From contig WRHP01000005.1 in assembly GCA_009783195.1 (NCBI GenBank), positions 1 to 57,886 of the forward strand: a stretch of 57,886 nucleotides of DNA, read 5' to 3'. The stretch comes from Syntrophorhabdaceae bacterium (GTDB taxonomy: Bacteria > Desulfobacterota > Deferrimicrobia > Deferrimicrobiales > Deferrimicrobiaceae). The position numbers were made by a program, and so were the translations under genes. This document shows positions 1-57,886 of this stretch, piece after piece. The notes below the pieces were generated by a model that was given only the letters and a program-made list of their open reading frames with translations, had not been told where the DNA came from and searched no databases. The stretch's first letter is position 1. Every line of letters begins with the position of its first letter.

Positions 1-392
1 AATTAGGAATAGTTAGGTATCAGACAAAAGATTTTCGTATATATCATATAGATCTGGATGGCGATCCAGAAAATGGAAAAGAGTTTGTGTATTATGGCGC
101 TGGAGAGCAAATAGCATGGAGCGAAGAGTTTATTAACACATCAAGGTTTAAAGTAGTGGATTTTTCGTCGTGCAAAGAAGGCGGTTTTTATTCTACTGGG
201 ATATCACTTGATGAGAACAGCCGTAGCGGTATTATTAAGTACAGCAATACGTATTATATATATGCTTTAGATTATAGTAAACACGAAAATATGTTTTTTT
301 TGCTTATAGCAGGATGGAAAAAAAGATGGACCAGATGGAATGAGGCAGGCGAATTGTCGAGTGTTTGTGCGTTTAGATTAAATAAACCTTGA
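1..392 (+). CDS. AT-rich hypothetical protein, 5'-truncated by the window edge
   Basis: The frame of ORF 87..392 is open back to position 3 (LGIVRYQTKDFRIYHIDLDGDPENGKEFVYYGAG...). Much lower GC than the flagellar genes; no recognisable family. Confidence 0.6.
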   Translation, partial: LGIVRYQTKDFRIYHIDLDGDPENGKEFVYYGAGEQIAWSEEFINTSRFKVVDFSSCKEGGFYSTGISLDENSRSGIIKYSNTYYIYALDYSKHENMFFLLIAGWKKRWTRWNEAGELSSVCAFRLNKP

Positions 393-409
393 TTTGGGAG
401 GATATTTTC

Positions 410-541
410 ATGGATATTATAACACACTGGATGATAGAGTATTATGATGAATTATTTGAGTTTATTAGCAACTTGGAAGGGCTTGATAAAAAACATGGGC
501 TTAGAAACATCGTTGACTCACGTGGCGGATCTATACATTAG
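410..541 (+). CDS. small 43-aa ORF (MDIITHWMIEYYDELFEFISNLEGLDKKHGLRNIVDSRGGSIH), possibly a gene remnant
   Basis: Translated by eye; strong GGGAGG RBS upstream of ATG 410; below the ORF-track cutoff. Confidence 0.35.
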   Translation: MDIITHWMIEYYDELFEFISNLEGLDKKHGLRNIVDSRGGSIH

Positions 542-891
542 CTGGCTTGCCGTGGCGAGGCGGTTAATGTGGTAAGGCTTTGTTTACGTATAAACCGGCT
601 GGCTGGGTCGGCGGGTCAGCCGCCGCCACAACATTCTTAGAAGGCAGGGGGTATAGCGCCGGTCAGCGTCTCATGCTTTAAGGCGTGGCGTTGGCAGGTA
701 TGTATTCTGGCAATATGCGTGTTTTGCTTGTTCACCAGAACTTTCTCAGTCAATTCCGTCATCTTATACCGGATTAAGGTCTCTCTCTTAAATTCAGCCG
801 CACAGATGGTAAACTGCTGACGAAGGGGCGCTTGCGCGAAAGCTTTGGGTTTGGCGGATGCCGCCGCCGGCTCAAAAAACCATCTATTCAA

Positions 892-905
892 GTCATTTCT
901 TTGAC
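892..905. promoter_or_regulatory. FleQ-box-like enhancer palindrome GTCA-N6-TGAC
   Basis: GTCATTTCTTTGAC (extends to AAGTCA...TGACTT), ~65 bp upstream of the sigma54 motif of fliL; same architecture as the Pseudomonas FleQ box. Confidence 0.5.
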
Positions 906-967
906 TTTTGGTGCCTCGTTCTATGTTGCGCGTCTAAATTTTGCTTTAAATTCAATATGTTTTGCTA

Positions 968-983
968 TGGCACGTTCTTTGAT
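968..983 (+). promoter_or_regulatory. sigma54 (-24/-12) promoter of the fliL operon
   Basis: TGGCAC-GTTCT-TTGAT (GA variant at -12), followed by GGAGG RBS and fliL ATG. Confidence 0.65.
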
Positions 984-1014
984 AGGCATATAAACAACAG
1001 GGAGGTAAAGTTCC

Positions 1015-1530
1015 ATGGCCGAAGACAAAGAATTGGAAGTGGAAGGAACGGAAGAGGAAGGCGCGTCCGAGAAGGAAGGCGGCAAGAAAAAATCCCCCCT
1101 CCTTCTGATCGTCGGTCTCGCGGCCCTTGTCGTTTTGGGCGGGGGAGGGTATTTCGGGTACACCACCTTCATTTCCAAGGGGAAAGGAAATTCCGAACAT
1201 TCCGCTGCCGAAGCCGAGAAGAAGGAAGCGACGAAGGTTGTCCTGTTTTCGATGGACCCGTTCGTCGTTAATCTCTCCGAGCCAGGACGCTACCTGAAGG
1301 TGACGATGCAATTTGAGCTTTCCGGGGAGGAAGACGAGAAGTCCATACCCGAAAGGATGCCCATTCTAAGAGACACCATCATTACTCTCATCGGTAATCA
1401 GACATATGAATATGCCGCAAGCGCGGAAGGAAAGATCCAGCTTAAGGAAGATATTCTTCTGCGGGCAAACCGGGTTTTCGGAAAAGAGGTTTTCCGGAAC
1501 CTCTATTTCACTGAGTTCGTGATGCAATGA
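1015..1530 (+). CDS. fliL: flagellar basal body-associated protein FliL
   Basis: Single N-terminal TM, FVVNL...RYLK, C-terminal LYFTEFVMQ; first gene of fliLMN. Confidence 0.95.
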   Translation: MAEDKELEVEGTEEEGASEKEGGKKKSPLLLIVGLAALVVLGGGGYFGYTTFISKGKGNSEHSAAEAEKKEATKVVLFSMDPFVVNLSEPGRYLKVTMQFELSGEEDEKSIPERMPILRDTIITLIGNQTYEYAASAEGKIQLKEDILLRANRVFGKEVFRNLYFTEFVMQ

Positions 1531-2483
1531 CCAACGAAATCCTTACCCAAGACGAAATAGACTCCCTGTTAAGGGGAGTTCATGGCAGCTCCGATGACGG
1601 GGGCGAGCCCGACAGAACCAAAGACTTCAACTTCTATAACCAGGAACGGATCATCCGCGGCAGGATGCCGGGGCTCGAAAACGCAAATGAGCGATTTGCA
1701 AGGGCTTTCCGGAACTCCCTTACGACGATCCTGCAGCGTTTTGTCGATGTAAACATACAAGGCGTCAATATGGTCAAGTTCGGCGATTTGATGAAGACGC
1801 TTCCCTTGCCGTCGAACATCAACATCTTCAAGATGAAGCCGCTGATGGGGTTGTCGCTCTTTATCCTTGAAGCCCCGACCGTATTTGCCATGGTCGAGTG
1901 TTTCTTCGGAGGAAATCTGGAGTATTACGTCAAGGCGGAAGGGCGCTACTTCACGGCGATTGAACAGAAGATCATCCGCAAGATAATCGACAGCGCTTTC
2001 TCGGACATGGCCAACGCCTGGGCCGGGATCATCGGCATGACGCCGGAGTACGTCGGAAACGAGATCAACCCGCAGTTCGTCACGATCGTCCAGCCGGCCG
2101 AGATTGTCATCAAAGTCCAGATCGACATTGAGATCGAGAATTTCCATGGCAAGGGTTACTTTGCCATACCGTATTCTGTGGTCGAGCCGCTGAAAGAAAA
2201 GTTCTTTTCAGGGTTCCAGGCGGATCGGAGCGAGATCGACGATCGGTGGGTTGGCATTCTTAAAGAAAAGCTGGCCGCGTCCTATATCTGCCTGACCGCG
2301 GAAGTGGACCGCGTTCAAATGACTATCGGCGACATCCTGGGGCTGTCGATCGGCGACGTGATAAGCCTTGGCAAACATGTGGATGAACCCATCGCGATCA
2401 GGGTGCAGGATGTGCCGAAATACCTTGGCGTCATAGGGCAGCACAAGGGAAACCAGGCAATAAAGATTTTAGAGACTTTATAA
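1527..2483 (+). CDS. fliM: flagellar motor switch protein FliM
   Basis: N-terminal CheY-binding ILTQDEIDSLL, RIIRGRMP, EINPQF, C-terminal SpoA domain. Confidence 0.95.
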   Translation: MTNEILTQDEIDSLLRGVHGSSDDGGEPDRTKDFNFYNQERIIRGRMPGLENANERFARAFRNSLTTILQRFVDVNIQGVNMVKFGDLMKTLPLPSNINIFKMKPLMGLSLFILEAPTVFAMVECFFGGNLEYYVKAEGRYFTAIEQKIIRKIIDSAFSDMANAWAGIIGMTPEYVGNEINPQFVTIVQPAEIVIKVQIDIEIENFHGKGYFAIPYSVVEPLKEKFFSGFQADRSEIDDRWVGILKEKLAASYICLTAEVDRVQMTIGDILGLSIGDVISLGKHVDEPIAIRVQDVPKYLGVIGQHKGNQAIKILETL

Positions 2484-2501
2484 GGAAAGGAAGTCTCCGG
2501 C

Positions 2502-2954
2502 ATGGATGAAACAACAATCAACACAGCGCAGGGAAAAGAAACGATGTCCGCGGATGAAGCCGCGCAGTTAGCGGAGTTTGCCGCGGCGATGGAAGAGGAG
2601 AGCAGGAACAGGGAAGCGCCAAAAGAGGAAGTGAAAAAGGGCCAGCCGACGTTTGCCGAGGTGTCGGAAGATGGCGAAGAAAAGAGGGCCCCAAGGGACA
2701 TAGAATTCCTCCTCGACATTCCGCTTCTTGTTTCGGTAGAGATCGGCCGGACCCGGATGCTCATCAAGGATCTTCTCCAGCTCGGGCAGGGCTCCGTCAT
2801 AGAGTTTGACAAGCTTGTGGGCGAGCCGATGGAGGTGCTGGTCAACGACAAGTTGATCGCCCGCGGCGAGGTGGTCGTAGTCAACGAGAAGTTCGGCGTG
2901 CGCCTCACCGACATCAGCAGTCCGGCGGAGAGGCTCAAGCACCTCAACAAATGA
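2502..2954 (+). CDS. fliN: flagellar motor switch protein FliN
   Basis: LLDIPL.VSVEIGRT...ARGEVVVVNEKFGVR SpoA domain. Confidence 0.96.
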   Translation: MDETTINTAQGKETMSADEAAQLAEFAAAMEEESRNREAPKEEVKKGQPTFAEVSEDGEEKRAPRDIEFLLDIPLLVSVEIGRTRMLIKDLLQLGQGSVIEFDKLVGEPMEVLVNDKLIARGEVVVVNEKFGVRLTDISSPAERLKHLNK

Positions 2955-3274
2955 GCGCCCTTTTGCTAAAAACTATAGCCGCCCTGGGCTTTGTCGTCAT
3001 GCTGATCGCGGCAACGGCCTTTGCGTACAAGAAAAGGCAGCCGGGCATCCCCGGATTCTTCCATCTTGTGGCGTACCACCCGTTTGGCCCCCGTCGCGGC
3101 GTAGCGGCGCTGCGTGTCGGGCAGGAAGTACTCGTTCTTGGCCTGACCAACACGGATCTCAAGCTGTTGCGGGTGCTGGACGCGGACAAAGCGCAGGCGT
3201 CTCCGGTTTCGCCGCCTGTTCCAGAGGATATTGTGTCGCGACTCCGGAAGATCAAAGAGGGCCTCGATGGATAG
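2951..3274 (+). CDS. fliO: flagellar biosynthetic protein FliO
   Basis: N-terminal TM plus short beta domain (VGQEVLVLG); lies between fliN and fliP. Confidence 0.8.
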   Translation: MSALLLKTIAALGFVVMLIAATAFAYKKRQPGIPGFFHLVAYHPFGPRRGVAALRVGQEVLVLGLTNTDLKLLRVLDADKAQASPVSPPVPEDIVSRLRKIKEGLDG

Positions 3275-3911
3275 CGCCCTGAACGTCAATAATCCTGTTT
3301 TGGGAATGTTCTTCGTCATCAGCTTTTTGTCGCTTTTACCCGCGATCCTTGTGATGTTTACTTCCTTCACCCGGATCGTAATTGTCCTTTCGTTTCTCAG
3401 GCAGGCTATCGGAGGGCAGGGTGTTCCGCCAAACCCCGTTGTCGTCGGTCTGTCGCTCTTTTTGACTCTGTTTGTCATGTCCCCTACCGTGACCGCGGTC
3501 AACCAGAGTTCGATCGTGCCGTACCTCCAGAATCAGGTCTCCGTGGTTGAGGCGGTTCAGCGGGCCGAGGACCCCGTGAAAGGCTTTATGCTGCGGCAGA
3601 CACGGGAGAAGGACATAGCGCTCTTTTTAAAGCTTGGCAACGAGAATGTGCCCGCAACGCCGGCGGAACTTTCAATGCGAATCGTGGTGCCCGCTTTTGC
3701 GATCAGCGAACTAAAGACCGCTTTTGAAATGGGATTCCTTTTGTTTCTGCCGTTTTTGATCATTGATATGGTCGTGGCCAGTGTCCTGCTGTCGATGGGT
3801 ATGATGATGCTGCCCCCCGTAATGGTGTCGTTGCCGTTCAAGCTGCTGTTGTTTGTTCTCGTGGACGGCTGGAACCTCGTCGTAGGGTCTATAGTGAGGA
3901 GCTTTCAATGA
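3267..3911 (+). CDS. fliP: flagellar export apparatus protein FliP
   Basis: TSFTRIVIVLSFLRQA, PAFAISELKTAF, LPFKLLLFVLVDGW; start placed at ATG 3267 after GAGG. Confidence 0.96.
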   Translation: MDSALNVNNPVLGMFFVISFLSLLPAILVMFTSFTRIVIVLSFLRQAIGGQGVPPNPVVVGLSLFLTLFVMSPTVTAVNQSSIVPYLQNQVSVVEAVQRAEDPVKGFMLRQTREKDIALFLKLGNENVPATPAELSMRIVVPAFAISELKTAFEMGFLLFLPFLIIDMVVASVLLSMGMMMLPPVMVSLPFKLLLFVLVDGWNLVVGSIVRSFQ

Positions 3912-4177
3912 GCCCTGATTTCGTCAAATCAATTGCTATTGATGCCATGCGCACCTTCCTTATTACCGCCGGCCCGATCCTGCTGGTGAGCCTGGTTGTG
4001 GGTTTCACGATCAGTCTTTTGCAGGCGGTGACGCAGGTGCAGGATTTTACGCTTACTTTTGTTCCCAAAATCCTGGCCGTTTTTGGCTTTATGTTTTTTT
4101 TGCTGCCGTGGATCGCGTCGTCGCTCATCGGGTTCGCGAGCCGCATCATCGAAAATCTGCCAAACTATGTGAGGTAA
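3908..4177 (+). CDS. fliQ: flagellar export apparatus protein FliQ
   Basis: QAVTQVQDFTLTFVPK motif, 89 aa. Confidence 0.95.
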   Translation: MSPDFVKSIAIDAMRTFLITAGPILLVSLVVGFTISLLQAVTQVQDFTLTFVPKILAVFGFMFFLLPWIASSLIGFASRIIENLPNYVR

Positions 4178-4181
4178 AGAA

Positions 4182-4946
4182 ATGGTTCCGGCGGATATCA
4201 TCTCCGGAAACATCACCAAGTTCCTCATGATTCTTCTGCGCACCAGCGTTTTCCTTTCGGTCATGCCGATCATTGGAAGCGCTTCCCTGCCGGGGCGATT
4301 TCGTGTGGGTATTGCCATCGCCTTTGCCGCGCTGCTTACTCCGATTGTGGATATTCATGCCGGAAATCAAGACGTGGCGATCCTGATATTCAGGGAAATT
4401 ATATTCGGGATGTCTTTGGGGCTGACTTTCCGGTTTATCTTTCTTGGCATCGAAATGGGCGGGCAAAAGATCAGCGAATCAATGGGTTTGTCTATTGCTA
4501 CCGTCTTTAATCCCGAATTCGGCCAGATAAGCGGAATTTCTCAGTTTCTGGCTATTTTGTCCACATTGCTTTTCTTTGCGATGGATTGCCACTACGACGT
4601 AATCGCGCTTTTTGTGCGTAGTTACGATCTTGTTCCTTTTGGAACCAACTCTGATCCGGGCTTTCTTGTCAAACAAGGCATAGCGCTGATGGGCAAGATG
4701 TTCGTCATTACTTTAAAGGTTGCCGCGCCTATTGTCGTTGGCATGGTGACGATGAACATTCTGCTTGGCTTTATCGTCAAGGCGACTCCGCAGGTCAATA
4801 TCTTCTTCATTGGGCTACCGCTTTACATATGCCTTGGTTTCACGATCCTTTTGCTTGGCATCCCGGCGTACGTTGTCCTGATCGGCGGATCGTTCTCCGA
4901 GATACGCGTTGAAATGGCGCGCATCATCGGAATTGCCGGGAGATAA
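4182..4946 (+). CDS. fliR: flagellar export apparatus protein FliR
   Basis: Hydrophobic 254 aa, MGLSIATVFNP, PQVNIF; located between fliQ and flhB. Confidence 0.93.
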   Translation: MVPADIISGNITKFLMILLRTSVFLSVMPIIGSASLPGRFRVGIAIAFAALLTPIVDIHAGNQDVAILIFREIIFGMSLGLTFRFIFLGIEMGGQKISESMGLSIATVFNPEFGQISGISQFLAILSTLLFFAMDCHYDVIALFVRSYDLVPFGTNSDPGFLVKQGIALMGKMFVITLKVAAPIVVGMVTMNILLGFIVKATPQVNIFFIGLPLYICLGFTILLLGIPAYVVLIGGSFSEIRVEMARIIGIAGR

Positions 4947-4949
4947 AGG

Positions 4950-5990
4950 ATGGCGGAAGACCGTTACGACCGCACAGAAAAAGCGACAGGCCGACAGCGG
5001 CAAAAGGCCCTCGAGAAAGGGCAGGTAGCTCGTAGCCGCGAACTGGTCTCGATGGCCGCCACCGGTGGAATCATGATGGTTATTGTCTTCTGGGGCGGCG
5101 CAACGGTGAAAAGCCTTTCCGTCACTATGCGGCGGTTCCTGTCACTGCAATATGGCACGGAGCCGATCAATGTGCTGCGCTCAGCCGGCGTGGAAATCAT
5201 AGTCACTGTGCTCCCGTTTCTGCTGTCCGCCGCCGCGCTGGCGATCGTTGCGAGCCTCGCCCAGGGCGGGCTTGTCATGAAGCCTTTGACGCCCCAGCTT
5301 TCGAAACTAAACCCCATGGAAGGGTTAAAGCGGATCTTTTCAACCCGCGGGCTCACGGAACTGGGCAAAAACCTTCTGAAGGTGATTGCGGGCGGCTATG
5401 TAACCTGGATAACAATTCGCAAAGAATTGAAAATCCTTCCGTTTCTGCCTCAATTCGATCTGTCGGAGGTTGTCCGGATCTCCGGCGGGCTCGTAATTAA
5501 AGCGTTTTTGACCGGTTTTGCTTTCTTCTTTGTTATCGCGATCCTGGACTATTTCCTCCAGTGGTGGCAGCACGAAAAGTCCCTCATGATGACAAAGAAA
5601 GAGGTCAAGGATGACCACAAGGACTCCGAGGGAAATCCGCAGATCAAGGGCAAGATCCGCAGTTTGATGCGGGAGATGGTGCGGCGGCGGATGATGCAGG
5701 AGCTTCCGAAAGCCACTGTTGTTATCACAAACCCGACCCATTTTGCCGTTGCGTTGCGGTATGACTCGAAGGACATGGACGCTCCGCAGATAGTCGCAAA
5801 GGGCATGGACTTTTTGGCCGAGAAGATCCGCGATGTCGCCAGGAAGCACGGAATCCCCATTATTGAAGATAAACCGTTGGCACGCAGCTTGTATAAAGTG
5901 GACTTAGGAGCAAGCGTGCCTGAAGAGCTTTATCGAGCGGTTGCCAGGATTTTGGCGATGATTATGTCGCGCCACAGGGAGGTCAGGTGA
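4950..5990 (+). CDS. flhB: flagellar export protein FlhB
   Basis: TEKAT N-terminus and NPTH autocleavage motif. Confidence 0.96.
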   Translation: MAEDRYDRTEKATGRQRQKALEKGQVARSRELVSMAATGGIMMVIVFWGGATVKSLSVTMRRFLSLQYGTEPINVLRSAGVEIIVTVLPFLLSAAALAIVASLAQGGLVMKPLTPQLSKLNPMEGLKRIFSTRGLTELGKNLLKVIAGGYVTWITIRKELKILPFLPQFDLSEVVRISGGLVIKAFLTGFAFFFVIAILDYFLQWWQHEKSLMMTKKEVKDDHKDSEGNPQIKGKIRSLMREMVRRRMMQELPKATVVITNPTHFAVALRYDSKDMDAPQIVAKGMDFLAEKIRDVARKHGIPIIEDKPLARSLYKVDLGASVPEELYRAVARILAMIMSRHREVR

Positions 5991-8047
5991 GGTTTCTTGA
6001 TATTTTAAAGCGCGCGGAAGCCATGGTTGCCATCAGTGTGGTAGCCATTCTTGGCATCATGCTCGTTCCGCTGCCGACGCCTCTCCTCGATATCTTCCTT
6101 TCCCTCTCGATCGGCCTGTCCGTCGTCATCATGGTAATCTCCGTTAACATCCAGCGCCCATTAGACTTTTCGGTTTTTCCGTCGCTGCTTCTGGTGACGA
6201 CCCTTTACCGTCTTTCGCTGAGCATCGCGTCAACCAAGCTCATTCTCCTCAACGGTGCGGAAGGCCCTGGGGCGGCCGGCCATGTCATCCAGGCGTTTGG
6301 CAACTTTGTCATCGGCGGCAATTACGTAGTCGGATTTGTCGTATTTCTCATCATAGTAGTCGTCAATTTTGTCGTCATTACGAAAGGCGCGGGCCGCATC
6401 GCCGAGGTCGCCGCCCGGTTTACGTTGGACGCCCTGCCCGGCAAACAGATGGCGATCGACGCGGATCTCAATGCCGGAATCATCAATGAGACCGAGGCAA
6501 AGCGCCGTCGGCAGGAGGTCGGCCATGAAGCCGATTTCTACGGCGCTATGGACGGCGCAAGCAAATTTGTTCGCGGCGACGCTATCGCCGGTATCGCCAC
6601 CACGGCGATCAACATCATAGGCGGTTTCATCATCGGCGTCTTTCAGATGGACATGCCCGCGGTCGAGGCGGCAAAGACATTCACGATTTTGACGATCGGC
6701 GACGGACTGGTAACCCAGATCCCGGCGCTGCTCATTTCCTCCGCCGCCGGCGTCGTGGTCACCCGGACCGGCTCATCCAGCGACATGGGAAGCGATATTG
6801 CTTCCCAAGTGTTCCTGAACCCGAAAGCTCTTGGCATTTCCAGCGCTATTTTGGGCCTTATCGGCATTATTCCGGGGCTTCCGCATATTCCGCTTTTGAT
6901 GATGTCGGCGATCCTGGGAGGGGTTGCCTACCTCCTTTATAACCGCACCGGAACCGCCGAGGCGGACACCGTCGAAACGGCTCCGGCCAGAGGGGAAGAG
7001 CAGAGAATAGAGTCGTTTATCGAAGTCAACGCGCTTGCCTTGGAGATCGGCTACGGGCTTATCCCCCTTGTTGACGAGACCAGCGGCGAACTTCTCTCGA
7101 AGGTCCGGTCGATGCGCCGCCAGGTCGCCAAGGAAATGGGCTTTGTGGTTCCGTCTATACATATCAAGGACAATCTGTCGCTTAGGCCGCATGAATACAG
7201 CTTTATCATCCGCGGAATCGAAGTGGCGCGCGGCGAAGTGATGATGGGCTACCGGCTCGCGGTCTCTCCTGAAGGCAAGACGCTTGTCGGCGGCATTCCG
7301 ACCAAGGAACCGGCGTTTGGCCTGCCCGCTTTCTGGATTGAGGAAAAAGATGTCGAAGCTGCCCAGGTTGAAGGGTACATGGTGGTTGATCCGGCTACTG
7401 TTATCGTAACGCACCTGACCGAGATCATACGCCGCCACAGTTGGGAGATTCTTACCCGCGCGGAAGTCCAGAACCTGCTCGACAGTATCGCCAAGGTCTA
7501 TCCGAGGATTGTTGATGAACTTATCCCGACCCACATGACGTTGGGCGGAGTCCAGCGCGTGCTGCAGAACCTTCTCCGGGAACGTGTTCCGGTAAACGAC
7601 ATCGTCACGATTCTGGAAACGCTTTTGGACATCGCGCCGACAACCAAAGACATCGACATAATGACGGAGCATGTGCGTCAGGGGCTTTCCCGATACATCA
7701 CCAAACAGTTCTCTGGCTCCGACGGCGTTATATCGGTCATATCGCTTGATCCGCGCTTCGAGAACGCTCTTAACCGGGCTATGAGCGGCGAGCCGATGAG
7801 CCCGGATGTCGTGGGACGGCTGGTGCGCGGGATCGAGGGCTGCATGGAAGGAGTTCGCGCCCGCGGGACGCAGCCGGTGATTCTATGCTCCATGCAGGTC
7901 CGGCGTTTCTTGAGACGGCTTCTTGAAAAGTTCGCGCCATCCATTTCGGTTCTGTCCAGTGCCGAGGTTTCCCCCTCCGCGAAAATAACAACAGTGGGAA
8001 TGGTGAGATATGAAAATGAAAACGTTCCAAGCAAAAACGTTTCATGA
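5987..8047 (+). CDS. flhA: flagellar export protein FlhA
   Basis: RIAEVAARFTLDALPGKQMAIDADL, FYGAMDGASKFVRGDAIA (FHIPEP). Confidence 0.97.
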   Translation: MRFLDILKRAEAMVAISVVAILGIMLVPLPTPLLDIFLSLSIGLSVVIMVISVNIQRPLDFSVFPSLLLVTTLYRLSLSIASTKLILLNGAEGPGAAGHVIQAFGNFVIGGNYVVGFVVFLIIVVVNFVVITKGAGRIAEVAARFTLDALPGKQMAIDADLNAGIINETEAKRRRQEVGHEADFYGAMDGASKFVRGDAIAGIATTAINIIGGFIIGVFQMDMPAVEAAKTFTILTIGDGLVTQIPALLISSAAGVVVTRTGSSSDMGSDIASQVFLNPKALGISSAILGLIGIIPGLPHIPLLMMSAILGGVAYLLYNRTGTAEADTVETAPARGEEQRIESFIEVNALALEIGYGLIPLVDETSGELLSKVRSMRRQVAKEMGFVVPSIHIKDNLSLRPHEYSFIIRGIEVARGEVMMGYRLAVSPEGKTLVGGIPTKEPAFGLPAFWIEEKDVEAAQVEGYMVVDPATVIVTHLTEIIRRHSWEILTRAEVQNLLDSIAKVYPRIVDELIPTHMTLGGVQRVLQNLLRERVPVNDIVTILETLLDIAPTTKDIDIMTEHVRQGLSRYITKQFSGSDGVISVISLDPRFENALNRAMSGEPMSPDVVGRLVRGIEGCMEGVRARGTQPVILCSMQVRRFLRRLLEKFAPSISVLSSAEVSPSAKITTVGMVRYENENVPSKNVS

Positions 8048-9131
8048 AGCCCTCGCCCAGGTGAAGAAAGAGCTGGGGGATGACGCCGTTATTCTTTCCA
8101 GCACGGAAAAGAAGGGGCAGTTGAATCCCGTCGTGGTCGAGGCGGCTGTAGACTATGAGGTCGGAGATGTCCCGGTTCCCAGGCAGATGGAGACCGCTGC
8201 CAGGCCGGTTTTAGCGAAAGCGGCGGCGCCGCCCGCTGACGATGAGATTCTTCAGGGAGGCGCGGAGGTTATCCAACTGCGTCGCGCGTTAACCGAGATG
8301 TGCGCCGAGGTCGGAACAATCCGCGGGTACCTCGAAACGGTGAAGGCCGATGCGGAAGAAGTCTCTCTTTCTCCCGAAAAACGGGATGCCCTGCGTTTTC
8401 TCAAGGAACGAGGGGTTCGCGAGGAGTACGCGCGTGAGCTATGCGGCAGGGTGAACGGACTTACCGACATTCCCCGCGCGATGCTGGATAAAGTGAATGT
8501 TCGCAAGGGCGGCTGGGACGCCTGCAAGGTTGTGATGATGATCGGGCCGACCGGGGTTGGAAAGACCACCACGATTGCGAAACTGGCGGCGGCGACCAGG
8601 GCCGGCTTGCGGACCGCGATCATCAGCCTGGACAATTACCGCATCGGAGCGCTTGAGCAGATCAGGATATACTCCAAGATCATGGGGGTGCCGCTCGAAA
8701 TAGCGACGGACGCGCGGCGGGTTAAGTCCTGCCTGGAACGGCACGCCGACAAGGACGTGATTTTCATCGACACGACGGGGCGCAACCCGTTGAACGCGGC
8801 TTTCCTTGACGAGCTTTTGCCCGTATATGAGACAGGCGTGCCGGTGGAGACGCACCTTCTCGTCAGCGCCACATGCGACTATGCTTTCCTCGAACAGGCA
8901 TGGAAGGCCTATTCGCGTCTTCCCGTTGATTGCATAGGCATCACCAAAGCGGACGAGGCTGTGCAGTACGGCGCGTTTTATAACGCGGCGGCTCTTTGCG
9001 GAAAGCCGGTCTCCTGCATTACGACCGGCCAGACAGTGCCGGGCGACATCATGTTTCCAAACTGCAAAAAACTGCTTCAGATGGTTTTGACGGAAAACCC
9101 GGCGGGCATGGAAATAGCCGCTCTTGCGTAG
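8010..9131 (+). CDS. flhF: SRP-family GTPase FlhF
   Basis: GPTGVGKTTT, DTTGR, TKAD; N-terminal ALAQVKKELGDDAVIL. Confidence 0.93.
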   Translation: MKMKTFQAKTFHEALAQVKKELGDDAVILSSTEKKGQLNPVVVEAAVDYEVGDVPVPRQMETAARPVLAKAAAPPADDEILQGGAEVIQLRRALTEMCAEVGTIRGYLETVKADAEEVSLSPEKRDALRFLKERGVREEYARELCGRVNGLTDIPRAMLDKVNVRKGGWDACKVVMMIGPTGVGKTTTIAKLAAATRAGLRTAIISLDNYRIGALEQIRIYSKIMGVPLEIATDARRVKSCLERHADKDVIFIDTTGRNPLNAAFLDELLPVYETGVPVETHLLVSATCDYAFLEQAWKAYSRLPVDCIGITKADEAVQYGAFYNAAALCGKPVSCITTGQTVPGDIMFPNCKKLLQMVLTENPAGMEIAALA

Positions 9132-9162
9132 GGATAAAATAGAAGGATTCGGAGAGAAGACA

Positions 9163-9987
9163 ATGCGAAACAAAAAACCGGTCCGGACTGTTACCATCGC
9201 CAGCGGAAAAGGCGGCGTAGGCAAGACAAACGTCGTCGCAAACCTTGCGATTGCCCTGCGAAAGATGGGGAAGGAAGTCATGATCCTCGATGCCGATCTG
9301 GGTTTGAGCAATGTGGACATCCTGCTTCAGCTTACTCCCAGATATAACATCCAACACGTCATCAGCGGGGAGAAGCGGCTAAAAGACGTCATCGTGGAAG
9401 GACCCTACGGGATCAAGGTGCTTCCCGCTTCGTCCGGCGTCCAGGAGCTGACTCATCTGGACGCGCTCCAAAGGATGCAGTTGATCGAGGAGTTCGAGGC
9501 ATATGATAAAGATATCGACATCCTTCTTATTGATACCTCCGCCGGGATTTCGGAAAACGTGGCTTTTTTCTGTGTGGCGTCACGGGAGATCGTCATTGTG
9601 ACATCTCCCGAGCCGACAGCTCTCACGGATGCATACGCCTTGATAAAGGTGCTGTTTACCCGTTATCAGGAAAAGGAGTTTCGCGTACTTGTAAACTCCG
9701 CGCGCAACCAGGCGGACGCGAAAGATGTTTACCGGAAGCTCGCGGTGGCAGCCGACCGGTTCCTGAATGTATCCCTCGATTACCTTGGGTATCTTCCTTA
9801 TGACAAACTGGTCCATGAGGCCGTAAGAGCGCAACAGCCGTTCATTGATATGTTCCCAAACGGGGCGGCGTCGTTGGCGATAGAGGAGCTTGCCTTGCAG
9901 TTTGCCGAACCCGCGAAAGAGGAAATAAAAGGTGGATTACAGTTCTTCATCGGAAATATGTTTGCGATGGCTGGAGAGGCAAGATGA
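9163..9987 (+). CDS. flhG: MinD-like ATPase FleN/FlhG
   Basis: SGKGGVGKT, DADLGLSN, PEPTALTDAYALIK; follows flhF. Start placed at ATG 9163. Confidence 0.93.
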   Translation: MRNKKPVRTVTIASGKGGVGKTNVVANLAIALRKMGKEVMILDADLGLSNVDILLQLTPRYNIQHVISGEKRLKDVIVEGPYGIKVLPASSGVQELTHLDALQRMQLIEEFEAYDKDIDILLIDTSAGISENVAFFCVASREIVIVTSPEPTALTDAYALIKVLFTRYQEKEFRVLVNSARNQADAKDVYRKLAVAADRFLNVSLDYLGYLPYDKLVHEAVRAQQPFIDMFPNGAASLAIEELALQFAEPAKEEIKGGLQFFIGNMFAMAGEAR

Positions 9988-10724
9988 GGACCGCCGCCAT
10001 GATGCAGTCTACAGACAACGACAGCAAAGAACGTATCATTCAGGAATTTTTGCCGTTTATCCGGTTTACCGCCCGCCGCTTCAGGTGGAGGCTGGGCCCC
10101 GGCATGTTGGAGGATGACCTTATCAGCGCCGGAGTGGTTGGGCTTTTGGACGCGCTCCAGAGGTTTCAGCCCGGCATTGTGAAGCTTAAAACGTATGCCG
10201 AGCACCGGATACGCGGCGCGATGCTCGACGAACTCCGCGCGGCGGACGTTCTCCCGAGAAATGTCAGGGACCGGGTCAATGTTATGAAAAGCGCGTATTC
10301 GAAGCTTGAGCATACGCTTGGCCGTATGCCGGAGGATTTCGAGGTTGCGGAGGCGATCGGCGTAAGCCTTGATGAATACCACAAGACGCTGCGGGAAAGC
10401 GGCGCCGCTATTCATCTGCGGTTCGAGGATTTTACAGGTCGCATGGGCGAAGAGGAAAGTGATAGTCTATTAAACACCATCCCCGACACAGAGGGTATGG
10501 ACCCGGGTACTATCGCTGAACGATCGAATTTGCAGCAGATACTGGCAGACGAGATCAAGGAACTTCCGGAAAAAGAACGTCTTGTTTTGTCGCTGTACTA
10601 CTGGGATGAACTGACAATGAAGGAAATAGGGAAGATTCTGGGACTTACGGAAGGCAGGGTATCCCAGCTCCACGGTCAGGCGCTTCTTCGGTGCAAATCG
10701 CGTTTTGAGGAACGCCGGGCGTAA
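9984..10724 (+). CDS. fliA: flagellar sigma factor FliA (sigma28)
   Basis: RIRGAMLDELR, LYYWDELTMKEIG..LGLTEGRVSQLH. Confidence 0.95.
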   Translation: MRTAAMMQSTDNDSKERIIQEFLPFIRFTARRFRWRLGPGMLEDDLISAGVVGLLDALQRFQPGIVKLKTYAEHRIRGAMLDELRAADVLPRNVRDRVNVMKSAYSKLEHTLGRMPEDFEVAEAIGVSLDEYHKTLRESGAAIHLRFEDFTGRMGEEESDSLLNTIPDTEGMDPGTIAERSNLQQILADEIKELPEKERLVLSLYYWDELTMKEIGKILGLTEGRVSQLHGQALLRCKSRFEERRA

Positions 10725-10744
10725 AGGCTAAAACCGGGTTTTTT

Positions 10745-10772
10745 TAAATAAAAACCAGATTTTTGCCGATAA
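10745..10772 (+). promoter_or_regulatory. sigma28 promoter of the HEAT-cheR-cheY operon
   Basis: TAAA-N16-GCCGATAA immediately upstream of GAGGAG RBS and ATG 10784. Confidence 0.65.
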
Positions 10773-10783
10773 GAAGAGGAGCC

Positions 10784-12241
10784 ATGATAAAGACAAAGAT
10801 CTCTTCCCGTGTTTTGAAGAGTCTTTCAAGCAGCGATGCCTCGAAAAGACGCGCCGCCGCCGATTCGCTTGCGAACGGTGACGTACGAGCCGTTTATCCC
10901 CTTATTCAGGCGCTTAAAGATCCTCACCCAGGGGTTCAGGAAGCGGCGGCTTCATCTCTGATTTCCATCGGCGGTGAAGTTACCGCCTGGATGGTTTTGC
11001 CGCTTCTGCGGGAAGAAGCTTTATTGAGCAATATGGCCATGGTCATTCTGAGGGAGATCGGCCCTGCGACTCTCCGGCACTTATCTCCCCTGCTGCGGGA
11101 CAAAGACGACGATATCCGCAAGTTCGCGATTGAACTGGTCGCCGACCTTGGCGGGCGCGAATATATGGACAAGCTGGTCGAGCGGTTGAAATGGGATCTA
11201 AACCCAAATGTTCGCGCGGTTGCGGCGAAAGCGCTGGGAGATCTCCGGTGCCATGAGACGCTTCCGAACCTGGTTGCCGCCTTGAAAGATGTGGAATGGG
11301 TTCGATTTGCTGTCCTGGAGTCGTTATGCCTCCTCAAGGACGCGGAGGCGGTGGAGCCGATCCTGGAACTTTTGAACGATCCGTCCTCCACCACCCGGCG
11401 TTTTGCCATCGAAACCCTTGGAGTGATAGGTTCTCCGCTGGCCGGCAAAGCCCTTCTGTCTTTCCTTGAAAAAACGAACGAAAACGAGCGGCGTGTTGTA
11501 TTGATGAGCTTGCTCAGGATCGGAATTCCCCTTCCCGGCGGCAGGTATTCCGAGGATCTTTTTGCGGCTTTTCTCGAAGAAGACGGATGGGAGAACAAGA
11601 TCATCGCCTTGCGTGGGCTTGTCGGCATTGCCGACCGAGACGCTCTGCGCGCGATCTTCGACAAGGTAGGCTCTCTCGACGCGACAAACCCACATGACGA
11701 GGAAATCTTGCGCACGATCAAGGAGATCCTGTCGTGCTGCAGTAACCGGAAATTCCTGCTGGATCTGATGGAAGACCCGACGTTGCGGTTCCGCGGCAAG
11801 GCCGTTCTTACGGAGCTTGTAGGGGAGTTGCAACTTGGAGAAGCCGTTTGTATTCTCGTGGCGATGCTGCGTGACGATGCGCGCGATATCCGTCGGGCGG
11901 CCGCGTACGCCTTGGAGCGGATCGGGGACGAAAGGGCGCTGGAAGGGCTCCTTGACTCTATCGCTGACCATGACAGCGGTGTCCGGAAGGCAAGCGTTTC
12001 GGCTCTGGGCGCATTGAAAAAGAAGGAGGCGTTTGATCCCCTGAAATCCCTTCTTCAGGAGGAGCCGTATGTCGATGTTATCGAGGAGATATTGCGCGCG
12101 TTGTACGCGATTGATCCGTGCGCGATGTCCGGGATAGGCGACGCGCTTGGAGAACAGGCAAAGGGCGTGTACGACGCGTTTGTTCACGGCGGTGTGGGGT
12201 TGAGCGCAGCGGAAAAAACTACGGATGACATACTAAGATGA
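10784..12241 (+). CDS. HEAT/PBS-lyase repeat protein
   Basis: Repeated L.D....VR..AA.AL units throughout; translationally coupled to cheR. Confidence 0.88.
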   Translation: MIKTKISSRVLKSLSSSDASKRRAAADSLANGDVRAVYPLIQALKDPHPGVQEAAASSLISIGGEVTAWMVLPLLREEALLSNMAMVILREIGPATLRHLSPLLRDKDDDIRKFAIELVADLGGREYMDKLVERLKWDLNPNVRAVAAKALGDLRCHETLPNLVAALKDVEWVRFAVLESLCLLKDAEAVEPILELLNDPSSTTRRFAIETLGVIGSPLAGKALLSFLEKTNENERRVVLMSLLRIGIPLPGGRYSEDLFAAFLEEDGWENKIIALRGLVGIADRDALRAIFDKVGSLDATNPHDEEILRTIKEILSCCSNRKFLLDLMEDPTLRFRGKAVLTELVGELQLGEAVCILVAMLRDDARDIRRAAAYALERIGDERALEGLLDSIADHDSGVRKASVSALGALKKKEAFDPLKSLLQEEPYVDVIEEILRALYAIDPCAMSGIGDALGEQAKGVYDAFVHGGVGLSAAEKTTDDILR

Positions 12242-13065
12242 CGCAGCAAGCGCCGTTGCTCAACGACAAGGCTTTCGAGAAGCTGCGGGATTATGTGTAC
12301 GATCGCTCGGGGATCCGCCTCTCGGAGATAAAAAAGCACTCCATTGAGAACCACTTGGCGCGTCGGATACTTGAGAACCACCTTTCGGGCTTCGACGATT
12401 ACCTCACTTTTATGATGTCCAGAGAAGCAACGGAACTCAAAGCTTTGTTCGGAATTATCACTACGAACGAGACATATTTTTTCCGCGAGCCGCCGCAGCT
12501 TGATGTGTTCAAGAAGCACATTGTGCCGAATGTGCTTAAAAACAAACGGACGCGGGATATTCGTGTTTGGTCCGCCGCATGCTCGTCAGGAGAAGAGCCT
12601 TATACTGTGGCGGCGATGCTCAAAGAGACCGAGCCGCTTTTGCGGACGGACATCATAGGGTCAGATATCAGCGAAGTTGTTTTGGAGACGGCAAGACGCG
12701 GTATCTTTTCGTCTTACTCAGTGCGAAACGTGCCGCCGAACTACTTGCAAAAATATTTTAAGGCTCGCGAAAACGCATACGAACTCGATGAATCTATCCG
12801 GAAAATGGTGAGATTTCTAAATGTCAATCTTGTCGACGAAAAAGCGGTTCGCGCAATTCGAAACGCTGACGTGATCTTTTGCCGCAACGTTCTGATTTAC
12901 TTTGACGAAAAATCAAAACGTAAAGCGGTGTCCTTGCTTTACGATGCGCTTGCGCCGAACGGGTTCCTGATCGTCGGCACGTCGGAGAGCTTGTATAATG
13001 TCACGCGCGCTTTACAGCCAACCGTCATCGACAAGGTTGTTCTTTACCAAAAGGCGGGGTCATGA
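12238..13065 (+). CDS. cheR: chemotaxis protein methyltransferase CheR
   Basis: TTNETYFFRE, WSAACSSGEEPY, IFCRNVLIYF. Confidence 0.95.
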   Translation: MTQQAPLLNDKAFEKLRDYVYDRSGIRLSEIKKHSIENHLARRILENHLSGFDDYLTFMMSREATELKALFGIITTNETYFFREPPQLDVFKKHIVPNVLKNKRTRDIRVWSAACSSGEEPYTVAAMLKETEPLLRTDIIGSDISEVVLETARRGIFSSYSVRNVPPNYLQKYFKARENAYELDESIRKMVRFLNVNLVDEKAVRAIRNADVIFCRNVLIYFDEKSKRKAVSLLYDALAPNGFLIVGTSESLYNVTRALQPTVIDKVVLYQKAGS

Positions 13066-13460
13066 AAATACTTATTGTTGACGACGACAAAACTACGCGA
13101 AAGATTCTAAGTCTCTACTTGAAAGAGGGCGGTTTTAATGTTACAACCGCCGAAAATGGTTTGAACGCCATGGAAAAACTTGGCTCAGACACTTTTCAGT
13201 TAGTTATGACAGATCTTAATATGCCGTTTATGGATGGGATCGAATTTATCAAGGCAATTAAAGCGAATCCAGGAACGGCTCATATTCCCGCCCTGATGTT
13301 AACGGCTGAAACGGATGGAGAAGAAAAAGATAGGGCTTTTAAGGCCGGCGCCGACGGGTATCTGTCCAAACCGGTGACAGCCGAAGAACTGGCTGTCAAG
13401 ATTAGGCAGATGCTGGAAGATGCTTTAGAGAAGGGAGAAAAACCGAATGGCAAAGCTTGA
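13062..13460 (+). CDS. single-domain response regulator (CheY-like)
   Basis: ILIVDDD, DLNMP, MLTA, SKP receiver residues; no output domain. Confidence 0.88.
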
Positions 13461-13833
13461 TTTTAAAGAAAAAATTCTAATAGTCGATGATTTTGCGACA
13501 ATGCGCCGGATTGTGAAGAATCTGCTAAAGCAGCTTGGTTACGAGAACATAACCGAGGCTGAAGATGGCGAACAGGCGTACGCCAAACTCAAGGGAGGCG
13601 GATTCAAATTCGTGGTTTCCGACTGGAACATGCCGAATCTTGACGGCCTTGGGCTTGTGCAGAAGGTTCGCAGCGATCCGGAGCTTAAAACCTTGCCGTT
13701 TCTGATGGTTACCGCCGAAGCTGAAAAAGAGAAGGTAATTGAGGCCATAAAAGCCGGCGTAAGCAATTACATTGTGAAACCGTTTACTGCGGAAACCTTA
13801 AAGGAAAAAATGGATAAGATCTTCGGGCAATAG
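13447..13833 (+). CDS. cheY: chemotaxis response regulator CheY
   Basis: [37 protein letters not shown]: canonical CheY. Confidence 0.95.
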
Positions 13834-13878
13834 ATCTTCTGGCAATAAAAACGGGTAATAAAAAATCGCGAGGACGTC

Positions 13879-14673
13879 ATGGCTGACGACATTCGGGGTA
13901 CTGTTTTTTGTTACCAAGGCGGAAATCCGGTTCGATTTGTCGCGCAAAAGACAAATGGGGGGGGGACCAAAGAGATGCTAAAAGGCGTCGATACGAAAGA
14001 ACTACAAACCGCCCAAGAGTTTCTGTCGAAGAAAAAAGAATCAATAGACCCCGGAGATCCCAGCCAAAAAGCTCTCAAAGAACTGATGGCCTTTATGGAA
14101 GCGGTTGCGGCAAGAGACTATGTGACCGCGGATGCCGCCGTAGAGCAACTGGTGGAGTCCTCTGAAGGAGGGCTGTACAAGGAGGTAGGCAAGGTCACGC
14201 GGCGTCTGCACGACTCGCTGAGAAGTTTCAAGGAAGCCATTGATCCCAAGATAACCTCGATCGTCAAAAAAGATATGCCAAGCGCGGTTGACCGGCTTCA
14301 GTACTGCGTTCAGAAGACGGAAGAAGCGGCCAACAAGACGATGAGTATCGTAGAGAAGCACATGGCGTCCATGGGAGAGCTGGAGGAAAACATTCTAAAA
14401 CTCCAGGGTCCCGATAGCGCTGTTGATTACTTGAATGAATTCAGGGAACGGTACGAAAACGACCTTACCGAGATAATTACCGCGCAGTCGTTCCAGGATC
14501 TTACGGGACAAACGATTCAGAAAGTTATCCTGCTCGTGGCGGACATCGAGAAGGAATTGGTCGGAATGGTGACGGCATTTGGCCTGAAGCTCGAAGTCGC
14601 GGGCAAAGAGGAGATCCACGAGAAGGTTAACCAGGGTGAAGTTGACGACCTCCTTAAGGAGTTGGGTTTCTGA
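13879..14673 (+). CDS. cheZ: CheZ-family phosphatase
   Basis: TEEAANKTM, AQSFQDLTGQ (DxxxQ catalytic motif), C-terminal QGEVDDLLKELGF; alternative start at 13975. Confidence 0.88.
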   Translation: MADDIRGTVFCYQGGNPVRFVAQKTNGGGTKEMLKGVDTKELQTAQEFLSKKKESIDPGDPSQKALKELMAFMEAVAARDYVTADAAVEQLVESSEGGLYKEVGKVTRRLHDSLRSFKEAIDPKITSIVKKDMPSAVDRLQYCVQKTEEAANKTMSIVEKHMASMGELEENILKLQGPDSAVDYLNEFRERYENDLTEIITAQSFQDLTGQTIQKVILLVADIEKELVGMVTAFGLKLEVAGKEEIHEKVNQGEVDDLLKELGF

Positions 14674-14926
14674 TCAGGTTGTGTGTTCATTGCGGGTGAT
14701 TCTGGCTTTAGATCAAATAACTTTTTGAAATGTGTTTTATCAAGGTCATATTGGCGGTATTATCAATACTGATTGGAACAGGTTGCAGCTTTTTTACCCA
14801 TGTGGGTTTTTTTATAATGGCCGTCAGCAAATCATATAGGCGGATAGAGCAAAAGATTTTGTTTTAGGCGGTGGCGGCAGCAAGTTAAAACTTCCCTCTT
14901 TTGGTAAAATGCCGCCGGGAGGCTGC

Positions 14927-15760
14927 GTGAGCCAAGCGGACGCACGAGAAATACGGGAATATATTCGAGGAATATATAGTTCTCGGACGCTTCCGATGTT
15001 GCTTGTTAAGATCCTTGATGTTGTCCGGGAAGAGAACTCCTCGCCACAGGAACTTTTCAGCCTCATTTCCCACGACCAGGTACTCGCGGAGCGGGTGATC
15101 CGCACGGCGAATTCGGTTTTCTTTGGGCATTCCGGCAAGATCAAGGGGCTGCCGCACGCCGTCATGTTTCTCGGATACGAGCGGATCCGTGTTATTGCGT
15201 TGGCGGTTGGCGTGATGGACGTATTTTCCGGAAAGAATTCTCTTGATATCAAAAACCTCTGGATTCATGGATACGAAGTCGCCAGTATTTCGGCGACCAT
15301 TTCGGACACGATAAGCATGGCTTCCCCCGACGAGGCGTTTCTTGCCGGACTTATTCACGATATAGGACGGGTTATCTTTTTCGAGAAGGACCGGGAGCGG
15401 TACAAACAGATAGGAATTGGCGACGACATGCTCGAAAAGGAGATGGAATTGTTCGGCTGCACCCACGCGGAAGTGGGTGCGTGGTATGCCGAAAGTGTCG
15501 GGATTCCCGAAGAACTGGTTTATGCTATCCGGCACCACCACAGCCCAATTAGCGCGGGCGAAAACCACCTCCTGGTCGCAATTACCTCCATCGGGGAGGC
15601 GCTCTCACGAAGTTTGAGGCCACGCGCAATCGACGATGGCATCTGGACTCCCGAGCACGCTGCTATTTTGCTTGAGCTTTCGATTGGGGATGACACTAAG
15701 CAGTTGGTCCGGCAAAAACTCCAGAACCTCGAAAAGGATATAGAATCGTTCTTCCCTTAG
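14927..15760 (+). CDS. HDOD domain protein
   Basis: TLP...DQVLAERVIRTANS...AGLIHDIGR...HAEVGA...AIRHHH; GTG start after GGAGG. Confidence 0.88.
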   Translation: MSQADAREIREYIRGIYSSRTLPMLLVKILDVVREENSSPQELFSLISHDQVLAERVIRTANSVFFGHSGKIKGLPHAVMFLGYERIRVIALAVGVMDVFSGKNSLDIKNLWIHGYEVASISATISDTISMASPDEAFLAGLIHDIGRVIFFEKDRERYKQIGIGDDMLEKEMELFGCTHAEVGAWYAESVGIPEELVYAIRHHHSPISAGENHLLVAITSIGEALSRSLRPRAIDDGIWTPEHAAILLELSIGDDTKQLVRQKLQNLEKDIESFFP

Positions 15761-15781
15761 AGAGGTATGGAGTAGGCAGCC

Positions 15782-16147
15782 ATGCTAAAAAATTTGTTCG
15801 GTAAAAAGGCTCCCGCCGCCCCGGCGAACAACGAATCGGCCAAGTGGCGCTTAACGATGGAACTTGCCGAAATCGAAGAAATTTCCGAAAAGATGATACG
15901 GAAGATCGAAGAACGGATTGCCGCGCTTTCAGATATTGAGGCGCGCCTGGACAAGAAAGCCTCCGCTTTGGAGGAAATCGTGGCGAAAGCGGCCGGCATC
16001 GGTTCGGCTCAGGGCGAGATGGTTGACGTACGCCACCGGGGAGTCATTGCTCTGGCGCGGAAAGGTCTGAAAGCCGACGAGATTGCCGAGATTTTTGACA
16101 TGACCAAAGGAGAGGTGGAATTAATCCTGAATCTTCAGCGCCAATGA
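15782..16147 (+). CDS. flagellar-locus coiled-coil protein with C-terminal HTH-like motif (DUF2802/DUF6115-like)
   Basis: C-terminal LARKGLKADEIAEIFDMTKGEVELILNL. Confidence 0.6.
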   Translation: MLKNLFGKKAPAAPANNESAKWRLTMELAEIEEISEKMIRKIEERIAALSDIEARLDKKASALEEIVAKAAGIGSAQGEMVDVRHRGVIALARKGLKADEIAEIFDMTKGEVELILNLQRQ

Positions 16148-16161
16148 TCATCGCCGGGGCG

Positions 16162-16193
16162 GGCAAAAAATGCCTCCACCGGAAAGTTTTTCC
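16162..16193. promoter_or_regulatory. tandem 13-bp palindromes, putative enhancer (UAS) for the flgF promoter
   Basis: GGCAAAAAATGCC (16162-16174) and GGAAAGTTTTTCC (16181-16193), 70-100 bp upstream of a perfect sigma54 motif. Confidence 0.45.
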
Positions 16194-16260
16194 TTCGTAG
16201 AGCCTTCAATTTATCCCTGTTTCGCGCGATAACCCCCCGTCATTTACTGTTTTTTTAGTA

Positions 16261-16276
16261 TGGCACCGAGATTGCA
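16261..16276 (+). promoter_or_regulatory. sigma54 promoter of the flgF operon
   Basis: TGGCAC-CGAGA-TTGCA, a perfect -24/-12 consensus, then AGGAGG RBS. Confidence 0.8.
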
Positions 16277-16288
16277 TCTATAGGAGGC

Positions 16289-17002
16289 ATGTATAAGGGA
16301 ATCTACATAGCGCTCTCAGGGTCGATTCAGAAGCAGAACCAGATCGACACAATCACCCACAATGTAGCCAATGTCAGCACTATCGGGTTCAAGAAAAGCC
16401 GCATCTCGTTCCATGAGTGCCTGGTTTCGAAAATCAGCGGCATAGCCGACAGCGACGACGGCAAATCTATGACAAATGTTACGGAAGTACGGACCGACTA
16501 CTCGCCCGGAGCGCACTTTACCACCGGCAACCCGCTTGACGTTGCCTTGGTCGGCAATGGGTTCATGACGCTTGAAGGGGATCGTTATACGCGTTCGGGG
16601 GCTCTTGTGCTCAACCGGGAAGGGTTTCTCGTCACTTCAACCGGGCGAAGGGTTCTTGGCGAAGGCGGCCCGATTCAGATTCCACCCGGAGGAAAGGTCT
16701 TGATAGCGTCCGGCGGACAAGTAAGCTCCGACGGGGTCGTGGTCGGCACGATCAAGCTTGTCGATTTTGCGAATACGACCTCCCTCGTGGCGCTTTCGAA
16801 CGGGGAGTTCAGGTCTGACGATACACCGACTGCTTCGACTGCTTCCGTGGCTTCCGGCTACCTGGAAGCGTCGAATGTGGACGCGGTTACGGAAATGGTC
16901 CAGATGATTAACACCGTCAGGGAGTTCGAGATCTACCAGAAGGCTATCCGCATGTTCGACGATGCGGCTGCGCGCGTGAACAGCGAAATGGCGAAGATAT
17001 AA
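16289..17002 (+). CDS. flgF: flagellar basal-body rod protein FlgF
   Basis: NVANVST.GFK, TGNPLDVAL, LEASNVDAVTEMVQMI. Confidence 0.9.
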   Translation: MYKGIYIALSGSIQKQNQIDTITHNVANVSTIGFKKSRISFHECLVSKISGIADSDDGKSMTNVTEVRTDYSPGAHFTTGNPLDVALVGNGFMTLEGDRYTRSGALVLNREGFLVTSTGRRVLGEGGPIQIPPGGKVLIASGGQVSSDGVVVGTIKLVDFANTTSLVALSNGEFRSDDTPTASTASVASGYLEASNVDAVTEMVQMINTVREFEIYQKAIRMFDDAAARVNSEMAKI

Positions 17003-17041
17003 ACGCTTGGAAATACGGAATAAGGAAGGAGATTTAAAACA

Positions 17042-17833
17042 ATGATGACATCACTTTACACGGCGGCGACGGGTATGGGGGCCCAGAAGCTCAATATAGA
17101 TGTCATTGCCAATAACCTCGCCAACGTTAACACCGCCGGTTTTAGACGCTCCAGAGCTGATTTCCAAGACCTTATGTATCATACGATAAAACAGGCGGGG
17201 ACCCTTTCTTCAGACGGCACAATAATGCCCACGGGAATCCAGGTGGGTCTTGGCGTCAGACCGGTTGCGATACAGAAAATATTCGAGCAGGGCCATTTCA
17301 GCCACACCGAAAACCCGCTTGACATTGTTATTGAAGGCGACGGTTTCTTCCAGATCAACAAACCGGACGGCGAGATTGCCTACACCCGAAGCGGCGCTTT
17401 CAAGCTGGACGCCGACGGTCGGATAGTCAATACAGGCGACGGTTATCCTATTGAACCGTCCATCTCGATTCCGGCGGACGCCACGAGCATCACGATCAGC
17501 GCGGACGGGCAGATCTCTGTAACGCAATCGGGCAGTTCGGTGTCAACGGTGGTCGGCCAGATTACGCTGGCGCGTTTTGTAAACCCCGCCGGGCTCAAGG
17601 CTATCGGAAAAACGATGTTTGTCGAGACCGACGCCTCCGGCGCTCCAATAACGAGTAATCCCGGCATTGATGGCATGGGCACGATAGGCCAGGGATTTTT
17701 GGAGATGAGCAATGTGAATGTCGTGGAAGAGATGGTCAACATGATCATCAGCCAGAGAGCTTACGAGATTAACTCAAAAGCGATTACCGCCTCTGACGAG
17801 ATGCTCCGTACCGTCAGCGGCATGGTCAGATAA
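17042..17833 (+). CDS. flgG: flagellar distal rod protein FlgG
   Basis: [28 protein letters not shown]. Confidence 0.95.
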
Positions 17834-18501
17834 TGAACTCCGTCCGCGGCGTTTTCCTGCTGATCCTGGTCCTGGCGGTTCTTTTTCCCGCCTCTGTGGG
17901 CGCGTCCACCGTCCTGGTCGAGACAGCATTGGAAAACTACATCCTTTCGGTGCGGCCCTGGTCGGACGTGGAAGTGCGCGATCTTTCTTTAAGCGCGCGC
18001 CCGCCGGATGATGTGCCGGAGAGGATCACGATCCAGAAAGGGCTTCCGGGGCCGACTGTTTTTACCTTGAAGTACAGAAACGGAGCGGTTGTGACGGCAA
18101 AGGCCAATGTCGGGGCATACGAGGAGATCGTGGTTACCTCCCGTCAGCTCCAGAAGAACCGTCATATCGAGGAAGACGATGTGTTCCTCGCCCGCACAGA
18201 GATCGGCAAGATTCCCGCGGGAGCGGTTCGCGACCCAAAGGAAATTATAGGGAATACCATCAACCGCTCTGTCGGACCCAACCTCCCGGTTCTTCAGCAG
18301 CATGTTGGCGGCTCAAAGCTCGTCAAGCGGGGCCGGACGGTAACTCTTGTCGCCGAAAGCGGCGGCGTGCGCATTTCCGCTGTGGGAGAAACGCGGGAAA
18401 ACGCGTATATCAATAACGCCGTCAAGGTGGCCAATCTCACATCAAAAAAGACTGTTACGGGGATACTGATTGATGAAAACACGGTCCTTGTCAGTTTTTA
18501 G
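17833..18501 (+). CDS. flgA: P-ring assembly chaperone FlgA
   Basis: Signal peptide, SAF-like region, LVKRGRTV...V.NL.SKK; located between flgG and flgH. Confidence 0.88.
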   Translation: MNSVRGVFLLILVLAVLFPASVGASTVLVETALENYILSVRPWSDVEVRDLSLSARPPDDVPERITIQKGLPGPTVFTLKYRNGAVVTAKANVGAYEEIVVTSRQLQKNRHIEEDDVFLARTEIGKIPAGAVRDPKEIIGNTINRSVGPNLPVLQQHVGGSKLVKRGRTVTLVAESGGVRISAVGETRENAYINNAVKVANLTSKKTVTGILIDENTVLVSF

Positions 18502-19177
18502 GTCATGCCTTGCATTGCTGGTTCTGGCCGCTGTCGTTTTCGCCGGATGCGCGACAACGACCGCGAAGCTTCCGCCTCCTCCTCCAAAATACGTCTCCGC
18601 AAAGGACGCGAAGGAGGAACTCCGAACGGCCAATTCTTTATGGCGCGAAGGCGGAGGTCTTCTGGATGACTTTCGGGCGAGGCGGGTCAACGATCTGCTG
18701 ACCATCAACGTGCTGGAGAGCATGTCGGGGTCCGGCGGCGCGAACACGGCTACATCCCGCAACTCCAGCATGGATGCCAGCGTAGGCGCGGTTTTCGGGT
18801 TGCCTACCGAACTGACAGGGCTGATGGGTAAAACACTGTCGCCTACGGTAAATGGCGAGATGAATGACGACTTCTCAGGGAAAGGCACGACCAACCGAAG
18901 CGGGACCATTGTTGGAACGCTCACAGCCCGCGTGGTGGAAGTGATGCCAAACGGCACGCTTGCCGTTGAATCCCGCAAAGACGTCACGATCAACAATGAA
19001 ACGCAGACGATGGTGCTTCGCGGTTCCGTGCGGCCAGAGGACATCTCTGTATCGAATACGATACCGAGCACCAAGGTTGCGGACGCCGAAATCTATTTGG
19101 TAGGCGACGGCGTTCTCCAGGACAAACAGAAACCGGGTTGGCTCGTTCGGCTCGTTGACAACATTTGGCCGTTTTAA
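18470..19177 (+). CDS. flgH: flagellar L-ring lipoprotein FlgH
   Basis: Lipobox FAGC, SLW, ARVVEVMPNG, VRPEDI, C-terminal WPF. Confidence 0.94.
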   Translation: MMKTRSLSVFRSCLALLVLAAVVFAGCATTTAKLPPPPPKYVSAKDAKEELRTANSLWREGGGLLDDFRARRVNDLLTINVLESMSGSGGANTATSRNSSMDASVGAVFGLPTELTGLMGKTLSPTVNGEMNDDFSGKGTTNRSGTIVGTLTARVVEVMPNGTLAVESRKDVTINNETQTMVLRGSVRPEDISVSNTIPSTKVADAEIYLVGDGVLQDKQKPGWLVRLVDNIWPF

Positions 19178-19195
19178 AAGGAAACGAGGAAACCG

Positions 19196-20311
19196 ATGAG
19201 AAAACCAGTTGCTAAAGCCATCCTGCTGTGTGTTACAGCCGCTTTATTGGTGGGCACGGCCGTTCCGTCCAGGGCGGAGCGCATTAAGGATCTGGCCGCC
19301 TTTGAAGGGGTGCGTGAAAACCCGTTGATAGGCTATGGTCTTGTCGTCGGCCTCAACGGCGTCGGCGATAAAAAAGGCCCCATCATGGTGCAGTCCACAT
19401 TAAACATGCTGAAGCGTATGGGGTTGAGCATCAGCGAGGCCGACATCAAAACCAAGAACACCGCGGCGGTGATGGTAACCGCGTCGCTGCCTCCGTTCCC
19501 AAAGCCTGGCGCTCGCGTCAGCGTAACCGTCTCGGCTATGGGGGACGCAAAAACGCTCCAGGGCGGCACGCTGCTGATGACGCCGCTTAGGGGGGCCGAC
19601 GGAAAAACATACGCGATTGCGCAGGGATCTGTTTCCATCGGCGGATTCGTGGGCGGCGGCTCGGGCGGAACCCAGACGGTCAAGAATCATCCCACTACCG
19701 GATCTGTTTCCGGCGGCGCTGTCATAGAGAAAGATCTGCCGTTTACGTTAGGCTCCGGCGACCATTTACGGCTTTTTCTCTATCGGCAGGATTTTACCAA
19801 CGCGTCCCGGATAGCCGCCAAGGTCAACCAGGAACTTAATTACGGCGGCGCCGCGGTGCTGGACCCTTCTTCTGTCCGCATAACGGTTCCCGACGAATAC
19901 AAGAACCGCCTTCCCGAACTGGTTTCCGTGATCGAGTCGTTCCAGATTCCGGTTGATACTCCGGCGCGCGTGACTGTCAACGAGCGGACCGGAACCGTAG
20001 TGATCGGCGAGAGCGTGAAAATCTCTCCGGTGGCCATCGCGCACGGAAACCTTACGATAGAGATAAAAACCGATCTTCAGGTATCGCAGCCCGCGCCGCT
20101 CGCGCCGCCCAGCGCCGAGACAGTCGTTGTCCCGCAAAGAAACGTGAAAGTAAACGAGCAGAAAGCGTCGCTGATGGAAGTTTCCGGCACATCGCTTGGC
20201 GAGATCGTCCGGGGGCTCAACGCTTTGGGAGTTTCCCCCAGAGATCTGATCGCCATCCTTCAGGCGCTACGTTCCTCTGGCGCGCTGCGGGCCGAGTTGG
20301 AGGTGTTGTAG
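19196..20311 (+). CDS. flgI: flagellar P-ring protein FlgI
   Basis: RIKDLA...GYGLVVGLNG, NERTGTVV, GALRAELEV. Confidence 0.96.
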   Translation: MRKPVAKAILLCVTAALLVGTAVPSRAERIKDLAAFEGVRENPLIGYGLVVGLNGVGDKKGPIMVQSTLNMLKRMGLSISEADIKTKNTAAVMVTASLPPFPKPGARVSVTVSAMGDAKTLQGGTLLMTPLRGADGKTYAIAQGSVSIGGFVGGGSGGTQTVKNHPTTGSVSGGAVIEKDLPFTLGSGDHLRLFLYRQDFTNASRIAAKVNQELNYGGAAVLDPSSVRITVPDEYKNRLPELVSVIESFQIPVDTPARVTVNERTGTVVIGESVKISPVAIAHGNLTIEIKTDLQVSQPAPLAPPSAETVVVPQRNVKVNEQKASLMEVSGTSLGEIVRGLNALGVSPRDLIAILQALRSSGALRAELEVL

Positions 20312-21331
20312 ATGTCTGTCCCCGGCCTACACGCTACCGACTTCTCCGGGCAGAGGCTCGAATCGCTGCGCGGACGGAAGGATGCCGAGGCTATTAAAGC
20401 TGCCGCCAGGGAAATGGAGTCGCTGTTCGCCTATGAAATGATCAAGGCGATGCGGGCTGCATCCGGCACGTCGGCCGCCGGCACGAATGGGCTCGGCGGA
20501 GAGATGTACGGGTCGTTGTTTGATATGGAGCTTGGCCGTCTCATGGCGTCAAGAGGGCTTGGCCTCCAGGAAATGATAATGAGAGGAATGGAAAAGGTTT
20601 CTCATCCGGGCCAAGATGCAAAGAAAGAATCTGAAGATGCCGACGCTCCATCATTATCCGAAGTACCGTCTGATTCTCCGAAGCGGTTCGCGTTTTTCCC
20701 GCCGGCGAGGACAGGTAATGCTACCGGCTCCAAAGACTCCGCAAGCGGCGTTCCCGATACCGTCCCCCCGGTTGTCTCCGCCGCTGTGGAAGTTAAGCCG
20801 GCTGCTCCCGTGGAAAATGCACGGCTGTCCTCGCCGGGCTTTGCCCCGCGCATACCCAATATGCCTGATATGCCAAGAAAAACCGGTCCGATCCCTTATG
20901 GGGAATGGTTGCCGCCCATACGTGAAGAAGGGCGAATCAGCTCCTCCTACGGATATCGGAAAGACCCGTTTGCCGGGACGCAGAAATTCCACTACGGCGT
21001 CGATATTGCCGCTGCGCACGGCGCGAAGATTTATCCGGTCAAAAACGGAGAAGTCACATTCAGCGGTTATCGGAAAGGGTACGGAAATATTGTAGAAATC
21101 AGCCATGGGAACGGTGTTGTAACAAGGTATGCCCACAACCGCTCCAACCTGGTTGCCGTGGGCGACCAGGTGTCTCCCAACACGATCATCGCCGAAGTTG
21201 GGAGCACAGGGCGCTCGACCGGGCCTCACCTCCACTTCGAGGTCCGCCGCGACGGACAGAAAGTCCCTCCTCAGATGATTTTTTCCGGATTTCTAAAGGA
21301 AGGAGCAAACCATCCGATAAGTAATGCGTAA
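20312..21331 (+). CDS. flgJ: FlgJ-like rod-binding protein fused to an M23 metallopeptidase
   Basis: N-terminal AAREMESLF..EMIKAMR rod-binding domain, Pro-rich linker, then HYGVD and STGPHLHFEV (M23). Confidence 0.85.
   Translation: MSVPGLHATDFSGQRLESLRGRKDAEAIKAAAREMESLFAYEMIKAMRAASGTSAAGTNGLGGEMYGSLFDMELGRLMASRGLGLQEMIMRGMEKVSHPGQDAKKESEDADAPSLSEVPSDSPKRFAFFPPARTGNATGSKDSASGVPDTVPPVVSAAVEVKPAAPVENARLSSPGFAPRIPNMPDMPRKTGPIPYGEWLPPIREEGRISSSYGYRKDPFAGTQKFHYGVDIAAAHGAKIYPVKNGEVTFSGYRKGYGNIVEISHGNGVVTRYAHNRSNLVAVGDQVSPNTIIAEVGSTGRSTGPHLHFEVRRDGQKVPPQMIFSGFLKEGANHPISNA
21294..21320 (+). promoter_or_regulatory. sigma28 promoter for flgM, inside the flgJ 3' end
   Basis: TAAAG-N14-TCCGATAA (TAAA-N15 spacing). 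Confidence 0.7.
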
Positions 21332-21356
21332 GGGACTGCATTACGGGGGGAAGGCG

Positions 21357-21641
21357 ATGAAAATTAATGGCGGTGTGCCTCCAGAGAAGCCGGATGGCGT
21401 TAAGTTTCACAAGGTAAGCAAAAAATCGGATCAGGCAAGCGATACCGGGAGAGAAGCGGTCGCGGACAAAGTGGACGTTTCCGGAAGGGCTCGTGAAATT
21501 GCGGAGCTTACGGGTGTCGTAAAATCCATTCCCGATACCAGGGAGGGTAAAGTAGCGGAAATAAAAGATTTAGTGGATTCCGGCAAATACGTGGCCGATC
21601 CGTACAAAATTGCGGGAAAGATGCTAAACGAGGTGATATGA
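21357..21641 (+). CDS. flgM: anti-sigma28 factor FlgM
   Basis: DKVDVS...PDTREGKVAEIK..V.SG.Y..DPYKIA.KM; ATG 21357. Confidence 0.88.
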   Translation: MKINGGVPPEKPDGVKFHKVSKKSDQASDTGREAVADKVDVSGRAREIAELTGVVKSIPDTREGKVAEIKDLVDSGKYVADPYKIAGKMLNEVI

Positions 21642-22102
21642 GCCACCTGTCTTCCATTAAAGTCATCCTGCGCGAGCAGGAGGCTTGTTGCAAGACGCTG
21701 GTAGGGCTTCTCCAGAGAGAGAGAGGCTACCTGGTGGATCTCGATGTGCGCGCGGTTGAGGAGTTGACGAAGGAGAAGGATACCCTCCTTCTCCGTTTGC
21801 GTTTTTTGGATGAGGAGAGGCAGCGTCTCGTATCGGTGCTGTCTAAAGAATGGTCGGGCCAAAGCGGGAAAGAGCTTACCCTTTGCGCTATGGCCGAGAG
21901 GGCGGGGGATACCGAGCTTTCGGAAATGCGTTTGAAGCTGGTGTCGTTGGCGCAAAGCATAAACGATCTCAACAGTTTCAATAGGTATCTGGTTGATCGG
22001 TCTTTGAGCAACGCGCGATCCGCCCGGGGAGTATTCGAGGCGTTTGGCGATTGGTCTCCGGAGTACGCGGTGAGCGGAACGCTCTTGTCAAAGGAGACAT
22101 AA
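21638..22102 (+). CDS. flgN: flagellar export chaperone FlgN
   Basis: Helical protein between flgM and flgK; N..N..L...SL pattern. Confidence 0.8.
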   Translation: MSHLSSIKVILREQEACCKTLVGLLQRERGYLVDLDVRAVEELTKEKDTLLLRLRFLDEERQRLVSVLSKEWSGQSGKELTLCAMAERAGDTELSEMRLKLVSLAQSINDLNSFNRYLVDRSLSNARSARGVFEAFGDWSPEYAVSGTLLSKET

Positions 22103-22103
22103 A

Positions 22104-23720
22104 ATGTCCCTGCTAAACATCATGAATATCGGGAAATCGGCGCTTTTTACGAACCAGGCGGCGCTGAACGTCACGGGTCACAATATTGCCAACGTAAATA
22201 CGCCCGGCTATACCCGGCAATCCGCGGTTCTCAAGGTCGCCGGGCCGCAGGAATTCGCTTACGGGTTTCTTGGCCGCGGAGTAAAAGTGGCGTATGTCAG
22301 GCAGAGCTATTCCCGTTTTGTTGAGACGCAGCTTCTTGGGCAGCATCAGAATTTTGGAAAAGCCGACGTAATGACCGATGTCTATTCCAGGGTGGAGCAG
22401 GTGTTCAACAGTTTTACCGGCTCCGGTCTTTCAAATAGCCTCCAGGCGTTCTTCAATTCCTGGAATGCGCTTTCCACAGACCCGGCCAGCTTTGCGCACA
22501 GGACCGTCCTGCTTGCCGACGCGAATAATCTTATAGACGTAGCAAAGCAGATGGAGGGCAACCTCCAGAAAACTATCAGCGAGATAGATAAAGAGATCCA
22601 GAACGATACTGACCGGATCAACGCGATTGCCTACGATATTGCCAAGCTCAACAAGGATATTGTCAGGGTTGAGGCGGGAAACTCGGAGCGCAGGGCGAAC
22701 GATCTGCGGGACTCCCGGAACACTCTTGTGACCGAGCTGGCCGGGCTGGTGCAGTTGAGCACTCTTGAGGACACCAACGGCTCCCTGACTGTCCTGGTCG
22801 GAATGCGCGATCTTGTTTCGGGCGCTTACGTAAACGAAATGACGTCGGGCGTCGATGCTTTGGGGAACGTCACCATCAAGATCGACAACACGGAGATTTC
22901 TTCCCGGATCACTAAAGGGGAGCTTGGCGGGTATCTCGAATCACGCAAGGCGATAGAGGAAGGACCGCTGAAGGAGCTGCGGAAGTTCGCGGCCGCCTTG
23001 ACGCTGGAAGTAAACGAGATTCATAACAGGGGAATAGGCCTCGATGGCTATCAGGGAGACTTTTTCTCGCCCCTTTCCGTGTCCGTAAGCACAACCTCGG
23101 TTGGCGCGTCTGTGAGCGCGGCGACGGTTACAAATCAGTCCGACCTGACGCTTTCCGAGTACGATGTCACCTTTAGCGGCGGCACCTGGACGGTGAAAAA
23201 CCGCGACACGGGCGCCACGCTAAACCCCGCGTCTGTAACTGTAACGGGGAACACAATAGAGTTTGAAGGCATATCCATCACTGTGGCTGGAGCGATAGCC
23301 AATGGCGACACTTTCGTAGTCAGCCCGCTGACCGACGCAATCGGGAAATTCTCTATGGCGATTACTAACGACAAGCAGATAGCGGCTGCTTATGATCCCA
23401 ATTCGCCGGGCGACAACAGAAACGCGCTGGATATGGCGCAACTTGCGGAGCAGTTGGTGGGTCGTCTGGGCGGCGAAACCTTTTCCAGGACTTATACAAA
23501 GATCGTAAGCATGGCCGGTTTACTGTCGTCGAATTCCATAGACATGTATAAATTCGAATCGAACCTCAGAGCCGAGCTCCAGAGCCAGCGTGACGCGATC
23601 TCCGGCGTATCTATTGACGAGGAAGCCGCAAATCTTCTGATTTATCAGAGAGGATTTGAGGCTTCGGCGCGGCTGATCACCGTGGCGGACGAGCTTATAC
23701 AAACGGTGCTGAACTTATGA
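22104..23720 (+). CDS. flgK: hook-associated protein FlgK
   Basis: HNIANVNTPGYTRQ, SGVSIDEEAANL. Confidence 0.95.
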   Translation: MSLLNIMNIGKSALFTNQAALNVTGHNIANVNTPGYTRQSAVLKVAGPQEFAYGFLGRGVKVAYVRQSYSRFVETQLLGQHQNFGKADVMTDVYSRVEQVFNSFTGSGLSNSLQAFFNSWNALSTDPASFAHRTVLLADANNLIDVAKQMEGNLQKTISEIDKEIQNDTDRINAIAYDIAKLNKDIVRVEAGNSERRANDLRDSRNTLVTELAGLVQLSTLEDTNGSLTVLVGMRDLVSGAYVNEMTSGVDALGNVTIKIDNTEISSRITKGELGGYLESRKAIEEGPLKELRKFAAALTLEVNEIHNRGIGLDGYQGDFFSPLSVSVSTTSVGASVSAATVTNQSDLTLSEYDVTFSGGTWTVKNRDTGATLNPASVTVTGNTIEFEGISITVAGAIANGDTFVVSPLTDAIGKFSMAITNDKQIAAAYDPNSPGDNRNALDMAQLAEQLVGRLGGETFSRTYTKIVSMAGLLSSNSIDMYKFESNLRAELQSQRDAISGVSIDEEAANLLIYQRGFEASARLITVADELIQTVLNL

Positions 23721-24727
23721 GAGTATCCACTCCGCAGATATACCGGCAGACTTCCGATGCCCTGATGCAGTCGATCGCCAACCTCTACAAGTTGAACGAA
23801 CAGATTGGATCAGGCAAGCGTATCAACAGACCTTCGGATGATGTAACGGGCGCCGCCCGCGCGCTGGATTACAAGGTTTTCATGGAGAACGGGAAACAGT
23901 ATTTGAGCAGCATCAGCAGCACTGCGAATGCTCTTTCCTACTTTGATTCCACGTTTGACTCCGTAGATACCGCCCTGTCGCGGCTCAAGGAGTTGTCGAT
24001 TGTGGCGGCAAACGGAGCCACATCGGACACTTCCAGGTATGCTGTTTCGGTGGAAGCCGGAGAGATCCGGGACCATATTTTGACGCTGGCCAACACGAAA
24101 GTCGGGGGCACATATATCTTTTCGGGCTTCAAAACCGATACTCGCGCGTACGACAACTCTTTTGCTTATCAAGGCGATGCCGGTTTGGTCAAAGTAGGGA
24201 TAGGCGGCGGAATGCTGGTTACGCAAAACGTCACGGGCCCGGAAGCTTTCACCTACACTCTCGATGCGGAAAAATCCGTCGATATGGGAAGCGGCCTCTA
24301 CGCCTACTATATTCCCGATCCGGGCGGCGGTCCTGTAACCACCGTCGAGATTCGCGCTTCCGACCGCACGACAGTTCTTGACACCTTCTCCTATGGAAAC
24401 GCTATGGAGATTGCGGACCTCATGACCAAGGCGATGGAAGATAACAATATCCCAAGAATTTCCGCCCTCATAGGTTCTATTGACGACATGGCGGATCATG
24501 TGTATAGAGTCCGCGCCGAGGTAGGAGCGCGGATGAATGTGCTTGACAGCCAGGATGCGCGGATCAGGGAATTGAACTACACGACGGAGGTAAATCTCTC
24601 CTCTGTCCAGGACGCGGATATTGTTTCAACCGCCAGCGATTTCGTAAAAGCGAACAGTGTGCTTTCGGCTGTGCAGTTGAGTACGGTAAGGATCTTGTCG
24701 CAATCATTGCTTGATTTTCTCAGGTAA
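23717..24727 (+). CDS. flgL: hook-associated protein FlgL
   Basis: MRVST, SGKRINRPSDD, YIFSG, SLLDFLR. Confidence 0.94.
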   Translation: MRVSTPQIYRQTSDALMQSIANLYKLNEQIGSGKRINRPSDDVTGAARALDYKVFMENGKQYLSSISSTANALSYFDSTFDSVDTALSRLKELSIVAANGATSDTSRYAVSVEAGEIRDHILTLANTKVGGTYIFSGFKTDTRAYDNSFAYQGDAGLVKVGIGGGMLVTQNVTGPEAFTYTLDAEKSVDMGSGLYAYYIPDPGGGPVTTVEIRASDRTTVLDTFSYGNAMEIADLMTKAMEDNNIPRISALIGSIDDMADHVYRVRAEVGARMNVLDSQDARIRELNYTTEVNLSSVQDADIVSTASDFVKANSVLSAVQLSTVRILSQSLLDFLR

Positions 24728-24832
24728 CCCCCGTGGTCTCGTATATACTGACGGGGCGGGAAGGAGGTTTTGAATCAGCGCAGTTTCCCGTTGCGAATAC
24801 CGGCGCGGCAGAATTTCAGGATGGAGTATGCG

Positions 24833-25057
24833 ATGCTCGTGCTGACAAGGAAGTCAGATGAGTCGTTTCTGATTGGAGACGATATCCAGGTTACCGTCCT
24901 TAGTATCCGGGGGAGCCAGGTTCAGCTTGGCGTCAAAGCTCCTTCTGATGTCCGAATTTACCGAGGGGAAGTCCACGACAGAATTAAGGCAGAGAACATT
25001 TCTTCGGCTGGTTTATCCACCGAGGATTTTTCAATCCTTAAGGAAAAGGTGAAATGA
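24833..25057 (+). CDS. csrA: carbon storage regulator CsrA
   Basis: MLVLTRK..ES..IGDDI.V...V.LG..AP..V.IYR.E. Confidence 0.93.
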
Positions 25058-25443
25058 CGATGAAATTCGAAACATCTCGGTTTGGGCAGATCGAGGCTTC
25101 GGAGGACCGGATAATTAATTTCCCGTCAGGCCTTCCAGGTTTTTCGCAACTCAACCGGTACGTACTAATTGATTACAAAGATACCCCTCTTAAGTGGCTC
25201 CAGTCGGTCGATGATCCGCAAGTGGCTTTCATTGTCGCCGATCCGAAAACGGTTTCTACCGAAGGGTCGATTACCATTGGCGACGATGTGGTGCGTTTTC
25301 TCAAGATCGAAAAGGAAGAAGATCTGGCGGTTCTCATCATCTTGCGGTCTGAAGGCGATAAGGTTATCGCAAACCTGAAAGGCCCCCTCGCGATCAATTC
25401 CGACCGGATGCTCGGGGTGCAGGCTGTTATAGACCAGGCTTGA
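25054..25443 (+). CDS. fliW: flagellar assembly factor FliW
   Basis: [26 protein letters not shown]. Confidence 0.93.
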
Positions 25444-25450
25444 ACATCCT

Positions 25451-26554
25451 GTGCTTCCGCTGATAACACCTCTTATCCCGCCTTCCCCCGATCTGCCTAC
25501 GGGAGGGGTTGCCCGTATTGAAAACGCGGTGGCTTTTCGCTCCTCGTCCTGGGAGGGGTTGAAGCTTCGGATCGGCGACCTCGTTAAAGCTGACATTTTA
25601 TCGCTTTCCGCCGACGGGAGTGTCTCGATCCGTATTACCCGCGAATCCGGAGAAAGCGCCACGTTATTGGCGCGGTCACAGGTGCCGTTTGAAGCGGGAG
25701 AAAGCGTCCTTTTGAAGGTGACTTCCGGCGGCGATGGTGAAATACGGCTGCGCTTTGTTGGCATGGCTGACGGCGGAGGCGGCGAAAAGGCTGGTTCCGC
25801 CGATGGGGCGATGGCGTCTTCTCCGGCTTTGTCGCGTATGCTGCTGACAGATGTCCGGCAACTGCAAGCGATCTTCCGTGCTTTCCCCGAATCAGTCAAG
25901 GCGTCGATTCCTGGTTTCTCCATGCTTGAAGAAGGAACGTCTGTGGAAGGGCTGACCGGACAGGCGCTTAAAAACGCGGTGGAAGGATCAGGCGTTCTCC
26001 TCGAAACCAAACTTAAGCTGCAGCCGGACGCTGTTGCCGCCGGAGCCGACCAGAAAGACGCGCTTTTGCGCGTTGGCGCGGCGATGCGCGATACGGTCAA
26101 GTCGGCCGAAGTGCGTGGGGTGGGGATCAGCTCCGGAGAGACGGCTGTCAAGACCGAGGGAATGCTCTCGTCAATCGAGACGTACCAGGTTTTTTCATCC
26201 GCCAATGGCGTTTTGTACGCGCCGTTGACGCTGGAATGGGATGAGCTTTTAGACGGAGAGATCCTATTCCGGAAGAAGAATCGTGGAGGACGCGAGTCGT
26301 TCACATGTGAGATGAACCTCGATCTGGACCCTCTGGGTAAAATGTCAATTTCCGTGACCATGTACGAAGGCGCTTTTCTGGTCTCACTGTCGCCGGAGAA
26401 CGATACGACCCGCTCGCTTATGGCTACGCAATCTGATGACATCGGGAGACGGTTCAGGGAGGCGGGGCTACAGCTTCGGGCTGTGGCGGTCCAACAGAAG
26501 CGAAACGTCTCCTTTGGCGTTCCCTCGGCTGACGGCGTTGACCTGAAGGTTTAA
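25451..26554 (+). CDS. FliK-like (hook-length control C-terminal domain) protein
   Basis: SGVLLETKL, C-terminal LDLDPLGKMSISV...F..AG T3S4-like domain; adjacent to an FlhB-C protein. Confidence 0.65.
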   Translation: MLPLITPLIPPSPDLPTGGVARIENAVAFRSSSWEGLKLRIGDLVKADILSLSADGSVSIRITRESGESATLLARSQVPFEAGESVLLKVTSGGDGEIRLRFVGMADGGGGEKAGSADGAMASSPALSRMLLTDVRQLQAIFRAFPESVKASIPGFSMLEEGTSVEGLTGQALKNAVEGSGVLLETKLKLQPDAVAAGADQKDALLRVGAAMRDTVKSAEVRGVGISSGETAVKTEGMLSSIETYQVFSSANGVLYAPLTLEWDELLDGEILFRKKNRGGRESFTCEMNLDLDPLGKMSISVTMYEGAFLVSLSPENDTTRSLMATQSDDIGRRFREAGLQLRAVAVQQKRNVSFGVPSADGVDLKV

Positions 26555-26556
26555 GG

Positions 26557-26835
26557 ATGAAGACCCCTTTTCGCCAGGCGGCGGCTCTTCGTTACGAACA
26601 GGGAAAAGATTCCGCCCCACGGTTAATTGCAAAAGGAAAAGGCGCCGTTGCTGATAAGATATTAGAGGTTGCGCGGCGCCACGGCATTCCCATTCGCGAA
26701 GACCGGGAGCTGGTTCAGATGCTGGCGTCGCTTGAACTGTACCAGGAGGTCCCGCCCGACTTGTATAAGGCGGTGGCCGAAATCCTTGCCTTCATATACT
26801 CACTGAACCGTGGGGCCGGGAAGGCAAAAATGTGA
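26557..26835 (+). CDS. FlhB C-terminal-like protein (EscU/YscU/HrcU family, FlhX-like)
   Basis: AAALRYE...APRLIAKGKG.VADKI...LYKAVAEIL. Confidence 0.88.
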   Translation: MKTPFRQAAALRYEQGKDSAPRLIAKGKGAVADKILEVARRHGIPIREDRELVQMLASLELYQEVPPDLYKAVAEILAFIYSLNRGAGKAKM

Positions 26836-26845
26836 GGACGAGCGC

Positions 26846-28078
26846 GTGGGGTACAAGGTTTATGTGTATGGTTCGAGAAAGGCCTTTCCTGTAGACGGAC
26901 TGGCCCTTGGTACCCGTCCGCCTTTTGATGTCTTCATCTGCGAAGAAGGAATATTCACCATAGTTATTTCCGCCGGCCAGCATTATGGTCCGGAGGAGAG
27001 AAGCGAACTGTTGGCGCGCGGGATTAGCGAAGTATTCGTCGACGCCAGGGATGCTTCCGAGTTAGAGGCCTACCTTAATCGAACCTCCGAGGAAGTTCCG
27101 GCGCGTCACGAGAACCCGGAGACGGTCAGAGAATACCTTGAGCACATGCGGGACTATTACCAGATCGAACGCGCTTCCCTGGTTCCGGGAGGGCAGATCG
27201 ATTTTGGTCTCTACCGGCTCTTCGATTTGCGCCTTATGCCCGTGGCGGAGCCTGTAAGGGGCGGGTTTGCCGTCATCCCCGCCGGGCTCCCCGTTTTGCG
27301 CGGCGACATTGTTATCCGCAACGAAGATATCCCGCGGTACCAGAGATATCTCGATGCCGCCGCCGGCATGCTTGACGCCGACCCCCGGAAAAAGCGGAAG
27401 ATGCAGGCGATTGCGCTCAAAGAGAAGTCTAAAGCGATCGTCAAGGATCTGCTGGATAATCCGCGCAGTGGCGAGAATATAAAAAAAGCCGTGCAAGTCG
27501 CCGCCGATCTGACCGAATGTATCTTGAATAGCCATGATGTCTTGCAGGATCTCATTACCTTGAGCAGCTACGACCAGTACACCTACACCCATTCGGTTAA
27601 TGTGGCTGTTCTCGCTTCGGGGATCGGTGTTTCCTGCGGACTGGCAAAAGAGATGGTCCAGATCCTCGGAATCGGAGCGGTGCTGCACGATATAGGTAAA
27701 AGCGCCATTCCGTCCGAAATTCTGAACAAGCCGGGCCGGCTTAACGAGCGGGAGTTTGACATAATGAAGGGGCATGTAATGGAAGGGTTCCGGACGATCG
27801 AGTCGAATGACGCGGTTCCCGAAGAATCCCGCGTCGTCATAACCCAGCATCATGAGCGGCTCAGGGGAACCGGATACCCCAATGGTCTGGCCGGGGAGCA
27901 GATTACAATTTTTGGTAGGATCTGCGCTGTAGCGGACTGCTACGACGCGATGACGACAAGCCGCCCATACAAAGACGCAGGGACGCCATTCCAGGCCCTG
28001 ACGCAGATGAAAACAGAAAAATCCAATTACGACGCGGAGATACTGGACAGTTTCATCCGGATGCTCGGCAGGACCTAA
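26846..28078 (+). CDS. HD-GYP domain protein (putative c-di-GMP phosphodiesterase)
   Basis: YTYTHS, LHDIGK, HHERLRGTGYP, DAMT..RPYK; GTG start after GAGGA. Confidence 0.88.
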   Translation: MGYKVYVYGSRKAFPVDGLALGTRPPFDVFICEEGIFTIVISAGQHYGPEERSELLARGISEVFVDARDASELEAYLNRTSEEVPARHENPETVREYLEHMRDYYQIERASLVPGGQIDFGLYRLFDLRLMPVAEPVRGGFAVIPAGLPVLRGDIVIRNEDIPRYQRYLDAAAGMLDADPRKKRKMQAIALKEKSKAIVKDLLDNPRSGENIKKAVQVAADLTECILNSHDVLQDLITLSSYDQYTYTHSVNVAVLASGIGVSCGLAKEMVQILGIGAVLHDIGKSAIPSEILNKPGRLNEREFDIMKGHVMEGFRTIESNDAVPEESRVVITQHHERLRGTGYPNGLAGEQITIFGRICAVADCYDAMTTSRPYKDAGTPFQALTQMKTEKSNYDAEILDSFIRMLGRT

Positions 28079-28170
28079 AGGCAGGATCTGGGGTAAAGCC
28101 CTAATTTTTTTGTTTTTTTGCAATACGATAGTATTTGGCAAAAACAGGAAAAATTATTTTTAATATTCGC

Positions 28171-28197
28171 TAAAGGTTTACATTTGCCTGCCGATAA
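28171..28197 (+). promoter_or_regulatory. sigma28 promoter of flagellin
   Basis: TAAAGGTT...GCCGATAA with TAAA-N15 spacing; near-perfect consensus. Confidence 0.88.
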
Positions 28198-28299
28198 GTA
28201 ACATTAGGAAGAGGCTGGAGAGGAGAAAAGAAAGATTAAAGCCGGGTTCCCCCGGTAATTCAGCCGAAACCCAGCGGGCCGAAAAGGCCCAAACAAATA

Positions 28300-28334
28300 C
28301 GGGCAAGGATGCCCGAATAAAATTCACGGAGGAA
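28300..28334 (+). promoter_or_regulatory. two CsrA-binding sites in the flagellin 5' UTR
   Basis: Hairpin CGGGCA-AGGA-TGCCCG (28300-28315) and ATTCACGGAGGAA overlapping the SD (28322-28334). Confidence 0.75.
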
Positions 28335-28339
28335 TAAAC

Positions 28340-29188
28340 ATGCCATTAGTAATCAACACCAACGTCTCGTCTTTGGGCGCGCAAAAGAACCTGGCCTACA
28401 GCAACACCAAGCTGACAGGATCAGTCCAGCGTCTGTCTTCAGGTCTTCGTGTAAACACCGCAAAAGACGATGCCGCCGGCTTGGCGGTTTCGCAGAAACT
28501 GCGGGCGCAGATCGCCAGCGTTTCGGTCGCCATCCGTAACTCGCAGGACGGCATCTCCCTTTCGCAGACTTCTGAAGGCGGTCTCAACGAAGTCGCCAAC
28601 ATTCTCACCCGTATGCGGGAGTTGTCCGAGCAGTCCGCCAACGGTACCCTCAAGGATGCGGAGCGCAGTTCTCTGAACGTCGAATACGAACAGCTTTATC
28701 AAGAAGTCTCGCGTATCGCCAACGTCACCGAATTTAACGGCGTCAAGCTGCTCAGCGGTCAAGGTTATGACACAGGTACCGGCGTTGTATTGCAGGTAGG
28801 CTTCCAAAACACGGGTGACGACAGAATTGCCTTGAAATTCGCAGGTTTGGATGTGTCGGAAACCTTAGCCGCCTCTCTTAGCCTGGGAGCGGATATCAAC
28901 ACGATGACGGGCGCGCAGAATAACCTCGATGCTATCGACAGCGCGATCGCGCAGGTTTCGTCAGCCCGCGGTATCTTGGGCGCTGTCATGAACCGTCTCG
29001 AGTCCACGATCCAGAACCTGCGTGTTACCCACGAGAACCTCTCGGCCGCGGATTCGGCGATCCGGGATGCGGACTTCGCGTTCGAAGCCTCAACCTTCAT
29101 CCGGAACCAGATCCTGGTTCAGGCTGGAACGTCGATGGTGGCGCAGGCTAACATGCTGCCTCAGGTGGCTCTCACCCTCCTGCAGTAA
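28340..29188 (+). CDS. fliC: flagellin (short, 282 aa)
   Basis: INTN, RLSSGLRVN.AKDDAAG, C-terminal IRDADFA...AQAN.LPQ.AL.LL. Confidence 0.97.
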   Translation: MPLVINTNVSSLGAQKNLAYSNTKLTGSVQRLSSGLRVNTAKDDAAGLAVSQKLRAQIASVSVAIRNSQDGISLSQTSEGGLNEVANILTRMRELSEQSANGTLKDAERSSLNVEYEQLYQEVSRIANVTEFNGVKLLSGQGYDTGTGVVLQVGFQNTGDDRIALKFAGLDVSETLAASLSLGADINTMTGAQNNLDAIDSAIAQVSSARGILGAVMNRLESTIQNLRVTHENLSAADSAIRDADFAFEASTFIRNQILVQAGTSMVAQANMLPQVALTLLQ

Positions 29189-29206
29189 ACGGAGGAAAAG
29201 AATCGC

Positions 29207-29236
29207 TAAGGGAGGGGGGGCGCCCCCCCTCCTTTA
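29207..29236 (+). terminator. G/C-rich stem-loop between fliC and flaG (partial terminator or RNA stabiliser)
   Basis: TAAGGGAGGGGGGG-CG-CCCCCCCTCCTTTA inverted repeat with only a short U tail. Confidence 0.6.
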
Positions 29237-29254
29237 CGGCATGGAGTGAATAAC

Positions 29255-29680
29255 ATGAATGTAAAAACTAACATAAGCGCGCCTGGGTCCGCGCAGCTTC
29301 CGTCTTTTTCCACAAAAAACGAGTCGGTTCCCAAAGAGGTGGTTTCACTCGGCAAAGAAGTGTCTGTTTCGTTTGGCAGAGAAACATCCGCTGCCGACGG
29401 CAGGGAAAAGCGTGGGGAAGCCTCCACCAAAGAAATGGCCGAGATGCAGGATTTTTTGCGCAAAGCGTTGGATGTCGATCCGATTGCGCAGCGCAGATTG
29501 CAGCTCAGTATTGAGAAGGAACTGGACATCGTTGTAGTCAAGGTTTTAGACAAGGAAAGCGGCGACTTGGTCCGGCAGATACCGATGCCGACACAAATTT
29601 CTGTTTCCAAAGATTTGCAGGTGTTTATGGATAGACTGGCCAACAGCGAGAGCGGGATTGCTGTAAATCAGGAGGTTTAA
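29255..29680 (+). CDS. flaG: flagellar protein FlaG
   Basis: LQLSIEKELDIVVVKVLDKESGDLVRQIP; located between fliC and fliD. Confidence 0.88.
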   Translation: MNVKTNISAPGSAQLPSFSTKNESVPKEVVSLGKEVSVSFGRETSAADGREKRGEASTKEMAEMQDFLRKALDVDPIAQRRLQLSIEKELDIVVVKVLDKESGDLVRQIPMPTQISVSKDLQVFMDRLANSESGIAVNQEV

Positions 29681-31006
29681 ATGGCGACCTTTTCCGTAGG
29701 CGGGATCATGTCGGGGATCGACTACGACACGATGATCCAGCAGATCATCAAGCTGGAACATAGACCGCTCGACCTGAAAGCTGACCGGCAGAAAGTCTTC
29801 CAGACCAAGATCAGCAGTTACGGCGAGCTCTCCTCTCTCCTGGGTAAATTCAAATCTGCCGCGGATGGCTTGAAGACCGGCACCGATTTCTACGCTCGCA
29901 AGGCGGAAGCGGGCAACAAGGATGTCATCAACGTAAGCGCGTCCCCTTCCGCTGCCGAAGGGAACTACAGCGTTGTTGTAAACAAGCTTGCGCAGGCTCA
30001 CCGGATCGCTTCGTCGGGAGTTGCCGACGGCAATACGGTAATAGCGTCCGGCGCCGGCAGCTTCGCTTTTAAAGTAGGCGGCGGGGAAGAGGTTTCCGTT
30101 GACGTCAATGAAACCACCACGCTTAACGATCTTGCCGCTGCGATCAATTCGAAAACCGGCAGTGGTGTCGAAGCAAGCGTAATCAACGACGGCACCAATT
30201 CGCGCCTTGTTCTTAAGAGCGCTTCTACCGGCAGCACGAGCGAGATTACGATAACGGAAAACGGCACAAACCTTTTTTCGGGCGGACAGACGTTGCAGGA
30301 AGCCCAGGACGCGGAGTTTTCCATCGACGGTCTGTCGATGACCCGCAGCTCAAACAATATCGAAGGCGCGATCAGCGGGGTGTCGATAACGCTGAAAAAC
30401 GTGGGCTCATCCACAATTTCAGTTACAAATGACTCCGAGGCTATCCAGAAAAAGATTCAGTCTTTTGTCGATGCCTACAACGATGTCGTCAAGTTTGTCT
30501 CTAAAAACGTCTCTTACGATTCGAAAACCGGCGTTTCCGGCGCTTTCACGGGAGAGTCTACAGCAAGAGACGTTGTGAACAAGTTAAGGGGGATATTGGG
30601 AACACAGGTAGGGGGGCTTTCCGAATCATTGAGCTCTCTTTCCCAGATAGGTGTTTCTACCCAACGGGACGGGACGCTCAAACTCGACACCACGGTTTTG
30701 GCCGGCAAAATTGCGTCCGATATAGACGGCGTGTCGAAGATATTCAGCGGCGAAAATGGGATAGCCGGCGCTGTTGGCAAATATGTGGATGAAGCGACCA
30801 ACTCCTCTGGAGTTCTCTCTTTCCGCACGAAAAGCCTCCAGTCTATCGTGACCCGTCTTTCCGATGAGATCGAACGGGGCGAGGCCAACCTGAAAAAACG
30901 GGAAGAAAACCTGATTTTGCAATTTGCCAAATTAGAAGGGATGATGACGCAGTACTCGTCGCTGGGGTCTTCGTTGGCGAGTATGCTCGCGATGCCGACG
31001 TCATAG
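29681..31006 (+). CDS. fliD: flagellar filament cap FliD
   Basis: GIMSGID, V.KLAQA, AQDAEFSIDG, FVDAYND, QFAKLE. Confidence 0.94.
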   Translation: MATFSVGGIMSGIDYDTMIQQIIKLEHRPLDLKADRQKVFQTKISSYGELSSLLGKFKSAADGLKTGTDFYARKAEAGNKDVINVSASPSAAEGNYSVVVNKLAQAHRIASSGVADGNTVIASGAGSFAFKVGGGEEVSVDVNETTTLNDLAAAINSKTGSGVEASVINDGTNSRLVLKSASTGSTSEITITENGTNLFSGGQTLQEAQDAEFSIDGLSMTRSSNNIEGAISGVSITLKNVGSSTISVTNDSEAIQKKIQSFVDAYNDVVKFVSKNVSYDSKTGVSGAFTGESTARDVVNKLRGILGTQVGGLSESLSSLSQIGVSTQRDGTLKLDTTVLAGKIASDIDGVSKIFSGENGIAGAVGKYVDEATNSSGVLSFRTKSLQSIVTRLSDEIERGEANLKKREENLILQFAKLEGMMTQYSSLGSSLASMLAMPTS

Positions 31007-31036
31007 CTGACAAAAACCCACGGGGGGATTTGAATA

Positions 31037-31480
31037 ATGACGACGCAGTACGATGCGTACAGGAAAACTACGATTGACACCTCGAACAATGTTCGGATCG
31101 TATCTCTTCTGTTCGATGGGGCGATTAATTTCCTGAAAGTAGCCCGAACCAAGATGGAGCAGCACGACATAGCGGGCAAAGGCGTGTATCTCGGAAAGAC
31201 TACTGCGATCGTCAGTGAGCTTTTGAAAGCGCTTAATATGGAAGAAGGCGGCGAGATTGCTGAAAATCTGCAGCGGCTATACGACTTTGTCCTGGACCGG
31301 CTGCTGCAGGCGAACCTGAAAAACGATCTGCAGTCACTGTATGAGGCGGAACGGGTTTTGGATGACATCCGGTGCGGCTGGAAAGATATGGAACGGAACC
31401 AGATCGCGGCCGCGGCGGCTTGTCCGGCTTCTTCCCCTGTGCGCGCCTCCCATGGCGCGGGAATGGGAGTTCAGGCGTGA
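31037..31480 (+). CDS. fliS: flagellin chaperone FliS
   Basis: LLFDGAI.FL, LNMEEGGEIAENL.RLYDF. Confidence 0.94.
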   Translation: MTTQYDAYRKTTIDTSNNVRIVSLLFDGAINFLKVARTKMEQHDIAGKGVYLGKTTAIVSELLKALNMEEGGEIAENLQRLYDFVLDRLLQANLKNDLQSLYEAERVLDDIRCGWKDMERNQIAAAAACPASSPVRASHGAGMGVQA

Positions 31481-31824
31481 ATCCGGAAACGGAAGCCCTC
31501 TGGACCAGCCTGCGTGATCTGGCGCTGGAACAGAAGGCTGCCGTAGAAGCGGGAAACTTGGACGAGGCAGGCGCTATTGCCGAAAAGCGTCGTCAGATCC
31601 TCCTTGATATTCAAAAAAATGACACTCTTTCCGGGGAAGGAAAGTCATCCGCGCCGGAACTCATGGTCCGAGAGATCCTCGCCATTGATGAAGAAGCTGT
31701 GAAGGTTCTGAAAACCGGAATGCAGGAAGTTTCACAGGAGCTGGAAAATATAAATACTTTCAAGGTGTTATTCCAGGGCGCTATCGACGGCATTCGCTCT
31801 TCGGGTGGTTCGTCGGCTCCCTGA
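31477..31824 (+). CDS. FliT/FlgN-like helical chaperone
   Basis: GTG overlaps the fliS stop; helical protein in the usual fliT position. Confidence 0.55.
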   Translation: MNPETEALWTSLRDLALEQKAAVEAGNLDEAGAIAEKRRQILLDIQKNDTLSGEGKSSAPELMVREILAIDEEAVKVLKTGMQEVSQELENINTFKVLFQGAIDGIRSSGGSSAP

Positions 31825-31862
31825 TGGTTACATAAGCTTTATTTAAACCCCCGTTGCCAAAA

Positions 31863-31903
31863 TTGGCAGGACTGTTGCACTAACAGTCCTGCCAACTTTT
31901 TTT
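31863..31903 (+). terminator. rho-independent terminator after the fliD-fliS-fliT operon
   Basis: TTGGCAGGACTGTT-GCACT-AACAGTCCTGCCAA (14-bp stem) followed by C and T7. Confidence 0.85.
31864..31879 (+). promoter_or_regulatory. putative sigma54 promoter embedded in the terminator 5' arm
   Basis: TGGCAG-GACTG-TTGCA (GG-N10-GC). Confidence 0.4.
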
Positions 31904-31994
31904 GCGCGTTAAATTTTCGTGATGGGGGGTTGCGTGGTCGCTATATCCCTTAAAATTTTTACGCCGGTTTGCCGCGGCGCTTTCTGAAACGCCT

Positions 31995-33662
31995 ATGGAA
32001 CTGGAACTGACCCGGCGGGGAAACTATTCGCTGCGAGTTGTCTGTCCGGACGGATCGGAGAGGGTCTTTCACAGCCTTTATGACCCGGAAGGGGAAGCTG
32101 AAGCGCTTGTTGACGCTTCAGGTTTTTCCGGCAGCGGCATGCTTGTCGTGCTTGGCTTGGGGCTGGGCTACCATGTGGACCGGATGCGACGGCTGTATCC
32201 TGACGCGGAGATCGTGGTTATTGAGTCATCGCGTAAGATCTTCGATTTATGCCTGGAGCATGGGAAAGGGGCGCAGCCGTCGGAGAAGGTTCATTTCCTG
32301 GTAGACCTTGCTCCCGAAGAAGCCATATCGGAAGTTTCGCGCATCCATCTCAAAGCGGGGTTTTTGCCCCTCTCTGTTTTTAGCTTTGCGCCAGGGATAG
32401 CTTTTGCGCCCGGATACTACGATCCGATTCGCGCGGCGCTCGAAAAAAGCATCTCTTTCCGGCTCTGGGAGCGGGTCCGGTATCCTAAACTTGCGCCGGG
32501 AAATCTGACGATCGCGCTTTTTGACTTTGGCTACTTCTTGACGGAAGAAATCGCTCGCGCGCTTGCGGCGCTTGGCCATTCGGTGGTGCGCGTCCGCGGG
32601 AAAAAGGACGAAAAGTGCGGCGACATACTGGGGAGAGTTACCGAAACCATCGCTTTGAAGCGCCCCGACTTCTTTCTTACCGTGAATCATTTGGGTTTCG
32701 ACGAAGAGGGTGTGCTTGCCGACTTCTTTGAGTCGATCGGGATGCCGGCTGCTGTCTGGTACGTGGACAACCCCAATCTCCTGATGCGGATTTTTCCGCA
32801 AAATGTTTCGCCTTGCTGTTGTGTCTTCACTTGGGATGAAAGCTATAAGGAATCGCTGCGCGGGATCGGGTTTGAGAATGTGGAATACCTGCCGCTGGCT
32901 GCCGACGAGGAGATTTTCCACCCAATGCGTTTATCTATCGAGCGGAGAAACAGGCTTGGGGCTGATGTCGGGTTTGTAGGCGATTCGAGAGCTTCGTGGG
33001 CGCGGGAGCTGCTCCAAAAGGTGCGGCAAGAGTTGCATCCGGCTGTAAAGCGTGTTGCGCAGCGGCTTTCTGTTGCGCGCAATCTTGCGTTTCACGAGGC
33101 GAAGGAAGCTGAAATGCGTGACAGCGAACATGCTTTGTTTGAGGCGCTGACTGAAAGAGAAAAATCGGATTTTGAGGCGGCGGTTTTTTGGCGGGGAACA
33201 CTTCTTTATCGCCTGTCGTGTTTGCGGACTCTTGAAGAATTTTGCCCTTTGGTGCGCGGCGATGCCGAATGGGGAAAACTGTTAAACGATAAATTCCGGT
33301 TTGGCCCCAGAATCAACTATTACAAAGAGCTTCCCGCCTTTTATAACTTGTGCCGGATCAATTTAAACACGACCAGCATACAGATGGACACGGCGGTCAA
33401 CCAGAGGGTGTTCGATGTTCCTGCTTGTGGGGCGTTTCTGCTTACGGATCGCCGACCGTCTCTTTCGCCCCTTTTTGAGGAGGGGAAAGAGGTGATTGTT
33501 TACGACAGCCCGGAGGAAATCCCGGAGCTTGTGAGGTTTTATCTGCGAAACAATACCGCGCGGGAAGCTGTTGCGGCAAAAGGCAAGGCTCGGGTACTGC
33601 GGGAGCACACGTATAAGCACCGGGTAGACGCAATTATCCGGCGGCTTCGGGATGACCTCTAA
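31995..33662 (+). CDS. Maf-N-like domain + CgeB-family (DUF3880/Glyco_trans_1_2) glycosyltransferase
   Basis: HSLYDP..EA and LGLGLGYH at the N-terminus; WYVDNP, LPLAAD, NQRVFDVPACGAF, EHTY.HR at the C-terminus. Confidence 0.82.
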   Translation: MELELTRRGNYSLRVVCPDGSERVFHSLYDPEGEAEALVDASGFSGSGMLVVLGLGLGYHVDRMRRLYPDAEIVVIESSRKIFDLCLEHGKGAQPSEKVHFLVDLAPEEAISEVSRIHLKAGFLPLSVFSFAPGIAFAPGYYDPIRAALEKSISFRLWERVRYPKLAPGNLTIALFDFGYFLTEEIARALAALGHSVVRVRGKKDEKCGDILGRVTETIALKRPDFFLTVNHLGFDEEGVLADFFESIGMPAAVWYVDNPNLLMRIFPQNVSPCCCVFTWDESYKESLRGIGFENVEYLPLAADEEIFHPMRLSIERRNRLGADVGFVGDSRASWARELLQKVRQELHPAVKRVAQRLSVARNLAFHEAKEAEMRDSEHALFEALTEREKSDFEAAVFWRGTLLYRLSCLRTLEEFCPLVRGDAEWGKLLNDKFRFGPRINYYKELPAFYNLCRINLNTTSIQMDTAVNQRVFDVPACGAFLLTDRRPSLSPLFEEGKEVIVYDSPEEIPELVRFYLRNNTAREAVAAKGKARVLREHTYKHRVDAIIRRLRDDL

Positions 33663-33700
33663 AACTATGCGGCCGACGCCAACGAAAGAATCGCAATTTA

Positions 33701-34195
33701 ATGGATATTAATAAAAAGAATATGAGTTTAAGCGAAAAGCGGCAAATGCTTGCCAATTTGCTGCTAAATCTTTATCGCAAACATCAAATCATGGAGTCTT
33801 CCAAGCTGTATTACGATAACGAATTGTACAAATTAATAAGAGATTTGCTGGCTGTTATTTCAGACGACGATCAAGCTAATGTTTTGGCGCTTCGCTCCTA
33901 CGACGCATTGCAAGATGATGAATCGAGGCGAATTCATGCTTGTTTGTTTTTGTGCAAGTGTATTGGGATAAGCGATATTGCGGGTATGTGCGCGGAGTTT
34001 GAGGCGCTTAAAGGCGCGGAAAATACGATTCGCAGATGTAAGCCGAAACTCGCTGTCTGCATATACCACAAACCATCGGATGTTGTTGAAATACCGGCGT
34101 TAATTATGAATTTTTTCCCGGAATACAAGTTGTACATAAGACAGCATCACGCAAGGGTTCTAACGGAAATTGTTTTGTATGCATTGCCACAATAG
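33701..34195 (+). pseudogene. internally deleted FkbM-family methyltransferase remnant
   Basis: The C-terminus (AEFEALKGAENTIRRCKPKLAVCIYH...YKLYIRQH...VLYA) is FkbM-like, but the SAM-binding motif I and the KMDIEG motif are missing; AT-rich. Confidence 0.6.
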
Positions 34196-34243
34196 AAATT
34201 GTCAGCACGCGCTACCCATGCCGTATTAACGGAGGTAGTTGGA

Positions 34244-35221
34244 TTGAAAAAAATTCCCATGACAGTGTTGATTACAACGGCGAACAATCCGCCGTCGGGT
34301 GTGCCGTTTTTGGAGATGGTAAACCCGAATATTCGGATGATCGCGGCGAAAGCCGCCTTGTATTTTTGGGTTACTCAAGGAATAGAGCAAATTGTGTTGG
34401 CTGACGCGACAGCAACAAATTTGCTCAGCGAGTACGAAGTGGCGGAAATTGATAAATTACATACGCGCATAGAGCAAATAAGCTATAAACAAGCCGGCGA
34501 AGAAATAATCGAGAGAGGGAAAGGTTACGGCGAAGGCAAGCTTATTGAGTATGCAATCAACAATTCGGAACTACTTGCGCATGAAGAGTCTTTTTTCAAA
34601 TGTACAGGCAAAGTATATGTTCGAAATTTTCCGGATATCGCCGAAATCATAAAGGCTAACAGCATATCGAGCTTATTTTGGAGATACATGGGGGACGGCA
34701 CAGAGGTGAAGCATTGGGCTGATTGCCGGTTCTATTACACATCTAAAAACTTTGCTGAAAATCACCTGATACCTGCCTACCTTGAGTCTCACGATATTAA
34801 TAAGGTCGCTTGTGAAAATTATGTTTATAAAGCGCTTGAACATAATATGAGAGCCGGCAGGGGGGCTCGGCCACTCATAACAGGATATGCTGGTAGTACA
34901 GGCGAAGCGTATTTTGATTTGAGTTTAGGAAGCCTGGATAATAATTTTCCGTGTTGGGTTGGCTATGCTACTAACGTGATCGCGGAACCCGCGCTAACAT
35001 CCGGCGACCTTGAAGACGCAAGGGGAGCTTTGGAGCGGCATCTTATGGAATGCCCTCTTGATGTAGATGCCTTGATACGACATTCGGATATTCTTTTTCG
35101 CTTGGGATCGAAAGAAGCGGCGCTGGAGAGTTTAAATAAGGTGCTGTTGTTTTATCCGGGGCACGAGGAGGCGCTTCGTTGTAAGGTTGCTATCGAAAAT
35201 GCCGCTCTCCGGAGGAAATGA
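34244..35221 (+). CDS. hypothetical polysaccharide-locus protein (GKGYGE motif) with C-terminal TPR
   Basis: TTG start after GGAGGT; AT-rich core with GKGYGEGKLI and FFKCTGK; TPR-like helices from ~34985. Confidence 0.6.
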   Translation: MKKIPMTVLITTANNPPSGVPFLEMVNPNIRMIAAKAALYFWVTQGIEQIVLADATATNLLSEYEVAEIDKLHTRIEQISYKQAGEEIIERGKGYGEGKLIEYAINNSELLAHEESFFKCTGKVYVRNFPDIAEIIKANSISSLFWRYMGDGTEVKHWADCRFYYTSKNFAENHLIPAYLESHDINKVACENYVYKALEHNMRAGRGARPLITGYAGSTGEAYFDLSLGSLDNNFPCWVGYATNVIAEPALTSGDLEDARGALERHLMECPLDVDALIRHSDILFRLGSKEAALESLNKVLLFYPGHEEALRCKVAIENAALRRK

Positions 35222-35277
35222 CGCCGTATATTTGGAGAAAAATTTTAAAAAAACCTGAAATACTATCGTTGCGGCTT
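35189..35277 (+). repeat. decayed third copy of the island junction repeat
   Basis: GCTATCGAAAATGCCGCTCTCCGGAGGAAATGACGCCGTATATTTGGAG...CGGCTT aligns to 38442-38529; ATG is replaced by GTA. Confidence 0.75.
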
Positions 35278-35296
35278 ATTGTTTACGGAGATAGTA

Positions 35297-37102
35297 ATGA
35301 GCGGACATAGAAACATAACAATGATTTTGGAAATCAGTAAAAGTACCCCGGAAATTTTAAACCATACCGAATTTTTTGATGAATTTCTTCAGAAAGGCAA
35401 CCGGGCGATAGTTATACATGACGAATCGTTCAAAGCGCCTTGTGAAATCAAAGGTGATATATCGTTTTACAGCTTGTCGCCTGGAGCGACAAGCGTGGAT
35501 ATATGCAACTACGCGGTATTCGAACTGGATAAAACCGAAAACGATGTGTTGGTTGTGTCGCAGGATCTGCGCCCGGAGTCGATATCATTTTATGACGAAA
35601 TGTCTTCATGTTTATACGTCTGTGAAAAACACGCCGTTGTGTGCGCAAGAAACGAGGCTTCAGGGCCGCTTAATGATGCCGCCAAAAAATACCTTCCGTC
35701 ATTTCACGTGACCTCAGATGTTGACGCGGGTTGTGTTCTTATAAAAAGAAAAATTATTGATAATCTGGGGTTTTTGTTGCGGAAGTCGGCTAACCTTAAA
35801 TATTCCTTGATGGATTTTTGTTACACAATAAACGGCTACGGCTATAGCGCGGTTATTTCAAACCATGCCACTGTCTCATACCCGCGTGAACCGCAAAATA
35901 AAGATGAAGAAGAGGTTTTCCTTAGCACGTTCCCCGGTCGCGAAAATGTAGAACACAGCAAAGATATTTTTAATATCCATCCATGCTTGTGGTTTTTAGA
36001 TCTGCTTGCGGAAAATTACTATCCTGTGCCAAAAATATTGTTTGATTTTTCCGCGATGCCTAAAATATATTGCGGCACTTCTGAAAGCATGCTTTCATTT
36101 TTTAACGCGTTCTATAAATTATATAGAAAACATTATAATATTTATGTACTAATAAGACCAGATGTGGATAAATCTTTAGGATTGTCGAAAAAATATCCTG
36201 ATGCGCACTTTTTAGAAACGATAAAAGAAACATTTCATTTGGGCATTGCAATTAATCAGCCCTGGTATATGAATCAGAATATTATATTTAATAAGCACTG
36301 TCTTAAAGTAGTGTTTTGGATGCTGGATATTATCATGGCGCGTTGTGAATATATCGTCCCTGTCAAGGAAAGGGCAGTGCTGGTCAAGGCTCTAAGGCTT
36401 GGAATGAGGCTTGCGGACGGGATAATTTCAATCAGTGATTTTACCACAAAAGATTACAAGGCGTATTTATCCTCTTACGCGGAGGCGGTAAATAAGCCTG
36501 TTAAAACGATTTATCTTGCAAGTAATTTTTCTCCAAACGATACCAGGCATCCGGATCTTCCTTTTGACAAATATTTTCTAATAGTGGGAAATCCTTATAA
36601 GCATAAAGCCATTAACAATATCTTGAACGTACTTGTGGAAAGCCCGCATAATTTTATTGTGGTTGGAGGGGCGTATACGGGGCATGTCACTAATAACATA
36701 TATTTTTACCAAAGCGGCGCTATGCCTGAAGATTTTCTAAGTTCTTTGTATACGAATTGCGAAGCGCTGATCTTTCCCAGCCTGTATGAGGGTTTTGGTT
36801 TGCCTGTGACAATAGGGCTCAAGAATAAAAAACGGGTAATACTCTACAATAACGAACTTAACAGGGAACTGACAGCCCTTTATAAAGATTTTTCGGAATA
36901 CCTGATTTATTTTGATTACTTCCACCAAATCCCGGCTCTTATTGATTCTATAGATTTTAACGCCTCCTTGCCGAATGTAGGGTATAGTCGTACTTGGGAT
37001 GATGTTGCGGCAGACGCGGAAGTGTTTTTTAAAGATATTTTAGATACCGAAACAGATGTGGAAAGGTTATTTGACAGATGGGAAAGGCTTTCATTTTTTT
37101 AA
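35297..37102 (+). CDS. AT-rich glycosyltransferase (degenerate GT2-like N-terminus + GT4/Glycos_transf_1 C-terminus)
   Basis: LIFPSLYEGFGLPV (EX7E region, second E absent), GNPYKHK, ADGIISISDFT. Confidence 0.75.
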   Translation: MSGHRNITMILEISKSTPEILNHTEFFDEFLQKGNRAIVIHDESFKAPCEIKGDISFYSLSPGATSVDICNYAVFELDKTENDVLVVSQDLRPESISFYDEMSSCLYVCEKHAVVCARNEASGPLNDAAKKYLPSFHVTSDVDAGCVLIKRKIIDNLGFLLRKSANLKYSLMDFCYTINGYGYSAVISNHATVSYPREPQNKDEEEVFLSTFPGRENVEHSKDIFNIHPCLWFLDLLAENYYPVPKILFDFSAMPKIYCGTSESMLSFFNAFYKLYRKHYNIYVLIRPDVDKSLGLSKKYPDAHFLETIKETFHLGIAINQPWYMNQNIIFNKHCLKVVFWMLDIIMARCEYIVPVKERAVLVKALRLGMRLADGIISISDFTTKDYKAYLSSYAEAVNKPVKTIYLASNFSPNDTRHPDLPFDKYFLIVGNPYKHKAINNILNVLVESPHNFIVVGGAYTGHVTNNIYFYQSGAMPEDFLSSLYTNCEALIFPSLYEGFGLPVTIGLKNKKRVILYNNELNRELTALYKDFSEYLIYFDYFHQIPALIDSIDFNASLPNVGYSRTWDDVAADAEVFFKDILDTETDVERLFDRWERLSFF

Positions 37103-37145
37103 ATGTTGAGAAAGAGATAAATAATGTGCGTATGCGCGTCTTGAG

Positions 37146-37681
37146 TTGAGGATACCGCTCCCCAAAGGAAATGACGCCATGTATTTAGAGCAAAACCTGA
37201 AAAAACTTGAAACGCTCTCCCCTCGGCTTGCAAAGCGTTTGCGCGACGCCGAATGCGCCGGAAGCGTCACCGTCGTTACGTCGAAGGCCGGGCTGCCGTC
37301 GATAAAAATAGAAGACGCGTTACTGCACAGCTTATACGACCCGGCGCGGGAAGCCCGCGATTGGGTGGAGCACCATCAGGCCGATACCGAAGCGGCATCT
37401 TCTATCGCGGTGCTTGGGGTTGGCTTTGGATATCATGTGGAAGAGTTGTTGCGCGTCACGAACAAGCCGGTGGTGGCGTTTGAGCCCCGTTTAGACGTTT
37501 TGCGGGCCGCCGCTACGGCGCGTGATATGTCCGCGCTGTTTTCGCGAGTTAAGATCGCGTGCTGCCCCGACGACCTTGAGGTTCCGACGGCGGACGGGCT
37601 GCTTTGCATACTGCGGTATGAGCCGTCCGTGCGCCTTGATCCTGCCGCTCACAAAGAAGCCGAATCCCGCATGGAGACGCT
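37146..37681 (+). repeat. direct repeat copy A (~536 bp)
   Basis: Matches 38446-38981 at an offset of exactly 1300; about 25 mismatches by eye, no indels. Confidence 0.95.
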
Positions 37682-38474
37682 GCGTACCGGCGAGCAAGAC
37701 GCGTCGCAAGCTTTTACGCCTCAAGTGGTTGCGGCGCCAGAAGAAGAAAGCGCCCCGGACCGCTCCTATTACCGCCAATCCCGGCCGGATATCGAAGCAA
37801 TGATCCCCGTCCGCGCTTTACGGATACTGGATATAGGGTGTGGCGAAGGCGTGCTTGGGCGTAATCTCTTGAAAAAAAGGGCGATCGAAGTTGTCGGAAT
37901 AGAGGCGGATCCGGCGGCGGCGGAAGCCGCGCGCAAGAACTTGACGCGAGTTTTACATGGTGATGCGGAGACGATGGATTTTCCGTTTGAGGATGGGTAC
38001 TTCGATTGCGTCGTCCTTGCGGATGTTCTGGAACACATGCGTGATCCGCTCTCGATCCTTAAAAAAGCAAAACGGTGTCTTTCCGGTTCGGGTGTTGTTG
38101 TGGCAAGTATTCCCAACGTCCGGTTTATAGGTGTGCTGAATCTGCTTGTTGAAGGGCGATGGGAGTACAGGGACGAAGGGATTCTCGACCGGACCCATCT
38201 GCGGTTTTTTACGAGGAAGGAAATGGAAATCCTGTTTTGCGACGCCGGGTTTGAGCTGGAAAAAGTTTTCGAAAATATGGCCCCGGAATACGCTTCCGTT
38301 CCCTCCGGCCACAAAGGTGATATTACATTTGGTCGTGTTGCGCTTCGTGACCAGACGCTGGAAGAAATAAAGGATCTGTTCGTTATCCAATACGTATTTC
38401 GTGTCCGGAAGGTCGGTTTAGCCGCAATTTCTGTTAACGAGGCTATTGAGGATACCGCTCCCCAAAGGAAATGA
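37179..38474 (+). CDS. Maf-N-like domain + class I SAM-dependent methyltransferase fusion
   Basis: N-terminus encoded by the repeat; then YY...RPD, ILDIGCGEG, ADVLEH..DP, SIPNV, GILDRTHLRFFT. Confidence 0.82.
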   Translation: MYLEQNLKKLETLSPRLAKRLRDAECAGSVTVVTSKAGLPSIKIEDALLHSLYDPAREARDWVEHHQADTEAASSIAVLGVGFGYHVEELLRVTNKPVVAFEPRLDVLRAAATARDMSALFSRVKIACCPDDLEVPTADGLLCILRYEPSVRLDPAAHKEAESRMETLRTGEQDASQAFTPQVVAAPEEESAPDRSYYRQSRPDIEAMIPVRALRILDIGCGEGVLGRNLLKKRAIEVVGIEADPAAAEAARKNLTRVLHGDAETMDFPFEDGYFDCVVLADVLEHMRDPLSILKKAKRCLSGSGVVVASIPNVRFIGVLNLLVEGRWEYRDEGILDRTHLRFFTRKEMEILFCDAGFELEKVFENMAPEYASVPSGHKGDITFGRVALRDQTLEEIKDLFVIQYVFRVRKVGLAAISVNEAIEDTAPQRK

Positions 38475-38981
38475 CGCCATGTATTTAGAGCAAAACCTGA
38501 AAAAACTTGAAGCGCTCTCCCCTCGGCTTGCAAAGCGTTTGCGCGACGCCGAATGCGCCGGAAGCGTTACCGTCGTTACGTCGAAGGCCGGGCTACCGTC
38601 GATAAAAATCGAAGACGCGTTACTGCACAGCTTATACGACCCGGCGCGGGAAGCCCGCGATTGGGTGGAGCACCATCAGGCCGATATCGAAGCGGCGTCT
38701 TCTATCGCGGTGCTTGGAGTTGGCTTTGGATATCACGTGGAAGAATTGTTGCGCGTCACGAACAAGCCGGTGGTGGCGTTTGAGCCCCGGTTAGACGTTT
38801 TGCGGGCCGCCGCTACGGCGCGTGATATGTCCGCGCTGTTTTCGCGAGTTCAGATCGCGTGCTGCCCCGACGACCTTGAGGTTCCGCCGACGGACGGTTT
38901 GCTTTGCGTCCTGCGGTATGAGCCGTCCGTGCGTTTTGATCATGCCGCGCACGAGGAAGCCGCATCCCGCTTGGAGACGCT
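38446..38981 (+). repeat. direct repeat copy B (~536 bp)
   Basis: See copy A. Confidence 0.95.
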
Positions 38982-40266
38982 CCATGCTGTCGCGCGAGGG
39001 TTGAATATAGCCGTGGTCGGCCCGTTCTACGGAGGATCGCTGCCTGTTGCGGGCTACTGCGTTTCGGCGCTGCAAAGTTGCGGACACAATGTGGAATTTA
39101 TCGACAACAGCGTCTATGCGGATGCATTACTCTCGATCGACGGGATGACGGATAGCCAAACTCACCGAAGGATCTTGATGGGAAAGTTGGGGGAGTTTGC
39201 GTCCGAGGCGGCAATGGCGCGGATCGTACAGTTTCGTCCCGATATCGTGCTTGCGCTGGCGCAGGCGCCGCTTAATCCGCCGTCCCTGAAGATTCTAAGA
39301 GAAAATGGAGTCGTGACCGCGTTCTGGTTCGTGGAAGATTTACACCATATGGGGTATTGGCGGGATCTCGCCGGCGAATACGATTATTTCTTCGGGATAC
39401 AAGAAAACCTCCTGGATATGCTGCGTGAAGCGGGCGCGCCACGTCCGGCATTTCTTCCTTTGGCGGCGTCTCCTGATATTCACCGAAAGATGGATCTGGA
39501 CGCGGAAGATCTTGCGGAGTTTGGCAGCGATGTTTCCTTTGTTGGCGCGGGGTATCACAACCGGCGGCAAATGTTCACGGGGCTTATAGACCTCGATTTC
39601 CGGATATGGGGCAACGATTGGGATGGATGTCCGGGCAGGCTTAGGCCGTTTCTGCAGCGGGATGGCGCGCGCGTGGACACCGAAGACATTGTGAAAGTGT
39701 TCAACGCCAGCCGGATCAATATCAATCTGCACTCCTCCAGCTACCATGAAGGCGTAAACCCCGACGGCGATTTTATAAATCCGCGAACATTTGAAATCGC
39801 GGCTTGCGGCGCTTTCCAGCTTGTGGACTCAAGAAAGAAGCTTTCCGATTTCTTTCAAATCGGAGAGGAGATCGTGTGTTTTGACAATCTTGCCGATCTG
39901 CGCGCCAAGATCGCCCGGTATCTGGAAGATCCCGAAGAGAGAAAAGCGGTAGCCGAGCGTGGCATGCGGCGGGTTCAAAGGGACCATACATATAAGCGCC
40001 GGATGGAGGAAATGATAGGCTTCATGGTCCGGTCGGGCTTGCGTCTGCCGTGGCGGGAGGAGCGAAGGCGGGAGGACCCCGGAAAGCTTATAGCCGAGGC
40101 CGGAGCGGATACCGAGCTTGGGAAATATCTGGCCCGCTTTGCCGGGGCGCGCAACCTGAAACTTGCGGACATTTTGCAGGAGATTAAGAAAGAGAAAGGG
40201 GATCTCTCGCGTGTCGAGCGGATTTTCCTGACTATGGAGGCGTTTCAGGCATGGGCGCGGAAATAA
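38479..40266 (+). CDS. Maf-N-like domain + CgeB-family glycosyltransferase
   Basis: HSLYDP, GP.YGGSLP, FWFVED, LPLAA, NPRTFEIAACGAFQ, HTY..RM. Confidence 0.85.
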   Translation: MYLEQNLKKLEALSPRLAKRLRDAECAGSVTVVTSKAGLPSIKIEDALLHSLYDPAREARDWVEHHQADIEAASSIAVLGVGFGYHVEELLRVTNKPVVAFEPRLDVLRAAATARDMSALFSRVQIACCPDDLEVPPTDGLLCVLRYEPSVRFDHAAHEEAASRLETLHAVARGLNIAVVGPFYGGSLPVAGYCVSALQSCGHNVEFIDNSVYADALLSIDGMTDSQTHRRILMGKLGEFASEAAMARIVQFRPDIVLALAQAPLNPPSLKILRENGVVTAFWFVEDLHHMGYWRDLAGEYDYFFGIQENLLDMLREAGAPRPAFLPLAASPDIHRKMDLDAEDLAEFGSDVSFVGAGYHNRRQMFTGLIDLDFRIWGNDWDGCPGRLRPFLQRDGARVDTEDIVKVFNASRININLHSSSYHEGVNPDGDFINPRTFEIAACGAFQLVDSRKKLSDFFQIGEEIVCFDNLADLRAKIARYLEDPEERKAVAERGMRRVQRDHTYKRRMEEMIGFMVRSGLRLPWREERRREDPGKLIAEAGADTELGKYLARFAGARNLKLADILQEIKKEKGDLSRVERIFLTMEAFQAWARK

Positions 40267-41966
40267 AAGAAATTCTCGTTGTCAACACAATGCGCATGGG
40301 AGACCTCGTCCAGACGACGCCAACGCTTATGGGGCTTAGAAAAAAGTGGCCCGACGCCAGGATCACCGTCCTTGTGAATTCGGTGTTTAAAGAGATCTGC
40401 AAAGGCATGCCGTTCATCGATAATCTTATTGTTTGCAAAAAGGGCGAATTCGTAAAAATGTTCGAGAAAGAGAATAAATACTCGCTTGTTGAGTGTTATC
40501 GGCGCATTGAAGAGTTGGTAGACGAGGTAAACCAGACAGAATACGACCTGATGATCAATCTTACGCCGTCGCCCGATAGCGCTTTGCTGGTGTCGCTGTT
40601 TAATGCGCGTGAGATGCGAGGGGTAACAGCGGGCGCCGACGGCGCTCGGGTTATCCGGCATCCCTGGCAGCGGTATCTGATGAACGTGATTCCCTCCCGC
40701 AAGTACAATCCGTTCCACTTGAGCGACATCATGATAAAAACCGCCGGCATTCCTCATTCCGGCGACGGGCTTAGCCTTTCCGTGTCAGACGAGGAGAGCG
40801 CAAAGGCAAGGGCGCTTCTGGAGCAGTTTGGAGTAAACGACGGCGACTTGCTGATCAGTTTTCAACTCGGGGCAAGCAAGGAGTTGAGAACCTGGCCGGT
40901 TGCTTCTTTCGCGCGGCTTGGGGACTTGCTTACGGAGTCGCTTAAAGCGCGCATCCTGCTTACAGGATCAAATTCAGAGGAGAAACTTGGAAAAGAGTTT
41001 GAATCCGCCTTCTCCCACAAGGCAATAAATCTTATAGGGAAGACCAACTTGAGAGAGGTGGCCGCGCTTTTGAAGCGGTGCTCCATTCTGGTTACAAACG
41101 ACACGGGGCCGCTTCATATAGCAACGGCGGTCGGCACAACCGCCATCGCCCTGTTTCTTGGGCACGCCTGCTGCCGGGAGACCGGTCCTTACGGGGAAGA
41201 TCATTACGTGATAGAGGCGGACATCTTATGCAGTCCGTGCGGGCATGCTGTTAAATGCACTAATCACCTGTGTAAAAAGATGGTTACGCCGGACTGCGTC
41301 TTGGAACTTGCGGCGCGCATTCTTTCTTCGGGACGGATAGAGAAACTTGAGGATGGCCCGGTATGGGAGAGCGTCCGTGTTTTCCGCTCCTGCTTTGCGC
41401 CGGACGGCATGCAGGATTACGCTCCGCTTCTTCGCCGCACGCTGACTCCAGAGGTGTTCTATCAGTATATTTATCGGGAAACGTGGCTCCGCGTCCTTGA
41501 CGGCGATTCCGGGTTTCGCGCGGAAGAAATTTGCGGCGTGATAGAGGCGAGGGTATCCGCCTGGTACCGGGAAGGCGATCTGGTGTCGGTGCTGCGGGTA
41601 GCCGGCGAAGACCTTTCGACGCTGCGCAAAATGGAAGCATTGGCCGAAGAGGCCTCGACGAGGATATCGCTTATAAAAAACGAAATAGACAAGCCGTCAC
41701 CCGACGTTGGGTTGATTCAACGCGTCTGGAAGGATGCGCCGGTCATCGACCGTGAGATCGATACGCTGGGACGCACTCATCCCGCGCTCATGCCGCCGGT
41801 CATGATGTTCAGGTATGACAAAGAGGCGTTGGAAGGGAAAGAACTTGCGCCGATGGTGGAGGCCGCCGTAGGGTTTTATGCCGATCTCAAGAAACACTTT
41901 TCCATGCTTACGGCAACAATTGAGCTTCTCCTTGAAAAGCACGTAAAAACAGCGCGAGACTCATGA
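40251..41966 (+). CDS. GT9-family (heptosyltransferase-like) glycosyltransferase with C-terminal extension
   Basis: RMGDLVQT.P, QLGAS...R.WP, VTNDTGPLHIA.AVG, C.PC. Confidence 0.85.
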   Translation: MGAEIKEILVVNTMRMGDLVQTTPTLMGLRKKWPDARITVLVNSVFKEICKGMPFIDNLIVCKKGEFVKMFEKENKYSLVECYRRIEELVDEVNQTEYDLMINLTPSPDSALLVSLFNAREMRGVTAGADGARVIRHPWQRYLMNVIPSRKYNPFHLSDIMIKTAGIPHSGDGLSLSVSDEESAKARALLEQFGVNDGDLLISFQLGASKELRTWPVASFARLGDLLTESLKARILLTGSNSEEKLGKEFESAFSHKAINLIGKTNLREVAALLKRCSILVTNDTGPLHIATAVGTTAIALFLGHACCRETGPYGEDHYVIEADILCSPCGHAVKCTNHLCKKMVTPDCVLELAARILSSGRIEKLEDGPVWESVRVFRSCFAPDGMQDYAPLLRRTLTPEVFYQYIYRETWLRVLDGDSGFRAEEICGVIEARVSAWYREGDLVSVLRVAGEDLSTLRKMEALAEEASTRISLIKNEIDKPSPDVGLIQRVWKDAPVIDREIDTLGRTHPALMPPVMMFRYDKEALEGKELAPMVEAAVGFYADLKKHFSMLTATIELLLEKHVKTARDS

Positions 41967-42001
41967 GATACTTTACACAAACTTGAAGCGGGAGAAATGC
42001 T

Positions 42002-42421
42002 ATGACAAACGGCGATCCGCAGGTTGAGTTGCTTGCCACGATAAAGCAGGGAGTAGATACGGCGATATCGGTAGCGGACGAAATCGAGGCCGGAATCCTT
42101 GATTGTTCGAAACAACTGAGGGTCGATCCGTCGTTTGAGACGTTCACGTCGCTTTCTACAGGAATAAGCAACCTTGGCGACATAGTCGCCCTGATGCAGG
42201 AAATCCAAAACGGCTGCGCGCATCTGCGTAATAACCCTGTTCCCGCGGAGTCTGTTGCCGTATTTGGAAAATCGGTCGATCTGTTTCGCGAGGCGCAGGC
42301 GTCTATGGAACGGCAAGACTGGATTTCCCTAGCCGATCTGATGCAGTACGAGATTTCCCCTATCCTCAAAGAGTCAAAGCGGGAGCTTATTGCCATGCGG
42401 GATTGCCTGGAGCAAAACTGA
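42002..42421 (+). CDS. hypothetical helical protein at the end of the glycosylation island
   Basis: GGAG RBS, 139 aa, QDWISLADLMQYE motif. Confidence 0.65.
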   Translation: MTNGDPQVELLATIKQGVDTAISVADEIEAGILDCSKQLRVDPSFETFTSLSTGISNLGDIVALMQEIQNGCAHLRNNPVPAESVAVFGKSVDLFREAQASMERQDWISLADLMQYEISPILKESKRELIAMRDCLEQN

Positions 42422-42463
42422 TTAGACCAAAACCATATTAATGGAAACAGAATACTTTTTTAG

Positions 42464-42498
42464 GCTTTCCTGACAACAGTCTCAGGAAAGCTTTTTTT
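42464..42498 (+). terminator. rho-independent terminator
   Basis: GCTTTCCTGA-CAACAGTC-TCAGGAAAGC followed by T7. Confidence 0.82.
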
Positions 42499-42686
42499 AT
42501 TTTTTCGACGGCGTTTGAGTGTTGAAAAAGGTGTTTGGAACATTCGAAATTCGTGAAAATCTAATCGAAAATCATTACTTCTTTTTCTTTGATACGACAG
42601 CAGATTTGCGTATTGTTTCGCGCTTGTTCTTCCGAAAAGAACAAGGTAGTTTAAGAATTTAAAGCATTTTCGGAGAGCATTGACGT

Positions 42687-44198
42687 ATGCCGATTATGGA
42701 AAATGAAAGGAAAGGCCAGATACTGATCGTCGATGATGACGCAAGTGTTCGCGGTCTCCTTTCACAGGTTCTTGCGGAAGCGGTGAATTACGACATAGAT
42801 ATGGCTGCCGACGGCGTGGAAGGGCTTGAAAAGGTTTGCTCCAAACAGTACGACCTCATATTTACAGATCTCACGATGCCTCGCATGAGCGGTATGGATT
42901 TCCTTCAGAAAAGTAAAGAAATCAACGCCTCCATTCCGGTAATTGTCCTTACCGGGCTTTCCTCAATGGAAGTCGCCGTTTCCGCAATGCGCAAAGGGGC
43001 CTCCGATTTCCTGACAAAGCCGTTTACAATCGACAAGATTATACAAACCACCAGACGTGTTCTCGGCGAGTGGAAACTGTACGGTCGGCTTGTCTCGAAG
43101 CAAGGCTCCGACGAGTCGCTAAAGATGTTGAACGCCGAGTTGTTCAAGCGACTTCAGGAGATAGGGGCGCTCCACTCGATCGGCCTCGAGGTTGACGGCT
43201 GCCTCGATAACCGGGAGATCTACAGCCGGGTGGCGCAAATGGCGGCGAAACTTTTGGCGGTGCGCGAGGCGTTTTTCGGCATCGTTGAGGGAGATCGCTT
43301 GAACATCCGCTCATCCGTCGGAATCAACAGCGATTTATTCCCCATCTCCGGGCGCTTGTTTGATACTGTCATTCGTGACAAGAAACACTTTATAGCTGAT
43401 ATAAAAAAGCCGCATCCCTATACCGGCGTTGAGCTTATGTCCCAGTTCCTGGCGATTCCGTGCCTCGTCGGAAACGACGTGTTCGGTATCCTGAATCTCT
43501 CCGGAAAGACGGACAGCGCTTCTTTTACCGAGGAAGAGATCTTCATCGCTATCAATCTGGCCCGGAAGATCTCGTCAAAGATCGAAAATAACGCGCTGTA
43601 CGAGGCTTTATTCAATAACGTCGCCGATACGATGAAATCAATCATCACCATGGTCGGCGCGCGGGATTCCTATACGAAGGAGCACTCCGACCGGGTTACG
43701 ATGTACTCTGTTCTGATTGCGGAGGCTATGGGGGTTCCCCAGGGAGAGATAAGCACACTACGGTTTGGCGGATACCTGCACGATATCGGTAAGATCGGGG
43801 TCCGCGACACGGTGCTTCTCAAGCCGGGCAAGCTGTCGCTGGGAGAGATAGGCGAGGCGCAACTTCATGCCGTCATCGGCGACGAAATCGTAAAGCCCAT
43901 GAACTTCTTCGAGAAGGAACGCAAGGTCATACGGAATCACCACGAGCGATACGACGGAAAAGGTTATCCTGACGGTATCGGAGGCGAGGACATCCCGATC
44001 ATAGTCCGGATTCTGACCGTAACGGATGCGTATGACGCCATGACGTCTCATCGCCCTTACCGGAGGGCGCTTTCGGTCCAGATGGCAGTCGAAGAGCTGG
44101 AACGTTGCGCGGGTTCGCAGTTTGATCCGGCGGTAGTGGAGGCTTTCAAAGCGATACTTAGTGAAAAGGAGATTTTAGATGGCACTGGACATCGGTAA
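42687..44198 (+). CDS. response regulator with REC-GAF-HD-GYP domains
   Basis: ILIVDDD/DLTMP/TKPF; GAF-like middle; LHDIGK, HHERYDGKGYP, RPYR. Confidence 0.88.
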   Translation: MPIMENERKGQILIVDDDASVRGLLSQVLAEAVNYDIDMAADGVEGLEKVCSKQYDLIFTDLTMPRMSGMDFLQKSKEINASIPVIVLTGLSSMEVAVSAMRKGASDFLTKPFTIDKIIQTTRRVLGEWKLYGRLVSKQGSDESLKMLNAELFKRLQEIGALHSIGLEVDGCLDNREIYSRVAQMAAKLLAVREAFFGIVEGDRLNIRSSVGINSDLFPISGRLFDTVIRDKKHFIADIKKPHPYTGVELMSQFLAIPCLVGNDVFGILNLSGKTDSASFTEEEIFIAINLARKISSKIENNALYEALFNNVADTMKSIITMVGARDSYTKEHSDRVTMYSVLIAEAMGVPQGEISTLRFGGYLHDIGKIGVRDTVLLKPGKLSLGEIGEAQLHAVIGDEIVKPMNFFEKERKVIRNHHERYDGKGYPDGIGGEDIPIIVRILTVTDAYDAMTSHRPYRRALSVQMAVEELERCAGSQFDPAVVEAFKAILSEKEILDGTGHR

Positions 44199-44925
44199 AA
44201 AGGTCCTCTTCAAGGCGATGCCGGAGATCGTCTTTCAGCAGGCTACGATAATATCCTCGGATGAAGACACGATCGTGCTTGATGTCGCGGGGAAAAAGGA
44301 CATCAGTATCGGTCAGCGAATCATGATCTCCGCCGACGGGAGCCATCTGTTCACAAAAGTTGTTGCTTGCGAACAGGGCGCGGTTAAAGTGCGCAAAACA
44401 TGGTCGAACAACCGCAGCTATTTCCGGGTGGATGATGTTGTGCCGCTTGTAATCAGAAAAGTGATGCCGGGCGAGCCGGTAGGCGTGTCGCGGTCGTTCC
44501 CGTTTAGCGACGTCGTCTCTTCCACCGCAAAGGAAACGGTCGTCCCGGATGTGGACCCGCGTGTTTGGCAGATGCTCGTCAATATCCATGCGATGCTCGG
44601 GATGATTCTGGAGCGCCTCGACATGCGGGCCGAAGGGTTCCTGAAAGCGGAGAATACGCGGGTGAATATGAGCGCGACCGGGATGGCTTTCCGCACGAAG
44701 GAGCGTTTGGAACTGGGGGATCTGGTCGAAGTCAAGATGCTCCTTCCGGCCCGGCCGTCTTTGGGTATGATCGTGTACGGAAATATCGTCCGCGCTGACG
44801 ATGTGGGGAATGGGGAAATAGAGATAGCGCTGCATTTTGGGGAGATGAGCGAGGATCTGCGCAACGAGATCAACCAGTATTCGCTTATGCGCCAGCGAGA
44901 GATTATCCGCAGCGCCAGGGAATAG
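44179..44925 (+). CDS. PilZ-domain (c-di-GMP-binding) protein
   Basis: RSYFR (RxxxR) and NMSATG ([D/N]xSxxG); directly upstream of the stator genes. Confidence 0.78.
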   Translation: MALDIGKKVLFKAMPEIVFQQATIISSDEDTIVLDVAGKKDISIGQRIMISADGSHLFTKVVACEQGAVKVRKTWSNNRSYFRVDDVVPLVIRKVMPGEPVGVSRSFPFSDVVSSTAKETVVPDVDPRVWQMLVNIHAMLGMILERLDMRAEGFLKAENTRVNMSATGMAFRTKERLELGDLVEVKMLLPARPSLGMIVYGNIVRADDVGNGEIEIALHFGEMSEDLRNEINQYSLMRQREIIRSARE

Positions 44926-44940
44926 TGAGGTCGGGATAAG

Positions 44941-45690
44941 TTGGACCGCTCAAGCATCATAGGGATCCTCCTGGGAATTACCGCGATAGTTGCGGGAAAC
45001 ATGCTGGAAGGCGGCGCGATAGGATCCATCGTCCAATGGACAGCCGCGGTGATAGTTTTCGGCGGAACAGCAGGAGCTACTCTTCTGAGCTTCCCTTTCT
45101 CGGACATAAGCCGGGCGGTGTTGTCGCTGCGTTCTGTTTTCTTTGGCGCCCCTCCCCATTCCGAGCAGATCATACGGCGGATCGTCGATTTCTCGGTTAT
45201 CGGACGCAGGAACGGCCTGATCGCTTTGGAGTCTGAGCTGGTGTATGTCGAAGACTTGTTCTTGCGTCGGGCTATCCGGCTGGCGGTTGACGGGATGAAC
45301 CACAAGATGCTCCGGGAGACGCTGGAGCAGGAAATCTCGACATACGAGGATGAGAGGCGAAAAGAAGCGAAAGTGTGGGAAACGGCGGGCGGCTTTGCTC
45401 CGACCATCGGAATCCTCGGGGCGGTCCTGGGGCTTATTCATGTGATGGAAAACCTGTCAGATCCGTCGAAGCTGGGCGCGGGGATTGCCGTGGCTTTTGT
45501 GGCTACGGTATATGGCGTAGGTTCGGCCAACCTCTTTCTGCTTCCATTGTCAAAGAAGCTCCACAGCCGGATCGACGATGAGCTGTACAAGCGCGAGCTG
45601 ATCCTCGAGGGAGTAATCGGAATCCAGTCGGGGGTAAATCCGTACTATCTAGAGCAAAGGTTGCGGTCATTCGTGGAGAATGGACGATGA
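44941..45690 (+). CDS. motA: flagellar stator A subunit, short (MotC/PomA-like) type
   Basis: LEGG, GGTAGA, GGFAPTIGILGAVLGLI, AFVATVYG. Confidence 0.9.
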   Translation: MDRSSIIGILLGITAIVAGNMLEGGAIGSIVQWTAAVIVFGGTAGATLLSFPFSDISRAVLSLRSVFFGAPPHSEQIIRRIVDFSVIGRRNGLIALESELVYVEDLFLRRAIRLAVDGMNHKMLRETLEQEISTYEDERRKEAKVWETAGGFAPTIGILGAVLGLIHVMENLSDPSKLGAGIAVAFVATVYGVGSANLFLLPLSKKLHSRIDDELYKRELILEGVIGIQSGVNPYYLEQRLRSFVENGR

Positions 45691-46370
45691 GGCGACGGAG
45701 ACGCGGCACTGAACACGAAAACTCGGACCGCTGGATAATACCGTACGCCGACTTCATTACGCTGATGTTTGCTTTCTTTACGGTTATGTACTCGATCAGC
45801 CGGGTCGATTCCGTGCGGCTGAGCGAGTTTGTCGGTTCGACAAGGGAGGCCTTCGGGCCGCGCGCCCAGGGCGTACCGTCCGTTGTCGAGGAAATCGCGC
45901 CGGTCGTGCCGATTAAAGAGCGTATGAGGCAGGATGCGATGCGGGTGATCAATATGACGGGAGCGTCGGGTCTTGTCTCCGTTCGCGCAGACGAGAAAGG
46001 GCTTGCGCTGTCCATAGGCGAGCATGTGTTGTTTGATTCGGGACAGGCGATAATCAAGCCTTCCGCCGCCGGCGCCATGGGCGCGGTGGCTTCTATTTTG
46101 AGGACCGCAGGGTGTAATGCGGTAGTGGAAGGACACACGGACAGCTTGCCGATCTCGAACGAGCGGTATGCCTCCAACTGGGAACTTTCCACTTCGCGGG
46201 CCACGAACGTGCTTGTGCTGCTTGTTAATGAGTACGGCGTGGCGCCGGATCGTGTCGGCGCCGCGGGTTACGCGGAGTTCCGGCCGATCGCCTCCAACGC
46301 TACACCTGAAGGACGCGCGCGGAACCGCCGTGTGGATATCGTCCTCCTTGCGGAGGACAAGGAGGAGTGA
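45687..46370 (+). CDS. motB: flagellar stator B subunit (MotD-like)
   Basis: RWIIPYADFITL (catalytic Asp); OmpA-like domain EGHTD, NWELS, NRRVDI. Confidence 0.9.
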   Translation: MRRRRRGTEHENSDRWIIPYADFITLMFAFFTVMYSISRVDSVRLSEFVGSTREAFGPRAQGVPSVVEEIAPVVPIKERMRQDAMRVINMTGASGLVSVRADEKGLALSIGEHVLFDSGQAIIKPSAAGAMGAVASILRTAGCNAVVEGHTDSLPISNERYASNWELSTSRATNVLVLLVNEYGVAPDRVGAAGYAEFRPIASNATPEGRARNRRVDIVLLAEDKEE

Positions 46371-46407
46371 CCGGAATCAAGAGAGTTTCAAACGGGGGTA
46401 ACTTCGT

Positions 46408-47262
46408 ATGGCGATAGTCGGAATTGCGGTTGTTGCCGCCGCGATCGTCGGCGGTTATCTGATGGAGCACGGAAACCTGTCGGTTCTGTTCCAGCCCGCG
46501 GAACTTGTTATCATCGGCGGTACGGCAATCGGAGCGTTTCTGATTTCCTCGCCGCCAAAGATCGTCAAGCACGTTGTCGGCAATATCGGAAGCGTTTTCA
46601 GCATGAAGAGCCACGGGAAAGACCATTACGTCGAGTTGCTTTCCCTGCTGTACCGGATATTCTCCAAAATCCGCAAAGAGGGGCTTATTTCTATCGAGGC
46701 GGATGTCGAGCATCCGGACAGGAGCGCTTTGTTTCGGAGATTTCCGTCGGTTGTCAAAGAGGAGCGTATCATGAACTTCATCTGCGACAACCTCAAGGTA
46801 GTCGTAACGACGAGTATTCCCCCGCACGAGCTCGACGGGTTACTTGACCTGGAGATCGAGACCGGTTCACACGAGGCGCAGGTGCCGTCCCACGCGCTTA
46901 CAAGCGTTGCCGACAGCCTTCCGGGCATCGGCATTGTCGCGGCGGTCTTGGGGATAGTTATTACTATGGGCAAGATCAACGAGCCGCCGGAAGTCCTTGG
47001 TCACAGCATTGGCGCGGCACTCGTCGGAACTTTTCTTGGCATCCTTCTTTGTTATGGTTTTGTCGGACCAATGGCAACCAACATTGGCTATAAGGTAAAA
47101 GAGGAAGAGGTGTCGTTCCAGGTCGTCAAACTGGCTATCGTCGCGTTCGTGGGAGGGTCTGCCCCGCAGATTGCCGTTGAGTTTGGGCGGCGCGCGATTC
47201 CGGAAGGCGACAAGCCCACTTTTGCCGAGCTTGAAAAAGCCGTGAGGGCTGCGTCCAAGTGA
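46408..47262 (+). CDS. motA: flagellar stator MotA (enterobacterial-length type)
   Basis: QPAELVIIGG, LPGIGIVAAVLG, ALVGTFLG, AVEFGRR. Confidence 0.92.
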   Translation: MAIVGIAVVAAAIVGGYLMEHGNLSVLFQPAELVIIGGTAIGAFLISSPPKIVKHVVGNIGSVFSMKSHGKDHYVELLSLLYRIFSKIRKEGLISIEADVEHPDRSALFRRFPSVVKEERIMNFICDNLKVVVTTSIPPHELDGLLDLEIETGSHEAQVPSHALTSVADSLPGIGIVAAVLGIVITMGKINEPPEVLGHSIGAALVGTFLGILLCYGFVGPMATNIGYKVKEEEVSFQVVKLAIVAFVGGSAPQIAVEFGRRAIPEGDKPTFAELEKAVRAASK

Positions 47263-48044
47263 GCAGCCAGAAAAACATCATCATCAAGCAGGTAAAGAAG
47301 AAAGTCGGCGGTGGACACCACGGCGGTTCCTGGAAGGTCGCTTACGCGGATTTTGTCACCGGAATGATGGCGTTTTTCCTGCTGATGTGGCTTCTCTCGT
47401 TAACGGCGTCCGACCCGGAGAAGCGGGCTCAGATGGCAAACTACTTCAACAGTTTCAGCTTGTTTGATCAGGGCAGCATTTCGTTGATGGAAGGATCTGG
47501 CGGTGAATCGGTGATTCTGAAAGAGACCGAGCCCGCGGAAATTAACTTGAGTGATATTTCTCCCGAGGAACTTCATGATAAATTGCGCGACGAGATCCAG
47601 TCCAAGCTTGAAGGACTGGAAGACCAGTTGATGATAGAGGTATTTTCTGGCGGCGTCCGAATCCAGTTGGTGGACAAGGATGGACAGCCGCTGTTTCCGC
47701 TGGGCGGATCCTCGCCCACGCCGCTTGGGAAGAAGATGTTAGGGGCTGTCGCGGAAAGCATAAAAGGTGTTCCCAACAAGATTGCCATCGAAGGGCACAC
47801 CGATGCTTTGAGCTATTCTTCAGGCAAATATACGAATTGGGAGTTGTCGACAGATCGGGCGTCCGCGGCCCGAAAGGAGCTTGAGTTGTCCGGCATAACC
47901 CCTGACCAGCTTGCGATGGTTGCCGGCTATGCGGCTACGTCACCTCTTGTCAAAGATAACCCCAACGACCCGAGGAACCGGAGGATCAGCATAATCATCC
48001 AGTATTCGGGCGGTGAGGACAAGATCGCAAAAACCGGGGAATAA
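47259..48044 (+). CDS. motB: flagellar stator MotB
   Basis: HHGGSWKVAYADFVTGMMAFFL, EGHTDA, NWELS.DRA, NRRISI. Confidence 0.92.
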   Translation: MSSQKNIIIKQVKKKVGGGHHGGSWKVAYADFVTGMMAFFLLMWLLSLTASDPEKRAQMANYFNSFSLFDQGSISLMEGSGGESVILKETEPAEINLSDISPEELHDKLRDEIQSKLEGLEDQLMIEVFSGGVRIQLVDKDGQPLFPLGGSSPTPLGKKMLGAVAESIKGVPNKIAIEGHTDALSYSSGKYTNWELSTDRASAARKELELSGITPDQLAMVAGYAATSPLVKDNPNDPRNRRISIIIQYSGGEDKIAKTGE

Positions 48045-48052
48045 GAGCGCTG

Positions 48053-48478
48053 TTAATGTGTGGAGCCTTGATCCTCTGTGGTAAAACTGGAACACGGGGC
48101 GCATTTTGCGCACTCCCCCATGATGTTTAGGTCGATAGATGTTATTGTTGATGCCATATCCATCTGGTTGAGTTGAAACTGTTCAAAGCCTTGCGGCAGC
48201 GCGATGTCAAAAAGGATGCCGCAGCGTACGCAATGAAAGTGGGCGTGTGGGGCCAAGATGCCGTCAAACCGTGTTGAGCTTCCGTAGCAGGAGTGGATTT
48301 CGCGAACGAGTCCCTGATTTTGCAGGAAGTTAAGGTTTCGGTATACCGTACCCAGACTTATGTTTGGTATGATTTGCCGTGCGTTCTGGTAGATTTTTTC
48401 CGCAGTGGGGTGTTCCCGCGTTTCCTGAAGGATTCCGAGAATCACACCACGTTGACGCGTGTTGCGAGTCTTTTTCAT
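48053..48478 (-). CDS. perR: Fur-family regulator, PerR-like
   Basis: HPTAE, ISLGTVYRNL, RFDG...HAHF.C..CG, G.C.KC; start at ATG 48478 with AAGGAG RBS. Confidence 0.75.
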   Translation of the reverse strand: MKKTRNTRQRGVILGILQETREHPTAEKIYQNARQIIPNISLGTVYRNLNFLQNQGLVREIHSCYGSSTRFDGILAPHAHFHCVRCGILFDIALPQGFEQFQLNQMDMASTITSIDLNIMGECAKCAPCSSFTTEDQGSTH

Positions 48479-48513
48479 GCCACACTCCTTAAATGGTACA
48501 ATGGATATTAGTA

Positions 48514-48541
48514 ATGTTATGTCAGTTGCGTTATTTGTCAA
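48514..48541 (-). promoter_or_regulatory. putative sigma70 promoter of the PerR-like gene
   Basis: TTGACA-N16-TAACAT on the minus strand. Confidence 0.45.
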
Positions 48542-48615
48542 GATTATTGAATAGAAATCCAAAAGTCGTTATAAAAATAGATTTGGCAATCTTTTTGTTA
48601 AAGGAGGCATAATTA

Positions 48616-49344
48616 GTGCTTACCATGGGAATTGTTTTGCCGGTTTTTCCTGCAGCAGCCGGGGGGTTAGACACTCAGGTGTTGCATCATGTAATGCTGG
48701 CCGGGCCAATCGTCAAATTAATTTTGCTTATCCTTATCGTTTTCTCTGTCGTCTCTTGGGCCGTTATTTTCATGAAAATAAAAATGTTTAGCGGTATCAA
48801 CCGGATCCATGATGATTTTGCGCGCGCTTTTGCCGAAGGCAAAGGACTTCCCGCTTTATACGAGCGGGCGCAGAAAGGAAGCAGGGCGCCTATGACCGAA
48901 GTGTTCCGCGCCGGGTATATCGAGCTGACGCGGATTAACAGGGAGCGGGGCGAAATGCCTCCGCCAGGCAGCCGGTTTCCCACCGAGAACGTGACGCGGG
49001 CCATGAACAAGGCGGCGTACGAGCAGATCGGCACGCTGGAGGAATTTCTTCCTTTTCTCGCCACAACGGGCAGCGCTGCTCCGTTCATCGGTCTTTTCGG
49101 CACCGTGTGGGGCATCATGAATGCTTTTTCAGGGATTGCCTCGTCAGGCAGCGCGACGCTTGCGACAGTGGCTCCCGGCATTGCCGAGGCTCTTGTCGCC
49201 ACGGCGATCGGGCTCATGGCGGCTATACCGGCTGTTATCGCGTACAATTATTTCCTGAACCGCATACGCGTAATTCATACGCGGGTAGACGGCTTCACCG
49301 TGGAATTTATCAACTTCCTCGATCGCAAGATTGATAAGGGCTAA
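48616..49344 (+). CDS. tolQ: Tol-Pal protein TolQ
   Basis: LATTGSAAPFIGLFGTVWGIM, VAPGIAEALVATA. Confidence 0.93.
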   Translation: MLTMGIVLPVFPAAAGGLDTQVLHHVMLAGPIVKLILLILIVFSVVSWAVIFMKIKMFSGINRIHDDFARAFAEGKGLPALYERAQKGSRAPMTEVFRAGYIELTRINRERGEMPPPGSRFPTENVTRAMNKAAYEQIGTLEEFLPFLATTGSAAPFIGLFGTVWGIMNAFSGIASSGSATLATVAPGIAEALVATAIGLMAAIPAVIAYNYFLNRIRVIHTRVDGFTVEFINFLDRKIDKG

Positions 49345-49349
49345 ACGCT

Positions 49350-49772
49350 ATGGCCATGACAAGCTTTTCCAGCCGGTCTGGAGCCCGCAGAGAGATGTCG
49401 GACATAAATGTTGTTCCGCTGGTTGACGTAATGCTCGTTCTCCTGATCATCTTTATGGTCACCGCGCCGATGCTTACGCAGGGCGTCGATGTGAATCTCC
49501 CGAAAGCCTCCGCGAAGTCTTTGCGCGGCGACGAAGAACGGCTCGTATTGACGGTGGATGCCAACAGCCGCATTTTTATCGGAAAGCAGCCGGTCGAATT
49601 CAATCGCCTAAGCTCGGTGCTTAAGCAAATCGTTTCTCAACGGACGGACCGCCAGGTGTTCTTCCGCGCTGATCGTTCCGTCCCTTACGGCTTCGTGGTG
49701 AAAGTCATTGCGGAGGTCAGAAATTCCGGGATCGAAAAACTTGGCATGGTCACAGAACCCCTCGAACAGTAG
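49350..49772 (+). CDS. tolR: Tol-Pal protein TolR
   Basis: INVVPLVDVMLVLLIIFMVTAP. Confidence 0.92.
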   Translation: MAMTSFSSRSGARREMSDINVVPLVDVMLVLLIIFMVTAPMLTQGVDVNLPKASAKSLRGDEERLVLTVDANSRIFIGKQPVEFNRLSSVLKQIVSQRTDRQVFFRADRSVPYGFVVKVIAEVRNSGIEKLGMVTEPLEQ

Positions 49773-49787
49773 AGGAATAAAGCGTCG

Positions 49788-50681
49788 TTGAGTCCCTCCG
49801 CCCATCCGCGTTCGCGCATTAAGTGGATGCTGGTCTTGTCCGTGATGTTTCACATCGCTCTCGGGCTTGCTTCCATGGCGGCATCATCGTATCGGCCGTC
49901 CAGGTTTCTTGAGCCGGTCACGGTTGTGGACCTGATCGGCGGCGGCATTCCACAAAGTCCAACGAAGACGGTTGCGCCGCAGGACGCGCCCCCGTTGGCC
50001 CCGAAGACGAAGGCTCCTCCCTCGGAGCCGGCCGGCAAGGACGACCTGCCTGTCAAGAAAGCCAAGGAAAAACAGGCGAAAAAAGAGAAACAGGAGAAAG
50101 AGCCGAAAGCGCCCGCGAAAAATAAAAAGCCGGAGATAGATCTCAACGCGCTGGCCTCGGTGTCGGAGCGGCTTCAAAAGATGCGTGAGGAGCGGGATAG
50201 AGATAATGCGGCTCGTAAGGCGATCGAAGAGCGCCGGAACGCGGCGGCTGCGCGCGAGGCGGTGCGCGGTGTTGGGGAGCGCGCGGTTCACCGGATAGAA
50301 GGCCCCACTGTGCGCGACATGTCTTCGGGATCAGGCGGAGGATACGGCGGAGGCTCGCGCGGGACGGTGCGGGTTTCTCCGGAAATGATGGAGTTTTTCA
50401 GCCGGCTCGAGGAGCGGGTCCGCGAGAGTTGGATACTTCCAGAGGCGCTGGTTCGCGATGCGTCGGGGCTGATGGTTGAGGTGCGAATTACGATAGAAAA
50501 GGATGGGCGGGTGTCTGATACACGGATCGAAAAAGGATCTGGCAATGTCTATTTCGATGAATCGGTAAGGCGCGCCATACGAAAGGCAAGCCCTCTCCCT
50601 ATCCCGCCGGAGCGGCTGCGTGGCGGAGAGGATCATTACGAAGTAGGTTTCCGATTCCACGGAACTGGAGGAAAGGGATGA
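49788..50681 (+). CDS. tolA: TolA/TonB-like protein
   Basis: TM with SxxxH motif, K/P/E-rich linker, C-terminal SGN..FD.S..RAI..ASP.P. Confidence 0.82.
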   Translation: MSPSAHPRSRIKWMLVLSVMFHIALGLASMAASSYRPSRFLEPVTVVDLIGGGIPQSPTKTVAPQDAPPLAPKTKAPPSEPAGKDDLPVKKAKEKQAKKEKQEKEPKAPAKNKKPEIDLNALASVSERLQKMREERDRDNAARKAIEERRNAAAAREAVRGVGERAVHRIEGPTVRDMSSGSGGGYGGGSRGTVRVSPEMMEFFSRLEERVRESWILPEALVRDASGLMVEVRITIEKDGRVSDTRIEKGSGNVYFDESVRRAIRKASPLPIPPERLRGGEDHYEVGFRFHGTGGKG

Positions 50682-51982
50682 TACGACGGATGGCAGGGGC
50701 GGCCGGTGTGCTTGTTTTCGCGCTGCTGCTCCCTTCCGTAGCGTGCGCGCTTATGTACATTAACATCAACGCGCCGGGCGGCAAGCGGATGCCGCTGGCT
50801 ATAAGCGATTTTGTGGTGGTTTCCGGTCCTCCGGAATTTTCCAGGGAAATACCGAAAATCATAGAGTCCGACCTCGGGATGACCGATCTGTTCGAACTGA
50901 TTCCCGCCGACGTACAACTCGAGAAGATTATCCCCGCGCACTTTTCAGGGCGTCGGCTCGATTTCGGCTCATGGAAGATGATAGGCGCCGACTCGGTGGT
51001 CATAGGCAAGGTGGAATCGCGGGGAGACCAGGTTTCCGTGGAGATGCTTATCTTTGATGTAACGCAAGGGGTGTTCATTACGGGAAAACGGTACTCCGCC
51101 GATCCAAAGCAGATAACCCGGCTTGGCCACCGATTGGCAAACGACATCGTTTTGGCATTCACAGGCATCAAAGGCGTTTTTGGCACAGATATCGCTTTCA
51201 CCGCGCGCAACGGCCGGGCGAAAGAGGTCTTTCTGGTAGGCATGGACGGCCGCAACCTCCGGAGAGTTACAAGCAATCGCAGCTTCAATCTGTTCCCGCG
51301 CTGGTCTCCAGACGGCAACTGGTTGTCGTTTACTTCTTTTCGCACCGGCGTTCCGATCATCTATTTGAGGAACCTTTGGACCGGAGTGGAGAAGGAAATA
51401 GTCCGAAACGGCGGCACGAAAGCGCCCGGAAGCTTTTCGCCGGACGGCAACTGGCTTTATTACTCGGTTAGTTTCAGCGGCAACTCCGACATTCTGCGAA
51501 ACCGGGTGGTGGGCGGCGAGACAGAGAAGGTGGCAACCGGATGGGGGCTTGAAGTATCTCCCTCTGTATCGCCCGACGGGAAGCGACTTGCCTTTGTCTC
51601 GGATCGTAGCGGTTCTCCACAGATATATGTCAAAGAAATAGGAACGTCGGAGGAGCGACGGATATCCCAGAGCGGCAGGTACGCCACTTCGCCGTCCTGG
51701 TCCCCGACCGGCAGCCGGATCGCCTATACCATGAGAGCAGGCGGACGTTTTGCCATTTACGTGGTGAATCCGGACGGTTCGGACAACCGGCTTGTCGTTT
51801 CCGCGCCCGACGCCGACTGCGAAGATCCTTCGTTCTCTCCGGATGGGCGTCAATTGGTTTACACATTCCGAAAAAAGGGTTACTCTGGCCTCAAAATCGT
51901 CTCTTTGGATGGCAGACGAGAACGGACTCTGATATCTGGAATGGAAGATGCGGGGTCTCCTGCATGGTCTCCGGCTCGCTAA
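50678..51982 (+). CDS. tolB: Tol-Pal beta-propeller protein TolB
   Basis: TolB_N domain followed by PD40 repeats (P.WSPDG). Confidence 0.92.
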   Translation: MIRRMAGAAGVLVFALLLPSVACALMYININAPGGKRMPLAISDFVVVSGPPEFSREIPKIIESDLGMTDLFELIPADVQLEKIIPAHFSGRRLDFGSWKMIGADSVVIGKVESRGDQVSVEMLIFDVTQGVFITGKRYSADPKQITRLGHRLANDIVLAFTGIKGVFGTDIAFTARNGRAKEVFLVGMDGRNLRRVTSNRSFNLFPRWSPDGNWLSFTSFRTGVPIIYLRNLWTGVEKEIVRNGGTKAPGSFSPDGNWLYYSVSFSGNSDILRNRVVGGETEKVATGWGLEVSPSVSPDGKRLAFVSDRSGSPQIYVKEIGTSEERRISQSGRYATSPSWSPTGSRIAYTMRAGGRFAIYVVNPDGSDNRLVVSAPDADCEDPSFSPDGRQLVYTFRKKGYSGLKIVSLDGRRERTLISGMEDAGSPAWSPAR

Positions 51983-52031
51983 CACAAGCGTTTGAAATAC
52001 TACCTGGCAGATATTTTAGGAGGATGAATCT

Positions 52032-52586
52032 ATGTGTAACAACTCATGGAAATGGGTAGCCGTTGTAGTGCTTGTTCTGGCTGTTTCATTGACGGGATGC
52101 GCCAAGAAGCAAACCGTGAAATCAGATGTCGATCCCGGCTCCGCTCCCGCTGTTACGGAAGAAGCCTACGTGCCGCAGCCCGTTGAACAGCAGCCTGTGG
52201 AAGCGACGACCCCTGTCGATGCCGACCCCGGCGTGGCGGTTACCGAGGAGCAGGTTTCTTCTTTTGCCGACGTGCTGTTTGATTTCGACCGGTTCGACCT
52301 GACCGAGCCCGGAAAGAAGATATGCCAGGATGTGGCGGCGTACATGCGGAAAAATTCAGGCGCGAAGCTTTTGATCGAAGGACATTGTGACATCAGAGGC
52401 ACGGCGGAATACAACATGGCTCTCGGGGACCGGCGCGCGGCGTCTGTGCAAAATTACCTCGTTTCGCTTGGCATTCCCGCTGCCGCTCTTTCCACAACGA
52501 GCTATGGCAAAGAACGGCCGCTGGATTCGGACGCAAACGATGCGGCGCACGCGAAAAATCGCCGCGCCCATTTTGTGCTGAAGTAA
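52032..52586 (+). CDS. pal: peptidoglycan-associated lipoprotein Pal
   Basis: Lipobox LTGC, FDFD, EGHCD.RGT.EYN.ALG.RRA, SYGKERP. Confidence 0.94.
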   Translation: MCNNSWKWVAVVVLVLAVSLTGCAKKQTVKSDVDPGSAPAVTEEAYVPQPVEQQPVEATTPVDADPGVAVTEEQVSSFADVLFDFDRFDLTEPGKKICQDVAAYMRKNSGAKLLIEGHCDIRGTAEYNMALGDRRAASVQNYLVSLGIPAAALSTTSYGKERPLDSDANDAAHAKNRRAHFVLK

Positions 52587-52605
52587 ATTTTTTAAGGTCA
52601 CGATC

Positions 52606-53418
52606 ATGCGCAACGCGATCCGATTTCTGTTTCTTGGTTTTCTTGCCGCTTTGGCAATGGGTTGCGCGGTGGCTGACACCGGCGCTTTTGGCCGGCTCAG
52701 CGACGAAGTGGGGGGGTTGCGTAAAGACGTGAACACCCTCAAGGCGACTTCGTACGCTTCTCCGGCCGGAATGCAGGAGATCCCGGGGCTGCGAAGAACC
52801 GTTGCGGATCTGGGAAACGACTCAGACCGGTTGCGGTCCGATCAGCTCGCCATGAACTCGCGACTTGACGAGATTCAGGCGGAGATGGAACGGACAGTCC
52901 GAGAAAATCGCCGCATGTCCGATCGTGTACAAGAACTTGAGAAACGAATAATCGCAATGGAAAGCGGCAGACAGGCGGGAGCGGATTCCAGGCTTCCGCC
53001 TGACGCCGCTTCAGGATCTTTGAACGTTGGCTCGGACGAATGGAAGAGTCCGGAAGAGATGTACGAATATGCCGTGGGGCAGGTGAGAGCCGGCAGTCCA
53101 AAGAAGGGCCGCGAGGTTATAACCGCTTTCGCGGCGCAGTACCCGGATCACAAGCTTTTGCCAAACGCCTTGTACTGGAAGGGAGAGTCCTACTACTCGG
53201 AGAAGGATTACGAAAACGCCATCCTGTCTTTCCAGGATGTGGTTGACAAATACCCCGATGCGGACAAGGCGTCAGATGCGATCTACAAGCAGGGATTATC
53301 GTTCATGTCGCTCAAGGATGGTAAGAACGCAAAGATCCTGTTTAATCTGGTTGTGACGAAATACCCCAACTCCAGCGCGGCCGCGCTGGCTAAAAAGCAG
53401 TTGAGCCAGATCAAATAG
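52606..53418 (+). CDS. cpoB: cell division coordinator CpoB/YbgF
   Basis: Coiled coil plus TPRs (NALYW.GE.YY, K..DA.YK.G); follows pal. Confidence 0.88.
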   Translation: MRNAIRFLFLGFLAALAMGCAVADTGAFGRLSDEVGGLRKDVNTLKATSYASPAGMQEIPGLRRTVADLGNDSDRLRSDQLAMNSRLDEIQAEMERTVRENRRMSDRVQELEKRIIAMESGRQAGADSRLPPDAASGSLNVGSDEWKSPEEMYEYAVGQVRAGSPKKGREVITAFAAQYPDHKLLPNALYWKGESYYSEKDYENAILSFQDVVDKYPDADKASDAIYKQGLSFMSLKDGKNAKILFNLVVTKYPNSSAAALAKKQLSQIK

Positions 53419-53501
53419 AACTTTTTTGAGCCTGCAGTTGGCAAACTGTAAGTTTTTAGGCAGCGGTTTTTCGCTTTGACAACCTGAAGGGAGAAAGAAT
53501 C

Positions 53502-53834
53502 ATGTCGGATTCTGATGTCGAAAAAAACAAGGCAATGGCGATTATTGGTTACATCGTTCCGATTCTGTTTTTCATCCCGCTGGTTACCGATGGAAAGAAC
53601 AGCCCCTTCGCCAAGTTTCACGCTAATCAGCAACTACTTCTTTTTATTTGTTACATAGCAATAGGTATTGCCATCAATATTCTCTTTGGCATCATTCGGC
53701 TTTACCTTATCTTTTCCCTCGGCCATCTTTGCTCTTTGGGCTTGTTTGTATTGGCAATAGTGTGGGCCATCAGCGCCTCGCGCGGCGAGATGAAGCCGCT
53801 GCCGGTTATCGGCGGTATCGAAATTATCAAATAG
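53502..53834 (+). CDS. DUF4870-like small membrane protein
   Basis: DVEKNK.MA...Y, SPFAKFHANQ, GE.K.LP.IG. Confidence 0.75.
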   Translation: MSDSDVEKNKAMAIIGYIVPILFFIPLVTDGKNSPFAKFHANQQLLLFICYIAIGIAINILFGIIRLYLIFSLGHLCSLGLFVLAIVWAISASRGEMKPLPVIGGIEIIK

Positions 53835-53848
53835 GCGAGGCCGTTCCG

Positions 53849-53879
53849 CGAACGCCGCGGTTTGGGTTTGCGGCGTTCG
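53849..53879. other. stem-loop between the DUF4870 gene and tsaD
   Basis: CGAACGCCGCG...TGCGGCGTTCG, an 11-bp stem without a clear U tract. Confidence 0.45.
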
Positions 53880-53898
53880 TTCGTGGTAATGTGTTCCG

Positions 53899-54900
53899 AT
53901 GCGTGTTCTTGGTATCGAAAGTTCCTGCGATGAAACCGCCGCCGCTGTCTATGATCGAAGCGTAGGGTTGCTTTCAAACGTGGTGTCTTCACAGGTTGCC
54001 GTGCATGAGGTCTACGGCGGCGTGGTTCCGGAGCTGGCTTCGCGCGAGCATCTGAAATCCGTCGTGCCGGTGGTCGAGAAGGCGCTCTCCGACGCTTCAT
54101 GTGGATATGCGGACATCGACGGGATCGCCGTTACCGCTGGGCCGGGGCTGATAGGGTCTTTGCTGGTGGGCTTGTGTTTTGCCAAATCGCTTTCCTTTTC
54201 CTGGGGCAGGCCGGTCTACGGCGCCGATCACTTGGAGAGCCATATTTTTGCTGCTTTCCTGGAGAACCAGGTTGAATTTCCTTACATCGCGCTTTTGGTT
54301 TCCGGCGGCCACACTTCCTTGTTCCGCGTACAGGGCTGGAACGATGTGCGGCAGCTTGGCGGCACCCTCGACGACGCGGCGGGAGAGGCGTTTGACAAGG
54401 CGGCCAAGATGATGGGGCTTGGTTATCCGGGGGGCGTTGTCATAGATCGGCTGGCCGGAAGCGGAGATCCGCGGCGGTACTCATTTCCACGCGCCCGGCT
54501 CGCCGCCGGCTCTGCGGATTTTTCTTTCTCCGGGTTAAAGACGGCGTTGCGGACTTTTCTTGTTTCCAACGAGGGCGGATCGGCCAGGATGGAGGATATC
54601 GCGGCGTCGTTTCAGGAGGCTATCGCCGATGTTCTCGTCACGAAGGCGATCGAAGCCGCGCGTCGGGAGAATATAGGAAGGCTTGTTCTCTCCGGCGGCG
54701 TCTCCGCGAACTCCCGTCTTCGGGCATTGGCGGTTTCGCTTGGCGCGGCGGCGGGTGTGGATGTGTCGCTTCCTTCGAAGGCGCTTTGCACTGACAACGC
54801 CGCCATGGTGGCGCTGCTCGGGGAGCGCCGGATGTCCGAGGGAATATTTTCCGGGCCGGAGCTTAACGCCTATGCCGCTTCCAGGTTTTCCCGCGGATAA
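53899..54900 (+). CDS. tsaD: tRNA N6-adenosine threonylcarbamoyltransferase TsaD
   Basis: LGIESSCDET, GGVVPELASR.H, HLESH, SGGHT, CTDNAAM. Confidence 0.96.
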   Translation: MRVLGIESSCDETAAAVYDRSVGLLSNVVSSQVAVHEVYGGVVPELASREHLKSVVPVVEKALSDASCGYADIDGIAVTAGPGLIGSLLVGLCFAKSLSFSWGRPVYGADHLESHIFAAFLENQVEFPYIALLVSGGHTSLFRVQGWNDVRQLGGTLDDAAGEAFDKAAKMMGLGYPGGVVIDRLAGSGDPRRYSFPRARLAAGSADFSFSGLKTALRTFLVSNEGGSARMEDIAASFQEAIADVLVTKAIEAARRENIGRLVLSGGVSANSRLRALAVSLGAAAGVDVSLPSKALCTDNAAMVALLGERRMSEGIFSGPELNAYAASRFSRG

Positions 54901-55723
54901 TCCTCGCCGGACGCTGGCGTCGCTTAATCTTTCCGCGCGCAAATCGCTTGGACAGAACTTTCTGCACGATAAAAACATCATCGGCAAGATAGTTGCCCTT
55001 GCGCGTTCTTTTTCGCCCCCGTACCTTGAGATAGGGCCGGGGCTTGGGGCGTTGACCCGCCCGCTGGCGGAAACGGGCGCGCCAGTTGTCGCCGTCGAGG
55101 TGGACCGTGGTTTGGCGGCTTACTTGCGGGATGAGTTTTCTGGCGGCGCGGTCGAAATCGTCGAGGCGGATTTTCTTTCCTTCCCCGGCGAGGAATGGAA
55201 AAAGCGCTTTCCTCATGGGGGAACGGCGGTCGGGAATCTTCCGTATTCAATCTCCTCGCTTGCGATTTTGCGACTGATCGAGCTAAGGGAATTCTTCCCG
55301 AAGGCGGTTTTGATGCTGCAAAAAGAAATGGTGGAACGGCTTTGCGCTCCTCCCGGCTGCAAGGATTACGGTATTTTGTCGGTATATCTGTCGGTGCTGT
55401 CGGAGACAAATAAGGAGTTCTCCATTCAGAGAGGCAGCTTTTACCCATCGCCTGATGTCGATTCGGCGGTCATTACCATACGCTTTTTCGGAGATTTTCC
55501 TGATGATCTGCTGCGCTCCTTGCAGACCGTGGTCCGCGCCGGATTTGCCCGCCGCCGTAAAATGCTGCGCAATGCTCCTGTTCCGTTTATGCCGGGGGGG
55601 GCGAAGCAGTGGTGCGAAATGCTTTGGTCCGAGGGGATCGACCCTTCGGCGCGAGCGGAGGAAGTGCCGCCCGCGTCATGGCTGGCGCTGGCCCGGCGGC
55701 GCCTTCTCCCTGCAAGCTTATAG
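54872..55723 (+). CDS. rsmA: 16S rRNA dimethyltransferase RsmA/KsgA
   Basis: KSLGQNFL, EIGPGLGALT, GNLPYSI, MLQKE, RRKML; start moved to ATG 54872. Confidence 0.93.
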   Translation: MPLPGFPADNPRRTLASLNLSARKSLGQNFLHDKNIIGKIVALARSFSPPYLEIGPGLGALTRPLAETGAPVVAVEVDRGLAAYLRDEFSGGAVEIVEADFLSFPGEEWKKRFPHGGTAVGNLPYSISSLAILRLIELREFFPKAVLMLQKEMVERLCAPPGCKDYGILSVYLSVLSETNKEFSIQRGSFYPSPDVDSAVITIRFFGDFPDDLLRSLQTVVRAGFARRRKMLRNAPVPFMPGGAKQWCEMLWSEGIDPSARAEEVPPASWLALARRRLLPASL

Positions 55724-55786
55724 GGCTTGAAAGCGGTTTGAAATGTAGTGGAAAAACGGTTTGTTCCCGCATACAATTACCCCGAA

Positions 55787-56437
55787 ATGGCCGAACAGAA
55801 GATCCCTCGTTATATTGCGATTGAAGGGCCTATCGGGGTGGGAAAGTCCTCCCTCGCCAAGCTTCTCTCTCAGAAATTCGACTCTCGTCTCATACGGGAA
55901 GAAGTCGCCAATAACCCGTTCATGGAGCGGTTTTACGAAAGTCCCAAGAAATACGCCTTCCAGACTCAGCTTTTTTTCCTTTTGTCGCGCTACCGCCAGC
56001 AGAGGGAACTGGCGCAAGGCGATCTGTTCCAGGAAGGGATTGTTTGCGACTACATCATGGCAAAGGACAAGATCTTTGCCCTCATCAATCTCGAAGAAGA
56101 CGAGATAATGCTTTACGAGTCGATATACAAGCTGCTCGTGCCCACGCTGGCCAAGCCCGACCTGGTCATCTACCTCCAGGCGCGTTCAGAGGTGCTGCTG
56201 TCGCGTGTTCGCAAGCGTGGTGTTGATTATGAACGGAACATTTCGCTGGATTACCTGAAAACCTTGAGTGATGCTTATAACGAATATTTTTTCCACTATA
56301 ATGAAACTCCGTTACTGATTGTGAACACGAGCGAGATTGATTTTGTGGAAAGCTCCCGCGACCTTGAACATCTCATAAAGGAAGTCAAGAGTGTGAAACG
56401 CGGGGTGCAGCACTACATACCGCTGGGATCTAGATAG
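55787..56437 (+). CDS. deoxynucleoside kinase
   Basis: YIAIEGPIGVGKSSL, TQLFFLLSR, PDLVIYLQA. Confidence 0.9.
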   Translation: MAEQKIPRYIAIEGPIGVGKSSLAKLLSQKFDSRLIREEVANNPFMERFYESPKKYAFQTQLFFLLSRYRQQRELAQGDLFQEGIVCDYIMAKDKIFALINLEEDEIMLYESIYKLLVPTLAKPDLVIYLQARSEVLLSRVRKRGVDYERNISLDYLKTLSDAYNEYFFHYNETPLLIVNTSEIDFVESSRDLEHLIKEVKSVKRGVQHYIPLGSR

Positions 56438-56565
56438 GACCGGACCAAGACGGAAAGCCGTTTTTTGTGGCGTGGGCTTTGGGGCATGCTTTTCCCGGAC
56501 TGCCGGGAAGCCTGTCGGCTCTGTCTTTTTAAGGCCTTCCGGAACTGGTTTTCGGGAGGCCTTTT
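56438..56565 (+). promoter_or_regulatory. structured panB leader with terminator-like hairpin (candidate pan RNA motif/attenuator)
   Basis: Hairpins ACGG-AAAG-CCGT+T5, TTCCCGG-ACTG-CCGGGAA and AAGGCCTTCCGGA...TTCGGGAGGCCTT+TT upstream of panB. Confidence 0.4.
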
Positions 56566-56623
56566 GAATTTTCAAGAACGCCGGCACCTGTTTTTCAAAG
56601 GGTTGGACGAAAGGAGAAAAGCA

Positions 56624-57418
56624 ATGAAGAAGGTCACCATTCCGGATGTGGTTGCGATGAAGGCCAAGGGGCGCAGGATAGTGATGGTTACCGCTTATGA
56701 CGCCGCGTTTGCGCGGATTTTCGACGAAGCGGATGTGGATGTTATTTTGGTGGGAGATTCGCTGGGCATGGTAGTCCTTGGTTTTCCTGACACGCTCTCC
56801 GTTACTATGGAGGATATGATCCGGCACACCGAAGCTGTTGCCCGTGGAAGCAAGAGGGCGCACCTGGTGGCGGATATGCCGTTTTTGTCGTACCAGACAT
56901 CCATTCCGGAGGCGATCCGTAACGCCGGACGGTTGTTACAGGCGGGGGCGGCGGCTGTGAAGCTGGAAGGCGGGCGCTCGATGGAGGCGACGATCCGGGC
57001 GATAGCGCAATGCGATATTCCGGTGATGGGGCACATCGGCCTGACTCCGCAGTCGATCCACCGAATGGGTGGCTATAAGGTGCAGGGGAAGACCGACTCG
57101 CAGCGGGAGCGGATCATTGATGACGCGAAGGCTGTGCAGGACGCGGGAGCGTATTCGGTGGTGCTCGAGGGGATTCCGACCGCTCTGGGCGACGAGATCA
57201 CAGCTTTGCTTTCAATTCCAACCATCGGTATCGGCGCGGGCGTACATTGTGACGGGCAGGTGCTTGTAATGCATGACTTCCTTGGGATGTTCGACGACTT
57301 TATGCCGAAATTCGTCAAGCGTTTTACCGAGTTGCGCAAACCAGTCCGGGACGCGGTCGACTCGTTCTCAAGGGAAGTCCGCGATGGGACATTCCCTGGA
57401 GAGGAGCACTCTTTCTGA
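56624..57418 (+). CDS. panB: 3-methyl-2-oxobutanoate hydroxymethyltransferase PanB
   Basis: TAYD, LVGDSLG, DMPF.SY, KLEGG, GHIGLTPQS; AAGGAG RBS before ATG 56624. Confidence 0.97.
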   Translation: MKKVTIPDVVAMKAKGRRIVMVTAYDAAFARIFDEADVDVILVGDSLGMVVLGFPDTLSVTMEDMIRHTEAVARGSKRAHLVADMPFLSYQTSIPEAIRNAGRLLQAGAAAVKLEGGRSMEATIRAIAQCDIPVMGHIGLTPQSIHRMGGYKVQGKTDSQRERIIDDAKAVQDAGAYSVVLEGIPTALGDEITALLSIPTIGIGAGVHCDGQVLVMHDFLGMFDDFMPKFVKRFTELRKPVRDAVDSFSREVRDGTFPGEEHSF

Positions 57419-57886
57419 TGGACATACTCCGGACACCCGAGCGGATGCGCGAGTGGGCCGATGCGCGCAGGGCGGCGCATAACCGGATAGGCTTGGTTCC
57501 AACGATGGGATATCTCCATGGCGGACACATCAGTTTGCTGAATGTCGCGGCGGATTGCGGCTGTGACGCGATCGTGGCATCTATTTTCGTCAACCCGGCG
57601 CAGTTTTCCCCAGACGGGGATTACGAGAAGTATCCGCGGGACGAAAAGAATGATCTGGCGATGCTCGAAAACGCTAAGGTCTCCGCAGTGTATCTTCCGT
57701 CGGTTAGAGATATGTATCCGGATTTATACCAGACGTACGTTGAGGTGAGGAAGGCCTCGCAGGGGCTGTGCGGCGACCAGCGCCCAGGCCATTTCCGCGG
57801 GGTGGCTACGGTGGTGGCAAAGCTGTTCATGGCGGTCAAGCCGCATGTGGCGGTATTTGGAGAGAAAGACTATCAGCAGCTTGTGG
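57418..57886 (+). CDS. panC: pantoate-beta-alanine ligase PanC (3'-truncated by the window)
   Basis: TGATG coupling to panB; translated by eye as MDILRTP...IGLVPTMGYLHGGH.SL...SIFVNP.QF...YPR...RPGHFRGVATVV.KLF...FGEKDYQQL. Confidence 0.95.
   Translation, partial: MDILRTPERMREWADARRAAHNRIGLVPTMGYLHGGHISLLNVAADCGCDAIVASIFVNPAQFSPDGDYEKYPRDEKNDLAMLENAKVSAVYLPSVRDMYPDLYQTYVEVRKASQGLCGDQRPGHFRGVATVVAKLFMAVKPHVAVFGEKDYQQLV

Follow-up and report, generated by a model that had tools for sequence, protein, structure and literature searches.

The locus described here raises the question of whether a junction that recurs three times among flagellar glycan-modification genes belongs to a dedicated cassette-swapping machine or was left by ordinary genome remodelling. 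The window, which is the whole stretch of DNA that was analyzed (57,886 nucleotides), carries flagellin, FlaG, FliD, and FliS upstream of the glycan-modification operon (Pfam on window ORFs). Our explanation, which as a whole we consider fairly probable, is that P555 to P139 (31995-42421) form a flagellar glycan-modification operon with a variable slot inside it, directly 3' of flagellin-flaG-fliD-fliS; that this hypervariable slot was shaped by segmental duplication, differential loss, and horizontal transfer; and that two new fusion enzymes arose there by ordinary remodelling rather than through a dedicated machine. The features of the locus are as follows.

31863-31895, + strand: strong terminator-like hairpin (15-pair stem, then a T-run) that closes the fliD-fliS-orf150 unit, just 5' of the glycosylation operon
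31995-33662, + strand: P555, Maf-N-like head with DUF3880 and Glyco_trans_1_2 (CgeB-like GT-B; Pfam), left anchor of the variable slot
33701-34195, + strand: P164, AT-rich ORF, possible C-terminal remnant of an FkbM-type methyltransferase, GC3 0.455
34244-34984, + strand: N-terminal ~240 aa of P340, a probably horizontally acquired, uncharacterized stand-alone family fused in frame to the TPR tail, GC3 0.455
34985-35221, + strand: TPR tail, the C-terminal ~79 aa of P340, with TPR_14/16/19 matches (Pfam), homologous to the C-terminus of the relatives' GT2-GT4-methyltransferase (MT)-TPR protein
35189-~35285, + strand: junction copy A, a dead relic containing the end of the TPR-tail gene, TGA, 4 nt, and ~20 Maf-N head codons
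35297-37102, + strand: P607, apparently foreign AT-rich two-domain glycosyltransferase with C-terminal Glycos_transf_1 (Pfam), GC3 0.40
37146-37178, + strand: left end of copy B, RBS included, where the final 9-10 codons and the stop of the upstream gene survive as non-coding sequence
37179-38474, + strand: P442, 431-aa chimera of Maf-N head (37179-37688), linker (37689-37760), class I SAM methyltransferase (37761-~38444), and the final 10 codons of the former TPR-tail gene
38446-38981, + strand: repeat copy C, the natural boundary (P442 end, TGA, 4 nt, ATG) and the Maf-N head of P606
38479-40266, + strand: P606, 595 aa, Maf-N head with DUF3880/Glyco_trans_1_2 GT-B glycosyltransferase and a helical C-terminal tail (Pfam), conserved right anchor
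40251-41966, + strand: GT9-family (heptosyltransferase-like) glycosyltransferase (Pfam), conserved beside P606 in relatives
42462-42493, + strand: strong terminator-like hairpin at the operon end, after P139

Pfam assigns the duplicated head to the Maf-type N-terminal domains (PF20157, 28.7 and 30.7 bits; cut-off 23.5). The predicted structure of the head alone (pLDDT 95.5) had Maf 5mu5 as its top PDB match (E = 3.6e-6), followed by methyltransferase-like Rossmann folds. The AlphaFold model of P606 (pLDDT 86) has a GT-B part that matches TreT/GT4 enzymes. P555 and P606 have matching architectures at 23-36% identity (BLASTP) and are therefore distant paralogues; their orthologues are 55-72% and 62-77% identical, respectively, and the GT9-family gene is 57-69% identical in closer relatives' loci and 34% in locus L022 (tblastn). 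P555, P442, and P606 all lack the catalytic MptE-like/Maf_flag10 domain (Pfam) and do not belong to the Maf family.

Comparison of the window with itself confirmed a single self-match at E <= 1e-10, a direct repeat that pairs 37146-37681 (copy B) with 38446-38981 (copy C). The copies are 536 nt long, 95-97% identical, and offset by 1300 nt (repeat search, MAFFT, whole-assembly BLAST, window self-BLAST); past 37686, identity falls to 30%. The repeat starts 33 nt 5' of the start codon of each head-bearing gene (ATG at 37179 and 38479). Over these 33 nt, 37146-37178 is 100% identical to 38446-38478 and reads ..EDTAPQRK*, its frame closed by a stop just 5', and the presence of the upstream gene's tail in copy B indicates that the duplicated segment spanned a gene boundary. 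Of the 536 positions, 25 differ between copies B and C, and the changes are biased towards synonymous ones (dS 0.09 and dN 0.007 over head codons 1-124). Because dS is uneven along the repeat, rising to 0.28 over codons 125-170 with 8 synonymous changes in each part, the duplication may be older, with its 5' part homogenized later by gene conversion. All 13 invariant head residues are retained in both copies. Both heads appear from these substitutions to be under purifying selection, which suggests that both genes are probably functional.

A second head copy, or the head-MT fusion, could also be produced by the assembly if sequences from co-occurring strains were joined into a chimera in this metagenome-assembled genome (MAG). 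The source genome is a MAG of 81 contigs that is 88% complete, and run X1, probably the source sample, does hold strain variants: in one contig, 353 nt of P164 (33820-34172) give way to 50 other letters, and loose ends occur at 34710 and 34796. The head-MT fusion is found in no other protein among the matches listed, and among the 120 listed for P442 the window's own protein alone has coverage above 60%. We nevertheless regard an artefact as highly improbable. A contig made from X1 by a second assembler bridges the head(B)-MT fusion point, extending 86 letters to one side of it and 785 to the other, and further contigs from that assembler bridge the head(C)-to-GT-B point and relic A. In its graph, every path into the MT segment comes from a head and every path out of it leads to the junction; any linear genome with the MT must therefore hold two heads. 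The 25 differences and their synonymous bias are not expected from an artefact, and run X2, from another study, has pieces of P607, the head, the MT, and P606 at 90-99% identity. At the left edges of B and C, two X1 contigs enter the repeat by only 30 letters, one fewer than the 31 required for bridging.

The relatives display the unduplicated state. A gene ending in the TPR tail lies directly 5' of the gene for the Maf-N head and GT-B in six of seven relatives' loci and in L035, the closest metagenomic relative found (fliS 85% and P606 77% identical; GC 0.52). This upstream gene usually encodes one protein, GT2-GT4-methyltransferase-TPR, and the MT domain is contiguous with the TPR tail in five of those six loci. 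L035 has this architecture in one 959-aa gene, without the duplication and without the AT-rich block. The corresponding 954-aa GT2+GT4+MT+TPR protein of genome G004 is split in the window, where aa 641-875 correspond to 37740-38444 and aa 875-952 to 34979-35212, the latter at 64%. The TPR tail of P340 is 54-67% identical to the region directly 5' of the P606 orthologue in six of seven loci (tblastn). Residues 166-424 of P442 match the MT part of the L035 gene, and the P442 linker, from aa 166 onwards, has its homologue in the linker 5' of the MT in L035. By this homology, the P442 linker appears to derive from the ancestral GT4-MT linker; the TPR itself would have been deleted from P442.

The low GC content that had been predicted was seen across 33.7-37.1 kb (0.35-0.45, versus 0.50-0.60 in the flanks; window GC plot), and GC3 is 0.40-0.46 in the AT-rich genes versus 0.60-0.66 around them. 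The original prediction had placed foreign genes both between and before the junction copies. This is supported for the N-domain of P340 and for P607, both likely foreign DNA with homologues in 0 of 40 relatives, but not for the interval between B and C, which is a native methyltransferase domain. The best homologues of P607, which begins directly after the truncated head relic A, are at most 42% identical, and the sole taxon named among them is Oscillospiraceae MAGs. In the search with P340, 108 of 112 matches are 178-294 aa long and cover 48-76% of the query (N-terminal domain only). Two of the matches, P340 itself and P0122 (82% identical), cover the query in full with the TPR tail included, and P0122 alone shares the P340-TPR fusion; the remaining two, P0002 and P0003, match only the tail. 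The N-domain has no Pfam family; its nearest named Atlas cluster, WavE (score 0.90), is a lead only. The predicted FkbM remnant, P164, stands as a possible remnant and probably a decaying gene, although its Methyltransf_21 match (18.1 bits, profile positions 124-156 only) is below the 22.7 cut-off (Pfam).

It is possible, though doubtful, that the whole AT-rich block 33701-37145, including the TPR tail and relic A, was acquired as a single segment from a homologous but foreign locus for flagellar glycosylation. Such an origin is compatible with our main conclusion; the TPR on P340 would then not be the tail lost by the native methyltransferase. The TPR tail lies inside the contiguous AT-rich block, and its GC3 (0.48) is near that of the foreign genes, so it may have arrived with the block. 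In addition, it is 62% identical to the tail of L035 versus 68-85% for other genes, P0122, from another assembly, already has the fusion, and relic A is 72-79% identical to copies B and C, which match each other at 100% along the same stretch. However, with only 79 codons both the GC3 and the identity of the tail are noisy, and in L035 the native MT-TPR region likewise has a reduced GC content (0.485-0.50). Further points against a single entry are that the tail is as near to P0002/P0003 (70%) as the P442 MT is (69-74%), which is about equal divergence, and that the G004 protein is broken in a complementary manner at aa 875.

The claim that the junction exists in three copies was borne out, as was the location of the copies at domain boundaries. 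In the decayed copy A, the last ~10 codons of the upstream gene are present, the head ATG is now GTA, and the head frame meets a stop after 10 codons. The alignment of this third copy is significant (35199-35260 matches the repeat at 79% identity, E = 4.7e-7, BLAST against the 1.74-Mb assembly) and extends to about 35285. A degenerate pattern gave 0 chance matches in 100 shuffles; since copies A and C had themselves supplied this pattern, the control is in part circular.

Whether these junctions delimit cassettes is a separate matter. An accordion-like array, in which the head/tail junction serves as the site of capture, duplication, and loss and the flagellar glycan is varied in a programmed way, would be in keeping with the slot 5' of the head-GT gene, whose cargo does differ between relatives (GT2-GT4-MT-TPR, GT-TPR, a GT1-type gene without TPR, a 13-kb sugar island, or nothing). 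A TPR-ending multidomain enzyme with varied catalytic parts lies directly 5' of the head-GT gene in 11 of 43 metagenomic loci, the Maf-N head and TPR tail are each paired with many different catalytic domains, and breakpoints recur at two domain boundaries, namely the head end (P442 and P0038) and the MT-TPR linker (P442 and P340/P0122). Linker breakpoints, however, are what selection for functional chimeras would leave. The supposed delimiter is an ordinary stop/RBS/start boundary that occurs once per locus in the six of seven relatives' loci that bear it, in L035, and in L036, and L034 has different cargo without the tail junction being kept. A search of 92 related loci (0.9 Mb) gave no comparable repeat, and of the 49 distinct ORFs scanned in the window, none belonged to a recombinase, integrase, or transposase family by its matches. 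The window has only two weak inverted pairs, with no inverted repeats flanking the units and no att-like structure. As a decayed pseudo-start, copy A is too short and has diverged too far to be an efficient recombination substrate. A dedicated array was not upheld by these results, and we consider it highly improbable. Of the three copies, only B and C could plausibly recombine to add or remove a unit, namely the head-methyltransferase gene; in principle, RecA could use the 536-nt repeat to delete or amplify this 1.3-kb unit.

The remodelling that we favour would have started from the arrangement of the relatives, in which P555 is followed by a GT2-GT4-linker-methyltransferase-TPR gene, P606 (Maf-N head and GT-B), and GT9. 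A segmental tandem duplication that began at the GT4-MT linker and extended through the Maf-N head would have placed a head copy before a methyltransferase copy, resulting in the chimeric head-MT gene P442. The copies would then have lost complementary parts: the downstream MT copy would have dropped its TPR by an in-frame deletion, and in the upstream copy GT2-GT4-MT would have been lost to incoming AT-rich DNA, leaving the TPR tail fused to a foreign ~240-aa protein (P340). The foreign glycosyltransferase P607 would have truncated a further head copy, giving relic A. If the extra junctions arose by duplication in this way, all three go back to a single ordinary gene boundary and are not the recombination sites of a dedicated system.

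The three junction copies require at least two duplications or a three-copy array, together with two foreign insertions and one deletion, and no single simple path fits.

Chimeric genes are known to arise at tandem-duplication junctions, where a reading frame that begins in one gene runs on into a second and so forms a new ORF. The present locus resembles these in its head-to-tail repeat, in the relic of the neighbour's 3' end that was carried along, and in the unduplicated state of relatives. Unlike in plain tandem-duplication chimeras, the original duplication unit would no longer be intact, as a result of complementary domain loss and two foreign insertions. Karlyshev et al. in 2002 reportedly described a family of maf paralogues in Campylobacter jejuni, with variation through homopolymeric tracts and variable motility phenotypes; here too, several paralogous head-bearing genes lie in one flagellar glycosylation locus, but homopolymeric tracts did not come to notice in the stretches that were inspected.

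The predicted fold matches of the head agree with the Maf description in the introduction of PMC11339370, where the function of the N-domain is called unclear. In contrast to Maf, the window joins this head to a GT-B domain or a SAM methyltransferase. The flagellin glycosylation islands (FGIs) of Geobacillus, as presented in the accessible part of PMC5109656, are clusters adjacent to flagellin, fliD, and fliS that contain glycosyltransferases and methyltransferases, have strongly variable content, and have a G+C about 10% lower, read as horizontal acquisition. The window is similar in all these respects, from that part of the source, but unlike in the FGIs, Pfam revealed neither a transposase nor genes for the synthesis of nonulosonic acid or other sugar nucleotides, and its variation includes a duplication-born chimeric gene besides gene presence and absence. 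The text of PMC13130089 mentions none of recombination, hybrid, chimeric, gene conversion, or duplication.

For the Clostridioides difficile type B flagellin GT2, the portion of PMC5207246 consulted describes a glycosyltransferase and a PF08241-type methyltransferase domain within a single flagellin-modifying protein, proposed to add and methylate sugars. The ancestral GT2-GT4-MT-TPR gene is similar in joining GT and methyltransferase domains. The C. difficile GT2, as that portion presents it, is without a Maf-N head or TPR tail, and in the window the MT is separated from the GT domains. Caulobacter FlmG, from the available part of PMC7591256, is a modular flagellin O-glycosyltransferase in which a TPR module binds flagellins and a GT-B module is catalytic, and in module layout the window enzymes are comparable in combining a TPR with a catalytic module. 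Because FlmG pairs a substrate-binding TPR with a catalytic module, the TPR tail may be a flagellin adaptor; by this analogy each enzyme would carry a non-catalytic module, TPR tail or Maf-N head, probably directing it to flagellin or a modification complex. If so, the methyltransferase would have exchanged a TPR adaptor for a Maf-N adaptor, and the newly acquired enzyme would have inherited the TPR. Compared with FlmG as it is described there, in which the TPR is N-terminal and ~300 aa long, the TPR of this locus is a ~75-aa C-terminal tail, carried on GT2-GT4-MT proteins in the relatives and on the ~240-aa N-domain of P340 in the window.

The glycosylation genes occupy 31.9-42.5 kb as a single plus-strand operon. 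Strong hairpins resembling terminators mark its two limits (31863-31895 and 42462-42493), and the flagellin gene (28340-29188, 282 aa), flaG, fliD and fliS lie directly upstream. The remaining genes of the window encode flagellar, chemotaxis and Tol-Pal proteins, and the source organism is uncultured and known from termite-gut metagenomes. The glycosyltransferase and modifier families matched in the operon by Pfam were Glyco_trans_1_2, Glycos_transf_1, Glyco_transf_9 and SAM methyltransferase.

Genes of the glycosylation operon in 5' to 3' order ("head" denotes the Maf-N N-terminal module)
P555, + strand: Maf-N-like head, DUF3880 and Glyco_trans_1_2
33701..34195, + strand, P164: AT-rich, with an FkbM match below threshold
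34244..35221, + strand, P340: domain of ~240 aa without a Pfam model, followed by a short TPR tail (TPR_14, 23.9 bits; cut-off 23.5)
35297..37102, + strand, P607: AT-rich glycosyltransferase
37179..38474, + strand, P442 (true ATG at 37179): Maf-N head and SAM methyltransferase (MT), 431-aa open frame
38479..40266, + strand, P606 (true ATG at 38479): Maf-N head, DUF3880 and Glyco_trans_1_2
3' part of the operon, + strand: GT9-family enzyme, then P139

Two small genes match no Pfam family: orf150 (31372-31824), which follows fliS, and P139 (42002-42421), which follows the gene for the GT9 enzyme. Relatives carry orthologues of both in corresponding places. The flagellar super-locus also encodes three HD-type signalling proteins (26810-28078, 42687-44198 and 14909-15760), namely an HD_5 protein, a response regulator with HD-GYP-type motifs recognised by eye in the translation, and an HDOD protein, and a PilZ protein at 44179-44925. 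Taken together, the three HD-type proteins and the PilZ protein suggest c-di-GMP control of motility.

The sequence comparisons argue that the repeats in this operon are copies of one ordinary gene boundary that segmental duplication left in a flagellar glycosylation slot also remodelled by horizontal transfer. The original prediction had described a junction that occurs three times, and these repeats proved to be real. Copies B (37146-37681) and C (38446-38981) form a head-to-tail direct repeat of 536 nt with 95% identity, 1300 nt apart, which was the sole self-match within the 57.9-kb window at E<=1e-10 by self-BLAST. Copy A is decayed; it was recovered with an E value of 4.7e-7 against the 1.74-Mb assembly and spans 35189 to ~35285 by alignment, and no chance match to its junction pattern occurred in 100 shuffles. 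It retains about 20 codons of the head, in which the ATG has become GTA and a stop follows after 10 codons, and P607 lies directly behind it. The first 33 nt of copy B correspond to the last 9-10 codons, stop codon and ribosome-binding site of the upstream gene and are non-coding in the window, which indicates that the duplicated stretch extended over a gene boundary. The left breakpoint of copy B (37135-37156), where CTTGAG meets TTGAGG, shows a 5-nt microhomology, TTGAG, which may mark an illegitimate join.

The same boundary was found in relatives. In five genomes of the same genus, and in one from a different genus, a spacing of 1-5 nt separates the start of the P606 orthologue from the stop codon of the preceding gene, whose C-terminal residues follow the pattern ..LLF.PG.E.AL..KAAIE......*. 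The junction thus defined reads as a normal gene boundary that is probably translationally coupled. In relatives with 60-67% GC all six frames are open, and genes were read by tblastn with the window proteins, with same-strand ORFs checked by Pfam. Of 7 loci compared, 6 had a TPR tail immediately before the P606 orthologue (tblastn match to P340 aa ~257-337, 54-67% identity), and in 5 of these 6 the methyltransferase was contiguous with the tail (match to P442 aa ~191-424, 60-73%). The genome G004 encodes GT2, GT4, MT and TPR in one 954-aa protein, and G015 encodes a GT and TPR protein of 448 aa; TPR matches were present in the homologues of both. The closest relative recovered, the metagenomic locus L035 (GC 0.52), is 79% identical in fliD, 85% in fliS, 72% in P555 and 77% in P606. 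Its order is fliD-fliS-orf-P555, one 959-aa GT2-GT4-MT-TPR gene and P606, without the repeat and without the AT-rich block. The unduplicated arrangement was present in L035, L036, G001-G005 and G015. A scan of genome contigs with P606 returned one locus, L023, at 68% identity, which brought nothing new relative to the G loci. In one relative's locus (L018, in a 10-contig genome, G005:C4), several frames are needed to read either the P606 orthologue or the GT2-GT4-MT-TPR gene, which reflects frameshift pseudogenes or else indel errors of the assembly.

Comparison with these single genes points to the origin of both chimeric genes of the window. The G004 protein maps onto the window as two complementary pieces, with aa 641-875 matching 37740-38444 (the MT of P442) and aa 875-952 matching 34979-35212 (the TPR at the end of P340). 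The linker of P442 is homologous to the pre-MT linker of L035, the match beginning at P442 aa 166, and at the C-terminus of P442 the MT-TPR linker (..AAISVNEA) is joined to the last ten residues of the tail (IEDTAPQRK*) in an alignment made by eye. On this alignment the TPR appears to have been removed in frame from P442; a similar [VI]-E motif occurs at either end of the deleted TPR. In P340 and in a database protein that is 82% identical to it (P0122), a stand-alone ~240-aa protein runs into this same linker, the join lying a few residues before ..VESALASGDLE... Both chimeras retain overlapping stretches of the MT-TPR linker, which fits the former presence of two MT-TPR copies that lost complementary parts. 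The window arrangement is probably derived from the single-gene state of the relatives: one ancestral GT2-GT4-MT-TPR gene was probably split by duplication and complementary loss into a Maf-N-methyltransferase and a TPR-tagged foreign enzyme. To account for the three junction copies, either a three-copy array or no fewer than two duplications must be assumed, plus two foreign insertions and one deletion. A single duplication, a Campbell-type insertion and a three-copy array were each considered, and none accounts for all three junction copies without extra steps.

Among the 120 matches listed, in a search confined to lengths of 237-755 aa, no protein but P442 itself covers more than 60% of P442, and no published description of a Maf-N-methyltransferase fusion was found in the literature searched, the coverage of which was incomplete. 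Among the database matches listed, neither chimeric architecture was seen beyond one near relative. A 267-aa database protein (P0038; head 75% identical) has the Maf-N head directly joined to the C-terminal helical tail of a P606-type protein, with the GT-B domain missing. Its breakpoint, after ..SRLE.L, is at the same place as the P442 fusion. The contig that encodes this protein is 3.3 kb long, and the missing domain may reflect either a genuine deletion or an error of assembly.

Contigs of three sequencing runs (X1-X3) were used to examine the fusion points, those of X1 having been built by another assembler. X1, in which a share of 0.86 of the sampled words was present, probably represents the source sample. 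Its record 3 (34726-36810) bridges relic A, record 5 (37604-38475) bridges the fusion of head B to the MT, and record 6 (38911-39401) bridges the point at which head C meets the GT-B body. Records 4 and 5 extend 30 letters past the left ends of copies B and C, against a bridging criterion of 31, and k=31 unitigs are expected to stop there. In the X1 contig graph the MT segment is entered solely from a head and exits solely into the junction; a linear genome with this MT must therefore hold two heads. X2, from a different study, contains pieces of P607, the head, the MT and P606 at 90-99% identity, none of which bridges a breakpoint. The joint expected from skipping 1300 nt was absent from the contigs of X1-X3, which drop rare variants and, for X2 and X3, cover only parts of the stretch. 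Depth was ~6.6 over the AT-rich block versus ~13, as per-contig values that cannot rank the parts of a gene.

In terms of age and selection, heads B and C are separated in codons 1-124 by 8 synonymous changes and 2 non-synonymous ones (dS 0.09, dN 0.007, dN/dS ~0.08), and in codons 125-170 by 8 and 11, respectively (dS 0.28, dN 0.11). The duplication is not brand new, and the 5' part of the repeat may have been homogenised by gene conversion. Both P442 and P606 look functional, since both head copies keep all 13 residues that are invariant across 15 head-bearing proteins; the SAM motif of P442 is also present.

The stretch between the P555 gene and copy B differs in composition from its surroundings and carries genes read as foreign. 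At 33.7-37.1 kb the GC content is 0.35-0.45 and GC3 0.40-0.46, versus 0.50-0.60 and 0.60-0.66 for the backbone. P607 had no homologue in any of 40 relatives' genomes at E<=1e-10; its best database matches are at most 42% identical, and the sole taxon named among them is Oscillospiraceae MAGs. The N-terminal domain of P340 had no homologue in the 40 relatives at E<=1e-5, and a metagenome scan with P340 found no relative. Proteins of ~240 aa that consist of this domain alone form a widespread family without a Pfam model, for which the nearest named Atlas cluster is WavE (score 0.90, a lead only). Neither P164, the P340 N-domain nor P607 had a match in any of the 7 relatives' loci. In X1 record 1, whose flanks are 97-89% identical, 353 nt of P164 (33820-34172) are replaced by 50 other letters, which points to a co-occurring strain in which the putative FkbM remnant is largely missing. 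Divergence inside P340, at 34710 and 34796, was seen in further X1 contigs.

Flagellar glycosylation regions are hypervariable and rich in horizontally acquired DNA, and the kind of locus described here is a familiar one. The slot varied in content among the relatives, and the modules proved promiscuous.

Content upstream of the gene for the head-bearing glycosyltransferase (head-GT gene) in relatives' genomes (G) and loci (L)
GT2-GT4-MT-TPR: G001-G005, L035, L036
GT-TPR: G015
GT1 without TPR: L034
~13 kb of sugar-synthesis, GT, MT and TPR genes: G025
nothing between the fliS-orf and the head-GT gene: G007, G017, G020 (read by position, without Pfam)

Of 80 metagenomic loci, 56 in which the match begins within query residue 35 were kept; after removal of 7 with less than 700 nt upstream and 6 without a same-strand ORF ending near the start, 43 upstream neighbours were scanned. 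GT9 was the content of 15 of these neighbours and a methyltransferase was contained in 8, while MptE-like (Maf) proteins, Glyco_trans_1_2 without an MT or TPR match, and ORFs without a family accounted for 5 each. TPR only was found in 2, and GT1/GT2 plus TPR, GT1 only and HDOD in 1 each. Neighbours ending in TPR numbered 11 of 43; Pfam identified 9 of these, and tblastn the other two, L035 and L036. In one locus (L071:1-8961) the head-GT gene is preceded on the same strand by an ORF that runs off the contig end and reaches at least 2986 aa. This ORF takes the TPR-tailed multidomain design to an extreme, since it combines four GT2 stretches, a GT47-like domain and two methyltransferase regions with a TPR at the C-terminus. 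With the head alone as query, 1100 representative proteins were matched at E<=1e-3, and in the 24 scanned its partners were MptE-like, DUF3880 plus Glyco_trans_1_2 of the CgeB-like GT-B type, GT9, GT2 and GT17 domains. A methyltransferase as partner of the head was seen in P442 alone.

The original prediction explained the locus as a cassette array, in which recombination at a conserved junction exchanges catalytic domains. Re-assortment of domains was borne out, in that the MT now resides in P442 and the TPR on P340. The mechanism was not: none of the 49 distinct ORFs scanned across the 57.9-kb window matched a recombinase, integrase or transposase family, at scan thresholds that differed between 1e-2, 1e-5 and 1e-8. 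Structured recombination sites flanking each unit were not seen either. What is repeated is a coding gene boundary, in direct orientation only, and the sole inverted repeats are two weak pairs (26-28 nt, 75-77%) placed elsewhere. Self-BLAST of 92 related loci (898,693 bases) revealed no direct repeat of at least 300 nt at 85% or more. The largest measured 220 nt at 97% in L093 and 605 nt at 71% in L076, and both lie away from the head boundary. Different cargo between the same repeated sites was not found in relatives: the cargo upstream of the head-GT gene does differ, and the boundary is present as one copy or, in L034, not at all. In L034, where the P606 orthologue has 77% identity, a GT1-type enzyme lacking a TPR is encoded upstream and a ~100-nt spacer comes next; here the cargo changed and the junction was not retained. 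The B/C repeat could serve as a substrate for RecA, by which the 1.3-kb head-MT unit would be lost or amplified.

The locus offers a clear, datable example of new flagellin-modifying enzymes arising; a relative with 77% identity in the P606 orthologue still has the ancestral gene in one piece. The survey further indicates that the Maf N-terminal domain is a portable module, often encoded directly after a TPR-ending multidomain enzyme (11/43 loci). A broader joint reading, which we consider unlikely, takes the head and TPR tail as interchangeable docking adaptors, the locus as a natural adaptor swap and the 536-nt repeat as a RecA-dependent copy-number switch. The adaptors would bring any attached catalytic domain to flagellin or the modification complex, a proposal as doubtful as the whole. 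The MT would, on the same slender odds, have traded its C-terminal TPR for an N-terminal Maf-N, and the freed TPR would have recruited a horizontally acquired enzyme. The repeat, no more probably, would be kept similar by gene conversion while the 1.3-kb head-MT unit is deleted or amplified in some cells; if true, the switch would give heritable, reversible variation in glycan methylation. That both modules are targeting adaptors is a testable hypothesis relevant to the engineering of cytoplasmic O-glycosylation.

Among known systems, the Maf glycosyltransferases share the head. PF20157 (Maf N-terminal domain) matched P442 with 30.7 bits and P606 with 28.7 bits (cut-off 23.5). The head model (pLDDT 95.5) had as its top PDB match 5mu5, the Maf of Magnetospirillum (E 3.6e-6, TM 0.61), followed by spermidine synthases and class I methyltransferases, which fits the description of the Maf N-domain, in the introduction of PMC11339370, as a degenerate Rossmann-like fold of unclear function. 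A complex prediction for two head copies, addressing a dimerisation that would tie P442 to P606, returned a score of 0.00 ("no answer"), which is evidence neither for nor against such pairing. The body of P606 has a GT-B fold, and its sequence matched no PDB chain at E<=1. P442 and P606 share the Maf N-domain with Maf glycosyltransferases, but P555, P442 and P606 had no match at E<=0.01 to the Maf_flag10/MptE-like catalytic domain (PF01973), which other head-bearing proteins carry. The TPR domain of FlmG is, according to an extract of PMC7591256, necessary and sufficient for flagellin binding in a two-hybrid assay; as in FlmG-like enzymes, a TPR module is joined to a catalytic domain here, on the evidence of the P340 tail and of the G004 and G015 homologues, and by analogy the tail may bind flagellin and confer specificity. 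A bifunctional GT and MT flagellin enzyme is known in C. difficile (part of PMC5207246), and the Geobacillus flagellin glycosylation islands are described in a section of PMC5109656 as lower in GC, horizontally acquired and highly variable. The words recombination, hybrid, chimeric, gene conversion and duplication do not occur in PMC13130089. Sugar-nucleotide synthesis genes (e.g. for nonulosonic acid) were absent from the 49 distinct window ORFs scanned and present in the same slot of G025; with the genome 88% complete, such genes may be encoded outside the window. Like a flagellin glycosylation island, the window places glycosyltransferases and a methyltransferase beside flagellin, cap and chaperone genes, with flagellin glycosylation as the putative function. 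Like a tandem segmental duplication with gene fusion, it combines a boundary-crossing direct repeat, unduplicated relatives and an intact chimeric ORF maintained by selection.
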